Assembly (NCBI RefSeq): GCF_006345805.1
Contig: NC_043015.1
Location: forward strand, 50,902,001 to 50,966,000
Source of the DNA: Octopus sinensis
Taxonomy: Eukaryota
Reading direction: 5' to 3'
Length of the DNA: 64,000 nt
Both the position numbers and the translations under genes were made by a program. Position 1 is the stretch's first letter. The number at the start of each line of letters is the position of its first letter. Below are positions 1 through 64,000 of this stretch, piece after piece. The notes beneath the pieces are model-generated. The model was given only the letters and a program-made list of their open reading frames with translations. It was not told the origin of the DNA and searched no databases.

Positions 1-294
1 CACTACGATCATTTCATGACTGTTAATTTCTTTAAATTTTCAAGTCACAGTCATTCATCAGGTGGTTTAAATATCTAAAATATAATCAATATTTTTAAGA
101 TATAAATAATATATATAATATAATATAACAATTTTACTTATAATAAACTCTATTATCAAATATGATTATATCGAAATCGACTATAATGTTAAATATTAAC
201 TTTAATTTATATGTATATATATGTAAATATATATATATATATATGTATATATATGCATATATAATATATATATATATATAATATATATATATTA

Positions 295-330
<36 letters not shown>

Positions 331-371
331 GTACATATATGTATATACATATATGTATATATATGTATATA

Positions 372-449
<78 letters not shown>

Positions 450-1160
450 AGCTGTGTGACAGAGTGCCACACCCTAGCGGCTGAGGGAACCTGTGGAAGA
501 GGTAGACCCAGGAAGACCTGGGATGAAGTGGTGAAGTACGACCTTTGAAATTTAGGCCTCACCAAGGAAACAACTAGTGACCGAGACTTTTGGAAATTTG
601 CTGTGCTTGAGAAGATCCGGCAAGCCAAATAAGACCATAACCTCGTGGCCTATGCCAGGAGCATAACCAGCCCACTTATGCGTGCCTTTTCCTTCTTTGG
701 ACACTAAACTCTGCTTGCGAAGACCTGTTGAGGCAAGTGAAATCAAAATCAAAATCAAATTCAATGACTGGCATCCGTGCTAGTGGGGTGCAAAGAGCAC
801 CATACGAGTGTGATCGTTGTTAGAGTGGCAAACTGGCTTCCATGCCAGTGGCACATAAAAGGGCACCATTCGAGAGTGATCGTTACCAGCATCGCTTTAC
901 TGGCACCTGTACTGGTGACATGTGTAAAAAGATTCAAGCGAGGTCGTTGCCAGTGCCACCTGACTGGCCTCCGTGCCGGTGGCACGTAAAAAGCACCCAC
1001 TACACTCTCGGAGTGGTTGGCGTTAGGAAGGGCATCCAGCTGTGGAAACTCTGCCAGATCAAGATTGGAGCCTGGTGCAGCCATCTGGTTCGCCAGCCCT
1101 CAGTCAAAATCGTCCAACCCATGGAAAGCAGACGTTAAACAATGATGATGATGATGATGA
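450..1160 (+). mobile_element. RTE-clade LINE 3' fragment
   Basis: [32 protein letters not shown] followed by a 3'UTR and (GAT)n tail. Same family as 62114-63737. Confidence 0.85.
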
Positions 1161-1402
1161 TATATATATCATATATTATATATAGGGGGAGAATTCACAA
1201 AAAGCAACAGACGAAGATAGGTGGTGTAGACAACAAACAGATGTATTAGTATAATGCTCAGGAAGTGAAAAAAGTCTTTACATTTCGAGCCTATGCTCTT
1301 CCACAGAAAGGAACACGGAAAGAAAGTAAAATAATAAAATAATAAAAGAACAATATATTTCAAATGTAAAACAAATAACTTTATTTCTCTGTTATTTTGC
1401 AG

Positions 1403-1461
1403 ATGTGACAATTTCACTGGCATTATACTTTTCCACAGTCTGACTGGTGGCACAGGAGCAG
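1403..1461 (+). CDS. TUBZ: zeta-tubulin coding exon (first visible; N-terminal exons lie upstream of the window)
   Basis: ttttgcAG|A-TGT...GCA-G|GTaagg. Translates (R)CDNFTGIILFHSLTGGTGA(G), the tubulin signature loop. 59 nt, phase 2 to phase 1. Confidence 0.9.
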
Positions 1462-1993
1462 GTAAGGTGCTCTACATATATATGTGTGTTTGTGTGTGTG
1501 TATGCATCTCATTGTCTTGAGACATTGTGTGATAATTGTAAACAAGATTCACTGTCATACATGCAGTGTCATTTCTTTCCAGATGTGCAAATCTCTGTTC
1601 TCCTGATCTTCATTAATCTCATCATTTCCTCTACAGAATCTATGTAGTCCTTAGAAGGACATTCAGATTTACCAAGTGAAGATAATTACCGAGTCTAGTA
1701 AATTTCCACTAACTTGAGTTTCACCATCAATCGCTGTAGCCAGCTGGTATTGAGACCTGATATAAGAGGTAACATGGTAGCCACCAAGATTACATGTGCC
1801 TTGAAACCATTTTGGAGAATATTGTGCAGGAGTGGCTGTGTGGTAAGTAGCTTGCTTACCAACCACATGGTTCTGGGTTCAGTCCCACTGCATGGCACCT
1901 TGGGCGAGAGTCTTCTACTATAGCCTCGGGCCGACCAAAGCCTTGTGAGTGGATTTGGTAGATGGAAACTGAAAGAAGCTTGTCATATATATA

Positions 1994-2035
<42 letters not shown>

Positions 2036-3699
2036 CATCATCATCATTATCATTTAACGTCTGCTTTCCATGCTAGCATGGGTTGGACGATTTGACTGAG
2101 CTCTGGTGAACCAGATGGCTGCACCTGACTCCAATCTGATCTGACAGAGTTTAGTGTTTTTCAGGCATAGTGTATCTTTATCATTATCCAGCATGTCCTT
2201 TGCTGCTGCTGCTGCTGCTGCTGCTGATGATGGTGGTGGTGGTGGTGGTGGGGATGACTGTGATGACGATTTTGATGATGATGGTGATGATGATTGTGAT
2301 GATGATGGTGGTCTTGATGGTGGTGGTGGTGGTGCCCAGTGGCATTTCTGTCTGTCTTTACATTCTGAGTTCAAATTCTGCTAAGGTCGATTTTTGCCTT
2401 TTATCCTTTTGTGGGGGTTGATAAAATAAGAACCCAATTGAGCACTGAGGTTGATATAATCGACTTACCCACCTCCCAGGAAATTGCTGGCCTTGAGCCA
2501 AAATTTGAAATCAATATTTTTTAATTTGGTAAAGGTGTGACTTGAGGGAGATTTTGCTGCTATTTCTTGCAGGTTGGTCACACTTCCCCTTCATTGATTT
2601 GTTTGCCTGTTCATTACAAATTGTGACATGGAAATGATATTCACCAATAACAACCCCATTTGTCTTTGTCGGTTGGTATTTGTTGCGTAAGCCATAAATT
2701 TGTTATACAGTAACCCCTCAACTATTGCAGGTGTTATGTTCCAAAACCTCCCACGATAGGTGAAAATTCATAAACTGTACTGCATGTTTTTTTTTGTATT
2801 ATTTTCATAATTTGTATATACTCTTTTACTTGTTTCAGTCATTTGACTGCGGCCATGCTGGAGCACCGCCTTTTTAGTTGAGCAAATCGACCCTGGGACT
2901 TATTCTTTTGTAAGCCTAGTACTTATTCTATCGGTCTCTTTTGCTGAACCGCTAAGTTATGGGGACGTAAACACACCAACATCGTTTGTCAAGCGATGTT
3001 GGGGGGACAAACACAGACACACAAACATATATGACCGTGGTCGAGACTTTCATAGTCTTTTCAAATGGCTAATAATGTGTGCGCGCACCACTACTACACA
3101 CATTGGAAAGCATTGTACAACCAAGTACTAAAGAAGATCTTTCCTCCTCCATGAAACAAAGCTGTTCCCGCTGGACATCAACCCAGTATTTCTAAGCTAC
3201 GGACCGAGTGATTTATTGTAAGGTTATCTCCCTAGATAGATTGCCTTCACTACGGCTAAGGAGCCCTTTCTACCCCACACACATACATATATATATATAC
3301 ATATATACGATGGGCTTCTTTCAGTTTCCATCTACCAAAGCCACTCACAAGGCTTTGGTCGGCCCAAAGCTATAGTAGAAGACACTTGCCCAAGGTACCA
3401 CGCAGCGGGACTGAACCTGGAACCATGTGGTTGGTAAGCAAGCTACTTACCACAGCCACTGAAATGCAAAATAACCCAACCCACTCGCCTCCCGAGTTTC
3501 GTTTTCCATACACTATGTGCAATTCTTTGTTTACTCATCTATGCTACACTATGCATTTTCTTTTAATATATTTTAATTAATGTTATACAGCATTGTACTG
3601 TATTCTTATTTATTAATTTTTAGGTATGGAAATGCTTATCTTGCCACAATCTAAAAAATATAAATACCTATCAGCTGCAGAAACCATCGTACAAACAAT

Positions 3700-4068
3700 A
3701 ACTCTGAGCACCTTTTCAAACTCCACCCATCTAACACCCGTGGACATATTTACAAAGTCAGAAAACAGCACAGCTCCCATGACTTCAGGAAACCTTTTTC
3801 CATGCTGAGAGTTGCTGAAGCATGGAAAAAACTGCCGGCATCAGTTGTTAGTTGTCGGAGCACTGCATCCTTCAAAACTTCCATGCTTTCTGAGATTCGC
3901 CAACACTACACCTGATTTTCTCCCCTCCATACACACACAGGCATGTATCTGACTCATACATTGTTCGCTTCCCAGACATCTTTACATTACTGCATGTACT
4001 TTATATGCACTTTCTGACAAGTTGTGGTGCACCTGAGCACTGTATACAATAATTTCATTATTATTATT
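3700..4068 (+). mobile_element. CR1-group LINE 3' end
   Basis: HPSNTRGHIYKVRK...LRVAEAWKKLPASVVSCRSTASFKTSM, then 3'UTR and (ATT)n tail. Related copies at 16215-16612 and about 26440-26520. Confidence 0.75.
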
Positions 4069-4196
4069 AAACCCGCGATATACTGCAGAGTCTGCGTGGC
4101 AGAAGTATAAGCACACTGGGCAAAATGCTTAGTAGCATTTCATCTGTTCTGTGTTCAAATTCTACCTAGATCGACTTTACTTTCCATCCTTTTGTA

Positions 4197-4410
4197 GAGG
4201 CGCAATGGCCTAGTGGTTAGGGCAGCGGACTCGCGGTCGCAGGATAGCGGTTTCGATTCTCAGACCGGGCGTTGTGTGTGTTTATTGAGCGAAAACACCT
4301 AAAAGCTCTACGAGGCTCCGGCAGGGGGTGGTGATCCCTGCTGTACTCTTTCACCACAATGGCGGTGCCCCAGCATGGCCACAGCTCAAGAGCTGAAACT
4401 GGAAAAACAA
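4197..4410 (+). mobile_element. tRNA-derived SINE, family B (GGAGGCGCAATGGCCCAGTGGTTAGGGCAGCGGACTCGCGG head)
   Basis: A/B-box-like head. Other copies at 35601-35985 (+), 48300-48597 (+), about 31000-31295 and 31320-31590 (-), and 29360-29400. Confidence 0.75.
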
Positions 4411-4679
4411 AAACAAAAACAAAAATATATATTATTCAGAAAAATCCGCAGTGTACTGGGGGTACGATAGGTGAACCGCGATATGATGAGGGATTGCTAT
4501 ATTTTCATCATTGGTGGATCTGATAAGACTGACCTTCATCGTTGTCACCACCACCACCACCACCACCACCGCACCATTATTATCATCGTCATCAGCGTCA
4601 CAATCACCACCACCATCACCACCACTACCATCACCACCACTGCTGCACCATTATTATCGTCATCATCATTGTCACTATC

Positions 4680-4711
<32 letters not shown>

Positions 4712-4776
4712 CAATAACTAAGAACCTTATTTGAACTTTAATCCATCTAAGTCTCCCTGTTTGTGTTTTGTTGCAG

Positions 4777-4918
4777 GGTTTGGCTCCCTTGTGGTGGAAC
4801 ACTTACGTGAGGCTTACCCCACCTCTTATATATTGTCCTGTGCCATTGCTCCCTTTGCCAGTGGAGAGAGCCCTTTGCAACATTATAACAGTATGCTGTC
4901 CCTGTCATGGTTACACAG
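4777..4918 (+). CDS. TUBZ: zeta-tubulin coding exon
   Basis: ttgcAG|...CACAG|GTaagt. (G)FGSLVVEHLREAYPTSYILSCAIAPFASGESPLQHYNSMLSLSWLH(R). GESPLQHYN..LSWL is the zeta/eta-tubulin form of this segment (delta has GEVIVQNYN). 142 nt, phases fit both neighbours. Confidence 0.93.
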
Positions 4919-5485
4919 GTAAGTGAAGATGGCCATTTTTCTCTGCCTGTCTGAATGTTTCCACAGAAACTGTTTGGGTTACTGGACTTTATATAAGAAG
5001 CTTTATGGGCATAACTACAGATTCCTGCCCCACTGACTTTGGATGATCATAACTTTCAGAAAAATGGATATTTTTTAATGAAATTTTCTACGAATATGTG
5101 TTATATCATGTAGATTCCGAATATACAAAACGTTTTGGGGAAAGTGTTTTAGAAGGCGATGAGGTGGGGAATTTCGGAAAATTCACCAATACACACATGC
5201 ACATATATGCATACATACACACACAAACACACACACACACTCACACACACATACACACACAAACACACACACACATGCTCTCTCACACACATACACACAC
5301 ACTCTCACACACACCCACACACACATGCTCTCACACACATACACACACAAACACACACACACACACACACACATGCATGCACATACACAAACACAAACAT
5401 ACATAAAACACACAAACAAACACACACACACACACACACACACATACACTCACACATGCATAACATTGTTTATTTCATTCTATAG

Positions 5486-5656
5486 GTTTGCTGATGGAAT
5501 AGTCATGCTTCCTAACGATGCCTTTCACCAGACATCGCTTCAGGAAAATGGTAAAATAACAAATGGCACGAAGCTCCCTGTTTGGGACATAAACCATTCG
5601 ATGAGTCAAGCCTTGGCTGGAGTTCTCTACCTTACCGACAGTCTTTTATTTGAGAG
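5486..5656 (+). CDS. TUBZ: zeta-tubulin coding exon
   Basis: tatAG|G...GAGAG|GTacgt. (R)FADGIVMLPNDAFHQTSLQENGKITNGTKLPVWDINHSMSQALAGVLYLTDSLLFE(R). Contains the tubulin 'D...ND' and 'N..(I)A..LAG' motifs. 171 nt. Confidence 0.9.
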
Positions 5657-5675
5657 GTACGTATATATTTTCAGT

Positions 5676-5995
5676 GAGGGCACGTGGCTTAGTGGTTAGG
5701 GCATTCGGCTCATGATCGTAAGGTTGTGAGTTCGATTCCCGGCGACGCGTTGTGTCCTTGAGCAAGACACTTTATTTCACGTTGCTCCAGTCCACTCAGC
5801 TGGCAAAAATGAGTTGTACTTGTATTTCAAAGGGTCAGCCTTGTCACTCTCTGTGTCACGCTGATTATCCCCGAGAACTACATTAAGGGTACACGTGTCT
5901 GTGGAATGCTCAGCCATTTGCACGTTAATTTCACGAGCAAGCTGTTCCGTTGATCGTATCAGCTGGGACCCTTGTCGTCGTAACCGGCGGAGTCT
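5676..5995 (+). mobile_element. tRNA-derived CORE-like SINE, family D
   Basis: GAGGGCACGTGGCTTAGTGGTTAGGG...GTTCGATTCCC...CCTTGAGCAAGACAC. Copies at about 7600-7770, 27958-28205, 33700-33990 (-) and 41785-41955. Confidence 0.72.
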
Positions 5996-6139
5996 TTTTT
6001 TTATATATTTTCAAACTGTTCTACCAACACTCTTCGATCTAAAAAATAAGCCCCCGGGACATTACTGTCTTGAGCCCTGAAACCCATAGCGTCAAGTACC
6101 TGGTTTCCATCTCATAGAAATGACCAGGATTTAAGGTGG

Positions 6140-6380
6140 TGAACTGGCAGAAGCGTTAGCACGCCGGACGAAATGCTTAGCGATATTTTGTCTGCCGCTA
6201 CATTCTGAGTTCAAATTCCACCGAGGTCAACTTTGCTTTCCATCCTTTCAGGGTTGATAAATTAAGTACCAGTTACGCACTGGGGGTCGATGTAATTAAC
6301 TTAATCCCTTTGTCTGTCCTTGTTTGTCCCCTCTATGTTTAGCCCCTTGTGGGCAATAAAGAAATAGGTATTTTGTCTGG
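6140..6380 (+). mobile_element. tRNA-derived SINE, family C (GGCGAGCTGGCAGAA...GGTCGACTTTGCCTTTCATCCTTTCGGGGTCGATAAA)
   Basis: Recurrent element, also at about 12778-13010, 22255-22430, 38080-38275, 45810-45985, 54795-55281, 58268-58485 and 63738-63942. Confidence 0.75.
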
Positions 6381-6602
6381 GATTGCAAGATTCCCTTGAA
6401 GGGAATGCCAGTCCATCAGAGGATTAGCCCTTTACAGCTGAACTGACTGGAGTAACGTGAAATGAAGTGTCTTGCTCAAGAATGCAATGCACCACCCAAT
6501 CCAATAATTGAAACCGCAATCTTGTGATTGGTAGTCAATTCTCTAACCACTGTGTTACATGTTATTTCAAAAATGATTATATATTATTTTCAAATTGTGC
6601 TA

Positions 6603-6965
6603 TTAGAAAAGAATGGATGGGAGGCAATGTGCCTTCCTGTAGAGATAGGTATCAGAGAATTTTCTGGAACCATATTTCACTCAATATGCAAGAGTCTTAG
6701 ACTAGCTGCAAAGGAAACAAAAGAAGCTGCTAGAAAATTGTCAGAAGCTGCTGAGAAAGCAAGTCATTACATCTAGCTCAAGAGAAAAAGTATTGAGGAG
6801 GACAGAAACATCTGGTCCAGAGTCACGATGTTTAACTCAACAAAGCTCATACTGTTGTGTTTGAGTCTTATCACCTACATCAATTGACAGACCCTGGTAG
6901 GTCTGGTGTTGCAGTGAAAAGGGCCAAAACTCCCAAAGAGCTGCTTCACCGCCTGATGAAACATC
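6603..6965 (+). mobile_element. HERO-like (restriction-like endonuclease) non-LTR retrotransposon 3' fragment
   Basis: GWEAMCLPVEIGIREF...AARKLSEAAEKASHYI*LKR resembles the HERO C-terminal GW...C.PVEVGCRGF...EAAEKASRWLW..R. Confidence 0.6.
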
Positions 6966-8090
6966 AACTCCTGTATTTAGAGTTGGTGTGCAACAATACT
7001 CTCAACACACGAGTGTTTGCCCTAAACGTTTTGAAAGCTATCCTTTATTATGTGCCCATGTGTAGTTTATATTATGTTGCTGTTACTGAGCTCTGTTGAT
7101 GGTGAAGGTATACAGGGTGAGTCTAGCTCTCAATAAATACTGTGGGAAGCGGTAGAAGGTAACATTTCTATATGGTAACATATCAGAAAATGAATGGAGT
7201 TATTGAGATGTAATAATTTATTGTTATTAAAACTGTTAACATATTTTGTTTGATTTAAAATTAATATCTTCAATTTGTGAGTCTCCTTTCTCGAGGAGTT
7301 TTAAAGCATGACTTGGCAAATTGAGAAATCAATGTCGTTATTATTATATTAATCAATATCGTTAATATAAAGAAATCAATATTGCTATTCATTTATTAAT
7401 GGCTAGTCGTGCTGCAGAATCAAGAATCAAACCAATTTATAAAACCATTCCTCTATAAATGGTAAGAAACCATTATCATGGTTGACTTCCGAAATGACAA
7501 CAACCTCTGGATATGTGGTGCTGTTTTTCAAAATTTTCCATTGTCCAAGAAGTTTCTTTTTTAAAATGTGTTTATCACATAAATAAAGTGGTTACGGTGA
7601 GGGCACATGGCTTAGTGGTTTGAGTTTTCAGCTCACAATCATAAGGTTGTGAGTTCAATACCCTGCAGTGTTTTGTCCTTATGTAAGACACTTTACTTCA
7701 CTTTATATCACATTGCTCCAGTCCACTCAGCTGACAAAAGCAAGTTATATCAAGGAGCCAACCTTGTCACATTCTGTATCTTTATCCTTTTCTACTCTAG
7801 GCACAAGGCCTGAAATTTTTGGGGAGGGGGAAGTCAATTAGATCAACCCCAGTACACAACTGGTACTTAATTTATCACCCCGAAAGGATGAAAGGTAAAG
7901 TCGATCTCATATCTGTTAAATACTCTTTTCTACACTTAGCAGTTTGGCAAAAGAGACCAATAGAATAAGTACTAGGCTTACAAAGAATAAGTCCTGGGGT
8001 CATTTTGCTCGACTAAAGGCAATGCTCCAGCATGGACACAGTCAAATGACTGAAACTAGTAAAAGAATAAAAGAATATGTGCGCACAATA

Positions 8091-8512
8091 GGCGTAGGAG
8101 TGGCTGTGTGGTAAGTAGCTTGCTTACGAACCACATGGTTCCAGGTTCAGTCCCACTGCATGGCACCTTGGGCAAGTGCCTTCTACTATAGCCTCGAGCC
8201 AATCAAAGCCTTGTGAGTGGATTTGGTAGATGGAAACTGTAAGAAGGCCATTGTATATAAATATAATATATATATATATATATGTATGTGTGTCTGTATT
8301 TGTCTGTCCCCTCAACATTGCTTGACAACCGATGCTGGTGTGTTTACGTCCCCGTAACTTAGTGGTTCGGCAAAAGTGACCGATAGAATAAGTACTAGGC
8401 TTACAAAGAATAAGTCCTGGGGGTCGATTTGCTCGACTAAAAGGCAGTGCTCCAACATGGCCACAGTCAAATGACTGAAACAAATAAAAGAGTAAAAGTA
8501 AAAGAGTAAAAG
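8091..8512 (+). mobile_element. CORE-type tRNA-derived SINE, family A (most abundant)
   Basis: GGCGCAGGAGTGGCTGTGTGGTAAG...CACCTTGGGCAAGT (CORE hallmark), internal (AT)/(GT) microsatellite, tail ...CAGCATGGCCACAGTCAAATGACTGAAAC. Confidence 0.85.
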
Positions 8513-8758
8513 ACACAATGGGCTTCCTTCAGTTTCTATCTACCAAATTCACTCACAAGGCTTTGGTCAGCCTGAAGCTGTATAGTAGAAGATAATACTT
8601 GCCCAAGGTTCTACACCGTGGGATTGAACCAGGAACCACGTGGTTAAGAAGGAAGCTTCTTACCACACAGCTACACCTGAACCTATAATTATACCTGTGC
8701 CAATAATTACATCTGTCTACCTGTTTCATCACACGATATACACTTCCTAATTTTGCAG

Positions 8759-8854
8759 GGGTTACAGCCTTGGCAGTGAACCCTGGTACCTCCTGAAAAC
8801 CTTGTGCTCCAGACCTGACACGAAGATTATATCACTGACTCACAAACGGCTCCG
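8759..8854 (+). CDS. TUBZ: zeta-tubulin coding exon
   Basis: ttttgcAG|G...CTCCG|GTacgt. (R)GYSLGSEPWYLLKTLCSRPDTKIISLTHKRL(R). Matches the zeta-type 'G.EPW.L...LCP' segment. 96 nt, phase 2-2. Confidence 0.85.
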
Positions 8855-9069
8855 GTACGTAGACGTGTGGAAATTGGTTATTATTCCAACAATGGAATCT
8901 GTTAATGGAACTGGTCTCATTTCTTTCTTTTGCTCTGTGTGTGTGTATGTGCGTGCGTCTTTTAATAGTTTAGCAAGTAGGTAGGTGGATTAGAGAGAGG
9001 TGCCGTGAATGAATTCTGTTAACATATCTTTGCATAGAATAAAATAGTCTCAGACAGGAATGTTGTAAT

Positions 9070-9800
9070 CTTTGTCGCCGTCGTTGTCGTTGTGGTCATC
9101 ATCGTCATCATCACTATCATCATCATTGTCGTCACTATTGTTGCCACTGCCACCACCACTACCATGGCTACCAATACTACCATCACCACTACTCCACTGC
9201 TACCATCATCACCTCCTCCTCCTCCTCCTCTTCCTCCTCTTCCTCTTCCTCCTCTTCCTCTTCCTCCTCTTCGTCCTCCTCTTCCTCTTCCTCCTCCTCT
9301 TCTTCCTCCTCCTCCTCTTCCTCTTCCTCCTCCTCCTCTTCGTCCTCCTCTTCGTCCTCGTCCTCCTCTTCCTCCTCTTCCTCTCCTCCTCCTCTTCCTC
9401 CTCCTCCTCCTCTTCGTCCTCGTCCTCCTCTTCCTCCTCGTCCTCCTCCTCCTCCTCCGTCGCCACCACCAACACCAGTACAATCATCATCTTGATCATC
9501 ATTATCATTGTCGTCATCACCATAATCATGATCATCATGATCAGCATCTTCATCGTCATCATCTCATCACCACTGATGCTACCACTTTGATTATCACACC
9601 ACCACCACTGCTGCCGTTGCAGTCACCACCACCGCCACCACTGTTGCCGCCACCGTTGCCACCACCACAACCACCACCACCACCACCACTACCACTGCCA
9701 TCACCATTATCACTACCACCACCATCTTTAACATTCACTGATGCCACCACCTTCATCACCTCAGCATCATCACCCCTATCAACCTCTCACTCCCACCCAC
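9070..9800. repeat. compound triplet microsatellite (CAT/CCT/CAC)n
   Basis: Visible simple repeats that generate spurious poly-P/poly-R ORFs. Comparable tracts at 18130-18411, 27340-27560, 29920-30440, 31880-32205 and 50555-50970. Confidence 0.95.
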
Positions 9801-9845
9801 CCCACTCACCTACCTCTATACTATTTCCTATTTTAAATTTTCCAG

Positions 9846-9909
9846 ACATTCATGGGAGCAGAGTCTGACCTCAGTAACAAGATTATTCTCGGCAGCAGAC
9901 AAGAAGTTT
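9846..9909 (+). CDS. TUBZ: zeta-tubulin coding exon ending at a U12 AT-AC donor
   Basis: tttccAG|A-CAT...AAG-TTT|ATATCCTTTT. (R)HSWEQSLTSVTRLFSAADKKF. 64 nt, phase 2 to phase 0. Confidence 0.85.
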
Positions 9910-11539
9910 ATATCCTTTTGCTCTTTGTTTATTTCCATTTGTGATGTTGTACTTTCACTGATTGCTTCTGCTACTGTTGCTATTGGTAAATGGAAACTGA
10001 AAGAAGCCTGTCGTATGTGTGTGTTAGTGTCTTGTTGTCTTTACATTGCAAAGCAGTTTCCATTCTTCTTCGTTTGCAGTCTTCTTGGCAAATATGTCTG
10101 GCCATGGGGAAATATGGACAGGAAGGGTTGGTGACAGGGAGAGGGTCCAACTGTAGAAAATTTATGTCATTTAATTCTGTGTGAGCCATGGAAAAATGAA
10201 CATCAAAATGATGATGATGATGATGTTGATGATGATGATGATGTTGATGATGATGATGATATATATATATATATAGGCATAGGAGTGGCTGTGTGGTAAG
10301 TAGCTTGCTTATAAACCACATGGTTCCGGGTTCAGTCCCACTGTGTGGCACCTTCGGCAAGTGTCTTCTACTATAGCCTCGGGCCGACCAAAGCCTTGTG
10401 TGTGGATTTGGTAGACGGAAACTGAAAGAAGCCCGTCGTATATATGTATACATATATATATGTTTGTGTGTGTGTATGTTTATGTGTCTGTGTTTGTCCC
10501 CGCAACATCGCTTGACAACCAATGCTGGTGTGTTTACGTCCCCGTAACATAGCAGTTCGGCAAAAGAGACCGATAGAATAAGTACTAGGCTTACAAAGAA
10601 TAAGTCCTGGGGTCGATTTGCTCGACTAAAGGCGGTGCTCCAGCATGGCCACAGTCAAATGACTGAAACAAGTAAAAGAGTAAAAGAGTAAAAAGAATAT
10701 ATATACATATATATATATATATTTATATATGTATGTATATATGAAGATATCTATACGTATAATGAAGAAGTAAATGGTATAGTTTTCCACTTTATACACC
10801 ACAACTAATTAGTGTTCTAATGGAGCTTCAGGAATATAAAATTAAGAAAGAGAGAAACAAATTTCAAAGACTTGCATTCATATTCATTCGATCCAATACA
10901 TAGATGCGTTCACATATCTGAGACATGATAAAAATTCATTAGAGTTTATAAATATTTGAATAGACGAAGATTTTTATATCTATATAAAAATTCATAAATA
11001 TATTAAAAATTTATAAATTTATAAAAACTGATAAACATAAAAACATATGAATATAAATACATAGATGTACTTGCGAAGTTGAATGTCCGTATTAGAGGGT
11101 GGCTGAGGAGGGTAGATGAAGAAGTTAGTATAAAATGATTTAAGAGGAATCTTGATAAAGTGCAAAGCAATTATCTATATTTCTCTCATCAGAGTTAAAA
11201 GATAAATTTTAAGAGACATGAAAGATGTGAGATTTTTTAAAAAAAACGAATGCGTTGTTGGACCATACTGTTCATGTGGATGACATAATTAGAATTAAAA
11301 TTACATGTTAAGATAATTAATTGAATATGTATATATATATATTCAATTAATTCACCATGATAGATTGCTAGCCGCTAAACCTTTTTCTATTTTCTCTCTC
11401 TGTCTATTTCTGTGTTCCTTTCTGTTGAAGAGCGTAGGCTCAAAATGTAAAAGACTTTCTCATTTCCCAAGCATTAAACTAATACATCTGTTTGTTGTTT
11501 ATACACCCCTCTTTGTCTTTTGTTTTTTTTAATAAATTT

Positions 11540-11585
<46 letters not shown>

Positions 11586-11703
11586 CGTATATTTGCCATT
11601 TGAATATGGCTAACCCCTTAGGGGTTAGCCATATTCAAATGGCAAATATACATCACGATGTGTTGCCGCTACTGTTTATAACTCGCTCTGAGATTTATCA
11701 TTG

Positions 11704-11779
<76 letters not shown>

Positions 11780-11899
11780 TATATCATTATCATCATCGTT
11801 TAGCATCCGCTTTCCATGCTAGCATGGGTTGGACGATTTGACTGAGGTCTAGTGAACCAGATGGCTGCATCAGACTCCAATCTGAGTCTGGTGCAGCCA

Positions 11900-11951
<52 letters not shown>

Positions 11952-13146
11952 ATATATATATGTGTGTGTATAAACGTATGCATGTATGTATATGTTAATG
12001 CAAGTGAAACAATTGTTGGATTTTTAAGATGACATCTAAAATAAAGATAAGATTTTCTTTGTACATATCCTTGATTGTTGTTAATACTCTGAATTTCTTA
12101 AAATTTTGCATAAGGATTGTTGTATTTACCTGTCATACATGAGGATTTACCTGAGATTTCTATTCTCCAGACATTTACTGGTATCTACTTGTTGGAAATT
12201 CAACCTTATTCCTTCATACTGAGTGCTTACTTGATATCTGCCAAATTTCTTTAAGCCTATTTTTTCTTCCCTCTCTCTCTCTCTCCATACACACACAAAT
12301 ACACACACACACACACACACTCACACACACATATGAAGAGTTTCTGTCAACCAAATCAACTCACAAGATTTTGGTTGTTCCAGGGTTTATAGAAAAAGAT
12401 ACTTAGCCAAGGTACCACACATTGGAACTGAACCTGAAACCATGCAGTTGTAAAACAAACTTCTTAACCACACAGCCAAGCTTTTGTCTTCTTTAGAAAC
12501 CCATTATATTCCTGTCTAAATTTCTTCACCATTATTAAAGCCTAGAGATTTCTTATTTCCCAATTAATATATTTGGTTTAAAATCTCCACAAAATCTTCG
12601 CAATAAACCAATCTATTCTCATTTACATTTATATTATATTTCATGTTGCGGTTCAAGTTGGTTTTGCTTTTTCTGGTGTCTGGTATTTTTCTTCTTTTTT
12701 TATGTTACTGTTATTGCGTTATAAAATATTTTTGTTACCAAAACAATACAGGCACAGGTGTGGTTGTGTGGTAAGGGCAGCAAGCTGGCAGAAACATTAG
12801 CATGCTGGGAGAAATGCTTAGCGGTATTTCATCTGCCGTTACATTCTGAGTTCAAATTCCGCCGAGGACGACTTTGCCTTTCATCCTCTTGGGGGTCAAT
12901 AAATTAAGTGCCAGTTAGATACTGGGATTGATGTAATCGACTTAATACCTTTGTCTGTTCTTGTTTGTCCCCTCTATGTTCAGCCCCTTGTGGGCAATAA
13001 AGAAATAAGAGGCTTACTTCCCAACCACACGGTTCTGGGTTCAGTCCCACTGCATGGTACCTTGGGTAAGCATCTTCTGCTAATAGCCTTAGGCCAACTA
13101 AAGCTTTGTGAGTAGATTTGGTAGACAGAAACTGAAAGAAGCCCAT

Positions 13147-13185
<39 letters not shown>

Positions 13186-13967
13186 ACGTATATATGTATG
13201 TATATATATATATATATGTGTATGTGTGTGTGTATGTTTGTGTGTCTATATTTGTCCCCCACCCAACATTGCTTGACAACTGATGTTGGTGTGTTTATGT
13301 CCCTGTAACTTAGCGGTTCAGGAAAAGACACTGATAGAATAAGTACTAGGCTTACAAAGAATCAGTCCTGGGGTCGATTTGCTCAACTGAAGGCGGTGCT
13401 CCAGCATGGCCACAGTCCTGTTGCCAACACTAAACTGTCTCCAAGCATGATAATATGATATTTTGTTTTTGGAAGATTGGAAATGAGCATCATTTGCTTG
13501 TAATGGCTGTCATACTCATTTACAACCACCATATGACAACAAGACAGCAAACACACACACACACAAAAACAAGTACACACATTCTCACACAAACACACAC
13601 ACACGTTCACACATAATAACGTTTACACACTCACACACACACACACACACAAACACATTCACATGCACAAACAAGTACACATGCTAATAAACTCACAGAC
13701 ACAGACACACAAGTACACTCATACTCAAACACACTCACACAAACATACACACACACATGATGGGATTCCACACAGTTTCCATCTACCAAATTAACTCACA
13801 AGGCATTGGTTAGCTCGTCCAGGGTGCCACACTATGGGACCAAACCCAAAACCTCATGGTTACCAATTAAGAATCCTCACCTCACAACCATGCCTGCACC
13901 TCTTTATTATAATTCGTAAAATTTCTACAAGAACTTCCGTATTTTTCCCTTAATGTTTTTCTCATAC
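9910..13967 (+). other. U12-type (minor spliceosome) AT-AC intron of zeta-tubulin, 4058 nt
   Basis: 5' ATATCCTTTT, branch TTCCCTTAAT at 13945-13954, 3' TAC at 13965-13967. Joins ...DKKF|KSVSNILVGRG in frame. Confidence 0.88.
10276..10698 (+). mobile_element. family A SINE, full length, inside the U12 intron
   Basis: Same head, CORE and tail as 8091-8512. Confidence 0.85.
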
Positions 13968-14109
13968 AAATCTGTTTCAAATATTTTGGTTGGTCGAGGT
14001 GAGAACCAATCATATGACTTCATACGAGCCATACAGAAACGACAACAACAGATTGAAAATAACCTGAATTGTGTTTCATGGAATCCGTGTCCAGTCGACT
14101 ATTGGTCAG
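13968..14109 (+). CDS. TUBZ: zeta-tubulin coding exon
   Basis: catAC|AAA...TCA-G|GTaaga. KSVSNILVGRGENQSYDFIRAIQKRQQQIENNLNCVSWNPCPVDYWS, with the conserved 'RG' and 'V.WNP.PV' motifs. 142 nt. Confidence 0.9.
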
Positions 14110-16817
14110 GTAAGATTGTATCAACAAATATCAACGTATTTACTCTTTCTCTCTTTTATTCTCTTTTACTTGTTTCAGTCATTTGACTGTGGCCATGCTG
14201 GAGCACTGCCTTTAGTTAAGCACATCGACCCCAGGAGTTATTCTTTGTAAGCTTAGTACTTATTCTATCGGTCTCTAAGTTATGGGGATGTAAACACACC
14301 AGCATCGGTTGTCAAGCGATGTTGTGGGGACAAACACAGACACACAAACACACATACACACACACACACACATATACATACATACGACGGGCTTCTTTCA
14401 GTTTCTGTCTCTCAAATCCACTCACAAGGCTTTAGTTGGCCTGAGGCTATTGTAGAAGACACTTGCCTAAGGTGCCACACAGTGAGACTGAACCTGGAAC
14501 CATGTAGTTTGTAAGCAAGCAACTTACTACACAGCCACTCCTTTGTTCATTGTTGTTGTTGTTGTTGTACTTCCTCTTCTTCTCTAACTCTTTTGTTATC
14601 AACCCATCTGAGACTGCCATAGGTTCTATGATACAATCCTCCTGTTTTAAAAGGATCATGATTAAAACCTTCTATCAAAATTTCTTGTTGATTTATGTTA
14701 ATTTATGCTCCTAGCACCAGCTTAATAATAAAATTATGTTATAAAACACTTCATAATTTTAAAAGTCATTTGAAAGGAAATTATATAAATTACACATATT
14801 ACAAATAAGATATACTAGACTACCTGTGACCTGTTGGGTCACCGGGAAAGTTTGAGTTTCTCAGCAATGGAGTTTCGTTTCGTGGGTTTTTTCTTTCCCA
14901 GGTTATTTCGCATGCTTTCAACGAATGTGACATCAAAATCACACGTAAACGGCTCCTTTCCCCAGAAAGCGAAAGATTTGGCTGCTATTTCTTGCATGCC
15001 CTGCTGCTACGTAGCAAGTATTTCAGTTCCTTTATCACAAATAGCTGTTACATGGTAGCAGGGTCTGCTAGAAACAGCAGCGAAATCTTTGGAGGTGAGA
15101 TGTGTGAATGCACTCGAAAAAAACCTATGGAAAAAAATTGTTTCACACTGAGGTTACAAGTGGGTCTTTTACAAAATATTTACCATATTTTAAAAATCAT
15201 TTTCACTTAAAAATATTTTAAAAATATGCCAGAAAAAATATTTGTAATGGTATACACTTGAAAATAATTAAAAAAAACATTAAAACGTTGTCTGTTTAAC
15301 GAAAGCTAAAATATAAATACTTACTGTACAAACAACACATTCACTTAAAATATTTCTAAACGATTAAAATATTGTGCTTAATAAAAGCAAAAATAGAAAC
15401 ATTTACTGTAAAAAACAAATCATATTTTTTTGTTGTCAAGTCACTGTGTCTAATCAAAAGGTAAGAGCTTCTAGCCTTTCATGATTAAGTTACTTTCAGA
15501 ATACTTTCCCATTATGCACCGTTTTGAGTATTTATACCCCAAAAATCCCTCAAAAACCATTTGTCTGATATACGTGTAACTTGTTTTATTCTGTTCGTAT
15601 TAACATTTCAGGGACAACTTAATTCATCGTATTTTCCCATTATGCGCCAGTTTGGCTGGGTAACATTGCAAGCAAGAAAGCAAGATTCAAGCTGACTTTT
15701 AATGTATTATAGATCTCCAGTATTGTCGGTATACCTTGTATTTAAAAATATCTGCAGTCAGTCTTCACAACTATGACTTTGCCTTTGGTATTTCTTGATA
15801 AGCTTTCTCCATTCTGGTTGGTTTTCACTTCGGTTTGCCATTTATTATCACAAATTCCTTTCCACTTCATATTCCTTTTTGCAGTTTCTTTGAGTCTCAG
15901 TCTAGGTCTTTCCTGGTTTCTTTTCCCCTTGCATTGTTGGGAGTAACGGATTTATTTGAACGAGTTTGTTGTTGTCCATCCTGTGTTCATGGCCCAACCA
16001 ATGTAAATTCCTATCCTCTGACATGAGTTCCCCTCCACAAATGCTCCTGCCCCTCTCATAATTCCTTGTCTTATGAGTTACCTTGGTGACCCTGCCAGTG
16101 CTGGTGCCACGTAAAAAGAATCCAGTCCACCTTGTAAAGTGGATGGTATTTGGAAGGGCATCCAGCTGTAATAACCGTGTCAGAGATGTGCAACCAAGCG
16201 AATACCCTCCATCAGGCATCTACTATACTCTGAACACCTTGCTTCCCTGGGCATAGATACACTAAAGTTCTGATGTCTGGCAACTGATTTAGTGAACCCC
16301 TGCAAACAGCACAGCTCCCATGACTTTCAGAAACATTTTTTCACACTCAGAATTACTGAAGCATGGAACAAATTTCCTGCATCAATTGTTGGTTGCCAAA
16401 ACATTGCATCCTTTAAAACCTCAATGCTTCCTAAAATTCGCCAACACTACACCTGATATCTTCACTCCATACGCATGCACACATGTATATCATAACTCAT
16501 ACACTATTCACTTTCTTGACTTTTGTACATAATTCTATGTACTGTACATACACCTTTAACGAGCTGTAGTGCACCTGAGCACTATACAAAATAGTTTCAT
16601 TATTATTATTTAAAACTAATCTCACCTGTGCTAGTACCATGTAAAAAGCACTGAGTCCTCTCTGCAGAGTGGTTGGTGTTAGGAAGGGCATCCAGCCATA
16701 AAACCCCTGCATGGGATTGTTTTTTACCTGGCCAACTCCTGTGAACTGTCCTACCCATGCATAGCATGCATGGAAGCCGTTAAACAATGATGATGATGAT
16801 GAAGGGTTTCCATCATA

Positions 16818-17236
16818 GGCGCAGGAGTGGCTGTTTGGTAAGTAGCTTGCTAACCAACCACATGGTTCCGGGTTCAGTCCCACTGCGTGGCATCTTGGGC
16901 AAGTGTCTTCTGCTATAGCCCCGGGCCAACCAATGCCTTGTGAGTGGATTTGGTAGACGGAAACTGAAAGAAGCCTGTCGTATATATGTATATATATATA
17001 AGTGTGTGTGAATATGTTTGTGTGTCTGTGTTTGTTCCCCTAGCATTGCTTGACAACCGATGCTGGTGTGTTTACGTCCCCGTCACTTAGCAGTTCGGCA
17101 AAAGAGACCGATAGAATAAGTACTGGGCTTACAAAGAATAAGTCCCGGGGTCGATTTGCTCGACTAAAGGCGGTGCTCCAGCATGGCCGCAGTCAAATGA
17201 CTGAAACAAGTAAAAAGAGTAAAAAAAAAGAGTAAT
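16818..17236 (+). mobile_element. family A SINE, full length
   Basis: Same structure. Further copies at about 1828-1985, 2825-3455 (-), 14160-14540 (-), 20704-21106, 23588-23936, 24325-24680 (-), 25525-25865, 34842-35232, 46555-46952 and 53171-53570. Confidence 0.85.
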
Positions 17237-17338
17237 AGGAGATAGGCCAGCATGCCATAGAATCTCTTCATCATCAATGTAACTTGAAAATCTAAAAGAA
17301 ATAATTAAAAATCCCTGTGTACCTTTCTTGCTTTATAG

Positions 17339-17496
17339 CTGATCACTGTCTTCCTGGTGAGAAAGTTTCTTCTCTGACGCTGGCATCCAACACTGGCTAC
17401 GTAACTGACTTTCTGGAGAGAACTTTATACAAAGCTAAAAGAATGCATGAAAATAAGGCATATTTACATTGGTACTGGAAGCATGGAGCTTCACAG
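17339..17496 (+). CDS. TUBZ: zeta-tubulin coding exon
   Basis: ctttatAG|CT...TCACAG|GTaaaa. (A)DHCLPGEKVSSLTLASNTGYVTDFLERTLYKAKRMHENKAYLHWYWKHGASQ, with the tubulin C-terminal 'AYLHWY' motif. 158 nt. Confidence 0.93.
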
Positions 17497-18412
17497 GTAA
17501 AAGAAATGATTTATTTGGAAAGTCCATTATAAACAATTGAGGCAATATTTAATTAAAACAGCCATCTATGTATCACACTAAATGCATATACACAGTCTAT
17601 AGGCCAGTTACTTCACTATTTGTCCAGAGATAACATCTATTATGGATGTGCTGTGTTAAAAATACAATAAGTATCAGAGAGAGATGGAAATTTGTCTCAG
17701 CAGCGGCCAGTGAGAGCATCAGATGCATTTCAGCGTTTTTGCGCCTCTTCAATACATGTACTCACAACCAGATTATCATCTCCATTTCATCATCTCTATT
17801 TTCATGTTTCTCTGATATTTATTGTGTTTTTAACACAGCAAGTCCCTAAGAGATGCTACCTCAAAGCAAATGCTGCAGCAGCTTATCTCTCTCAACAATG
17901 TATATACATTAAGTATGATACATAGATGGCTGTTTTGATGTATTTGGGTTTGGTTGTTTCTGCTGAATTTACTTTTTACATTGTTAATTGCAAGCTTAAT
18001 GAATCTTTATTTACTTACTTTTTGTTATTTCTTAGTACACTGGAGATCTGATGAAAATATTCCAGGCATACATCAAGAAATTACTGGCCAATGTGTAAAT
18101 TTAAGGGAAAAAAATTGTTTGAGTTAAATATCCTCCTCCACCTCCTTCTCCCCTCCTCCCTCTTATTCCTCCTCCTCCTCCTTCCTTCTTCCCTCCTCCC
18201 TCTTCTTCTTCCTCTCCTCCTTCTCCCCCCTTCTTCTTCCTCTTCCTCCTTCTTCTCCCCTCCCCTTCTTCTTCCTCTTCCTCCTCCTTCTCCCCTCCCC
18301 TTCTTCCTCCTCTTCCTCCTCCTTATCTCTCCTCCTCCCCTCCCCTTCTTCTTCTTCTTCGTCTTCTTCTTCTTCCTCCTCCTTCTTCTCCCCTCTCTTC
18401 TTCTTCTTCTTC

Positions 18413-18447
<35 letters not shown>

Positions 18448-18456
18448 TGATAGATA

Positions 18457-19482
18457 TCTTTATTTATTAGCCATGCAGGGCCAAACACAGGGGACAATAC
18501 AATGTAGAACTTTTTGAAAGAAAGAATAAAAAACGATCAAAAGGGATCGAAAGTGTTTGGGACATGTAAACAGCAAAATAAGGCTGAGTAATAATGTAAA
18601 ACAGATTATGTTTATCTGTTGAAAGAAAAGCCTACGGGAAAGACCATGATAACCTCAGGTAAGGAAAGAAATACATGACAGCAAAGCACTCTCTCTCTCT
18701 CTTTCTTTTGGATTTACAGGATCATGCTTAAAGTGGTTTTGTCATTCACGCGTACCATCTTTGCTACATTCACCAACCTTTTATTGAAACTTTCACGGGA
18801 CAAAACTTGCCTCTCTATTCTCACCTTCCTTTCCAAGTGGTGCTTGAAAAAGTTGATGAGCGATTGGCCAGAGAGGAAAGTGTTTGTCTCTAAACCTTTC
18901 ACACGAGTCCTCCACACACATTCTTTCACCGTAGCCACCAGTACTGCCTTGCCTTCCTGGTTAAAGGAAGGTGGCGGGGAAATATTCACAATAGACTCAG
19001 CCGGTAACCGAATTCGTCGTACACATGACAGCAGTTGTTTGACATAAGCCCACAGGTCTGAAATGGTTGGGCATTGTACGAGTGTGTGCAGAATGGTTTC
19101 GTTGCTCTGACCACATCCCAGGCAAGTCGGTCTGGTGAATCTCGAACTGTGCCTGTAGATTTTATCCTGAACAGACAATGCTTCCTGATAGCACTGCCAG
19201 GCTAGGGATCTCTGGTGATTGTCCATAGGTCCCAGCCCAAAAGTTGTCCTGAAGAGGCGGGTCAAGTGTTCCCTGTCGTCGCCCAGATTCTCCCAAAGAA
19301 CATCGTCGCATCTCCTCTGCATTAATCCTCTATAGAATGCCTTTGTGGAATTGAAGTTGCACAAGTTTGGTCCCAGCTGGCAGAGTTGCTTAAGAGCAAG
19401 GCGGCACTCACAGTGTCATTTGCCTAGCCTTGTTCTCTTTTTGATCCATGACTGCTGTTCGTCTCTGATCCACGAGTGAGGT
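18457..19482 (-). mobile_element. Tx1/L1-clade LINE, 5'-truncated, inserted in a (GATA)n array
   Basis: ORF2 C-terminus with zinc knuckle CLGCGQSNETILHTLVQC (stop at 18714), 3'UTR with AATAAA, and (GATA)n on both sides. Confidence 0.82.
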
Positions 19483-19498
19483 AGATAGATAGCTAGCT

Positions 19499-19574
<76 letters not shown>

Positions 19575-20040
19575 GAGTGATGCACTAGTACTCAGGTGGT
19601 GCCCATTTACAACTGAGTAAACTGGAACAACATGAAATAAAGTATCAAGAACATAACACACTGCTCGATCCATAAGAATCCATTCCTTATGATCGTGAAT
19701 AGAACCTACCCCTCCCTCCAATCACTAGGACACACACCTATCCGAAAGGATTAGATATTCTCTTTCTTATTTTGCTACAAGGCCTTAAATTTAGGGAGAG
19801 GGTCTAATCGATTGACATAGACCTCAGGGCTCAACGGATACTTTATTTTATCGACCTAGAAAAAATGAAAGGCAAAGTCGAGCTCAGAGAAATTTGAACC
19901 CAGAACGTAAAGACGGCCGTGTGTCTATTGTCCTGCAAGTTAACTGTTTGGTTTCTCCTTTCTTTATTAAAAACAAAAATCAAATTTGATTCTATTTACT
20001 CATTTCGTATTTTCTTTTTCTTTTCTTTTTGTTTCTTCAG

Positions 20041-20115
20041 AATGATTTTGAGAATGCGTTTGAGACGGTACAAAGGATCATTGACAATTACGAAGCAGTT
20101 GCTACATCATCATGA
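20041..20115 (+). CDS. TUBZ: zeta-tubulin last coding exon
   Basis: Long pyrimidine tract ttcttcAG|. NDFENAFETVQRIIDNYEAVATSS* corresponds to tubulin helix H12. Possible polyA signal ATTAAA at 20255-20260. Confidence 0.9.
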   Translation, partial: NDFENAFETVQRIIDNYEAVATSS

Positions 20116-21341
20116 AGCACAGGAATTATCTCCCTTCGAAACAATTGCCTCCCTTTAAAGATGTCTCTGGATATAATTTTCTTTCCATTTTCATATCTCT
20201 ACCATTGTCATCATTTATTACATAAATGTTTTATTCAATATCATCTCGAATTTCATTAAAAGTTAACTTGTACTAACAAAAAGCCTGAACTATTTTTATT
20301 GAATTTATTCAGTACTCTGTTGTGTCTGGGGAGAGTCATTCTCCTTTAGTACCTTATTATTTAACACACTCAGTAGTCTATTGAAAAGGTTGCTAGACGC
20401 AACGAAAATTTTAGGAAAATAAAAAGACGAAATAAGTGGAAATTTTAAATAATAAGGTACTAAAAGAGAATGACTCTCCCCAAACACAACAGAACATGCT
20501 TCAACACAGGAACTCATATAAAGAATCTTGCAGACCAACGAAAAATTATTCAGTATTATTTCTTTTTTAATATTACATATATTACATATATTGCTGCTTC
20601 GATGACCCAGTAGGCATGGGCGCTGAAAAGTAGTGATGTAACACACAGGTGGTGGCTTCAAGTCTCTTCCAGGAATTACAAGAGATCTTGTTAAAAAATT
20701 TAAGGCGCAGGAGTGGCTATGTGGTAAGTAGCTTGCTTTCCAACTACATGGTTCTGGGTTCGTTCCCACTGCGTGGCACCTTGGACAAGTGTCTTCTATT
20801 ATAGCCTCGGGCCGACCAAAGCCTTGTGAATGGATTTGGTAGACGGAAACTGAAAGAAGCCCGTCGTATATATGTATGTATATATGTATGTGTGTGTATA
20901 TGTTTGTGTGTCTGTGTTTGTCCCCCCGCCCAACATCGCTTCACAACCGATGCTGGTGTGTTTACGTCCCTGTAATTAGCGGCTCGGCAAAAGAGACCGA
21001 TAGAATAAGTACTAGACTTACAAAGAATAAGTCCTGGGGTCGATTTGCTCGACTAAGGGCGGTGCTCTAGCATGGCCGCAGTCAAATGACTGAAACAAGT
21101 AAAGAGTATATAAATATATATATATATATATATAAATGTGACCGCGTGTGTACCGTTGGCGATTTTTTCCCTCTGTCTTCTCTTCTCTGGATCTTTCCTT
21201 TTCCTATGTTTCCGACGAAGAGCTCCGCTCAAAACGTAAAAGCCTCCTTATTCCCTTCCTTCCCGAGCGTCCAATAATACTATATTTATTCCATGTCCTC
21301 GCGTTTTCTCTTTGTGTTTTCATGTTTGGATTAACTTTATA

Positions 21342-21391
<50 letters not shown>

Positions 21392-21559
21392 ATATATACA
21401 CACACACATATATAAATGTTGGATTTATGGCCCTGTTGTATCATCAGATCGAAGTACAGCTGTAGTTTTCACTGTGTTTACCTAAGATCAGATTATTGTT
21501 TCCCCCAATCACTGCAATTTCCTTTTCTAATATAAATTGTTTGAAATTATGTTTTTTAA

Positions 21560-22145
21560 ACTACTGCTTTCAATTATGGTCACCCTGCACTGTAGGATAA
21601 ATAGTAGAGCTTGAAGCTGTTCAGAGATACTTCACGAGGAAGATTGCATCAATGGAATATCTGAGCTACTGGGAGAGACCGAAAGAGCTACGACTGTGCT
21701 TCTTGGAGCGAGAGGTACGCAGTGATATATGTATGGAAGATACTGGAAGGGCTGGCACCAAACTTTAGAATTGAGAGTTATACCAGACCTCGAAATGGAC
21801 GTCACTGCACTGTTCCAAAAGTCCCAGCTGTCTCATCTAGGGCGAGGACAATGTACTGCAATAGCTTGGGATTCAAGGGCCCACAGCTATTTAACTCCTT
21901 GCCAAAACATCTGAAGGACCTCCATGGAGTGGGAGTAGAGGTTTTCAAGATACAACTTGACCTCTTACCATCCAAGATCCCAGATGAACCAATATCAAGG
22001 CAGGAAACACAAAAGAGGGCAGCGATATCGAACTCCCTCCTTCGCCAGAAGCCAAATCCATAGAATCGGCCAATTAAAAGATGATTATAATGGCGGTACC
22101 CCAGCATACCCACAGCCTCAAGGCTGAAACATAAAAGAATAATAA
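21560..22145 (+). mobile_element. CR1/L2-group LINE 3' fragment
   Basis: LEAVQRYFTRKI...IYVWKILEGLAPN...KGPQLFNSLPKHLKDL...FKIQLD...IPDEP, with frameshifts and a 3' tail. Confidence 0.8.
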
Positions 22146-22544
22146 ACTGCATTTTCTTTCCTATTACAAATAGATTTTGATCTTGAGTTGTTGCCCTTGC
22201 CCAGCTGATTTTTTTTTTTTTTTACATTATTCAAAATTTTCTTCTCTCTGATACAAATGTTAGCACGTCAGGCAAAATGCTTATGGACACTTATCCGCCT
22301 TTACGTTCTGAGTTCAAATTCCACCAAGGTCGACTTTGCTCTTTATCCTTTTGGAGTCGATGAAATAAATACCAGTTGAGCACTGGGGTCGATGTAACAA
22401 ACATTCCCCTCACCCCAAAATCTCAAGCGTTCCAGTTAACCCGTCTTCCACAGTAGATATATTACTTCTTACTCCATTATTCACTATATTTAATTTTGAT
22501 TCTTTTTGTCGTTGAATGACCCAACATCAGAAACCACCTGAACA

Positions 22545-22740
22545 CACTGTATTTGATGGCACACAAAACGCACTTTTTTCCAAACGTATTTTTCCAAAGA
22601 ATTGTGTTAAAAAGTCATCGTGCTCTATATGCGAAGTTGGGTCTATAATACGCGCTTCAATAAATGAAAACCATTTTTTATTCTCGAATATGTGTTGCTG
22701 AAATTGGGATTCGTCTAATATACCCGTGTAAATTCTATGT
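22545..22740. mobile_element. degenerate pogo/Tigger-like terminal region
   Basis: CACTGTATTTGATGGCACACAAAACGCACTTTTTTCC and GGATTCGTCTAATATACCCG resemble the CCGTATTT..ACGCAC / GCGTCTTATA subterminal motifs. Confidence 0.35.
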
Positions 22741-23746
22741 CTTCAAATGCAGTAGGGACGGCGGTGGTACAACGAATAAAATTTACTGCATTTTTGACTT
22801 TGAGAATAAAATACTTTTTACAAATGTTTATTACCTATAACATATTCAGTGTGGTGTTATGAGCCAGGCTGTGTTGTAGGGAAAGATCGAAAGTGAGAGA
22901 ATAGGCATGTCCTGTCGGAAGTGGGACCTGTGGATACCACTAGAAGTGCGGCGGTGGACATGCGGCATTCAAAGAAGTACGAGGCTCAGTCGGCGGCGAT
23001 GCAACGGAACGATTTCAAAAAGGTAAGAGAAAAATAGCAAAAATCAGAAATCCTACATTTTGCCCCACCTCCGAATTATACTTTTCATCCTCATGTATCG
23101 ATAATATAAAGTGTTAAATTCGTTTCAATGGCCCATACGCTTTTTCTTATAGCTTATCGGTATTCTTGTTTAGCTCACGTTAGCCTTCGTTGCACAGACA
23201 TATGACTGCACCGTCTATATATATATACACAGTATATCTACTATTTTATTATTTAAAATGCTCTTTCGTTTTACAGAGATAGTTGAGCAGGACTTGAGTG
23301 AGATTTCGTTGCTAATTTCAACAAGTCCAGTGACCATGTAAAGTCCCCCGCTTGATGGATTTTTAAGACATGAGTCTAAAATATTGTCTTGATATATACT
23401 GAATTGTCACGCATTTAATTATCTTAACTATGGAACTTTTATTAAGATATAGAATGCAGGGAATTATTTAAATGCTATTTTCTGCAGGCTGAGCGAATAC
23501 GTGCAGGCTGTATTGTTCGAGGGTTGAAGAAAGTTAATGAAACTAAGAACATTGCATAAACAAACTTTTTTTAAAATTAAACTTTGTCAGGAGTGTGGTT
23601 ATCTGGTAAGTAGCTTGCTTACAAGCCACTGGGTTCTGGGTTCAGTTCCACTACGTGGCACCTTGGGCAGGTGTCTTTTACTATAGCCTCGGGCCGACGA
23701 AAGCCTTGTGAGTGGATTTGGTAGACGGAAACTGAAAGAAGCCCGT

Positions 23747-23803
<57 letters not shown>

Positions 23804-24679
23804 TTACGTCCCCGTAACTTAGCGGTTCGGCAAAAGTGACCGCAAAGAATAAGTCCTGGGGTCGATTTGTTCGACTAAAGGCTTTGCTCCAGCATGGCCG
23901 CAGTCAAATGACCGAAACAAGTAAAAGAAAAAGAATATAGTAGATCCTTCGACATAAACATTTAGTTTTTAAGGGATGTGATTGTTTCATTCGGTAAACT
24001 TTTAGCACATATTTTTGGAAGAATTCCCATAAAGGGACAAAGATTAGAACAGAAATATAAATTCAGTTAGATATCTAAGTGTTTTCAATTTCAATTTCTA
24101 ACGTTGTAAATAGATTAAGAAGAAAAAAATATATATCTAACTACGAAGCACTAACTAGAACGGTCAGAAAATGTAAGGGAGATAATCTCTTTATGAGTTG
24201 CTTCCCTTTAAGGCAACGCATTCTAAATTCTTCAGAAAGTTATCTTTATAGTGCTAAAATATTTTCCTCCCCCTACTTATACTCCTCTCTATCCTCCTCC
24301 TGCTGCACTTCCTTTTACTCATCACCGTCCGTTTCCAATTGACTGTGGTCATGCTGGAGGACCGCCTTTAGACGAAGAAATCAACCCATGATTTATTCTT
24401 TGTAAGCCTAGTACTTATTCTATCGGCCTGTTTTGCTGAACTGCTAAGTTACAGGGATGTAAACACATCAACATCGGTGGTTAAGCAATAGTGCGGGGAC
24501 AAACACACACATACATATACAATGGGCGTCTTTCAGATTCCGTTGACCAAATCCATCAGAAGGCTTTGGTTGGCTCAAGGCTATAATAGAAGACACTTGC
24601 CCAAGGTGCCATGCAGTAGGTCTGAATCCGGAACAATGTGATTGAGAAGCAGGCTTCTTACCACACAGCTATACCTGCA

Positions 24680-24955
<276 letters not shown>

Positions 24956-25073
24956 GTACAACTCTGTGGCTTGTACGAATTACCTCCTCTTCAGACTCTC
25001 TTGTCTTTTGTTCGTTTCAGTCAATGGACTGTGGCCATGCTGGGGCACAGCCTTGAAAGGTTTTAGTCAAAGC

Positions 25074-25118
<45 letters not shown>

Positions 25119-26689
25119 AGAGAGAGAGATAAGATAGGTAGATGTACAATGAAAGAGGGAACCGTTTCCCTCATTCCTTATAAACTCAACAAACACTGTG
25201 GAATTCCTGAAGTAGATCCAGTGACACTTATATCAAAATTGTGGATGACATCAGGTAGCCTAAACAGGAAAAGTGCTTTAATCAGCATACTATTAACGCT
25301 GTACCCAAAGTCCAAATTATTACTCTTATATCTATGCTTTCGGTGTGAATGGTTTTATATACGTGCTGTTTTTACAATCCCATAAATAATAATAATAGTA
25401 TTTTTATATAAGTTTAAAGCTTATGGCGATCACCATGCAATAACTAACGAAAATAGTCTGATAAAGGGGAATATAAGCCCTCGGCAGAAAAAAGGCTTTC
25501 CTATCCGTGTGGGAGTCGAACAAGGCATAGCTGTGTGGTAAGAAGCTTGCTTCCCAACTACATGGTTCTGGGTTCAGTCCCGCTGCATAGCACTTTGGGC
25601 AACCAAACCCTTGTGAGTGGATTTAGCTGACAGAAACTGGAAGAAGCCCGCTGTATATTTATATGTATATATATATATTTATATATATCTATGTGTGTTG
25701 TGTATGTGTTAGTCTCCCCATCACTGCTTGACAGCTGGTTTTGATGTGTCTATGTCCCTGTAACTTAGAGGTTCAGCAAAAGAGACTGGTAGACCAAATC
25801 CCTCCAAAGCAGTGCTCCACCTTGGCTGCAGTCAAATGACTGAAACAAGTAAAAGAATAAAAGAATATATGTATATACATAGATGAGGTAACTTTACACT
25901 AAGGGGTGAAACGTACAGTTTCTTGTAATTCAAACCACTTCATGGTCCCAAGAGACAAACTGGAAAAGGTGTCACCCCAGGGGGTGGCAAGAGAAACAGG
26001 CTTTAGCGACAGAGGCTGTCTCATTCTTTGGGTGTGTTCAGCTACAATGATCGGATCTGTGCCTGTTATTGGTACAACTGTGTCAGTGGCTTGTCTGAAT
26101 CACCTCCCCTCCAGTCTCTCTTATCTTTTGTTCGTTTCAGTCATTGGACTGTGGCCATGCTGGGGCACTGCTTTGAGGTTTTAGTTGAAGCCACTTATGC
26201 TATCACTGTATATAGGTGAACTGCTAGATTATGAGGGATGTAAACAAACCAACACAGGTTGTCAAGCGGTTGGGGATGAAAAAACATAGACACACACACA
26301 CATACACATACACACACAAATGACTTGGTAGAAGGCTATAAGATTATCCATCGTCTTCCCAGCAAAAACTTTGGCCATCATTTTGAATTCAATATCTGTT
26401 ACCTGATGACATACTTATGAAATAATACTAATAAAAAAATAACACCACAGCACCCATGACTTTCAGAAATATTTTTTCATGCTCTGAGGGATGGAACAAA
26501 CTATGGCACCTGTCCCTTGATTGCTTACTTCCAAACATAATGAATTAAAAATATAAAAAGACATTTAATGCAAAAACCATTTATTTATTTAATGATTACA
26601 TGCAACAACAACTTTAATATTTTAATCTTGTTTTTAAGTCCTAAGTATCAATATACATCTAATACATATTTATATGAATATTATTATCA

Positions 26690-27255
26690 TTATTATTATT
26701 ATTATTGAGAGAGAAAGCAGTACGTGCCATCAAAGGGACATTGGAGTAAAAATATATGAAGCCCAATATACCCATCATGACTACTCATCTGATAAGGACA
26801 CACCAGGCACATGTATCACAAACATATGTGCATGACATGGTGTATTCTTATATCAAGATAAACAGTGCATGACCTTGCAGTTGGGGCCCAGTTAGAATTT
26901 TCTTCATGTCCAGTAGCCCATCCTACTCAGAAGTTCCCTGAATAATGATTGATGAACAAAACACCCATGTTTCCAGAAGTGAATTATTCAAACCCCAAAG
27001 AATCCCTCTCAACACATGGCTATGATGCTTCCCCACTACTTCTGCTCGTGATCAGAGATGCACGTATCATCAGCCACCAAGGGATGTGGTCAACTGGTTA
27101 AGGTCAAACAACTGACAAGCAAACCTGTGGTATTGAGCAGAATATTTGCTGTAGCCCATCTTTTATACCAAGACAAAACAATGTACATGATAGCACTTCC
27201 AATCAGTTAAGATCAGAAGCCACGAGAGCCACTGCCTGGTACTGCATCAGGGCAT
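26690..27255 (-). mobile_element. interspersed repeat, probable LINE 3'UTR with (AAT)n tail
   Basis: About 560 nt of higher-GC sequence abutting an (ATT)n run. No coding motif recognised. Confidence 0.35.
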
Positions 27256-27358
27256 TGTACCAGTTGTGCACTGGGGTCAATGCAATCGACTTACCCCTCC
27301 CCAACAAAAATTTATGTCTTTGTGCCTATAGTAGAAAGGATTATTATTATTAGTATTA

Positions 27359-27393
<35 letters not shown>

Positions 27394-27468
27394 CTACTAC
27401 TACTACTATTATTATTCTTATTATCATTATTATTATCATTATCATTATCATCATCATCATCATCATCA

Positions 27469-27506
<38 letters not shown>

Positions 27507-27510
27507 ATTA

Positions 27511-27542
<32 letters not shown>

Positions 27543-28937
27543 GTTACTACTACTACTACTATTGATGTTACTGATTGCTATCCATGTTGTTATATTAATT
27601 TACATTTTTTTTAAAAGAACATCATACAAAACATACAAAAGTATAAAAGAAAAAGCCAAGTATATAAGAAATCCTTTGAAACTCTCATGCTTGTGTCTTA
27701 TGAAACTTGTGTAGTCTCCATGATGCAGTCAACAGAATTAATGTTATGCTTTATCCATTCCAAGTTTTAACAGAACAATGTTGTAACCACCTACAAAGAA
27801 AACAGATTTATATTGTTTAAAATTCATGAAATAAAACAGATATGGATGCTGTGTCTGGTAACACAATTATTGCAAGTCTATATTGTCTCAGCTAGGATGT
27901 CGATTAGAGGGTTGTCATGTTCACTAAAGCAATTATCAAAGTCTATATATTGTTTTCGTGGAGGCGCGTGGCTCAGTGGTTAGGGTGTCAGCATCATGAT
28001 CGTAAGATTGTGGTTTCGATTCCTGAACCGGGCGACGCGTTGTGTTCTTGATTCTTGAGCAAAACACTTTATTTCACATTGCTCCAGTTCACTCAGCTGG
28101 CAAAAATGAGTAATGCTGCAATGGACTGGCATCCTGTCCACCTGAGGTACACATATGCCATTGAAATCGGGAAACCAGGCCCATGAGCCTGGCTAGGCTT
28201 TAAAAGGGCGCATTTTTTAATTTATTTATTTTTTAATATTTTGTTTACACTATGGTCTGTAATGTGTTCATTGATGGAATCAGCAAGGTCTGTCTATATA
28301 TTATCATTGGATTATCTGTCACGTTTAAATTTTTTAATCAAATCCCCAATGGAAGACGAGGATAAATGTTCTTTCCTTGACAGGTTTCTTTCTCATGTCA
28401 ACGTCCAGTCCTGAAATCAACAAGGTCTCTACCGTGTCCACTAATGGTATCAATGTCCCTGTTGGTTGGTCAGGAAATTATTAACGGTTTTTGTTGTCTA
28501 TAATCAAGAAGTTAAAAATATATTACAATGTCAAGGTAAAACAAAACAAAAGAAAAAAAATTATCGATTCATTTCGTAAAAAGTCCTTTATAGCTATTTA
28601 TCTTAGATTTCAATATCTTTTACTTGTTTCAATCATTGTACTGTGGCCATGCTGGAGCACCACCTCGAAGTGTTTAGTCAAACAAATTGACCCTAGTAAC
28701 TTTTTTAAGCTTGATACTTATATGTCTGTTTATCTGTCCGTCTATATATAGAGATGATGTTGATATAGATATGTAGTTTGTAAAAAACATAAATCTGAAA
28801 GAAGAAGCGCATTCCAAGACGTAGAGCAGTATATATTAAAAATGGGGAGGGCCCATGTTGCAACAGATTTTTGGGATCTGATGATATGCTATAAAGCTAA
28901 ACCCTAAAATGGTAATCCCATAAACCAGCCTTCCCCA

Positions 28938-28987
<50 letters not shown>

Positions 28988-29312
28988 TGTATGTATATAT
29001 ATATCAAGATCTATTGGCACATAAAAACACCATTCGAGCGTGGCCGTTCGCCAGCCTCGTCTGGCACCTGTGTCGGTGGCACATAAAATCACCCACTACA
29101 CTCTCGGAGTGGTTGGCGTTAGGAAGGGCATCCAGCTGTAGAAACACTGCCAGATCTGACTGGCCTGGTGCAGCCTTCGGGCTCCCCAGACCCCAGTTGA
29201 ACCGTCCAACCCATGCTAGCATGGAAAACGGACGCTAAATGATGATGATGATGATGATGATATAGATCATGATATATATATATATATCTATTTATATAGA
29301 TATGTATGTATG

Positions 29313-29350
<38 letters not shown>

Positions 29351-29582
29351 TATATATAGTGGAGGCGCAACAATGGCCCAGTGGTTAGGGCAGCGGACTT
29401 CAGATTTGATTTCTTCGACTAAAACCCTTGAAGGCAGTGCTCCAGCATGGCCACAGCCAAGTGCCTGAAACAAAGCGAAAGGGTTAAAAGAAATTTCTCA
29501 GGGTCCACTTACGGTATGAAACAAATGCGGGCGCTGTGTTTGAACCCAGTCGAAGGAAAAGTGGCGGAGTGGGTTCCAATGC

Positions 29583-29861
29583 TTAAAGACTGAGTCTTGA
29601 GGGGTTCAAGATGTTGTCCAGAGACAAATGTTGCGTCCATTGGTAGAGCCGAAGTGCTTCGTTGTCCATGTCGTTCGGGTCAAGGTCGTCATCTTGACCG
29701 GTGGACATATCGTCGTTGTCGGTGTGGACAGTGGCAGTAACAAAGTCGCTAGTTTTTGATGCGATGATGATGCTGTCATCGTCGTCGTCATCATATCCAG
29801 AATAGGGTTTCAGTGAAATGCTATTTTCGGGCGTTTGCGGTGTGGAATACTGAGACATCTT
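29583..29861 (-). CDS. CXorf58: CXorf58-like protein, last coding exon
   Basis: Minus-strand ttacattttAG|AAG-ATG. KMSQYSTP...DDDD...NEALRLYQWTQHLSLDNILNPSRLSL*. Phase 0 matches the upstream exon. Confidence 0.78.
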   Translation of the reverse strand, partial: KMSQYSTPQTPENSISLKPYSGYDDDDDDSIIIASKTSDFVTATVHTDNDDMSTGQDDDLDPNDMDNEALRLYQWTQHLSLDNILNPSRLSL

Positions 29862-31655
29862 CTAAAATGTAAAAATGACAAAAACAAAAAAAGGAAAAAC
29901 AATGGTAAATAAATAACAATAACAATAACAAAAACAATCACAACCACCACCACCACCACCACCACCACTGCTACCACTGCTACCACAGCCACTGTCACCA
30001 CTACTACCATTGTCATCACCATCATTATTGTCATCATCATAGTCATGATCACAACTGCCGCCACCAACACAACCACTGCTATCATATTCTGCATCACCAT
30101 TATCATCTTCATCATCATCACTATTTTCATCATCATCTGCTCCATCACTACCACCACCACCACCACCACCATCATCATCACCATCATCACCACCATCACC
30201 ACCACCACAATCATCATCACCACCATCACCACCACCACAATCATCATCATCACCATCATCACCACCATCATCACCACCACCACAATCATCATCACCATCA
30301 TCATCAACTGCATCACCACCACCACTACAATCATCATCACCACCATCACCACCACCACAATCATCATCACCACCAGCGCCATCATCATCACCATCATCAT
30401 CAACTGCATCACCATTGCCATCATCATCATCATCATTATTGTTTTAACATCTATTTTTCCATACTTGCATGGTTCCAATGGAATTCGTTGAGGCCCATTT
30501 TCCATGGTCTGACTATGCCCTTCCTACTGCCAACCCTGACTTGTTTCCGAGCAAGTTAATATTTCCACATGACTGGACATGTTTCCATGGAAAATTGGGG
30601 AAAATAATTGATACCATGTGGTATATGACCGGGACATTTGTTTACGAGTATCATACAAACATACACAAACACACATAGGCACAAACATGCAAATATACAT
30701 GATGGGCTTCTTTCAGTTTCCGTCTACCAAATCCACTCACAAGGCTTTGGTCGGCCCGAGGTTATAGTAGAAGACACTTGCCCAAGGTGCCACACAGTGG
30801 GACTGAACCTGGAACCATGTGGTTGGGAAGCAAGTTTCTTACCACACAACCATGCCTGATGAGGTACCTTTCTTTAGTCAATCCTACCTATAAAGGAACA
30901 ACACACACACATCATGGCACTCCATTGGTTATGACAACGAGGGTTCCAGTTGATCTGATCAACGGAACAGCCTGCTCATGAAATTAACGTGCAAGTGACT
31001 GAGCACTCCACAGACATGTGTACCCTTATTGTAGTCCTCGGGGAGATTCAGCGTGACACAGAGTGTGACAAGGCTGGCCCCTTTGAAATACAGGTACAAC
31101 AGAAACAGGAAGAAAGAGTGAGAGAAAGTTGTGGTGAAAGAGTACAGCAGGGTTTGCCACCATCCCCTGCCGGAGCCTTGTAGAACTTTAGATGTTTTCG
31201 CTCAATAAACACTCACAACGCCCGGTCCGGGAATCAAAACCACGATGCTATGACCGCGAGTCTGCTGCCCTAACCACTGGGCCATTGAGCCTCCACACAC
31301 ACATATATCACCGTGATCACTGTGACTGACCAGGTTATCAGATGTTGCTACACATCACTGATCAAAATGCGCTTCGCATTGTTTTAGCCTTCAAATGATG
31401 CCACCCTGCTGGCTAAGCGAGCAGACCAACAGAAGAAAGAGTGAGAGAAAGTTGTGGCGAAAGAGTATAGCAGGGATTGCCACCACCCCCTGCTGAAGCC
31501 TCGTGGAGCTTTAGGTGTTTTCGCTCAATAAACACTCATGACGCCTGGTCTGGGAATCGAAACCGCGAGTCCGCTGCCCTAACCACTGGAGCATATATAT
31601 ATGTATATATGTATATATATACATATATATATAAATATAAGCAAAAACTATTTAC

Positions 31656-31803
31656 ACTTTTTTCTTGTCGTTCTTGTTCTTGTAGATAGAGTTCCCTCAT
31701 TTTGTTCACTTTCTTGACCGCTCGTTTGGACCGACGCTTCGTTTTATTGCCCTTTATTTCAGGACATTTCATGAGTCGTTCCAACGGATATGAAATTGAT
31801 GAT
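31656..31803 (-). CDS. CXorf58: CXorf58-like protein, coding exon
   Basis: ctgactgcAG|A...AAA-AGT|GTaaat. (K)SSISYPLERLMKCPEIKGNKTKRRSKRAVKKVNKMRELYLQEQERQEKS. RRSK.A..KV.KMR..Y matches the recalled human GRRSKQAQMKVEKMRKVY. 148 nt. Confidence 0.82.
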
Positions 31804-32904
31804 CTGCAGTCAGAAGTAATTGAAACGGATGCTGTAATATTTGCGGGAAAAAAAAACTAAATAAGGAACCATTCAACATCAACATCATCATTACCACCAC
31901 CACCACCACCATCATCATTATTATCATCATCATGCTCATCACTATCATCGTTGTCATCTTCCTCCTCCTACTCCTCACTATCACTGTCCTACCACCACCA
32001 GCACCTACTACCACCACCTATCACCACCACCACCACCACCTATCACCACCACCTACCACCACCACCACCACAACCTATCACCACCACCACTATCACCACC
32101 ACACCACCACCACCACCACCTATCACCACCACCACCTATCACCACCACCACCACCACCTATCACCACCACCACCATCACTATCACCACCACCACCACTAT
32201 CACCATTTAATGTCCATTTCCCATGCTGGCATGGATTGGATGGTTCAACATGATGGGCTAGCGGGGTGCGTCAAGCCTCTATCATCTACTTTGGTTATGC
32301 TCTCTACAGCTGGATGCCCTTCTTAATGCCAACCATTCCAACCCCTATCCTGTCTTCTAAAATGCAAATAAGAACACAAATAACAACTACAATAAAAATG
32401 CTACCACCACCACCACCACCACCACCACCAATAACAACAGCAACGGCAGCAACAAATCACATATCAGTCACTGAGGGAGCTTCAACATGGTTGTCTGACC
32501 TGCTAGAAATAACCACCAAATCTCCTTCAAATCACTCTTTACTGACTTGTCTTAAATAACAAAAAAGACACATTGGAGAAGATAGTCATGGATACTTCAA
32601 CTGGCTTGAGGTGGTCATGGTTGGCATGTCTTTAATCAAAGACTTAAATTGATTAAAGCTGATCTGGAGCTCAACAACAATAACAACAGCAACAATATCA
32701 AGACTTTATACCACAGAGCTTCCTAAAAATAGACACCAATATCTAAGCACTGTCCAAGCCTGATTAGGTTGCTTATGGAGAAAACCAAGCAAACCAAAGC
32801 AAATAATTGACCTCCACAAACTATAAATTCACAAACACATTCTACTTTACAAGAATGAAGGACAACTCAGAGTAACAAGACTAAAACAAGAGAACTCAGA
32901 GACG

Positions 32905-33648
32905 AAACATCCCTGGAAGTTTCATCCAAATCCATCCAGTGGTTCTTGTGATATCGTGTCCATGGACAAACAAACATAGCTGAAAACAATACCTCCACCT
33001 TTGTTAAAGCGGTGGAAACATCATCATCATCATCATTGTTCGACTGTGGTCGAGACAATGGAATTTATCATGCTACGCCAGACTTCACGGTCCATCATGG
33101 CATTACGGAGGTCCTGTTGCTGGACGCCTGTATCCCTGGAGATTACATCAGGGTAGGAGAGTGTGCGCCCTCTGGTATTGCGAGTAGATGGCTTCCAGAG
33201 GAGAAGAGTAGAAATTACCTCTTTTTCAGCTCTACAACAATGTCCAGCAAACTGGACTCTCCTACCTTTTACAAGGTGGAAACAAGAGCACTCAGGGAGT
33301 TCAAACTTCCGCCAAGGCAACACCAACTTCTTCTCAATGATTAGCCTGAGATGATTTTTAAAATGAGAATATCTGAAATAAACTCGACTGCTCTCACAAA
33401 CGAGAATACTAAAAATGAACCTGACCGCTCTCAAAAATTAAGTAAAAGAACAGGAAAAATAATTCAGAATCCTTGTCTGGTAACAGATCGATCCCAAAAT
33501 CTAATCAGTTCATGCCATTCACGAGGCCAAATATCCCTGAAAGTTTCTTCTGAATCCATCCAACAGTTATTGAGATATCTTGTCCATGGACAAACAAACA
33601 AACACGACTGAAAACAATACCTCTGCCTTTGCTAAGGCAGAGGTAAAA
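32905..33648 (+). mobile_element. Helentron-associated (HINE/DINE-1-like) modules with 3' hairpins
   Basis: Two related modules (32905-33018, 33532-33648), each with ACAAACAAAC and a terminal stem-loop. The second is the perfect TACCTCTGCCTT-tgct-AAGGCAGAGGTA (33618-33645). Confidence 0.5.
33020..33345 (-). mobile_element. RTE-group LINE 3' fragment (second family)
   Basis: RRVQFAGHCCR...LLLWKP...RGRTLSYPDVISRDTG...AMMDREVWR* with a (GAT)n tail. Confidence 0.78.
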
Positions 33649-34192
33649 AAGATAAAGACCACCCCTTCGGTTATGAATGTCTATGAGATTGCACCTAGAA
33701 AGTTCCCTCTGAGACACAAGTCTGGGTAAAGTTGTTTCTGGGAGACCAGCAGTCACCCATGCATACCAGCCTCCCCTTCTCCACACCACTGATGTTATCC
33801 AAGGGAAAGGCAAAGGCTGATACAGCTTGGCACCAGTGATGTCATAACTTATTTCTACAGCTGAGTGAACTGGAGCAACATGAAATAAAGTGTCTTGCTC
33901 AAGAACACAACACACAACCTGATCTGGGAATTGAACGCACTACCTCATGATTGTGATCCTGACACCCTAACCATTGAGTCATACACCTTCACAGAATAAC
34001 AAGAATAAGATATAAGAAATATATGCATAATATAAGAGTATTCTCATCATCAGCTATCCAAGCAGGTATCATTACGGTTTCGACACATGAGCAGAACCAT
34101 TCAATCTGGCAGAGTCTACAGCATTAAAAATATCATTCGCAGAAGAGAAACACAGGTAAAAATTTTTATGGTAACGTTTTTGAAACTCTTAC

Positions 34193-34346
34193 TTCAAAGC
34201 TGAGATGATATTAAGGTGTAACATTTGGATTTTGGGATTAACTGGTTTCACCAGAAGATTTGTGAGATGGTGTTGGATATCCGGAGAAACTTTGCCACTG
34301 TACAAAAACTCAACAATATCGTAGAAGATGATATGGCGTGGAACGT
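34193..34346 (-). CDS. CXorf58: CXorf58-like protein, coding exon
   Basis: aatgtAG|AC...TTG-AA|GTaaga. (D)VPRHIIFYDIVEFLYSGKVSPDIQHHLTNLLVKPVNPKIQMLHLNIISAL(K), similar to the recalled human NIPRTMLMYDIVHY.ESG. 154 nt. Confidence 0.88.
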
Positions 34347-34590
34347 CTACATTAAAAAGAAAAGAAAAATTATTTCAATTACAGAGTGGAAAATACATAT
34401 TGGCCATGGGAAAACAAAGAAAGACTGTTAACTTCATATAGCATTTAAACCAACCATAACCAGCACAAATATTCTACCTGTTTTATGCTGAAATTGGAAA
34501 GATCTGGTCTCTCACACCTTCTCTGCAATGTCATACTAAATATAAACAATGACATCATTGAAATTTCAAATCTAGAAGATGATTGCATGG

Positions 34591-34809
34591 TCAACCCTTT
34601 GGCATTTAAACTGGACATATCTGACCCAAATATTCTTGTTTTATGCTTAAACCAGCCAAATCTGGCCTCTCACACCTACCCTACAATGTCATTCTAAAAA
34701 TAAACAACCAGACTTTGCATAAACAACAAAACTATGCATAATTAATTTAAAATAGTGTGAATAAATAAGCATTACATCTGACTGAAAAATCTGAGTAGTA
34801 AAGAATTAA
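34591..34809. mobile_element. piggyBac-type MITE
   Basis: TCAA|CCCTTTGGCATT...AGTAAAGAA|TTAA degenerate ends. A second copy at about 42030-42334 ends AATGCTAAAGGG|TTAA, and a partial copy lies at 34435-34590. Confidence 0.55.
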
Positions 34810-35474
34810 TTCAAAACAATGTGAAATAAATAAATATTATAGGTATAGGAGTGGCTGTGTGGTAAGTAGCTTGCTTATGAACCACATAGTTCCGGGTTCA
34901 GTCCCACTTCGTGGCACCTTGGGAAAGTGTCTTCTACTATAGCCTCGGGCTGACCAAAGTCTTGTGAGTGGATTTGGTAGAAGGAAACTGAAAGAAGCCC
35001 GTCGTATATATGTATATGTGTGTATATGTTTGCATGTCTGTGTTTGTTCCCCCACCATCGCTTAACAATCGATACTGGTGTGTTTACGTCCCCTCACTTA
35101 GTGGTTCGGCAAAAGCGACCGATAGTATAAGTACTAGGCTTACAAAGAATAAGTCCTGGGGTCGACTTGCTCGACTAAAGGCAGTGCTGCAGCATGGCCG
35201 CAGTCAAATGACAGAAATAAGTAAAAGAATAAAAAAATATATATATATATGTATATATACATGTGTGTTCTACATGGCTATCACATCTATTCTACAGTAT
35301 ATTTGCTTCTGTTTAACACAAAATTTCCCATCAAATCATTTGTTGAACAACTTTATCTCCAAGCAAAATGAGAAAGAAAGACAGAAAGAAAGGGAAAAAA
35401 AAATCAATATTTTCTTAAATGCATATCAAGGAATAAATCTAATTTTCTCCCTGAAATAAACTAAATTCCGGTAC

Positions 35475-35550
35475 CATTTAGAGAAAGAAGTCTCCAGTAG
35501 TTACATTTGCCACCATATTTAGCAGGAGTTTCATCGATATGGGCCAGGTA
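35475..35550 (-). CDS. CXorf58: CXorf58-like protein, coding exon
   Basis: ctatttcAG|TAC...AAT-G|GTaccg. YLAHIDETPAKYGGKCNYWRLLSLN, similar to human FDEAPAFSGGRNNSWRKL. 76 nt. Confidence 0.9.
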
Positions 35551-36123
35551 CTGAAATAGAAAGACAAAGATTGAATTATAAACTGTTATATTAGAGATTC
35601 GTGGAGGCACAATGGCCCAGTGGTTAGGGCAGCGGACTCGCGGTCGTAGCATCGTGGTTTCGATTCCCAGACCGGGCATTGTGAGTGTTTATTGAGCGAA
35701 AACACCTAAAGCTCCACGAGGCTCTGGCAGGGGGTGGTGGTGAACCCTATTGTACTCTTCCACCACAACTTTTTCTCACTCTTTCTTCCTGTTTCTGTTG
35801 TATGTGTATTTCAAAGGGCCAGCCATGTCACACTCTGTGTCATGCTGAATCTCCCCAAGAACTACGTTAAGGGTACACGAGTCAGTGGAGCGCTCAGCCA
35901 CATGCACGTTAATTTCATGAGCAGGCTGTTCCGTTGATTGGATCAACTGGAATCCTCGTCATCGTAATCGATGAAGTGCCATTGTCAATAAAATAAAATA
36001 AAATAAAGATGAATTTTTAAAATTCTTGCACAGCCTGGTACAGGTCCACAGCTCCATGGTCAGAGATCCCTGTTCCGAGGAGAGGATTGTGAACTGATAT
36101 TATGGCTTCCACTTTAGTGCCAT

Positions 36124-36534
36124 AAGATCTTTTTGGTTTGAATGGCAGTTTTTTCTAGCGGTGTCATATGAAATTGTCACCCATAATTATGACCTTAGTA
36201 TCGATCTATTGCATTTCAATCTATTTCAGGGTTAGGAGTGGAGGGAAAGATATCTTTTTTTCTTCAGAAATGTGAATAAACCCAATCTGTTTCTTAAACG
36301 AGGGACATATTCATATGGCACAGAATGTTTTCACCTCAATAGACGTCATTGATTGGTTGAAATTGCAGAAACTGAAGAAAAAAACAACATATATCTTACA
36401 AACTATAGAATTTTCTCAATAAAGCCAAGAGAAAAAGATGTTTTATAAACACATTCTACCAGTATACCAAGTTTAAAAGTGTTTAGTTACATGGAAATTA
36501 TTTTAAAAAACTGCCGGTCAAACCAAACAGATCC
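36124..36534. mobile_element. MITE with about 30-bp TIRs (copy 1)
   Basis: AGATCTTTTTGGTTTGAATGGCAGTTTTTT ... AAAAAACTGCCGGTCAAACCAAACAGATCC. It is the inverted homologue of 51349-51765. Confidence 0.75.
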
Positions 36535-36617
36535 GCGCCATGTTATGTTTAGTTTTTTTTGTTGGTGATAATCACAAAGTTGTTAGGAGGGAAACAAGGG
36601 AACAACTCCATTCTTAC

Positions 36618-36749
36618 CTGCATGTAATCCTTCAGCGTCACAACGTCAACAAAATCTGTTGTTTTCCTGCAGTGATGTTGCACTTGGTCATACAGGAGTT
36701 GATCAAAGAATAATCGAGGGCCCTTTATTTTAAGGCTGTCTTCATTTGC
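36618..36749 (-). CDS. CXorf58: CXorf58-like protein, coding exon
   Basis: tatttacAG|GCA...ATG-CAG|GTaaga. ANEDSLKIKGPRLFFDQLLYDQVQHHCRKTTDFVDVVTLKDYMQ, similar to human TDIMDVVTMQDYVQ. 132 nt. Confidence 0.9.
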
Positions 36750-38313
36750 CTGTAAATACAATGTTTCATTTACTACTACTACTACTACTACTACTACTAA
36801 TAATAATAATAATAATCCTTTCTACTAAAGGCACAAGGCCTGAAATTTTGGCGGGAGGAGACTAGTCAATTATATCAATCCCAGTGTTTCACTGGTCCTT
36901 AATTTATCGACCCCGAAAGGATGAAAGGCAAAGTAGACCTCAGTGGAATTTGAACTCAAAATGTAGTGACAGGCAAAGTATTGCTAAGAATTATGTCCAG
37001 CGTGGTAACAATTCTGCTAGCTCGCCACCTTGATAATGATGATGATGATGATAATGATAATAATAATAATAATAATCCTTTCTTCTATAGGGCACAAGGC
37101 CTGAAATTCTGGGAGAGGGGGCTAGTCGGTTACATTAACCCCAGTATTCAACCGGTACTTATTTTAACAACCCCAAAAGAATGACAGGCAGAGTTGACCC
37201 CAGCAGCATTTGAACTTAGAATGTAACGGAGGATGGAATGCTGCTAAGCATTTTACTTGATGTGCTGATGATTCTGCTAGGTCGTCAATAATAATAACTA
37301 GCACTAGTGCATGCTTATACAGCTGCGTGCGTGCGCACATACACGCGAGTACTGTCCAAATCTCTGACCAATCACACACAGCTAGCTGGCATTCAATTGG
37401 TGTATCAAGTTTCAGGCATTATGATTGAGTTTTGGACAGAAAATTCACAAAGTCACTTCTATTGATTTTTTAATGGCTTTGCGGGGTGATTGGGGAAATG
37501 TAAAGATGTGCACAACCACCCTTGGACGGTTTTGAATGACCACAGAAAGTGTGAGCCCTCTAACTGAAAAATTGTGGATTTGTATAAAGGACGCACACAC
37601 AGACATTTTGCCGTTTATATATATAGAGGTAATAATAATAATTTCTTTTATATATCAAAGGAGCATAGATGAGGGTGGGGGTAGGGTATCTCACAAGTAC
37701 AGAAAATAATTTGTGATGCATCTCACTACTTCTGGTCCCTCATCATCTGATTCTCACAACAAAAGAAAAAAAACAAAAACAAAAGAAATCTAGCCATCTT
37801 TGTTGTTGTTTGTGTCATGGAACTTTTGGAATGGTTGTTACAACCGGATGCCATTCTCATTATGAACCATTCTATAGTGTGGACTGGACACATTTTATCA
37901 GATTGGAATGACTACAAAGGCCATTATCATTGCATCAAGGATGACTTCTGAGATTCCTATAGACAAAAGCTTCTTAACAATTCTTAAACGAGATCACAAT
38001 AGAATGGTTTTCAAGTGTCTTCTCCAGACTCTTCAGAAGACAATTAAACACCATAAACTAATTGATATTCATTAATTATAAGGTAGCGAGCTGGCAGAAT
38101 TGCTAGTATATTGGGAACACTGTTCAGCAGTATTTCATCTGCCATTACATTCTGAGTTCAAATTCCACTGAGGTCAACTTTGCCTTTCATCATTTCGGGG
38201 TCGATAAAATAAGTACCAGTTACGCACTGGGGGTCGATGTAAGTGGCTCACCTGCTCCCCGCAAATTTGAACCAATTATTGAGTGCTTCTACTGATTACA
38301 GTAGTAAGCTTAA

Positions 38314-38440
38314 CCTTTAGCACACTGTAGGTGGATCATGTTACCATATGAGTTTTCTCCCCTGTGGTAACTCTATATGAGTTCACTTGCCTGTAGTGGC
38401 AGGGGAAACAACTCTAGAGAAAATGCGGTGTGCTAAAGGT
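38314..38440. mobile_element. 127-bp piggyBac-type MITE
   Basis: TTAA|CCTTTAGCACAC ... GTGTGCTAAAGG|TTAA: perfect 12-bp TIR with TTAA target duplication. Confidence 0.8.
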
Positions 38441-38655
38441 TAACTGAACCTATGCTACCTGTTTACAGCTAGCAAAAAGAGTTAAGTATTTAGACAAGGG
38501 CCTGAAACTGAGGTCAGTGGCGCTGGACAAAATACGAACTAGTAAGCTTTGAGTTACAATCAAACTGGTCATTGGTGCATGACATGACTTCAAAGAAGAA
38601 ATAGAAACAAATGAAAAGTTACAATGTTTTTTCTTCATATTTCATTTTATTTTAC

Positions 38656-38770
38656 CTCAGTTGCTGCTGGAGTCATCATTGTTTTCCCACTGAGATATTT
38701 GATAACTGGGCCGTTTTGGTGGAGGAAAATCTTGAAATATACCAATGGAGGGAAGGTTCTTCCACCAAAC
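38656..38770 (-). CDS. CXorf58: CXorf58-like protein, coding exon
   Basis: tcatccAG|G...ACT-GAG|GTaaaa. (R)FGGRTFPPLVYFKIFLHQNGPVIKYLSGKTMMTPAATE, similar to human RFRGETFPPFIVFKIFLH..KYFSGK. 115 nt. Confidence 0.92.
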
Positions 38771-39396
38771 CTGGATGAAATTTCAACAAGATTTTTAAGT
38801 TTAATAAACATCACTGATGAGTCATTGGTCAGTTAATAATTATAAAGTATCCTCTGTAGCTAATTAGATCTGTCTAAAGCAGTGGTTCTCACTGGGGGTC
38901 CATATAAGGTTTTGTTGTTAAAATTAATGTGCAGGAGTAGCTGTGTGGTAAGAAGTTTGCTTCCCAACCGCATGGTTCTGGGTTCAGTCCCACCTTGGGC
39001 ATGTTTCTTCTACTATAGCCTTGGGCTGACCAAAGCCTTGTGAGTGGATTTGGTAGACATAAACTGAAAGAAACTGATGTATGTCATTTTTGTATCCTCT
39101 CCATTTTCTTATTAGCCGTATGAATTAAGGGTAAACCACTTTCTACCCTTGCCCATATATAACATTCAATTGTGAGATTGCCACACAATAACCAGCACTT
39201 GGGTACGAATAATTGGGTACAATACCAGCAGTATATTGGATAGGTACTATCCTTTAGTTAGTTTCTCAACCTCTAACTCACACAGAAATATATATATATA
39301 TATATATATATATTGGTAAAAACGGTAAGATAACAAAAGAAAGGAAGAGACCTCAATATTATGTAAATAGAGGAAATTTATCTATAAAATAATATG

Positions 39397-39552
39397 TTAC
39401 AATTACTCAATAGTCAAGATAAAACTTTGAGTTTCAGATGCCGAAGTGGAAATCCACAACACCATCTCTTCATAACCGAAGAGATGGTGTTGTGGATTTC
39501 CACTTCGGCATCTGAAACTCAGAGTTTTATCTTGACTATTGAATAATTGTAA
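39397..39552. repeat. near-perfect palindrome, 75-bp arms, 6-nt loop
   Basis: 39397-39471 vs 39478-39552, 2 mismatches, loop ATAACC. Confidence 0.92.
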
Positions 39553-39556
39553 TATG

Positions 39557-39591
<35 letters not shown>

Positions 39592-39594
<3 letters not shown>

Positions 39595-39977
39595 GGTGAT
39601 TCAAAAGTTGCCATACATAGGAACAATTTATCTTTTTTATAAGAAACAGCTTATAAGAACAACTTTTTTTATTTATTAAACAGGCTCTATTCTATATGGT
39701 TACCATTGTTTTGAATACACATTGCAATACGTTTACCCGACTCATTGTGAACTCGTAATAGCACATCTAGTGATGATATGTGGGCAAATGAGGTGGTGAT
39801 GCATTCCTTCAAATGATTTATGTCTTTTATCTTTCTGTGATAACCCTAACCCTAACTTTCAAATGCTCCCAAAGATAGAAATCAAGAGGGTCAGATCAGG
39901 GAATCTAGTGGGGATCTTATAAACTCTTTCTTATAAAAACATAAAGTTTTCCTATGCATGGAGACTTGAATCACCCT

Positions 39978-39978
<1 letters not shown>
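39592..39978 (-). mobile_element. internally deleted Tc1/mariner element
   Basis: TIRs CAGGGTGATTCAA...TTGAATCACCCTG within (TA)n. Minus-strand transposase remnants PLDFYLWEHLK and CIQNNGNHIE*. Confidence 0.8.
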
Positions 39979-40011
<33 letters not shown>

Positions 40012-40089
40012 ACAATTTAATAAATAAAATATATGCATACATACATACATATATATATGTACGTACCTACATCTATATGTATATATACA

Positions 40090-40135
<46 letters not shown>

Positions 40136-42532
40136 AGTACAGGACACCACAAATAAACGTAGAACACGAGAAACGAAAACATAAAAACAAACTAGGAAAT
40201 GGACTTTTTTTTTTCTTAACAATGAAAAAACAGAGTACAAGACAAACATATATATATATGTCTATATACACACACACCAGAGTAAGCACATAGATGTGAA
40301 ACAAGGTGGAAAAAAATAGTACTCGAATACCAGAAGTAGAGTAATATGCTTTATCAAAAAGCAGCAAAAATATCACAAAAACTGTTACACAGAGTTTCCT
40401 GTTCCCATTCGTCAGACAGTTTTGGTTAGAAAAACAAAACTGTCTGACAAACGGGAATATGAAACTCTGAGTAACAGATTTTGTGATATTTTTCCGGCTT
40501 TTAAATAAAGTATATATATGTGAGTGTGTGTGTGTGTATGTATGTATGTTCGTCCACCCACCATCGCTTGACAACCGATGTTGGTGTGTTTACATCCCCA
40601 TAACTTAGTTGTTCAGCTAAAGAGACCGACAGAATAAGTACTAGGCTTACAAGGAATAAGTTCTGGGGTCAATTTGTTTGACTAAATCCCTTTAAGGCAG
40701 TTGCTCCAGCATGGCCACAGTCAAATGGCCGAAACAAGCAAAAGAGTAAAGGAGAATAAATTGCTTATATTTTCTACACAAAATATTATTTTTTTTATAC
40801 AATTTCTAATAATATTCAATTATAAAAAATAGTGTAGGGTTTATCTTATATACATCCTGTGCTGGCGACACATAAAAGGCACCTGTGCCAGTGATATGAA
40901 AAAGACACCCAGTACACATGGTCGAGTGGTGGGCATCTGGAAGGGCATCCAGCCATAGAATGGCATGCTAAAAGAGACTGATGCCTGGTGCAGCCCTCTG
41001 GCTTATCAGCTCCAGTCAAATCGTCCAACCCATGCCAGCAAGGAAAATGGATGTTAAATGATGATGATGATGATGATATTGAAAGGCTATGGAGGTCCAG
41101 CAGAGTAAAACAGGAATCAGAAAAGATTCCGTAGGCAAAAAATGGTTAAAGAACCACTGCTTTAGAGGCTGCATGGAAAACTTCTGGTTAGTCAGAAGGG
41201 TAAGGGTGATGCTAAAGGGCTTTTTGCTAGGGCCACCAAGACCAATGGGAAAAGGAGAGGAATATCTTCTGTTTTTTCTACCTTGTCTGAATTCTTGCAA
41301 CAAACTGGACACAGGTAATGGCACCAGGTAGCAGATTAAGCTAAGGAATGATTTAGTCTACCAACCTACACATTCTAGCATCATGATTCATCGGAAAATA
41401 GTTTGGAATGGTTTTGCATTGCCTTCTCCTAGCCTAGGGAAGGATATGAGTTGAAAAGGAGACATTAATTATAAACTCTCTGATATGCAGATGACAGAAG
41501 TCAAAGTTTATCATCATTTTTAGCCAGCTGTCTGATAATCTAAGACCAAGACTGATGGCTTCTGCAGTGAAAATGGCAAAGAGCTGTCCAAGAAAAGATT
41601 TGGATGATACATCAACAGATCAAGTATTTATGTACATCATCGTCATCGTTTAAAATCCGTTTTCCATGCTGGCATGAGTTGGGTGGTTTGACTGAGGACT
41701 GGCAAGCCAGGAGGCTGCACCAGGCTCCAATCTGGGAATTGTTCATGATGGTCATGAATATTATCATAATGGTGTCTGGCATGAGGGCACATGGCTTAGT
41801 GGTTAAGGTGTTTGGCTCAAGATTGTAAGGACGTGCGTTTGATTCCTGGTGGTGCATTGTAACCTTGAGCAAGACACTTTATTTCCCGGTGCTCCAGTTC
41901 ACACAGCTGGCACAAATGATCTGTACCTGTAATTCAAAGGGGTCAGTCTTGTCACATAAAGGAGCTTTGAAATGCATGTTATGAGATTATCACACAGATG
42001 GCATTAAGTGAAGCAATAGGGTGATACCCAAGCTTTCAACTACAAGTGAACATCTGGCCAAAACATTCTGCTGTCTGTTTTATGTTCAAACAGACTAGAT
42101 CTGGTGTCTCACACCTACCCTACAATGTCATTCTAATGAAACAAAACTCCGTTGCTGGGATACTCAAACTTTCCAGGTGACTGAATGGATCACGGGTTGT
42201 CTAATGTCTTTCTAAAAGTAAACAATTAGATCATCAAAAACTTGAAGTTATATGATAATGTATGATTAATTCAAAACAATGTGAATAAATAAGCATTACA
42301 TTTAGACAGAATAATCTGAATGCTAAAGGGTTAAAATATGCCTGATGATGATGGATTTTTTGCCATGATGTGATCTATGAATGCATCAATAAAATGTTCC
42401 TGAAATGGGTGTAGTGAATTTTGAACCCCACTCGTGATTTTCTTTTGTACATATGCTGAACTTGGACATAGCCCGGGGATGTATCTACAATTTATATCGG
42501 ACTGGGTAACTACGTTTATATGCATCTGTCTA

Positions 42533-42544
<12 letters not shown>

Positions 42545-42580
<36 letters not shown>

Positions 42581-43582
42581 AGTTATGAGAGGTATGGTGT
42601 GAAGAAGACCCAAAGGTGTCAGGTAATGCTGAGTAAGTGCTATGGATAGACCATAGTTAAGCTCCAGGTTCGGTGTTTATGTGAATGAGGAGCCCAACAT
42701 AGGTCATGTGTATATATAAAAATTAACAGAATGAGATAAAAATCCAAGGCTGTGAAAGATTTTAGAACATTTATAAATATATGGTCTTACAGCTGTTTCT
42801 GGGATATTTTATATATCCTTTCATTGAATATTCCTTTCTTTTCCCATTGGTCTTGGTGGCCCTAGCAAAAAGCCATTTGGCATTACTCTTACCCTTCTGA
42901 CTAGTCTTCCATCTATAGCTAGATGTGTGAGTGTATATATATACATACAGCATACAACCAACAAACAACAACTTTAAGTTGCTCCAGTACCTGGCCTATA
43001 TTTGGTACCCATCGAACCAAGTGAAATCATAGTCTGATGCCAGTGTCGTAAAACTGGTACTGATGTTAGCGGCGTGTACAAAGCATCCATTACACTCTCA
43101 AAGTGGTCGGCATTAAGAAAGGCATCCAGCCATAGAAACCATGCTGAATTAGACTGGAAGTTGGTGCAGCTCTTTGGCTTACCAGTTCCAGTAGTTAAAC
43201 TATCTAATCCATGCCAGCATGGAAAGCAGATGCTAAGTGATGACAATGATGATGATGATAACGACTGTTTTTGTTATTATTATTATCATTATTGTTTTTA
43301 CGTATTTTTGTATTCTTATTCGTGTAACATCGTCCATTTTTCATCATTGTTTTGTATATATTCGAGGCTTTCTTCCAAGGAATCTAATGCTCTTGGCTTA
43401 GATTTTCCTTGGGGCTGGTCAGATCGGAGCAATCTCAAGATTAATCAGCCGAAATTGCGAGGATGATCCGGTTCTTGACTGAAGATTGAAGGCTTCGAAT
43501 GTCCCGTCCGTGTTTTTTGTATCGTCTTCTAATGTTTTGTGTTCTTGTCCCAGATTGTATTTTTTTACATATACATACATAC

Positions 43583-43639
<57 letters not shown>

Positions 43640-44643
43640 AGTTATGAGAGGTATGGTGTGAAGAAGACCCAAAGGTGTCAGGTAATGCTGAGTAAGTGCT
43701 ATGGATAGACCATAGTTAAGCTCCAGGTTCGGTGTTTATGTGAATGAGGAGCCCAACATAGGTCATGTGTATATATAAAAATTAACAGAATGAGATAAAA
43801 ATCCAAGGCTGTGAAAGATTTTAGAACATTTATAAATATATGGTCTTACAGCTGTTTCTGGGATATTTTATATATCCTTTCATTGAATATTCCTTTCTTT
43901 TCCCATTGGTCTTGGTGGCCCTAGCAAAAAGCCATTTGGCATTACTCTTACCCTTCTGACTAGTCTTCCATCTATAGCTAGATGTGTGAGTGTATATATA
44001 TACATACAGCATACAACCAACAAACAACAACTTTAAGTTGCTCCAGTACCTGGCCTATATTTGGTACCCATCGAACCAAGTGAAATCATAGTCTGATGCC
44101 AGTGTCGTAAAACTGGTACTGATGTTAGCGGCGTGTACAAAGCATCCATTACACTCTCAAAGTGGTCGGCATTAAGAAAGGCATCCAGCCATAGAAACCA
44201 TGCTGAATTAGACTGGAAGTTGGTGCAGCTCTTTGGCTTACCAGTTCCAGTAGTTAAACTATCTAATCCATGCCAGCATGGAAAGCAGATGCTAAGTGAT
44301 GACAATGATGATGATGATAACGACTGTTTTTGTTATTATTATTATCATTATTGTTTTTACGTATTTTTGTATTCTTATTCGTGTAACATCGTCCATTTTT
44401 CCATCATTGTTTTGTATATATTCGAGGCTTTCTTCCAAGGAATCTAATGCTCTTGGCTTAGATTTTCCTTGGGGCTGGTCAGATCGGAGCAATCTCAAGA
44501 TTAATCAGCCGAAATTGCGAGGATGATCCGGTTCTTGACTGAAGATTGAAGGCTTCGAATGTCCCGTCCGTGTTTTTTGTATCGTCTTCTAAATGTTTTG
44601 TGTTCTTGTCCCAGATTGTATTTTTTTACATATACATACATAC

Positions 44644-44692
<49 letters not shown>
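42545..44692 (+). repeat. tandem duplication of a 1.06-kb unit bounded by (AT)n
   Basis: Identical ORFs 1059 nt apart (42771/43830, 42974/44033). By eye only two 1-nt indels differ outside the microsatellites. Confidence 0.93.
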
Positions 44693-44696
<4 letters not shown>

Positions 44697-45456
44697 GCCT
44701 CACTGAGGAAATGACCAGCGACCGAGACCTTTGGAAATATTCTGTACGTGAGAAGACCAGGCAGGACAAGTGAGCACAGCCCACTTATGAATGCCTTTCC
44801 TCCCTTGGACACAAAGACCTGTTGAGGCAAGCGAAGTCGATATAGAACCTCATCCGACGACAGGCACCCATGCCAACCCCCTTTGCTTGCGAAGACATGT
44901 TGGGGCAAGCGAAATCGAATTGAACCAGCCAGGATCCCTGGTCTGGTGGTACGTAAAAAGCACTATCCGACTCGTGGCCTATGCCAGCGCTGCCTTCACT
45001 GGCTTCCGTGCCGGTGGCACGTAAAATACACCAATCTGACCGTACGACAGGCACCCATGCCAACCCCCTTGCTTGCGAAGACATGTTGGGGCAAGCGAAA
45101 TCGAAATCGAATTGAACCAGCCAGGATCCCTGGTCTGGTGGTACGTAAAAAGCACTATCCGACTCGTGGCCGATGCCAGCTCCGCCTCGTCTGGCTTCCG
45201 TGCCGGTGGCACATAAAATACACCAATCCGACCGTGGCCGTTGCCAGCCTCGCCTGGCACCTGTGCAGGTGGCACGTAAAAAGCACCCACTACACTCACG
45301 GAGTGGTTGGCGTTAGGAAGGGCATCCAGCTGTAGAAACACTGCCAGATAAGACTGGAGCCTGGTGCAGCCTTCTGGCTTCCCAGATCCCCGGTCGAACC
45401 GTCCAACCCATGCTAGCATGGAGAACGGACGTTAAACGATGATGATGATGATGATG
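44693..45456 (+). mobile_element. RTE LINE 3' fragment with an internal tandem duplication of about 190 bp
   Basis: LGLTEEMTSDRDLWKYSVREKTRQDK*, duplicated GACAGGCACCCATGCCAACCCC...GACTCGTGGCC module, (GAT)n tail. Confidence 0.82.
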
Positions 45457-45664
45457 AGTCTACTCTGCTGAGTGGTCGGTGTTAGGAAGGGCATCCGGCT
45501 GTAAAAATCCTGCCAAAACAGTTACAGAAGTCTGGTGCAGCCTTCTGCCTGGCTGGCTCCTGTCAAACTGTCCCACCAATCCTAGCATGGAAGACAGATG
45601 TTAAATAATGATGATGATGATACATATATGTATGTATGTATGTATGCTTGAATGTATGTATTAC

Positions 45665-45759
45665 CTCAGTCGAACATAGGCTGACATTGTTGGATCCTGG
45701 AGTAATTCAGCTTCATGTGGTGAGATGGTCTGAAGAAAAACACTTGTGATACACTGTTC
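45665..45759 (-). CDS. CXorf58: CXorf58-like protein, coding exon
   Basis: ttttgtAG|GAA...CTG-AG|GTaata. EQCITSVFLQTISPHEAELLQDPTMSAYVRL(R), similar to human VAPLEAKLIKDPTMQCKIRF. 95 nt. Confidence 0.92.
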
Positions 45760-46362
45760 CTACAAAAAAAAAAATGCTACATGTTAATATTTGCCTCCTC
45801 TAAGGCAACAAGCTGGCAGAATCGTTAGTACGCCAGGCAAAACGCTCAGTGGCATTTTGTCCGTCTTTATGTTCTGAGCTCAGATTCTGCCATGGTCGAA
45901 CTTGCCTTTCATCCTTGAACACTGGGGGTCAATGTAATCGACTTACCCCCTACCCCAAACTTGTTGGCTTTGTGCCAGAATTTGAAACCAATATCAGAAT
46001 TTGCAGAAGCAAACAACCCATGCTAGTATGTTTGGAAAACAAAATACATATTGAATTCCTTTGTGTTTGTAGAGTTTATAAAAATAAGGGAGAAAGAAAA
46101 TGGAATCCACGAAGCTCTTTATTATTCACTATAATAGGCACAGGCATGGCCGGGCAGCAAGAAGCTTGCTTCCCAACCACATGGTTCTGGGTTCACTCCC
46201 ACTATTGAATATAAAAACCAGCATCCACATGGTTCCAAGTTCAGTCTCACCTTGAGTAAGTGTCTTCTATTATAGTTCCAGGCTGACCAAAACCTTGTGG
46301 GTGAATTTGATAGTCAGAAACTGAAAGAAGACCATCAGCCCATCTTATAATATATACACATA

Positions 46363-46425
<63 letters not shown>

Positions 46426-46474
46426 TATACATATATATACATACATGCAGACATATATATATATATATATATAT

Positions 46475-46542
46475 ATAGTATAGTGGGATAAGTATCCCCG
46501 CCTGTCACGCGGGAGACTGGGGCTCGATTCCCCGTCAGGGAG
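46475..46542 (+). pseudogene. tRNA-Asp(GTC), 5'-truncated by an (AT)n array
   Basis: TAGTATAGTGG..AGTATCCCCGCCT-GTC-ACGCGGGAGAC..GGCTCGATTCCCCGTCAGGGAG. Anticodon 46504-46506, T8 terminator 46547-46554. The 5' acceptor strand (expected TCCCTG) is absent and T54 is C. Confidence 0.85.
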
Positions 46543-47526
46543 GCTCTTTTTTTTAGGTGTGGGAGTAGCTGTGTGGTAAGTAGCTTGCTTACAAACCACA
46601 TGGTTCTGGATTCAGTCCCACTGTGTGGCACCTTGGGCAAGTGTCTTCTACTATAGCTTTAGGCTGATGAAAGCCTTGTGACTGGATTTTGTAGACAGAA
46701 ACTGAAAGAAGCCCATCGTATATACATATATATATATGTATGTATGTATGTATATATTTGTGTGTCTGTGTTTGTCCCCCTCCCCCAACCATTGCTTGAC
46801 AACCGATGTTGGTGTGCTTACATCCTCGTAACATAAGTGGTCCGGCAAAAGAGACCGATACAATAAGAAGTGCGCTTACAAAGAATAAGTCCTGGGGTCG
46901 ATTTGTTTGACTAAAGGTGGTGTTCCAGCATGGCTGAAACAAATAAAAGAATACAATTGTTTTGATTGTACTGATGTCTCACATACGTATATGCATGTGT
47001 GTGTGTGTGTGTGTGTATCTGCAATGTGTGTGTTTGTGTTTGCCCACCACTGCCGTTTGATGGTCAGTGTTGTTGAGAAGTGAAATTGAACCAGTGTGTG
47101 TATGTTTGTTGTAAGTGAATTGAGTAGATGGAAACTGCTTGGAAGCCTGTCATATCAACATCATCATTCAATGTCTGTTTTCCATGCTGGATTTGACAGG
47201 ATATCTGGTGATCCATGGGGCTGCATTGTGTTCAACACGTGTGTGTGTATGCATCCGTCTTGTCCACTTCCACTATTGCCATTGCTGCCACCACCACCAC
47301 CATTTGACAACCGGTGTTGGTTTGTTTGAATCCACATAACTTAGCAGATCAGCTATAGAGGCCAATGGAATTAGCAGAAGGCTTAAAAAAAAAAAAACAA
47401 GTACTTGGGTGGCGTCAATATTTTTTGCACCTAAAATCCTTCAGAGCAGTGGTCAGGCATGGTCGCAGTCCAGTGACTGAATCAAGTGAAAAAATCAAAA
47501 AAAAAAAGGAACTTATCTCTACATAC

Positions 47527-47619
47527 AGCAGCGCAAACGGCATGTTTCAAAAGCTTAAATATCTTCCGGTCCCTGTTGGATAACCAGGCTCTTTCAATCG
47601 TTTGAACTGCTTCTCTCAT
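47527..47619 (-). CDS. CXorf58: CXorf58-like protein, coding exon with IQ-like motif
   Basis: T-run...gcaacAG|ATG...GCT-GCT|GTatgt. MREAVQTIERAWLSNRDRKIFKLLKHAVCAA, similar to human AQIIQRAWLS..KMIFRLLKHAICAA. The eight exons total 1092 nt, i.e. 363 aa plus stop. Confidence 0.92.
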
Positions 47620-48599
47620 CTGTTGCATGTAAAAAAAAAAAAAAAAAAAAAAAGATAAAAACACAGAACAAATAAATAAATCATGGCAGGCCAAACTGCT
47701 GCACTTTGCATGGCAAATGCAGATCTGCACACAAAAGATTTGTTTTAGCTTTGTGGTTTATTAACAACCTCAACTGTGTGGTTTTGAGTTTGTCTCATCC
47801 AGAAACAGTTGTAGGAGTAGTTGTGTGGTGAGAAGTTTGCCTCCTGACCGCACGGTTCTGAGTTCAGTCCCGCTGTGTGACACCATGTGTAAGTGACTTT
47901 TATCTTAACCTTGAACTGACCAAAGCGTTGTGAGTGGATTTGGTAGACAGAAACTGAAAGAAGCCCATCATATGCAGGCATACATATATGTGCGTGTGTG
48001 TCAGAATTTGCTCCCCATCACTGCTTAACTAGTCTTGGTGTGTTTAATGTCCTTGCAACTTATATATATATATATATATAGGTTAACCCAAACAAGAAAG
48101 CACAAAAAAAACACAACAACGCGAGGACGTGGAACAAATATAGTATTATTGGACGCTCAGGAAAGAAGGAAAGAAGGAGGGTTTAACGTTTCGAGTGGAG
48201 CTCTTTGTCGGAAACATAGGAGAAGGAAAGATCCAGAGAAGGGAAGACAGAGGGATAAAAATCGCCAACGGTACACACGAGGTCACATATATATATATGT
48301 GGAGGCGCAATGGCCCAGTGGTTAGGGCAGCGGACTCGCGGTTGTAGGATTGCAGTTTCGATTCCCAGACCGGGCGTTGTGAGTGTTTATTGAGCGAAAA
48401 CACCTAATGCTCCACAAGGCTCTGGCAGTGGGAGGTGGCAACCCTGCTGTACTCTTTCGCCACAACTTTCTCTCACTCTTTCTTCTGTTGGTCTGCTCGC
48501 TTAGCCAGCAGGGCGGTGTCATTTGAAGGCTAAAACAATGCGAAGCGCATTGTGACCAGCGATGTGTAGCAGCATCTGATAGCCTGGTCGGTCACGGCG

Positions 48600-48675
<76 letters not shown>

Positions 48676-48677
48676 TT

Positions 48678-49094
48678 AAAAGAAGAAAAGAAAATGAAGA
48701 TAAGGAAGTTAGCAATTTTTTGTTATTAACAACAAATTGGTCACCTTCGCTTCTTACAGCCGTTTCAATTAATACTCAATAATTTAATTACAAATCTGTA
48801 CATTAAATTTGCATTGATGTGACATGAGCATAATTTCATCAGAGAGAAAGAAAAAAAAAGATGTACCTTGAAATATTGTATGTAGACTTATTAATTCATT
48901 TCAGAAATGAATTGATAGGTCCACATATAACTTTCAAAAGTACATCTTTTTTTCTCTAATGAAATTATACTCATGTACAAATTTGTTATTAAAGTATTGA
49001 GTATTAATTGAATGGGCTATAAGAAGGGAAGATGACCAATTTGTTAATAATAAACAATAATTAACTTCCTTATTTCCATTTTCTTTTCCTCTTT
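48678..49094. repeat. degenerate fold-back element, arms about 200 bp
   Basis: Centre ATTCATTTC-A-GAAATGAAT at 48903. Arms align throughout (e.g. CAAATTGGTCA / TGACCAATTTG) with one extra segment of about 22 nt in the left arm. Confidence 0.8.
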
Positions 49095-49240
49095 GAAATG
49101 GATATAAACTATATGCTTAATATATACCTACTGTTTTCAGGGAATTTCATTCCGTCAAAATACTCAGTATTGAATCAGTATTCCTTTATTTACATAATAT
49201 CGAGGTCTCGTTCATTCTTTTGTTGTCAATCTATTATTAT

Positions 49241-49284
<44 letters not shown>

Positions 49285-50554
49285 AGTGCACCCCTTGCCG
49301 ATGGCATGTAGAAAGCACCCACTGCCACTCTTGGAATGTTTGGCATTAAGAAGTGCATCCAACTGTAGAAACCAAGCCAAATCAAACTGGGACCTGGTGC
49401 AGCTGCGCTCAAACAGTCCAACCGAAGCCAGGATAGATAACAGATGTTAAATGATGACGATGATGATGGTGTGGTGGTAGTGGTAATGATGATGATGATA
49501 ATGATGATGATGACGATAATGATGATGATTTTCTATGCTTCAAAGAGTGAAACAGAATCTATTGTGGCTGATTATCTACAGCTGGATACTCTTCCAGTCA
49601 CAAACCCTCACCTGTTTCCTGTTCAGGTGATATTTCCTCATGACTGGATATGCTTTCAAAGAATATTGGAAACAAAGGACACCGCTTGTATGACAGTGAC
49701 ACTCATTTACAACTATCACACAATATTAAAGCAAGGAGACAGTAACACACACACACAAAAGCGTATATATGATGAGCTTCTTTTAGTTTCATCTCACAAG
49801 GCTTTGGTTGGCTTGCAGCTATAGTAGAAGAAACTTGCCCAAGGTGCCATGCAGTGGGACTGAACCTTGAACCATGTGGTTGGGAAGCAAACTTCTAACC
49901 ACACAGCCATGCTTGTCACTGTCTTTTCTTTATTTGAAAGAGTATTAGGGTGTAACTTGAAGTAGGTTTGGCTGTTGTTTCTAGCAGAGTGACTAACCAC
50001 AACCACTTAGAGCTTCTCCCATTAGCTATTTGCACCGTATTATAATGTTCTTGTTTAAAGTGTTCTTCAAGACTGGAGCAACAACAACAAAAGAATGAAA
50101 AGAACAAAAAGGAAACAAAAAACAAAACGAAATAAAACCAAACAAAATAAAAAAAAAACAAAACAAAAAACAATAAAAGCGAACAAAATAGAAAAAGAAA
50201 AGAAAAGGGAAAAAATGATAAGCAAAAAGAAAAGACAACAAATTAATAATAATAATAATAATAATAATGATTTCTTTTATTTGCCATGAGGGTGAAGAAT
50301 GAGGGGACAATACAAAGACAGACATAAAGTGTGGGTGGGTGGGGGGTTACATATAATGAAATGATTTTAAAAATGTATATATATATAGATATATCATCAT
50401 CGTCATTGGTTAACATGCATACACACACACATATATATATATATATACACATGTATATATATGTGTGTGTGTGTATGTATATATATATATATATATATAA
50501 AGGATATACAGTATACAATAAAACAGAGATGCATATATAGTATGCAACAGTAGA

Positions 50555-50587
<33 letters not shown>

Positions 50588-51058
50588 CATCAATAGTAAT
50601 AATAATAACAATAATGATAACAATAATAATAATAACGATAATAATAATGATGATAATGATGGTGATAATAATAACAATAATAATAATAATGATAATAATA
50701 ACAATAATAATAATAATGATAATAATAACAATAATAATAATAATGATAATAATAATGATGGTGATAATGTTAATAATAATAATGATGATGATAATGATAA
50801 TGATGATGATGATGATGATGATAATGTTAATAATAATAATGATAATGATGATGATGATGATGATGATAATGATGATGATGATAATGATGATGATGATGAT
50901 GATGATAATGTTAATAATAATAATGATAATGATGATGATGATAATGATGATGATAATAATAATAATAAAAAAATCTCACATACTCGTCTTTCCGCCATTG
51001 TGTTTTATTGAAAAAACTTTCTCATAAATTGTTCTGAAAGTCCATTTTTATATTTTAC

Positions 51059-51166
51059 CAATTTCCTGCTGTGATATATTTTCTTGTAAAGTAGATCTGA
51101 ACATTGATTGTTACATGAGGTAGCACTTGAGTGAATCGGTTGATTCTCCTCTTGAACGCTTCATTT
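51059..51166 (-). other. candidate upstream exon of the CXorf58-like gene (5'UTR with uORF, or first coding exon with a 1-nt frame defect)
   Basis: Strong acceptor ttttcctctcctttttatcttttcccAG| and donor TTG|GTaaaa. ATG at 51164 is one nucleotide out of frame with the open phase-0 frame. Confidence 0.55.
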
Positions 51167-51348
51167 CTGGGAAAAGATAAAAAGGAGAGGAAAATTAAAA
51201 CGAAGGCGCCAGCATGGCTGTGCCAATGAGAAGTTTGCTTTCCAATCACAAGGTTCCAGATTCAGTCCCCAGCTGCGTACACCTTGGACAAGTGTATCTT
51301 ACTATAGCCCTCGAGCTGACCAAAGCCTTGTGAGTAGATTTTGCAGAT

Positions 51349-51765
51349 GGGATCTTTTCGGTTTGAACGGCAGTTTTTTAATATAATTTCCACCTAACTA
51401 AACACTTTTAAACTTCGTATACTGGTAGAATGTGTTTATAAAACATCTTTTTCTCTTGGCTTTATTGAGAAAATTCTATAGTTTGTAAGATATTTGTTGT
51501 TTTTTTTCTTCAGTTTCTGCAATTTCAACCAATCACTGACGTCTATTGAGGTAAAAAAAAGCATTCTGCGCCGTATGAATATGTCCCTCATTTAAGAATC
51601 AGATTGGGTTTGTTTACATTTCTGAAGAAAAAAAGATACCCTTCCTCCCACCCCTAACCCTAAAACAGATTGAAATGCAATAGATCGATACTAGGGTCAT
51701 AATTATGGGTGACAATTTCATACGACACCGCTAGAAAAAACTGCCGTTCAAACCGAAAAGATCCC
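51349..51765. mobile_element. MITE with perfect 31-bp TIRs (copy 2)
   Basis: GGGATCTTTTCGGTTTGAACGGCAGTTTTTT ... AAAAAACTGCCGTTCAAACCGAAAAGATCCC, with internal CCCTAACCCTAA. It truncates a family A SINE. Confidence 0.85.
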
Positions 51766-51914
51766 CTCATTAAGTGTGTATGTATCTCTCACTTGTTTCT
51801 ATCATTAGACTGCGGCCATGCTGGGGCACTGCCTTGACAAACTTTTAGTCGAATGAATCACCTCAGTATTTATTTTTTTTTACAGCCTGGTACTTATGCT
51901 ATCAGTCTCTTTGG

Positions 51915-51963
<49 letters not shown>

Positions 51964-52233
51964 CAGATATATATATATACAGAACATACGTTATACTTAG
52001 ATATATGAATGCTCATACATGCATATATATGCATGTATGCGCAAGTCCAGCTTAAATTGCCTGCCAAACAGCTCCAATGCACCATATGGTCAAAATAAAC
52101 ACCGCAGTGAATACAATGACGAAATATATAAATTTATAAATAAGGATAATATCGATATTTAAATATCGATCTTATCAAGTGGCTAGCATGGGAATAAATA
52201 CCATACAAAGGTAATAATTTTTTAAAACTATAT

Positions 52234-52948
52234 ATATGTTAGTTAGTTAATTTGGCTCAAAAGCAAATAGCAAGGCCATGTAGGGGGACATGGAGTTAAG
52301 TACAGGGTGGTGTTCATGTAAAGAGTTCAGGCCACTTGAGGTCCAAGGAGGCTTTGAACAAAGCGGTCGTCGGCATCTTCACCATCTCGTCTGGCAGCTT
52401 GTTCCACGGATCCGCAACCAGGACGGAGAAAGCTCCTCTCCTTCGATTGAGATGAAATCGTCGCAGGTAGAGCTTTTCAGAATGACCCCGCAGCCGACGC
52501 TCTGGAGCAGGAGTGAAGAACAGCTCTTTCGAGAGGTTACACTTTCCGCTTATGATGTTGTGGGCGAGAATGAGATCACCACGGCGGCGGCGTTTTTCAA
52601 GAGAATAAAGTTCGAGCGTCCTCAGCCTTTCTTCGTAGGACAAATTTTTGAGACCATGAACCATGCGGGTAGCCAGCTTCTGGACTCTTTCGAGATGCTG
52701 TATGTCTTTGAGGAGATAAGGAGAAGAGGCTTGAATCCCATACTCCAATATGGGTCTCACCAGCATGACATAGAGTGGTAGGAATATGGCTGCTGTGAGC
52801 ATTCCAAATGACCGTCGAATCAAGAACAGAATTCCACGTGCTTTGTTGGCAGCATGGACGCACTGGGCCGAAGGCGAAAAGGAGGAATCCACCAAGATAC
52901 CCAGGTCCTTTACCTGATCGGTCCTCTCCAGCAGCAGACGACCCGGCT
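52234..52948 (-). mobile_element. CR1-clade LINE 3' fragment
   Basis: LVRPILEYG...LERVQKLATRMV.GL..LSYEERL..LELYSLEKRRRRGDLI...LRGHSEKL...WNKLP, with a (TAAC)n tail. Confidence 0.9.
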
Positions 52949-53566
52949 TGAAATCAAGTTATTGAAATCAAATCATATATATATATATGTATATTTATAC
53001 ATATGAAATTTTGAATTTAATTCATGGACCCCCCCCCCCCCCAGTACTATGTTTGTGGACCACTAGGGGTCCAATGACCACAAATTGGGAATCAAGGTTG
53101 TAGCTTTTGTGGATACGAAACCATTGGTCACTCTATGACCAGAATTAAAAATACATATATATATATATAAGTGGCTGTGTTGTAAGAAGCCTGCTTCCTA
53201 TCCACATGGTTCTGGATTCAGTCCCACTGCAAGGCACCTTGGGCCTGTGTCTTCTTCTATAGCCTTGGACCAACCAAAGCCTTGTGAGTGGATTTGGTAG
53301 ACGGAAACTGAAAGAAGCCCGTCATATATATATATATATGTGTGTGTGCGTGCACGCGTATACATTTATGTGTGTCTGTGTTTGTCTCCCCTACATTGCT
53401 TGACAACCAATGCTGGTGTGTTTACATCCCCGTAACCTAGCAGTTCGGCAAAATAGACCGATAGAATAAGTACTAGGCTTACAATGAATAATCCCTGGGG
53501 TCGATTTGTTCTACTAAAAGGTAGTGTTCCAGCATGGCCGCAGTCAAATGACTGAAACAAGTAAAA

Positions 53567-53637
<71 letters not shown>

Positions 53638-53760
53638 ATATACACACACACATATATAATTATACATACATAAATAGTTGAATATTAAATTAAATGATCG
53701 TTTCATATCTTTTAGGGTAGAGGACTATCTTTATTAATTTTTACAAGGAAACCATTAACA

Positions 53761-53837
53761 GTGACTTCGAAGTTTCAGTTTACCAGCTCTCTCTATACAG
53801 TCCGAGGACAGCTAGTAAGCAGAATCTTCGAAGTCAC
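53761..53837. ncRNA. candidate pre-miRNA-like hairpin
   Basis: Perfect 12-bp base (GTGACTTCGAAG/CTTCGAAGTCAC) plus about 20 further positions with 4 mismatches. No known miRNA recognised. Confidence 0.3.
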
Positions 53838-54287
53838 AATCAACCTTTACTTTGTAAATTTCTCTCTCTTCCTTTCCTTTCTTCTAATCTTATGGCAAAT
53901 ACCACGTCCAAAAGGACGGTGATCAACTAAGATTTCTTAGAAACTGAAAATATTTAACGGTTTAGCAAACACAAGAAAAAAAGAAAAAAAAAGGAAGAAT
54001 AAAAAGACCGTATAGTGTCGAACTTATCCAATACAGGGAATCGAAAAACTCGAGTCAATTAAAAACTATCTATGTAATTAGTAGAAAAACACACCCCTTA
54101 AGTTAACACTGAGATGGTGTGTTTAGTCTGCTACTAATTGCGTGGATATTCTTAGTTGATTAAATTTCCCCACTTCCTATATTGAATATGTGAGGCCGTA
54201 CTGTATGTTTATTCAGTAAACAGAAGGCTACCCAGGGGCATCTTCTTTCCCACTCAGTCCTAAATTGTTGATTAAAAATAAGAAACG

Positions 54288-54317
54288 ACTTACTCAATCC
54301 GAAAAGTGTGCGCAGCT
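54288..54317 (-). other. candidate non-coding first-exon 3' end and donor of the CXorf58-like gene
   Basis: Minus-strand GGATTGA|GTAAGT perfect donor (54293-54288), 24 nt from the X-box. No ATG nearby. Confidence 0.45.
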
Positions 54318-54331
54318 GTCTCTATAGCAAC
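54318..54331. promoter_or_regulatory. RFX X-box in a putative bidirectional promoter (CXorf58-like / IFT80)
   Basis: GTCTCT-AT-AGCAAC fits the X-box consensus GTYNCY-AT-RGNAAC. It sits in a locally CpG-containing unique stretch between two divergent genes, one a core IFT gene. Confidence 0.8.
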
Positions 54332-55914
54332 GGAAGGCTAAAAACACAGACCGGGCTCGGCGGAAAGAAATAACTTTGAACTTAAAAAAACAAAAAGATC
54401 AGAATTTCGTAAATTTATCTTATTTTACTGTTTGCTAAAACTTACAATTTTTTTTAGAATAAATCTAAATTTAATAATAAAGAATGATATTGTTTTATAC
54501 TAAATAAAATTAGTTACGTGAGTTTAAACAAATACCTTAACATCGAAATGATTGATACAAAGTCGAAGAGTTGAAGATTTATCAAGCTCAGAATGTGTCT
54601 ATAAAGTGTTGTGGTTTCAATTTTCATTAAAAGCTACGGCCTCTTATCATTATTATGAAACAATTTCAATGAAATGATTATAATAATCAGACAGCAACGG
54701 ACGTCCTATCCGGTTTTCAGAAACCCGGAGTATTGTGCAAAATCCTACATTATGCATTATGCCTAGAGTAGAAAAGAATATATTGTGCATTATAGGGCGG
54801 TGATCTAGAAGGAACGTTAGCACGCCGGGCGACATGCGTAGCCGTATTTCGTCTGCGGTTACGTTCTGAGTTCAAATTCCACCGAGGTCGACTTTGCCTT
54901 TCATCCTTTCGGGGTCGATTAAATAAGTATCAGTTACGCACTGGGGTCGATATAATCGACTTAATCCGTTTGTCTGTCCTTGTTTGTCCTCTCTGTGTTT
55001 AGCCCCTTGTAGGCAATAAAGAAATAGGCATTTCGTCTGCCGTTACGTTCTGAGTTCAAATTTCGCTGAGGTCGACTTTGCCTTTCATCCTTTCAGGGTC
55101 GATAAATTAAGTACCAGTTACGAACTGGGGTCGATGTAATCGACTTAATCCGTTTGTCTGTCCTTGTTTGTCCCCTCTATGTTTAGCCCTTTGTGGGTAG
55201 TAAAAAGTAGGTATTTCGTCTGCCGTTACGTCCTTGTTTGTCCCCTCTGTGTTTAGCCCCCTGTGAGCAATAAAGGAATAAATATATTACTGAGTCGAAA
55301 GACCCTGATTTTGAAACTAGTTAATTTACTTACGGTGTGTTAAAAATACTGTTATTCTTCCATTTTTTAAAAAGTGGATCGATAAATATTAAACATAGGG
55401 GAAGAATTCACACAAAAAAAAAAAACAACAACAAAAGACGAAGACAGGTGGTATAGACAACAAACAGATGTATTAGCTTAACGCTGGGGAAGTGAAAAAG
55501 TCTTTAACGTTTCGAACCTACGCTCTTCCACAGAAAGGAACACAGAAAGAAACAAGGAGAGAAAATAAAGAATGTGTAGTGGTTTCACTTCCCGAGCGTT
55601 AAACTAATACATCTGCTTTTTTGTTTTGTTTCGTTTTTTTTTGTGAATTCTCCCCATATATTACACGCTCACGTGGTCGCACCAATTGATCCTGTCTTCT
55701 TTCATCACCCAAAGAACTTTTACGGTTTTTCTACCTGGACTTTCTACTATCGTACACTTCAGCTGCACCCCTCCTGCCCATGGATTACACTGGACTCCTC
55801 TGCCGATGAAATATTAAACATACTCTGCTTTTCAAGTGTATTAATTTGTACTTGAATATCAGTCAGATAAAATCGTGTTCTTTACTTTTCCTTATTTAAT
55901 TTTCGTCCTATAAA

Positions 55915-56858
55915 CATTATGCTGTATACATATGGCACAGTTTGAGACATTCTAAGTGGATTAACTAGATCTTTGGTAATGAATTAATTTGCACGGACTG
56001 ACCTAAGAGGGACCTGAGGGGTATGTACGCCACTCAGGAAAAGAAGTGTGTCCTTCTAAATATTATGCCTTTTCTCCTGGAATTGTATTCCCTGCTGACA
56101 TTGTGGGCAAGACTTCCACCCCCCACCCAAACCACCCTTAAAATAATTTTTTTTTTTTTAGAAACAAACCCCACTTTTCGGCTACGGGGAATACGAATCT
56201 GCAAAAATTGGCAAAAATCGGCATTTTAAAATTACCACCCTCCACCCCCATTTCCTTCATTTTTACTTTTCTCAGAATTTTTTTTTTTTTCAAAATATGC
56301 GGAAAAATACAGAGATCATGATTCTGAAAAAATTTCCCAAAATGTTTGTAAAATTTTTTTTAAGAATTTTTTTTTATAAATATGCGGGAAAATACGGACA
56401 TTATGATTCGGACAAAAATTTTAAAACATTTCTGTACTTACGGTTAGGGTTAGGGTTAGGGTGTTAGGGTTACTGTTGGGGAAAAAGTCAAAATTGTAGA
56501 ATTGGTGGGGTAAGGGGCCTGAAATTTAACAATGCCGATTTTTGGCAATTTTCGGGAACCTCCGTATCCGAAAACAGAGGTTTTTGGCAAAAAAAAAAAA
56601 TTAAATAGACAAATTTGGGAGAAAATGGTGGTGGTGGTGGTGGTAGGGGGGGACGGGCAGAAGTCTTTCCCATTATGCTGTATAGATATGGTACAGTTTG
56701 AGACATTTTAAGAATTTTAAGTGGATTAATAAATATCAACTAGACAATGATTAGTAAAGAATTAATTTGCACGGGCTGACCCAAGGGGGACCTGAGGGGC
56801 ACGTGCCCCACGCAAGAAAAGAAGTGCGTCCTTCTAAATAACGTTATTATGCCCTTTT
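55915..56858. mobile_element. complex repeat with terminal direct repeats, internal inverted repeats and TTAGGG hexamers
   Basis: Direct repeat 55915-56073 / 56671-56858, inverted repeat about 56160-56232 / 56520-56590, (TTAGGG)3 at 56444-56461. Confidence 0.55.
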
Positions 56859-57256
56859 TCGCTGACCTTGTGCCTTCACTTCGAAAAATACCTGGGACCA
56901 CGCCTGATTTGAAACTGTTAAGTTCTTTACTTTTCATTGTTCATTTTACATTTCAATTATGTATTTACACAGTCTCCGGAGAACTGGAAAATCCAAAAAT
57001 CCGGAACACTTCCGGCCCCAAGTTTACTGGATAATTAGTCCAGTACTGTAATAAAAATAATTAAAGATATGATTCGTTTCCATTTTATGATTTCTAGTTT
57101 TGTAAATGCTCATTTCCGCGCATGCACAACAGGATATCTTATAAAGTTGTCATGGAGTTGTAGGCTGGTAACTGTAAACAATTACTATTATTGTCTGATA
57201 ACTTTACACGTTCTCCTTGACTTGGCTGTTTATTTTTGGTGGCATATTTCAGGAAG

Positions 57257-57293
57257 ATGAGACTCAAGATTTCATTACAAAAAGAACCGAAAC
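57257..57293 (+). CDS. IFT80: IFT80 first coding exon
   Basis: tttcAG|GAAG-ATG. MRLKISLQKEPK(H) vs recalled human MRLKISLLKEPKH. Ends C|ATATCCTTT. Confidence 0.95.
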
Positions 57294-59147
57294 ATATCCT
57301 TTCTAATTCCATAATTACATCACAATTTTATTTATTTATACAAGCAGAAACTTTTTGCTGAAACTTAGTATAAGTTTTACGAATTATGTATGTATGTATA
57401 CGAGTTATGTTTTCATGTATAAGTACACTTGTCAACACTTGTCAATAATTAAATTTACATTCGTTAAATTCGTCTCAGTCCATATTATATATATCATATA
57501 GTAATGAGCAGCTAAAAAAAAAAGGTTATAATTTGCTGGCGAGTTATTATTTTATTTTCGCCACAATAACATTAAACCTGTTGCTTCGTTCTACGACTTT
57601 TCATATTTTATCAATTGTTCCCGCTTTTGAATTTGTATTTTATTATTTATTTTCGTCTACGTTATTCGTTGCTTTGAATTGTTACCATGTTGTTTTTTTC
57701 AGTGTTTATATCTGTCGTGTTTTTCTTGCGACACTGAATAAAAAAAACAAAACAAAACACGTACTTATAATGTTCGCAAACAAACACGAATTAAAAGTCG
57801 AAGCATTCTGTTACCCCCCCCCCGTTTCAGCAGACGGGTGTAATAGTAGGCGTGGCTGTGTAGCTAATAAGTTTAGTTCCCCAACCATGTGGTCTTGGGT
57901 TCAGCGCAGCACCTTGGGTCGACCAAAGCCTTGTGAATGGATTTGGCAGACAGAACTTTAAAGGGCCCCGCTGTACATGCATGCATGTATGTATATATGT
58001 ATGTATGTGTGTGTGTGTGCATGCATGTATGTGTGTGTGTCACCTTGTCTTAACATCGTGTGATAGTTGTAATTGAGTATCACTGCCCTGCGAGTAGTGC
58101 TCTTCATTTTCGATCTTTTTTTTTTTTTGGAAACTTGTTCAGTCATGGAGTAAGGAAGGGCAGAAAATCTACATCAACGAATTGTTTATCTTGGTCATTG
58201 ATACTTCATTCTTCTGAATCCTTAAAACTTGGATTATGCCCTCTATGAATATTAAGCTGGTCCTATAAGGCGGCAACCTGGCAGAATTGTTAGCACTCCG
58301 AGCGAAATGCTTAGTATCGTTTTTAGTCTGTCTTCATGTTCTGAGTTCAAATTCTGCCGAGGTCGACTTTGCCATTCATCCTTTCAGATTCAATAAAATA
58401 AATACCAGCTGAGTACTGGGGTCAATGTAATCGACTGCCCGCCTTCCAAAAAATTGCAGGCCTTGTGCAAAAATTCGAAACCAATATTAAGCACATCTTC
58501 ATCTTTGAATGCCCACTTTTCCATGTTTGCATGAGTTGCACAGAAATAATTGAGGTAGATTTTCTTCAGCGAGATGCCCTTCCTGTCACCCACCCTCACT
58601 TGTTTCCAAACCAGATAATATTTCCCCTTGGCCTGACTCAGTTTTCTGGAGAGGAACAGCATCACTTGAGTGACCATGATGCTCATTTAACAACCGTTTC
58701 CTCATCTCAGGATGAAAGTTCAGATGAACATATGCATTGTTGTTCATTTCCAATATTTCTGTGAAAACTTGTCTGTCCATAGGGTAATATTCCCTTGCTG
58801 GGAAATCAATGAAGGTTGGTGACAGGGAAGACATCCAACCATAGAAAATGTGCCTCAATAAGCTCCATCCAAGTCATGCAGGCATGGAAAAGCAGGTGCT
58901 AAGATGATGATGATGGTAACAAGCTTCTTTCTGTTTCCATCTATTAAATACACTAAAAACTTTGAATATCCTTAGGCTATAGTAGAAGACATTTTTCCGA
59001 GGTGCTGCACAATGGGACTGAACCTGGTACCACAGGTTTGGAAAACAAGATTCTTAACCTCAAGCCATGCTTGCACCTATGATAGCCACACCTGTGCCTT
59101 GTTATTTATCAACGTTTGTCATTATTGCTACCTTAACTCCTTCCAAC
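57294..59147 (+). other. U12-type AT-AC intron of IFT80, 1854 nt
   Basis: 5' ATATCCTTTC, branch CCTTAAC at 59131-59137, 3' AC at 59146-59147. C|AT rebuilds the His codon of KEPKH. Confidence 0.93.
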
Positions 59148-59369
59148 ATAGTGAACTTGTCAGCTGCGTCTGTTGGACATCTCCCGAAGAAGTTTATTCA
59201 GCAGCCGATGACCATCAAATTCTAAAATGGAACTTAAACCTAAATGAAAGCAGCAAATTTGTGACGTTACCCGATGGTGTCTACCCTACCAGTCTTTTGT
59301 GGACCCCTAAAGACGCCGGGAGTGGGAAGAAAGTTGGTTCTGATACATTTGTTCTTACATCAACTGATG
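59148..59369 (+). CDS. IFT80: IFT80 second coding exon (WD40 region); the gene continues beyond the window
   Basis: (H)SELVSCVCWTSPEEVYSAADDHQILKWNL...LPDGVYPTSLLWTPK...DTFVLTSTD(G)|GTaaat vs human [30 protein letters not shown]...FVLTSSDG. Confidence 0.96.
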
Positions 59370-59497
59370 GTAAATATTTTAGTCTTTTACCAATTCCTGC
59401 CATTACTCTCTGGCCAACTGTATTTCTTTTATTCTTTTACTTGTTTCAGTCATTAGACTGCGGCCATGCTGGGGCACCGTCGTGAGAAAGCAAATGC

Positions 59498-59569
59498 CTC
59501 CCCGGTAGGGAGTGCGACCTTGGTTTCCCACATGACCAGTGGGGATACTTACCACTATACTACAAAGGA
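59498..59569 (-). pseudogene. decayed tRNA-Asp(GTC) pseudogene
   Basis: 72 nt TCCTTTGTAGTATAGTGGTAAGTATCCCCACTG-GTC-ATGTGGGAAACCAAGGTCGCACTCCCTACCGGGGAG. D-arm intact, T-arm/B-box destroyed, U33 changed to G. Confidence 0.78.
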
Positions 59570-61755
59570 AGGGAAATAATGTTTCTTTGTCATTTAACCC
59601 CAGGTTGTCACACTCGTCTATAATCAAAGGCATGTCTGTTGTGTTTCTCCCAGGTAGTGGACTACATTACTCTCTGTTCTTCACAGTAATGTGCAATTTA
59701 AAGGACATTTGATTGCTATTTCTAGCTGGCTGATACTTTAATGATACCTTATTGTCTCCAATAAATCTATCGATGTCTACCCCTGGTCATGGGTGACCAA
59801 AAAGTTTGCTCAATTTCTTGTGTTAATCTGCAGAACAAATAAATATGTAATCTTATATCCACACAATCATCTCTACTCCCCACCACTTCCCCTAACTCAT
59901 ACATTATTGGTCATCCACCCTTCAACCTTATCCAGTCTTGACAATGGTCATTTCCCCTCCCCTCTCCTCACTTATATCCCATTTCTCACTCCCCTATACT
60001 TTCTTACAACCTTCATCCACCCACATTCCTGGTCCCTCTACCACATTCACTTCTACCCACCTTGTACTTTGAGGGGCCACCCAGACACTTCCTTACCACT
60101 ATTTTTATCTGTTTCCTCTTCCACCCAATCACCCGTGCCTCTTCTAAAATGTGAGTAGTCGTGTTGCTACTCTCCAACAAGAAACATTTTCTGCTCTGGC
60201 CCCTTTTCTCATATCTTTATCCTTCATCTCCTAGTGTAAAGCTGTCCCCTCAAGGTTTGTAGTCTTGTAAGTAGTGTGGTGATGTTACTAGTGCCAGTGG
60301 CATGAAAAAAAGCACCCCGTTCTCACTGTAAATTGACTGGTATTAAGAAGGGTGTCCAGCCATAGAGACCAAGCCAGAGCAGACACTGGGGCTCAATTCT
60401 GTCCATGGGACCATTGGATCCTGTCAAACCATCCCAACCCATGTCCACATGGAAGATGGACATTCAGTGGTAATTATAATAACTCAGGATTGAGAGGACT
60501 CTTTATTTTTCCTGAGAACAAGACGACCTCTATGATGGTGGTGCCAAGAAAAAAAATACACCCAATTAACTCTGCATATGATTAGGAAGGACATTCAGCC
60601 CTAGAAGCTATGCTAAAAGAGAGATTGGAGCAAGACATTGTTCTCCAACCTGGCTAATCTTGTTAAACAGTTCAACCTATGCCAGCATGGAAAGTGGATA
60701 CAAGTTAGACACAGGGGCTCAGGTTTGAGAGAATTAAGTGAAGTTAACTGTCTTTGTGTGTTTTTGAGTGGTTAATGTCTTCCAGACTGTAATCATTTAT
60801 TGTCTTTTCCTCAAGATGTTAGAATGTGATTTGAGGGTGACTCAGTTGATTCTTGGTTTTGCAATTCTGTAAAATTACAGGTAGATTAAAGTCGAACTTT
60901 TAATTACAGTGTAGATTTTGTTCCATATAAATGCAAACCAAATTTACTATTGTATTACATACAAAAAATAATGGTAGAATCAAATAATTTCATAGATTTT
61001 ATTCTATATAAATCAAACCTAATATTATATAAAATTTCATATAATTAATTAAAAGTTCTAATTTTATTTCTATCATATATTTTGTTCCGTATAAATTCTT
61101 GAAAGTAGAATCAAAATTATATCAGAAACTTGTACAATGAAGAAGCTGTCTCCTTATTCTAAACTGTTTTGTTAATCTAAGGAATTCATTAAAATTTCTC
61201 CTCTTCAGAAAAAACAAACAAACCTTACAACAAAACAAAACAAAAATAAGCATTTGTAGTAAACCTCTTTGTAATCCTATGAGAACTGTCATAACATCCT
61301 TAAGATCAGCAGATATCTTGAGAATACAGAAATATCTTTGGTGAGAGCTTGTTCTACCGTTCTTATTGTAAATAACCATTCTGAGTTAAAGAGGAAGCCC
61401 CTTGTAGTCATCGTTGGAAATAACAGTTAAATCTCTTACAAGTTACATCTTGCCATCTTATAAAAAGGAAGGACACATTTGATAATTGAATCATTGGTAT
61501 ACTCATCATCATCATCATTGAATGTGTTTTCTCTGCTTGTTGAGTTGGGTGGTTTGATAAACCAGAGGATTACATTGTACTGTGGCCCCTTCCCCCATAC
61601 TTCTCCCCCCCACAGTCTCCCAGCAGAAAGCTGTTTCCTCCGAGTTCTTGTAAGCTGCGTCACAACCTCATCTAAGCTACTGGCACCAAAAGAGCACCCA
61701 GTGCATGCTGTAAAATGGTTGGCATTACAAAGGGCATCCAACTTTTGAAAGTATG

Positions 61756-61915
61756 CCACTACTACCCCCATATCACCTGCTACCACTACCTCCAGTATTT
61801 TGTCATCTACCACTACTACCCCCATGCATTTATCACCTGCTATCACTACCTCCAGTATTTTGTCATCTACCACTACTACCCCCATGCATTTATCATCTGC
61901 CACTATTACCCCATG
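61756..61915 (+). repeat. minisatellite, unit about 60 bp, about 2.7 copies
   Basis: CCACTACTACCCCCATGCATTTATCACCTGCTATCACTACCTCCAGTATTTTGTCATCTA repeated head to tail. Confidence 0.88.
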
Positions 61916-62113
61916 TATTTATTACATCTCCAGAGAAGCAGTTATCATTAAGTTTACCTCTGGTAAACTTACCACAGGCTTGTTGTAGCCTTCAAGGTGG
62001 AGGTTAGAAGCTTAGTCTAAGTAGAATATTTCAGTATTTGTACAGTGGAGAAATAAATTCAAAACACATAATTTTCGTGGGTTTAACAAAAAAAAAAGAT
62101 TATCATTATTGAA

Positions 62114-63737
62114 AGCCCCCTCCTATTTATCATAGTCCTCCAGGCAATAACGGAGGAATTCAAGACAGGATGCCCTTGGGAGCTCCTCTATGCTGATGAC
62201 CTTGCTCTAATTGCTGAGTCGCTATCAGAACTGGGAAGTTTCAGGTGTGGAAACAAGGATTAGAATCGAAGGGCCTCAGAGTCAATCTAGCTAAAACCAA
62301 AGTCGTAATCAGTAGGAAGGTAGACAAATCACAAACACCTTCAGGTAGATGGCCCTGCTCGATCTGTAGAAAAGGTGTAGGTAGAAACTCTATAAGATGC
62401 ACCAAGTGTAAGCTATGGACACATAAGAGATGCAGCAATGTCAAAGGAAGACTAACTAGGAAGATGGTTTTTGTATGTGGCAGATGCTCAGGAACAATAA
62501 ACACTGAAAATGCTCTGAGACCAACTTCCGTCATTTCCAGGGAGAAAAACTAGAAATAGTTGATAGTTTCCGTTACCTAGGTGACCAAGTCAGCAGCGGG
62601 GGCGGGTGTGTGCTGAAAGTGTAACTGCTAGAGTAAGAATAGCTTGGGCAAAGTTCAGAGAGCTCTTACCTCTGCTGGTGACAAAAGGCCTCTCGCACAG
62701 AGTGAAAGGCAGACTGTATGATGCGTGTGTACGAACAGCCATGCTACATGGCAGTGAAACATGGGCCGTGACTGCTGAGGATATGCGTAAGCTCGCTAGA
62801 AATGAAGCCAGTATGCTCCGATGGATGTGTAATGCCGGTACTCACACTCGGCAGAGTGTAAGTACCTGAGAGAAAAGCTGGACCTAAGAAGCATCATTGT
62901 GGTGTGCAAGAGAGACGTTTGCGCTGGTATGGTCATTGTGGCGAGAATGGATGAAGATAGTTGTGTGAAAAAGTGCCACACCCTAGCGGTTGAGGGAACC
63001 TGTGGAAGAGGCAGACCCAGGAAAACCTGGGACGAGGTGGTGAAGCACGACCTTCGAACTTTAGGTCTCACTGAGGAAATGACTAGAGACCGAGACCTCT
63101 GGAAGTGTGCTGTGCGCGAGAAGACCCAGCAGGACAAGTGAGTCCACAAACCGTGGCCTTCTACATGGGATGGAGCCAGCCTACGTATGCATACCTTCCC
63201 TTCTTGGGACACACAAAGCTCTACTTGTGAAGACGTGTTGAGGCAAGTGAGGATCAGAATCGAAATCGATCAATGGAAATTGCGGATGTGCTACCAGTGC
63301 CGGTGGCATGTCGAAACTCTGCTTGTGAAGACCATTGAGGCAAGTGAGGATCAGAATCGAAATCGATCAATGGAAATTGCAGATGTGTTACCAGTGCCGG
63401 TGGCATGTAAGAGAACTTTCCGTTTCGCGACCGTTGCCAGCACCGCCCCGTTTCGTGTCCGTTGCCAGCCTCGCCTGGCCCTCGTGCCGGTGGCACATAA
63501 AAAGCACCATCCGTTCGTGGCCGTTTGCCAGCTCTGTCTGGCACCAGTGCGGGTGGCACGTAAAAAGCACCCACTACACTCACGGAGTGGTTGGCGTTAG
63601 GAAGGGCATCCAGCCGTAGAAACACTGCCAGATTGACTGGGCCTGATGAAGCCTTCTGGCTTCACAGACCCCAGTAGAACCGTCCAACCCATGCTAGCAT
63701 GGAAAACGGACGCTAAATGATGATGATGATGATGATG
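62114..63737 (+). mobile_element. RTE-clade LINE, 5'-truncated, frameshifted ORF2 (RT C-half)
   Basis: SPLLFII...PWELLYADDL (YADD 62189-62200), [28 protein letters not shown]. Stop near 63141, long 3'UTR and (GAT)n tail. Confidence 0.93.
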
Positions 63738-64000
63738 AAGGCAGTGAGCTGGCAGGACCATTAGCACGCTGGGCAAAATGCTTAGCGATATTTTGTTTGA
63801 GGCTATGTTCTGAGTTCAAATTTCGCTGAGGTCGACTTTGCCTTTTATTCTTTCGGGATCGATAAATTAAGTACCAGTTGCCTACTGGGGTCCTCTGGCA
63901 CCTCCCCCAAAATTTTGGGGCTTGTGCCTAAAGTAGAAAAGAATATTTGTACACTGGAGAAATAAAATTCAAAACACATAATTTTTATGGGGTTAAAAAG

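What the first reader, a model, noticed from the sequence alone, without database searches (positions are those of the whole stretch)
54288..54331. Single perfect X-box serving a divergent IFT80 / CXorf58-like pair
GTCTCTATAGCAAC matches the RFX X-box consensus. A perfect minus-strand donor lies 24 nt to the left, and IFT80's ATG exon (with only 4 nt of UTR after its acceptor) needs an upstream non-coding exon, plausibly starting just right of the box. X-boxes are quasi-palindromic and can act in both directions, which implies shared RFX control and supports a ciliary role for the unknown gene.
Basis: partly seen in the sequence, partly recalled or inferred. Interest (0 to 1): 0.78.

Follow-up and report, generated by a model that had tools for sequence, protein, structure and literature searches.

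The report
Octopus IFT80/CXorf58 intergenic X-box
A 14-base RFX-type "X-box", identical to a validated nematode one, lies between two divergent octopus genes, IFT80 and a CXorf58 homologue, that sit head-to-head from molluscs to amphioxus; it is a plausible ciliary control element, but IFT80 seems to have its own promoter elsewhere.

Summary
The motif GTCTCTATAGCAAC is at 54318-54331, and a minus-strand GTAAGT donor lies 24 nt to its left. The window is Octopus sinensis.

For the X-box:
- It is the best hit in 64 kb to a matrix built from 29 validated C. elegans X-boxes.
- It is letter-for-letter the validated X-box of C. elegans Y110A7A.20.
- It is unchanged in O. vulgaris and O. bimaculoides, inside the best-conserved 70 bp of the spacer.

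Against "perfect" and "single":
- Its left half is weak by fly and mammalian rules.
- About 0.4 equally good sites are expected per 64 kb.
- A second X-box-like site sits 98 bp upstream of the IFT80 ATG.

Genes:
- Both identities are confirmed.
- IFT80 and CXorf58 are head-to-head in octopus, scallop, limpet, Lingula and amphioxus.
- I found no paper that mentions this pairing.

- IFT80 has a conserved proximal promoter-like block, including a GCGCATGC palindrome, so the proposed upstream non-coding exon is unlikely.
- In O. sinensis, 2.4 kb of repeats separates the box from IFT80; in O. bimaculoides the gap is 512 bp.

No transcript data were available, so transcription starts and RFX binding are untested.

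The parts
54318..54331 (.). X-box X1, GTCTCT AT AGCAAC (GTTGCTATAGAGAC in the CXorf58 direction)
   Evidence: Unique in the window. Top hit of the C. elegans X-box matrix. Identical to the validated X-box of C. elegans Y110A7A.20. Identical in O. vulgaris L001 3542, O. sinensis L002 6668 and O. bimaculoides L003 7389.
54279..54347 (.). Most conserved core of the spacer, covering the donor and the X-box
   Evidence: At least 97% identity in 60-bp windows between O. sinensis and O. bimaculoides. This is in the top 4.5% of all aligned windows, a level otherwise reached mostly (5 of the 7 other such stretches) at or beside exons.
53619..54586 (.). Non-repetitive block conserved among the three Octopus species
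   Evidence: 86% identity to O. bimaculoides L003 7140-8068. Only 8% of it recurs elsewhere in the window.
54288..54293 (-). Minus-strand splice-donor hexamer GTAAGT (the exon would end at 54294)
   Evidence: Read directly. Invariant in three species. Whether it is used is inferred, not shown.
54294..54360 (-). Candidate non-coding first exon of the CXorf58-like gene; it contains the X-box and its 5' end is unknown
   Evidence: Inference only: it has no ATG, it ends at a conserved donor, and candidate acceptors lie upstream of the MAERR exon at 51167 and 51034.
54587..56979 (.). Repeat-rich segment present in O. sinensis and O. vulgaris but absent from O. bimaculoides; it separates X1 from the IFT80 proximal block
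   Evidence: In O. bimaculoides the colinear blocks abut at L003 7140/7141. 63% of the segment recurs elsewhere in the window.
57118..57125 (.). GCGCATGC palindrome (NRF1/P3A2/EWG type by my knowledge), 132 bp upstream of the IFT80 ATG
   Evidence: The only copy in the 64 kb. Found at 125 bp in O. bimaculoides (full GCGCATGCGC), 93 bp in Lottia and 76 bp in Pecten upstream of the IFT80 ATG.
57140..57146 (+). TATA-like TATAAAG in the IFT80 proximal block
   Evidence: Read directly. Invariant in three Octopus species. Function is inferred.
57146..57159 (.). X-box-like site X2, GTTGTCATGGAGTT (AACTCC AT GACAAC on the other strand), 98 bp upstream of the IFT80 ATG
   Evidence: 11.9 bits. It ranks 8th in the window list and 2nd in the 35-kb O. 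bimaculoides locus. It is one base from the validated tub-1 X-box ATCTCCATGACAAC, and its first 10 bases equal the che-2 X-box. Invariant in three species.
57257..57293 (+). IFT80 first coding exon (MRLKISLQKEPK + 1 nt)
   Evidence: ORF listing and sequence. The same exon is found in five other taxa.
59148..59369 (+). IFT80 second coding exon
   Evidence: The peptide hits IFT80 homologues.
50984..50998 (-). First coding exon of the CXorf58-like gene (MAERR; donor GTATGT at 50983); its 5' boundary is unknown
   Evidence: The O. sinensis RefSeq protein P0159 starts MAERR|MREAV and the O. bimaculoides protein starts MEERQ. Sequence shown.
47527..47619 (-). Second coding exon of the CXorf58-like gene (MREAVQTIERAW...)
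   Evidence: Acceptor cag|ATG and donor GTATGT. P0159 maps to it.
29583..45759 (-). Remaining CXorf58-like coding exons: 45759-45664, 38772-38656, about 36749-36618, 35550-35476, 34344-34192, 31805-31656 and 29861-29583
   Evidence: tblastn of P0159 against the window: two exons at 100% and the rest at 88-98% over alignments that run slightly past the exon ends.

Best explanation
The 14-mer is a real RFX-type X-box inside an old two-way ciliary promoter region between IFT80 and a CXorf58 homologue. It lies on the CXorf58 side, 24 nt upstream of a conserved splice donor. I infer that it sits in or at the start of a non-coding first exon of CXorf58 and makes that gene respond to RFX.

IFT80 has its own core promoter directly upstream of its ATG exon. 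That promoter holds a GCGCATGC palindrome, a TATA-like box and a weaker X-box-like site at -98.

In the compact state kept by O. bimaculoides the two blocks are about 400 bp apart, and X1 is 512 bp from the IFT80 ATG, close enough to act on both genes. In O. sinensis and O. vulgaris, 2.4 kb of repeats has been inserted between them.

Shown: the motif, its conservation in three octopuses, its identity with a validated nematode site, both gene identities, and the deep conservation of the gene pair.

Inferred: RFX binding, use of the donor, the transcription start positions, and action on either gene.
For: - The motif is unique in the window and is the top hit of a C. elegans X-box matrix.
- The same 14 letters are listed as the validated X-box of Y110A7A.20 at -60. 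che-2, the IFT80 orthologue, also has a validated X-box.
- Drosophila Oseg5 (the IFT80 homologue) is down 4.4-fold in dRfx mutants.
- The motif is identical in three Octopus species and lies in a 70-bp core of at least 97% identity, in the top 4.5% of windows.
- In the 35-kb O. bimaculoides locus the two best matrix hits, X1 and X2, both fall in the 3.1-kb spacer. That has a chance probability of about 0.008.
- IFT80 and CXorf58 are head-to-head in Octopus, Pecten, Lottia, Lingula and Branchiostoma, with 427 to 1829 bp between ATGs outside Octopus.
- CXorf58 has already been proposed to be a motile-cilia gene (PMC8317215).
- In human RFX targets, X-boxes cluster within -500 to +500 of the start site, with a permissive range of -2300 to +1400 (PMC5838959).
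Against: - No transcript, CAGE, ATAC or binding data could be reached.
- About 0.4 equally good sites are expected per 64 kb.
- By fly-derived scoring the site is weak in its left half and ranks only 9th to 11th.
- The three octopuses are 84-92% identical across aligned non-coding DNA, so conservation of 14 bases proves little.
- No significant X-box was found in the same spacer in Pecten, Lottia, Lingula or amphioxus. My own Fisher combination, by hand, of per-locus ranks gives P of about 0.27.
- In O. sinensis the box is 2926 and 3320 bp from the two ATGs.
- The annotated CXorf58 start exon at 50998 may have its own start site nearby, which would leave the 54293 donor unused.
Confidence: 0.5

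Rival explanations
1. One X-box sits between two start sites: CXorf58 exon 1 runs leftward to the 54293 donor. A non-coding IFT80 exon starts just right of the box and is spliced over about 2.8 kb to the acceptor 4 nt before the IFT80 ATG.
For: - There is an acceptor-like tttcag|GAAG ATG, conserved in three octopuses.
- Conserved plus-strand donors lie right of the box: GTAAAT at 54409 and GTGAGT at 54518.
- The 2.4-kb repeat insertion lies 68 bp beyond the GTGAGT donor, where an intron would tolerate it.
Against: - The block directly upstream of the IFT80 ATG is conserved. Its GCGCATGC palindrome sits at a near-constant 76-132 bp from the IFT80 ATG in three mollusc classes. That fits a core promoter, not an intron.
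- The sequence just before the ATG in Lingula, Pecten and amphioxus shows no good acceptor.
- A GTRAGT within 200 nt is expected by chance 11% of the time.
Confidence: 0.12
2. The 14-mer is a chance match in a block that is conserved only because the three octopuses are close relatives, or for some unrelated reason. RFX control of IFT80, if present, would run through the proximal site X2 or other sites.
For: - 30% of simulated 64-kb sequences contain a site at least this good.
- The fly-derived matrix ranks it 9th to 11th.
- Background non-coding identity between the species is 84-92%.
- There is no significant counterpart in other phyla.
- Laurencon et al. found that an X-box upstream of an ATG does not by itself predict RFX dependence.
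Against: - The chance of such a site falling in the spacer of a known RFX-target orthologue is about 0.04.
- It sits exactly on the conservation peak of the block.
- It is identical to a validated site.
- X1 and X2 are the two best hits of the O. bimaculoides locus.
Confidence: 0.25
3. The block at 54.3 kb is a distal upstream element, or the promoter of an unannotated transcript. CXorf58 would start close to its MAERR exon at about 51.0-51.2 kb, and the 54293 donor would not belong to it.
For: - Both RefSeq proteins start in the 50998 exon.
- The 105 bp upstream of that ATG are at least 97% conserved.
- If the exon began at the strong acceptor at 51167, the leader would carry five upstream ATGs (my reading).
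Against: - No X-box-like site scoring 5 bits or more lies between 50998 and 52366.
- Sequence directly upstream of 51230 is a SINE.
- A strong pyrimidine-tract acceptor precedes the exon.
- In Lottia and Lingula an acceptor lies 4 and about 22 nt before the CXorf58 ATG, with a GTAAGT or GTAAGA donor just downstream of an X-box-like site (by eye).
Confidence: 0.13

Closest known systems
Validated X-box of C. elegans Y110A7A.20 (ift-20 by my knowledge), listed in Chu et al. 2012, PMC3245922 Table 1
   Same: The 14 bases GTCTCTATAGCAAC are identical, and it lies upstream of a gene for an intraflagellar-transport protein.
   Different: The nematode site is 60 bp upstream of the ATG of one gene. 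The octopus site is 2.9 and 3.3 kb from two ATGs (512 bp and 2.6 kb in O. bimaculoides). Binding by an octopus RFX protein is untested.
X-box of C. elegans che-2, the IFT80 orthologue: GTTGTCATGGTGAC at -117, DAF-19 dependent
   Same: It is the same gene family under RFX control. The octopus proximal site X2 (GTTGTCATGGAGTT at -98) shares its first 10 bases and a similar distance from the ATG.
   Different: X2 lacks the AAC end on that strand and scores only 11.9 bits. The element under review, X1, is a different and more distant site.
Drosophila Oseg5 (CG9333, the IFT80 homologue) as a dRFX target, Laurencon et al. 2007, PMC2375033
   Same: Expression depends on RFX, with a 4.4-fold drop in dRfx mutants.
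   Different: No conserved X-box could be defined in flies. In Octopus a conserved candidate exists, but dependence on RFX is unknown.
Head-to-head gene pairs with two-way promoters (start sites under 1 kb apart), e.g. PMC4089025 and PMC2670823
   Same: Orientation is divergent, the arrangement is conserved across species, and both genes are linked to one organelle.
   Different: The ATGs are 6.26 kb apart in O. sinensis because of repeat insertions. The start sites are unknown. Each gene may have its own core promoter.
Human CXorf58 and its paralogue MFI; a motile-cilia role was proposed in PMC8317215
   Same: The octopus protein is 47% identical over 221 residues to a marsupial CXorf58 (E = 7e-73).
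   Different: By my knowledge, human CXorf58 (X chromosome) is not next to IFT80 (chromosome 3); this was not tested here. The octopus protein has a very short N-terminus before the IQ-like stretch.

Membership tests
RFX X-box (cis element) | 14-bp imperfect inverted repeat matching the nematode consensus GTHNYY AT RRNAAC | tested here: met
   Exact match at 54318-54331.
RFX X-box (cis element) | Match to the stricter vertebrate or fly consensus (GTNRCC N0-3 RGYAAC; GYTRYY N1-3 RRHRAC), with two good half-sites | tested here: not met
   There is no match to GTNRCC N0-3 RGYAAC. The left half scores 2.4 bits and the right half 9.1, and the total of 11.6 is below the weakest of 29 fly sites at 13.6. 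The site fits only the loosest RYYNYY N1-3 RRNRAC.
RFX X-box (cis element) | The sequence is known to work as an X-box somewhere | tested here: met
   The identical 14-mer is listed among validated C. elegans X-boxes, for Y110A7A.20 at -60 (PMC3245922 Table 1).
RFX X-box (cis element) | Position close to the start site or ATG of the target (about 60-300 bp before the ATG in the validated C. elegans table; -500 to +500 of the start site in human) | tested here: inconclusive
   Start sites are unknown. The distance to the ATGs is 2926 and 3320 bp in O. sinensis, and 512 and 2599 bp in O. bimaculoides. The site is 24 nt from a candidate first-exon donor.
RFX X-box (cis element) | Conservation in related species beyond the background level | tested here: inconclusive
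   The site is identical in three Octopus species and lies on the local conservation peak, but background identity is 84-92%. No significant counterpart exists in Pecten, Lottia, Lingula or Branchiostoma. More distant cephalopods could not be obtained.
RFX X-box (cis element) | Bound by an RFX protein, with target expression depending on it | not testable with these tools
   No binding or expression data are available.
Two-way (head-to-head) promoter pair | Two adjacent genes transcribed in opposite directions away from a shared spacer | tested here: met
   IFT80 is on the + strand and CXorf58-like on the - strand, with nothing annotated between them in three Octopus assemblies.
Two-way (head-to-head) promoter pair | Start sites less than about 1 kb apart | tested here: inconclusive
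   The ATGs are 6259 bp apart in O. sinensis and 3124 bp in O. bimaculoides. In Lottia, Lingula, Branchiostoma and Pecten they are about 832, 1131, 427 and 1829 bp apart. Start sites are unknown.
Two-way (head-to-head) promoter pair | The arrangement is kept over long evolutionary distance | tested here: met
   The arrangement is present in cephalopods, a bivalve, a gastropod, a brachiopod and a cephalochordate. IFT80 is not the neighbour in Capitella, Trichoplax or a ctenophore.
CXorf58/MFI protein family | Significant full-length similarity to proteins named CXorf58 | tested here: met
   A 101-residue spliced N-terminus gave 592 hits. The named ones among the best are mostly called CXorf58 (primate, marsupial, amphioxus, scallop, Lingula), the rest uncharacterised or hypothetical. 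P0159 against a wallaby CXorf58 gives 47% identity and E = 7e-73. No Pfam family exists for it.
IFT80 | Sequence similarity and the IFT80 domain set | tested here: met
   The exon 2 peptide hits a protein named IFT80 homolog. The full octopus products carry PF23335 Beta-prop_IFT80_2nd and PF23387 TPR_IFT80_172. The MRLK.SLQKEPKH start exon is shared with five other taxa.

The most novel reading that the evidence does not exclude
IFT80 and CXorf58 form a head-to-head gene pair that dates back to the last common ancestor of protostomes and deuterostomes. It is held together because the two genes share a compact ciliary control region, with X-box and GCGCATGC-type elements. This would make the uncharacterised CXorf58 a co-regulated partner of the intraflagellar-transport machinery. 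The octopus X-box would be the CXorf58-side element of that unit, still acting on both genes.
Probability: 0.35. Interest if true: 0.55.

Novelty: new member of a known kind. Interest (0 to 1): 0.4.

Why it matters
RFX control of intraflagellar-transport genes through X-boxes is well established, so one more X-box near an IFT80 gene is expected rather than surprising.

Two things add value:
- The neighbour is CXorf58, a human protein of unknown function for which a motile-cilia role has only been proposed from database mining.
- That neighbour has stayed head-to-head with IFT80 in molluscs, a brachiopod and amphioxus. Such long-kept divergent pairs usually reflect shared regulation.

The pairing therefore gives independent genomic support for a ciliary function of CXorf58. 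It also offers compact spacers of 0.4 to 1.8 kb in which the shared control can be tested directly.

Tried and rejected
- Three word-index protein searches found no cephalopod proteins. The exhaustive HMMER search was needed to reach the octopus CXorf58 entry.
- Pfam gave no family for CXorf58 exons or for the full protein.
- I used a human MFI sequence recalled from memory only as a lead to find exons. Database proteins replaced it afterwards.
- I tried to find the CXorf58 first exon from transcripts:
  - A Logan contig, L007, from a species I could not identify (its coding exons match this gene at 70-87% nucleotide identity), has a 5' leader with no significant similarity to the 54.3-kb block.
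  - A scallop transcript, L013, has only 61 nt of leader, and it may be colinear with the genome.
  - Both attempts were uninformative.
- Two matrices failed to show a significant X-box in the IFT80-CXorf58 spacer of other phyla. The apparent recurrence of 'X-box-like site followed by a GTAAG donor' in Lingula and Lottia was noticed by eye after the fact, so I give it little weight.
- CpG observed/expected is about 1 across the whole 53.9-57.7 kb stretch, so it does not locate a start site.
- Rfam found nothing credible in 53.4-57.4 kb.
- The fold of the core is only mildly stable (z = -2.3), as expected for a palindromic site.

Full report
**The observation.** GTCTCTATAGCAAC occurs once in the window, at 54318-54331. 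The reverse complement of 54288-54293 is GTAAGT. A minus-strand exon would therefore end at 54294, exactly 24 nt from the box. The IFT80 start exon reads ...atatttcag|GAAG ATG, with the ATG at 57257.

**Is the motif more than chance?**
- The nematode consensus GTHNYYATRRNAAC has two hits in 64 kb against 0.64 expected.
- I built a 14-column matrix from 29 validated C. elegans X-boxes (PMC3245922 Table 1), leaving out the identical site. With it the motif is the best hit in the window on either strand, at 16.7 bits. The training median is 18.4, and four training sites score lower.
- Simulated sequences still give 0.43 such sites per 64 kb.
- A half-site matrix from 29 Drosophila sites (PMC2375033 Table 2) gives 11.6 bits. 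The right half AGCAAC is strong at 9.1 and the left half GTCTCT is weak at 2.4. The total is below every training site and ranks 9th to 11th in the window.
- So 'perfect' holds only for the nematode consensus, and the motif alone is not significant.
- The strongest single point for it is that the same 14 letters are listed as the validated X-box of C. elegans Y110A7A.20, 60 bp upstream of its ATG.

**The genes.** The plus-strand gene is IFT80.
- Its exon 2 peptide hits IFT80 homologues.
- The full octopus products carry IFT80-specific Pfam domains.

For the minus-strand gene I spliced three exons into a 101-residue N-terminus.
- An exhaustive HMMER search returned 592 relatives.
- The named relatives among the best hits are mostly called CXorf58, in mammals, amphioxus, scallops and Lingula; the others are uncharacterised or hypothetical.
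- The O. sinensis RefSeq protein is 47% identical over 221 residues to a marsupial CXorf58 (E = 7e-73).
- CXorf58 is a paralogue of MFI and has been proposed, from database mining, to act in motile cilia (PMC8317215).

**Species and related loci.** The window is 100% identical over the 1.4 kb compared to O. sinensis CM016877.1 (L002), and the ATG-to-ATG distance (6259 bp) is the same. I also obtained the orthologous loci of O. vulgaris (L001) and O. bimaculoides (L003).

**A missed exon.**
- The RefSeq proteins begin MAERR|MREAV in O. sinensis and MEERQ in O. bimaculoides.
- MAERR is encoded at window 50998-50984 and followed by GTATGT.
- The 54293 donor therefore cannot simply join the 47619 exon.
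- If the donor is used, it must join an acceptor upstream of MAERR. Candidates are a strong one ending at 51167 and a weaker one at 51034.

**Conservation within Octopus.**
- The 14-mer is identical in all three species.
- It lies in a non-repetitive block (53619-54586) that is 86% identical between O. sinensis and O. bimaculoides.
- Across all aligned blocks, 60-bp windows average 86.5% identity.
- The stretch 54279-54347, which covers the donor and the box, reaches at least 97%. That is in the top 4.5% of windows. Of the seven other stretches at that level, five lie at or beside the IFT80 and CXorf58 exons and two lie inside IFT80 intron 1.
- This suggests constraint, but the species are too close for it to be decisive.

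**A lineage-specific insertion.**
- Window 54587-56979 has no counterpart in O. bimaculoides, where the two flanking blocks abut.
- 63% of this segment is repeated elsewhere in the window.
- In O. bimaculoides the box is therefore only 512 bp from the IFT80 ATG, against 2926 bp in O. sinensis.

**IFT80 has its own proximal promoter-like block.** The sequence 57075-57257 is almost invariant in the three octopuses. It contains three elements:
- the only GCGCATGC in the 64 kb, at 57118-57125 and 132 bp before the ATG; it is a full GCGCATGCGC in O. bimaculoides;
- TATAAAG at 57140-57146;
- GTTGTCATGGAGTT at 57146-57159.

The same 8-mer lies 125, 93 and 76 bp before the IFT80 ATG in O. bimaculoides, Lottia and Pecten. 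It is unique or nearly so in those loci. A palindrome held at a fixed distance from the ATG in three mollusc classes fits a core promoter, not an intron.

The site at 57146-57159 is one base from the validated tub-1 X-box, and its first 10 bases equal the che-2 (IFT80 orthologue) X-box. It scores 11.9 bits. Together with X1 it forms the top two hits of the 35-kb O. bimaculoides locus, both inside the 3.1-kb spacer. The box under review is therefore not the only candidate, and each gene may have its own.

**Deep synteny.** The neighbour lying head-to-head with the CXorf58 homologue is IFT80 in four further taxa. In each the MRLK.SLQKEPKH exon confirms the identity.

| Taxon | Locus | ATG-to-ATG distance |
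|---|---|---|
| Pecten maximus | L004 | 1829 bp |
| Lottia gigantea | L009 | 1431 bp by the model, about 832 bp by my reading |
| Lingula anatina | L005 | 1131 bp |
| Branchiostoma lanceolatum | L006 | 427 bp, using the true start exon |

IFT80 is not the neighbour in Capitella, Trichoplax or the ctenophore Bolinopsis. No paper in the searchable library mentions both genes. This conserved pairing supports shared regulation, and a ciliary role for CXorf58, more strongly than the motif itself does.

**X-boxes in the other spacers.** Neither matrix finds a significant site there.
- Lingula has GTTTTC AGT GGAAAC at the midpoint of its spacer (6th best in 23.8 kb).
- Lottia has GTTTTC ATT AGAAAC (8th best in 23 kb).
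- Pecten and amphioxus have only weak matches.
- My own Fisher combination, by hand, of the per-locus ranks gives P of about 0.27.

**What remains open.** I could reach no transcript, CAGE or chromatin data for octopus.
- Two transcript contigs from other species were uninformative.
- CpG content does not locate a start site.
- Rfam finds nothing in the block.

**Conclusion.**
- The element is a credible RFX site in an ancient IFT80-CXorf58 divergent control region.
- It sits on the CXorf58 side, probably at or within a non-coding first exon.
- IFT80 most likely starts from its own proximal promoter, which carries a second, weaker X-box-like site.

Noticed in passing
window 57294-59147 (+); also L003, L004, L005, L006 and L009: The first coding intron of IFT80 is a U12-type AT-AC intron. 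Its donor is AAAC|ATATCCTTT, its branch site is ACCTTAAC at 59130-59137, and it ends ...CCAAC|AT. The same ATATCCTTT donor, after the same codon, with a TCCTTAAC-like branch site and an AC end, is present in O. bimaculoides, Pecten, Lingula, amphioxus and Lottia.
   Followed up: partly
window 57118-57125; L003 7002-7011; L009 8663-8672; L004 8248-8255: A GCGCATGC palindrome (NRF1/P3A2/EWG type by my knowledge) is unique in the 64 kb. It sits 76-132 bp upstream of the IFT80 ATG in Octopus, Lottia and Pecten, which marks a conserved IFT80 core promoter.
   Followed up: yes
window 57146-57159: A second X-box-like site, GTTGTCATGGAGTT, lies 98 bp upstream of the IFT80 ATG. It is one base from the validated tub-1 X-box and is conserved in three octopuses. 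An RGYAAC half-site follows at 57167-57172 (GGTAAC here, GGCAAC in O. bimaculoides).
   Followed up: partly
window 54587-56979: A 2.4-kb repeat-rich segment is shared by O. sinensis and O. vulgaris but absent from O. bimaculoides. It lies between the X-box block and the IFT80 proximal block and includes SINE copies at about 54790-54963 and 55028-55147.
   Followed up: partly
window 53395-53407, 46791-46803 and 17045-17057: The same X-box-like string, ATTGCT T GACAAC (11 bits with the fly matrix), recurs in repeated (SINE-like) copies, so a repeat family spreads RFX-like half-site pairs through this region.
   Followed up: no
window 52314-52958 (-): A 214-residue open frame (…KDLGILVD…RRSFGMLT…LERVQKLATRMV…) resembles the C-terminal part of a LINE reverse transcriptase. 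It lies in the spacer between the X-box block and the CXorf58 start exon, and part of it is CpG-rich.
   Followed up: no
P0009 (O. vulgaris CAI9737074.1) compared with window 45759-45664 and 38772: The O. vulgaris gene model lacks the seven residues SAYVRLR, lacks the MAERR exon and starts at MQQMREAV. Homologues keep VRLRFGG, so that model looks mis-spliced.
   Followed up: partly
L011 (Bolinopsis) 9081-20999; protein cluster 5: In the ctenophore the CXorf58 homologue is flanked by an AKAP28-domain gene and a radial-spoke (RSPH9-like) gene. One 90% cluster mixes CXorf58 and RSPH9 names and includes a 611-residue Mnemiopsis model, which suggests fused or read-through models of two ciliary neighbours.
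   Followed up: no
L001 35089-36843, L002 40884-41416 and L003 25357-35095: A tubulin-domain gene lies tail-to-tail downstream of CXorf58 in all three Octopus assemblies. Its position in the window was not mapped.
   Followed up: no
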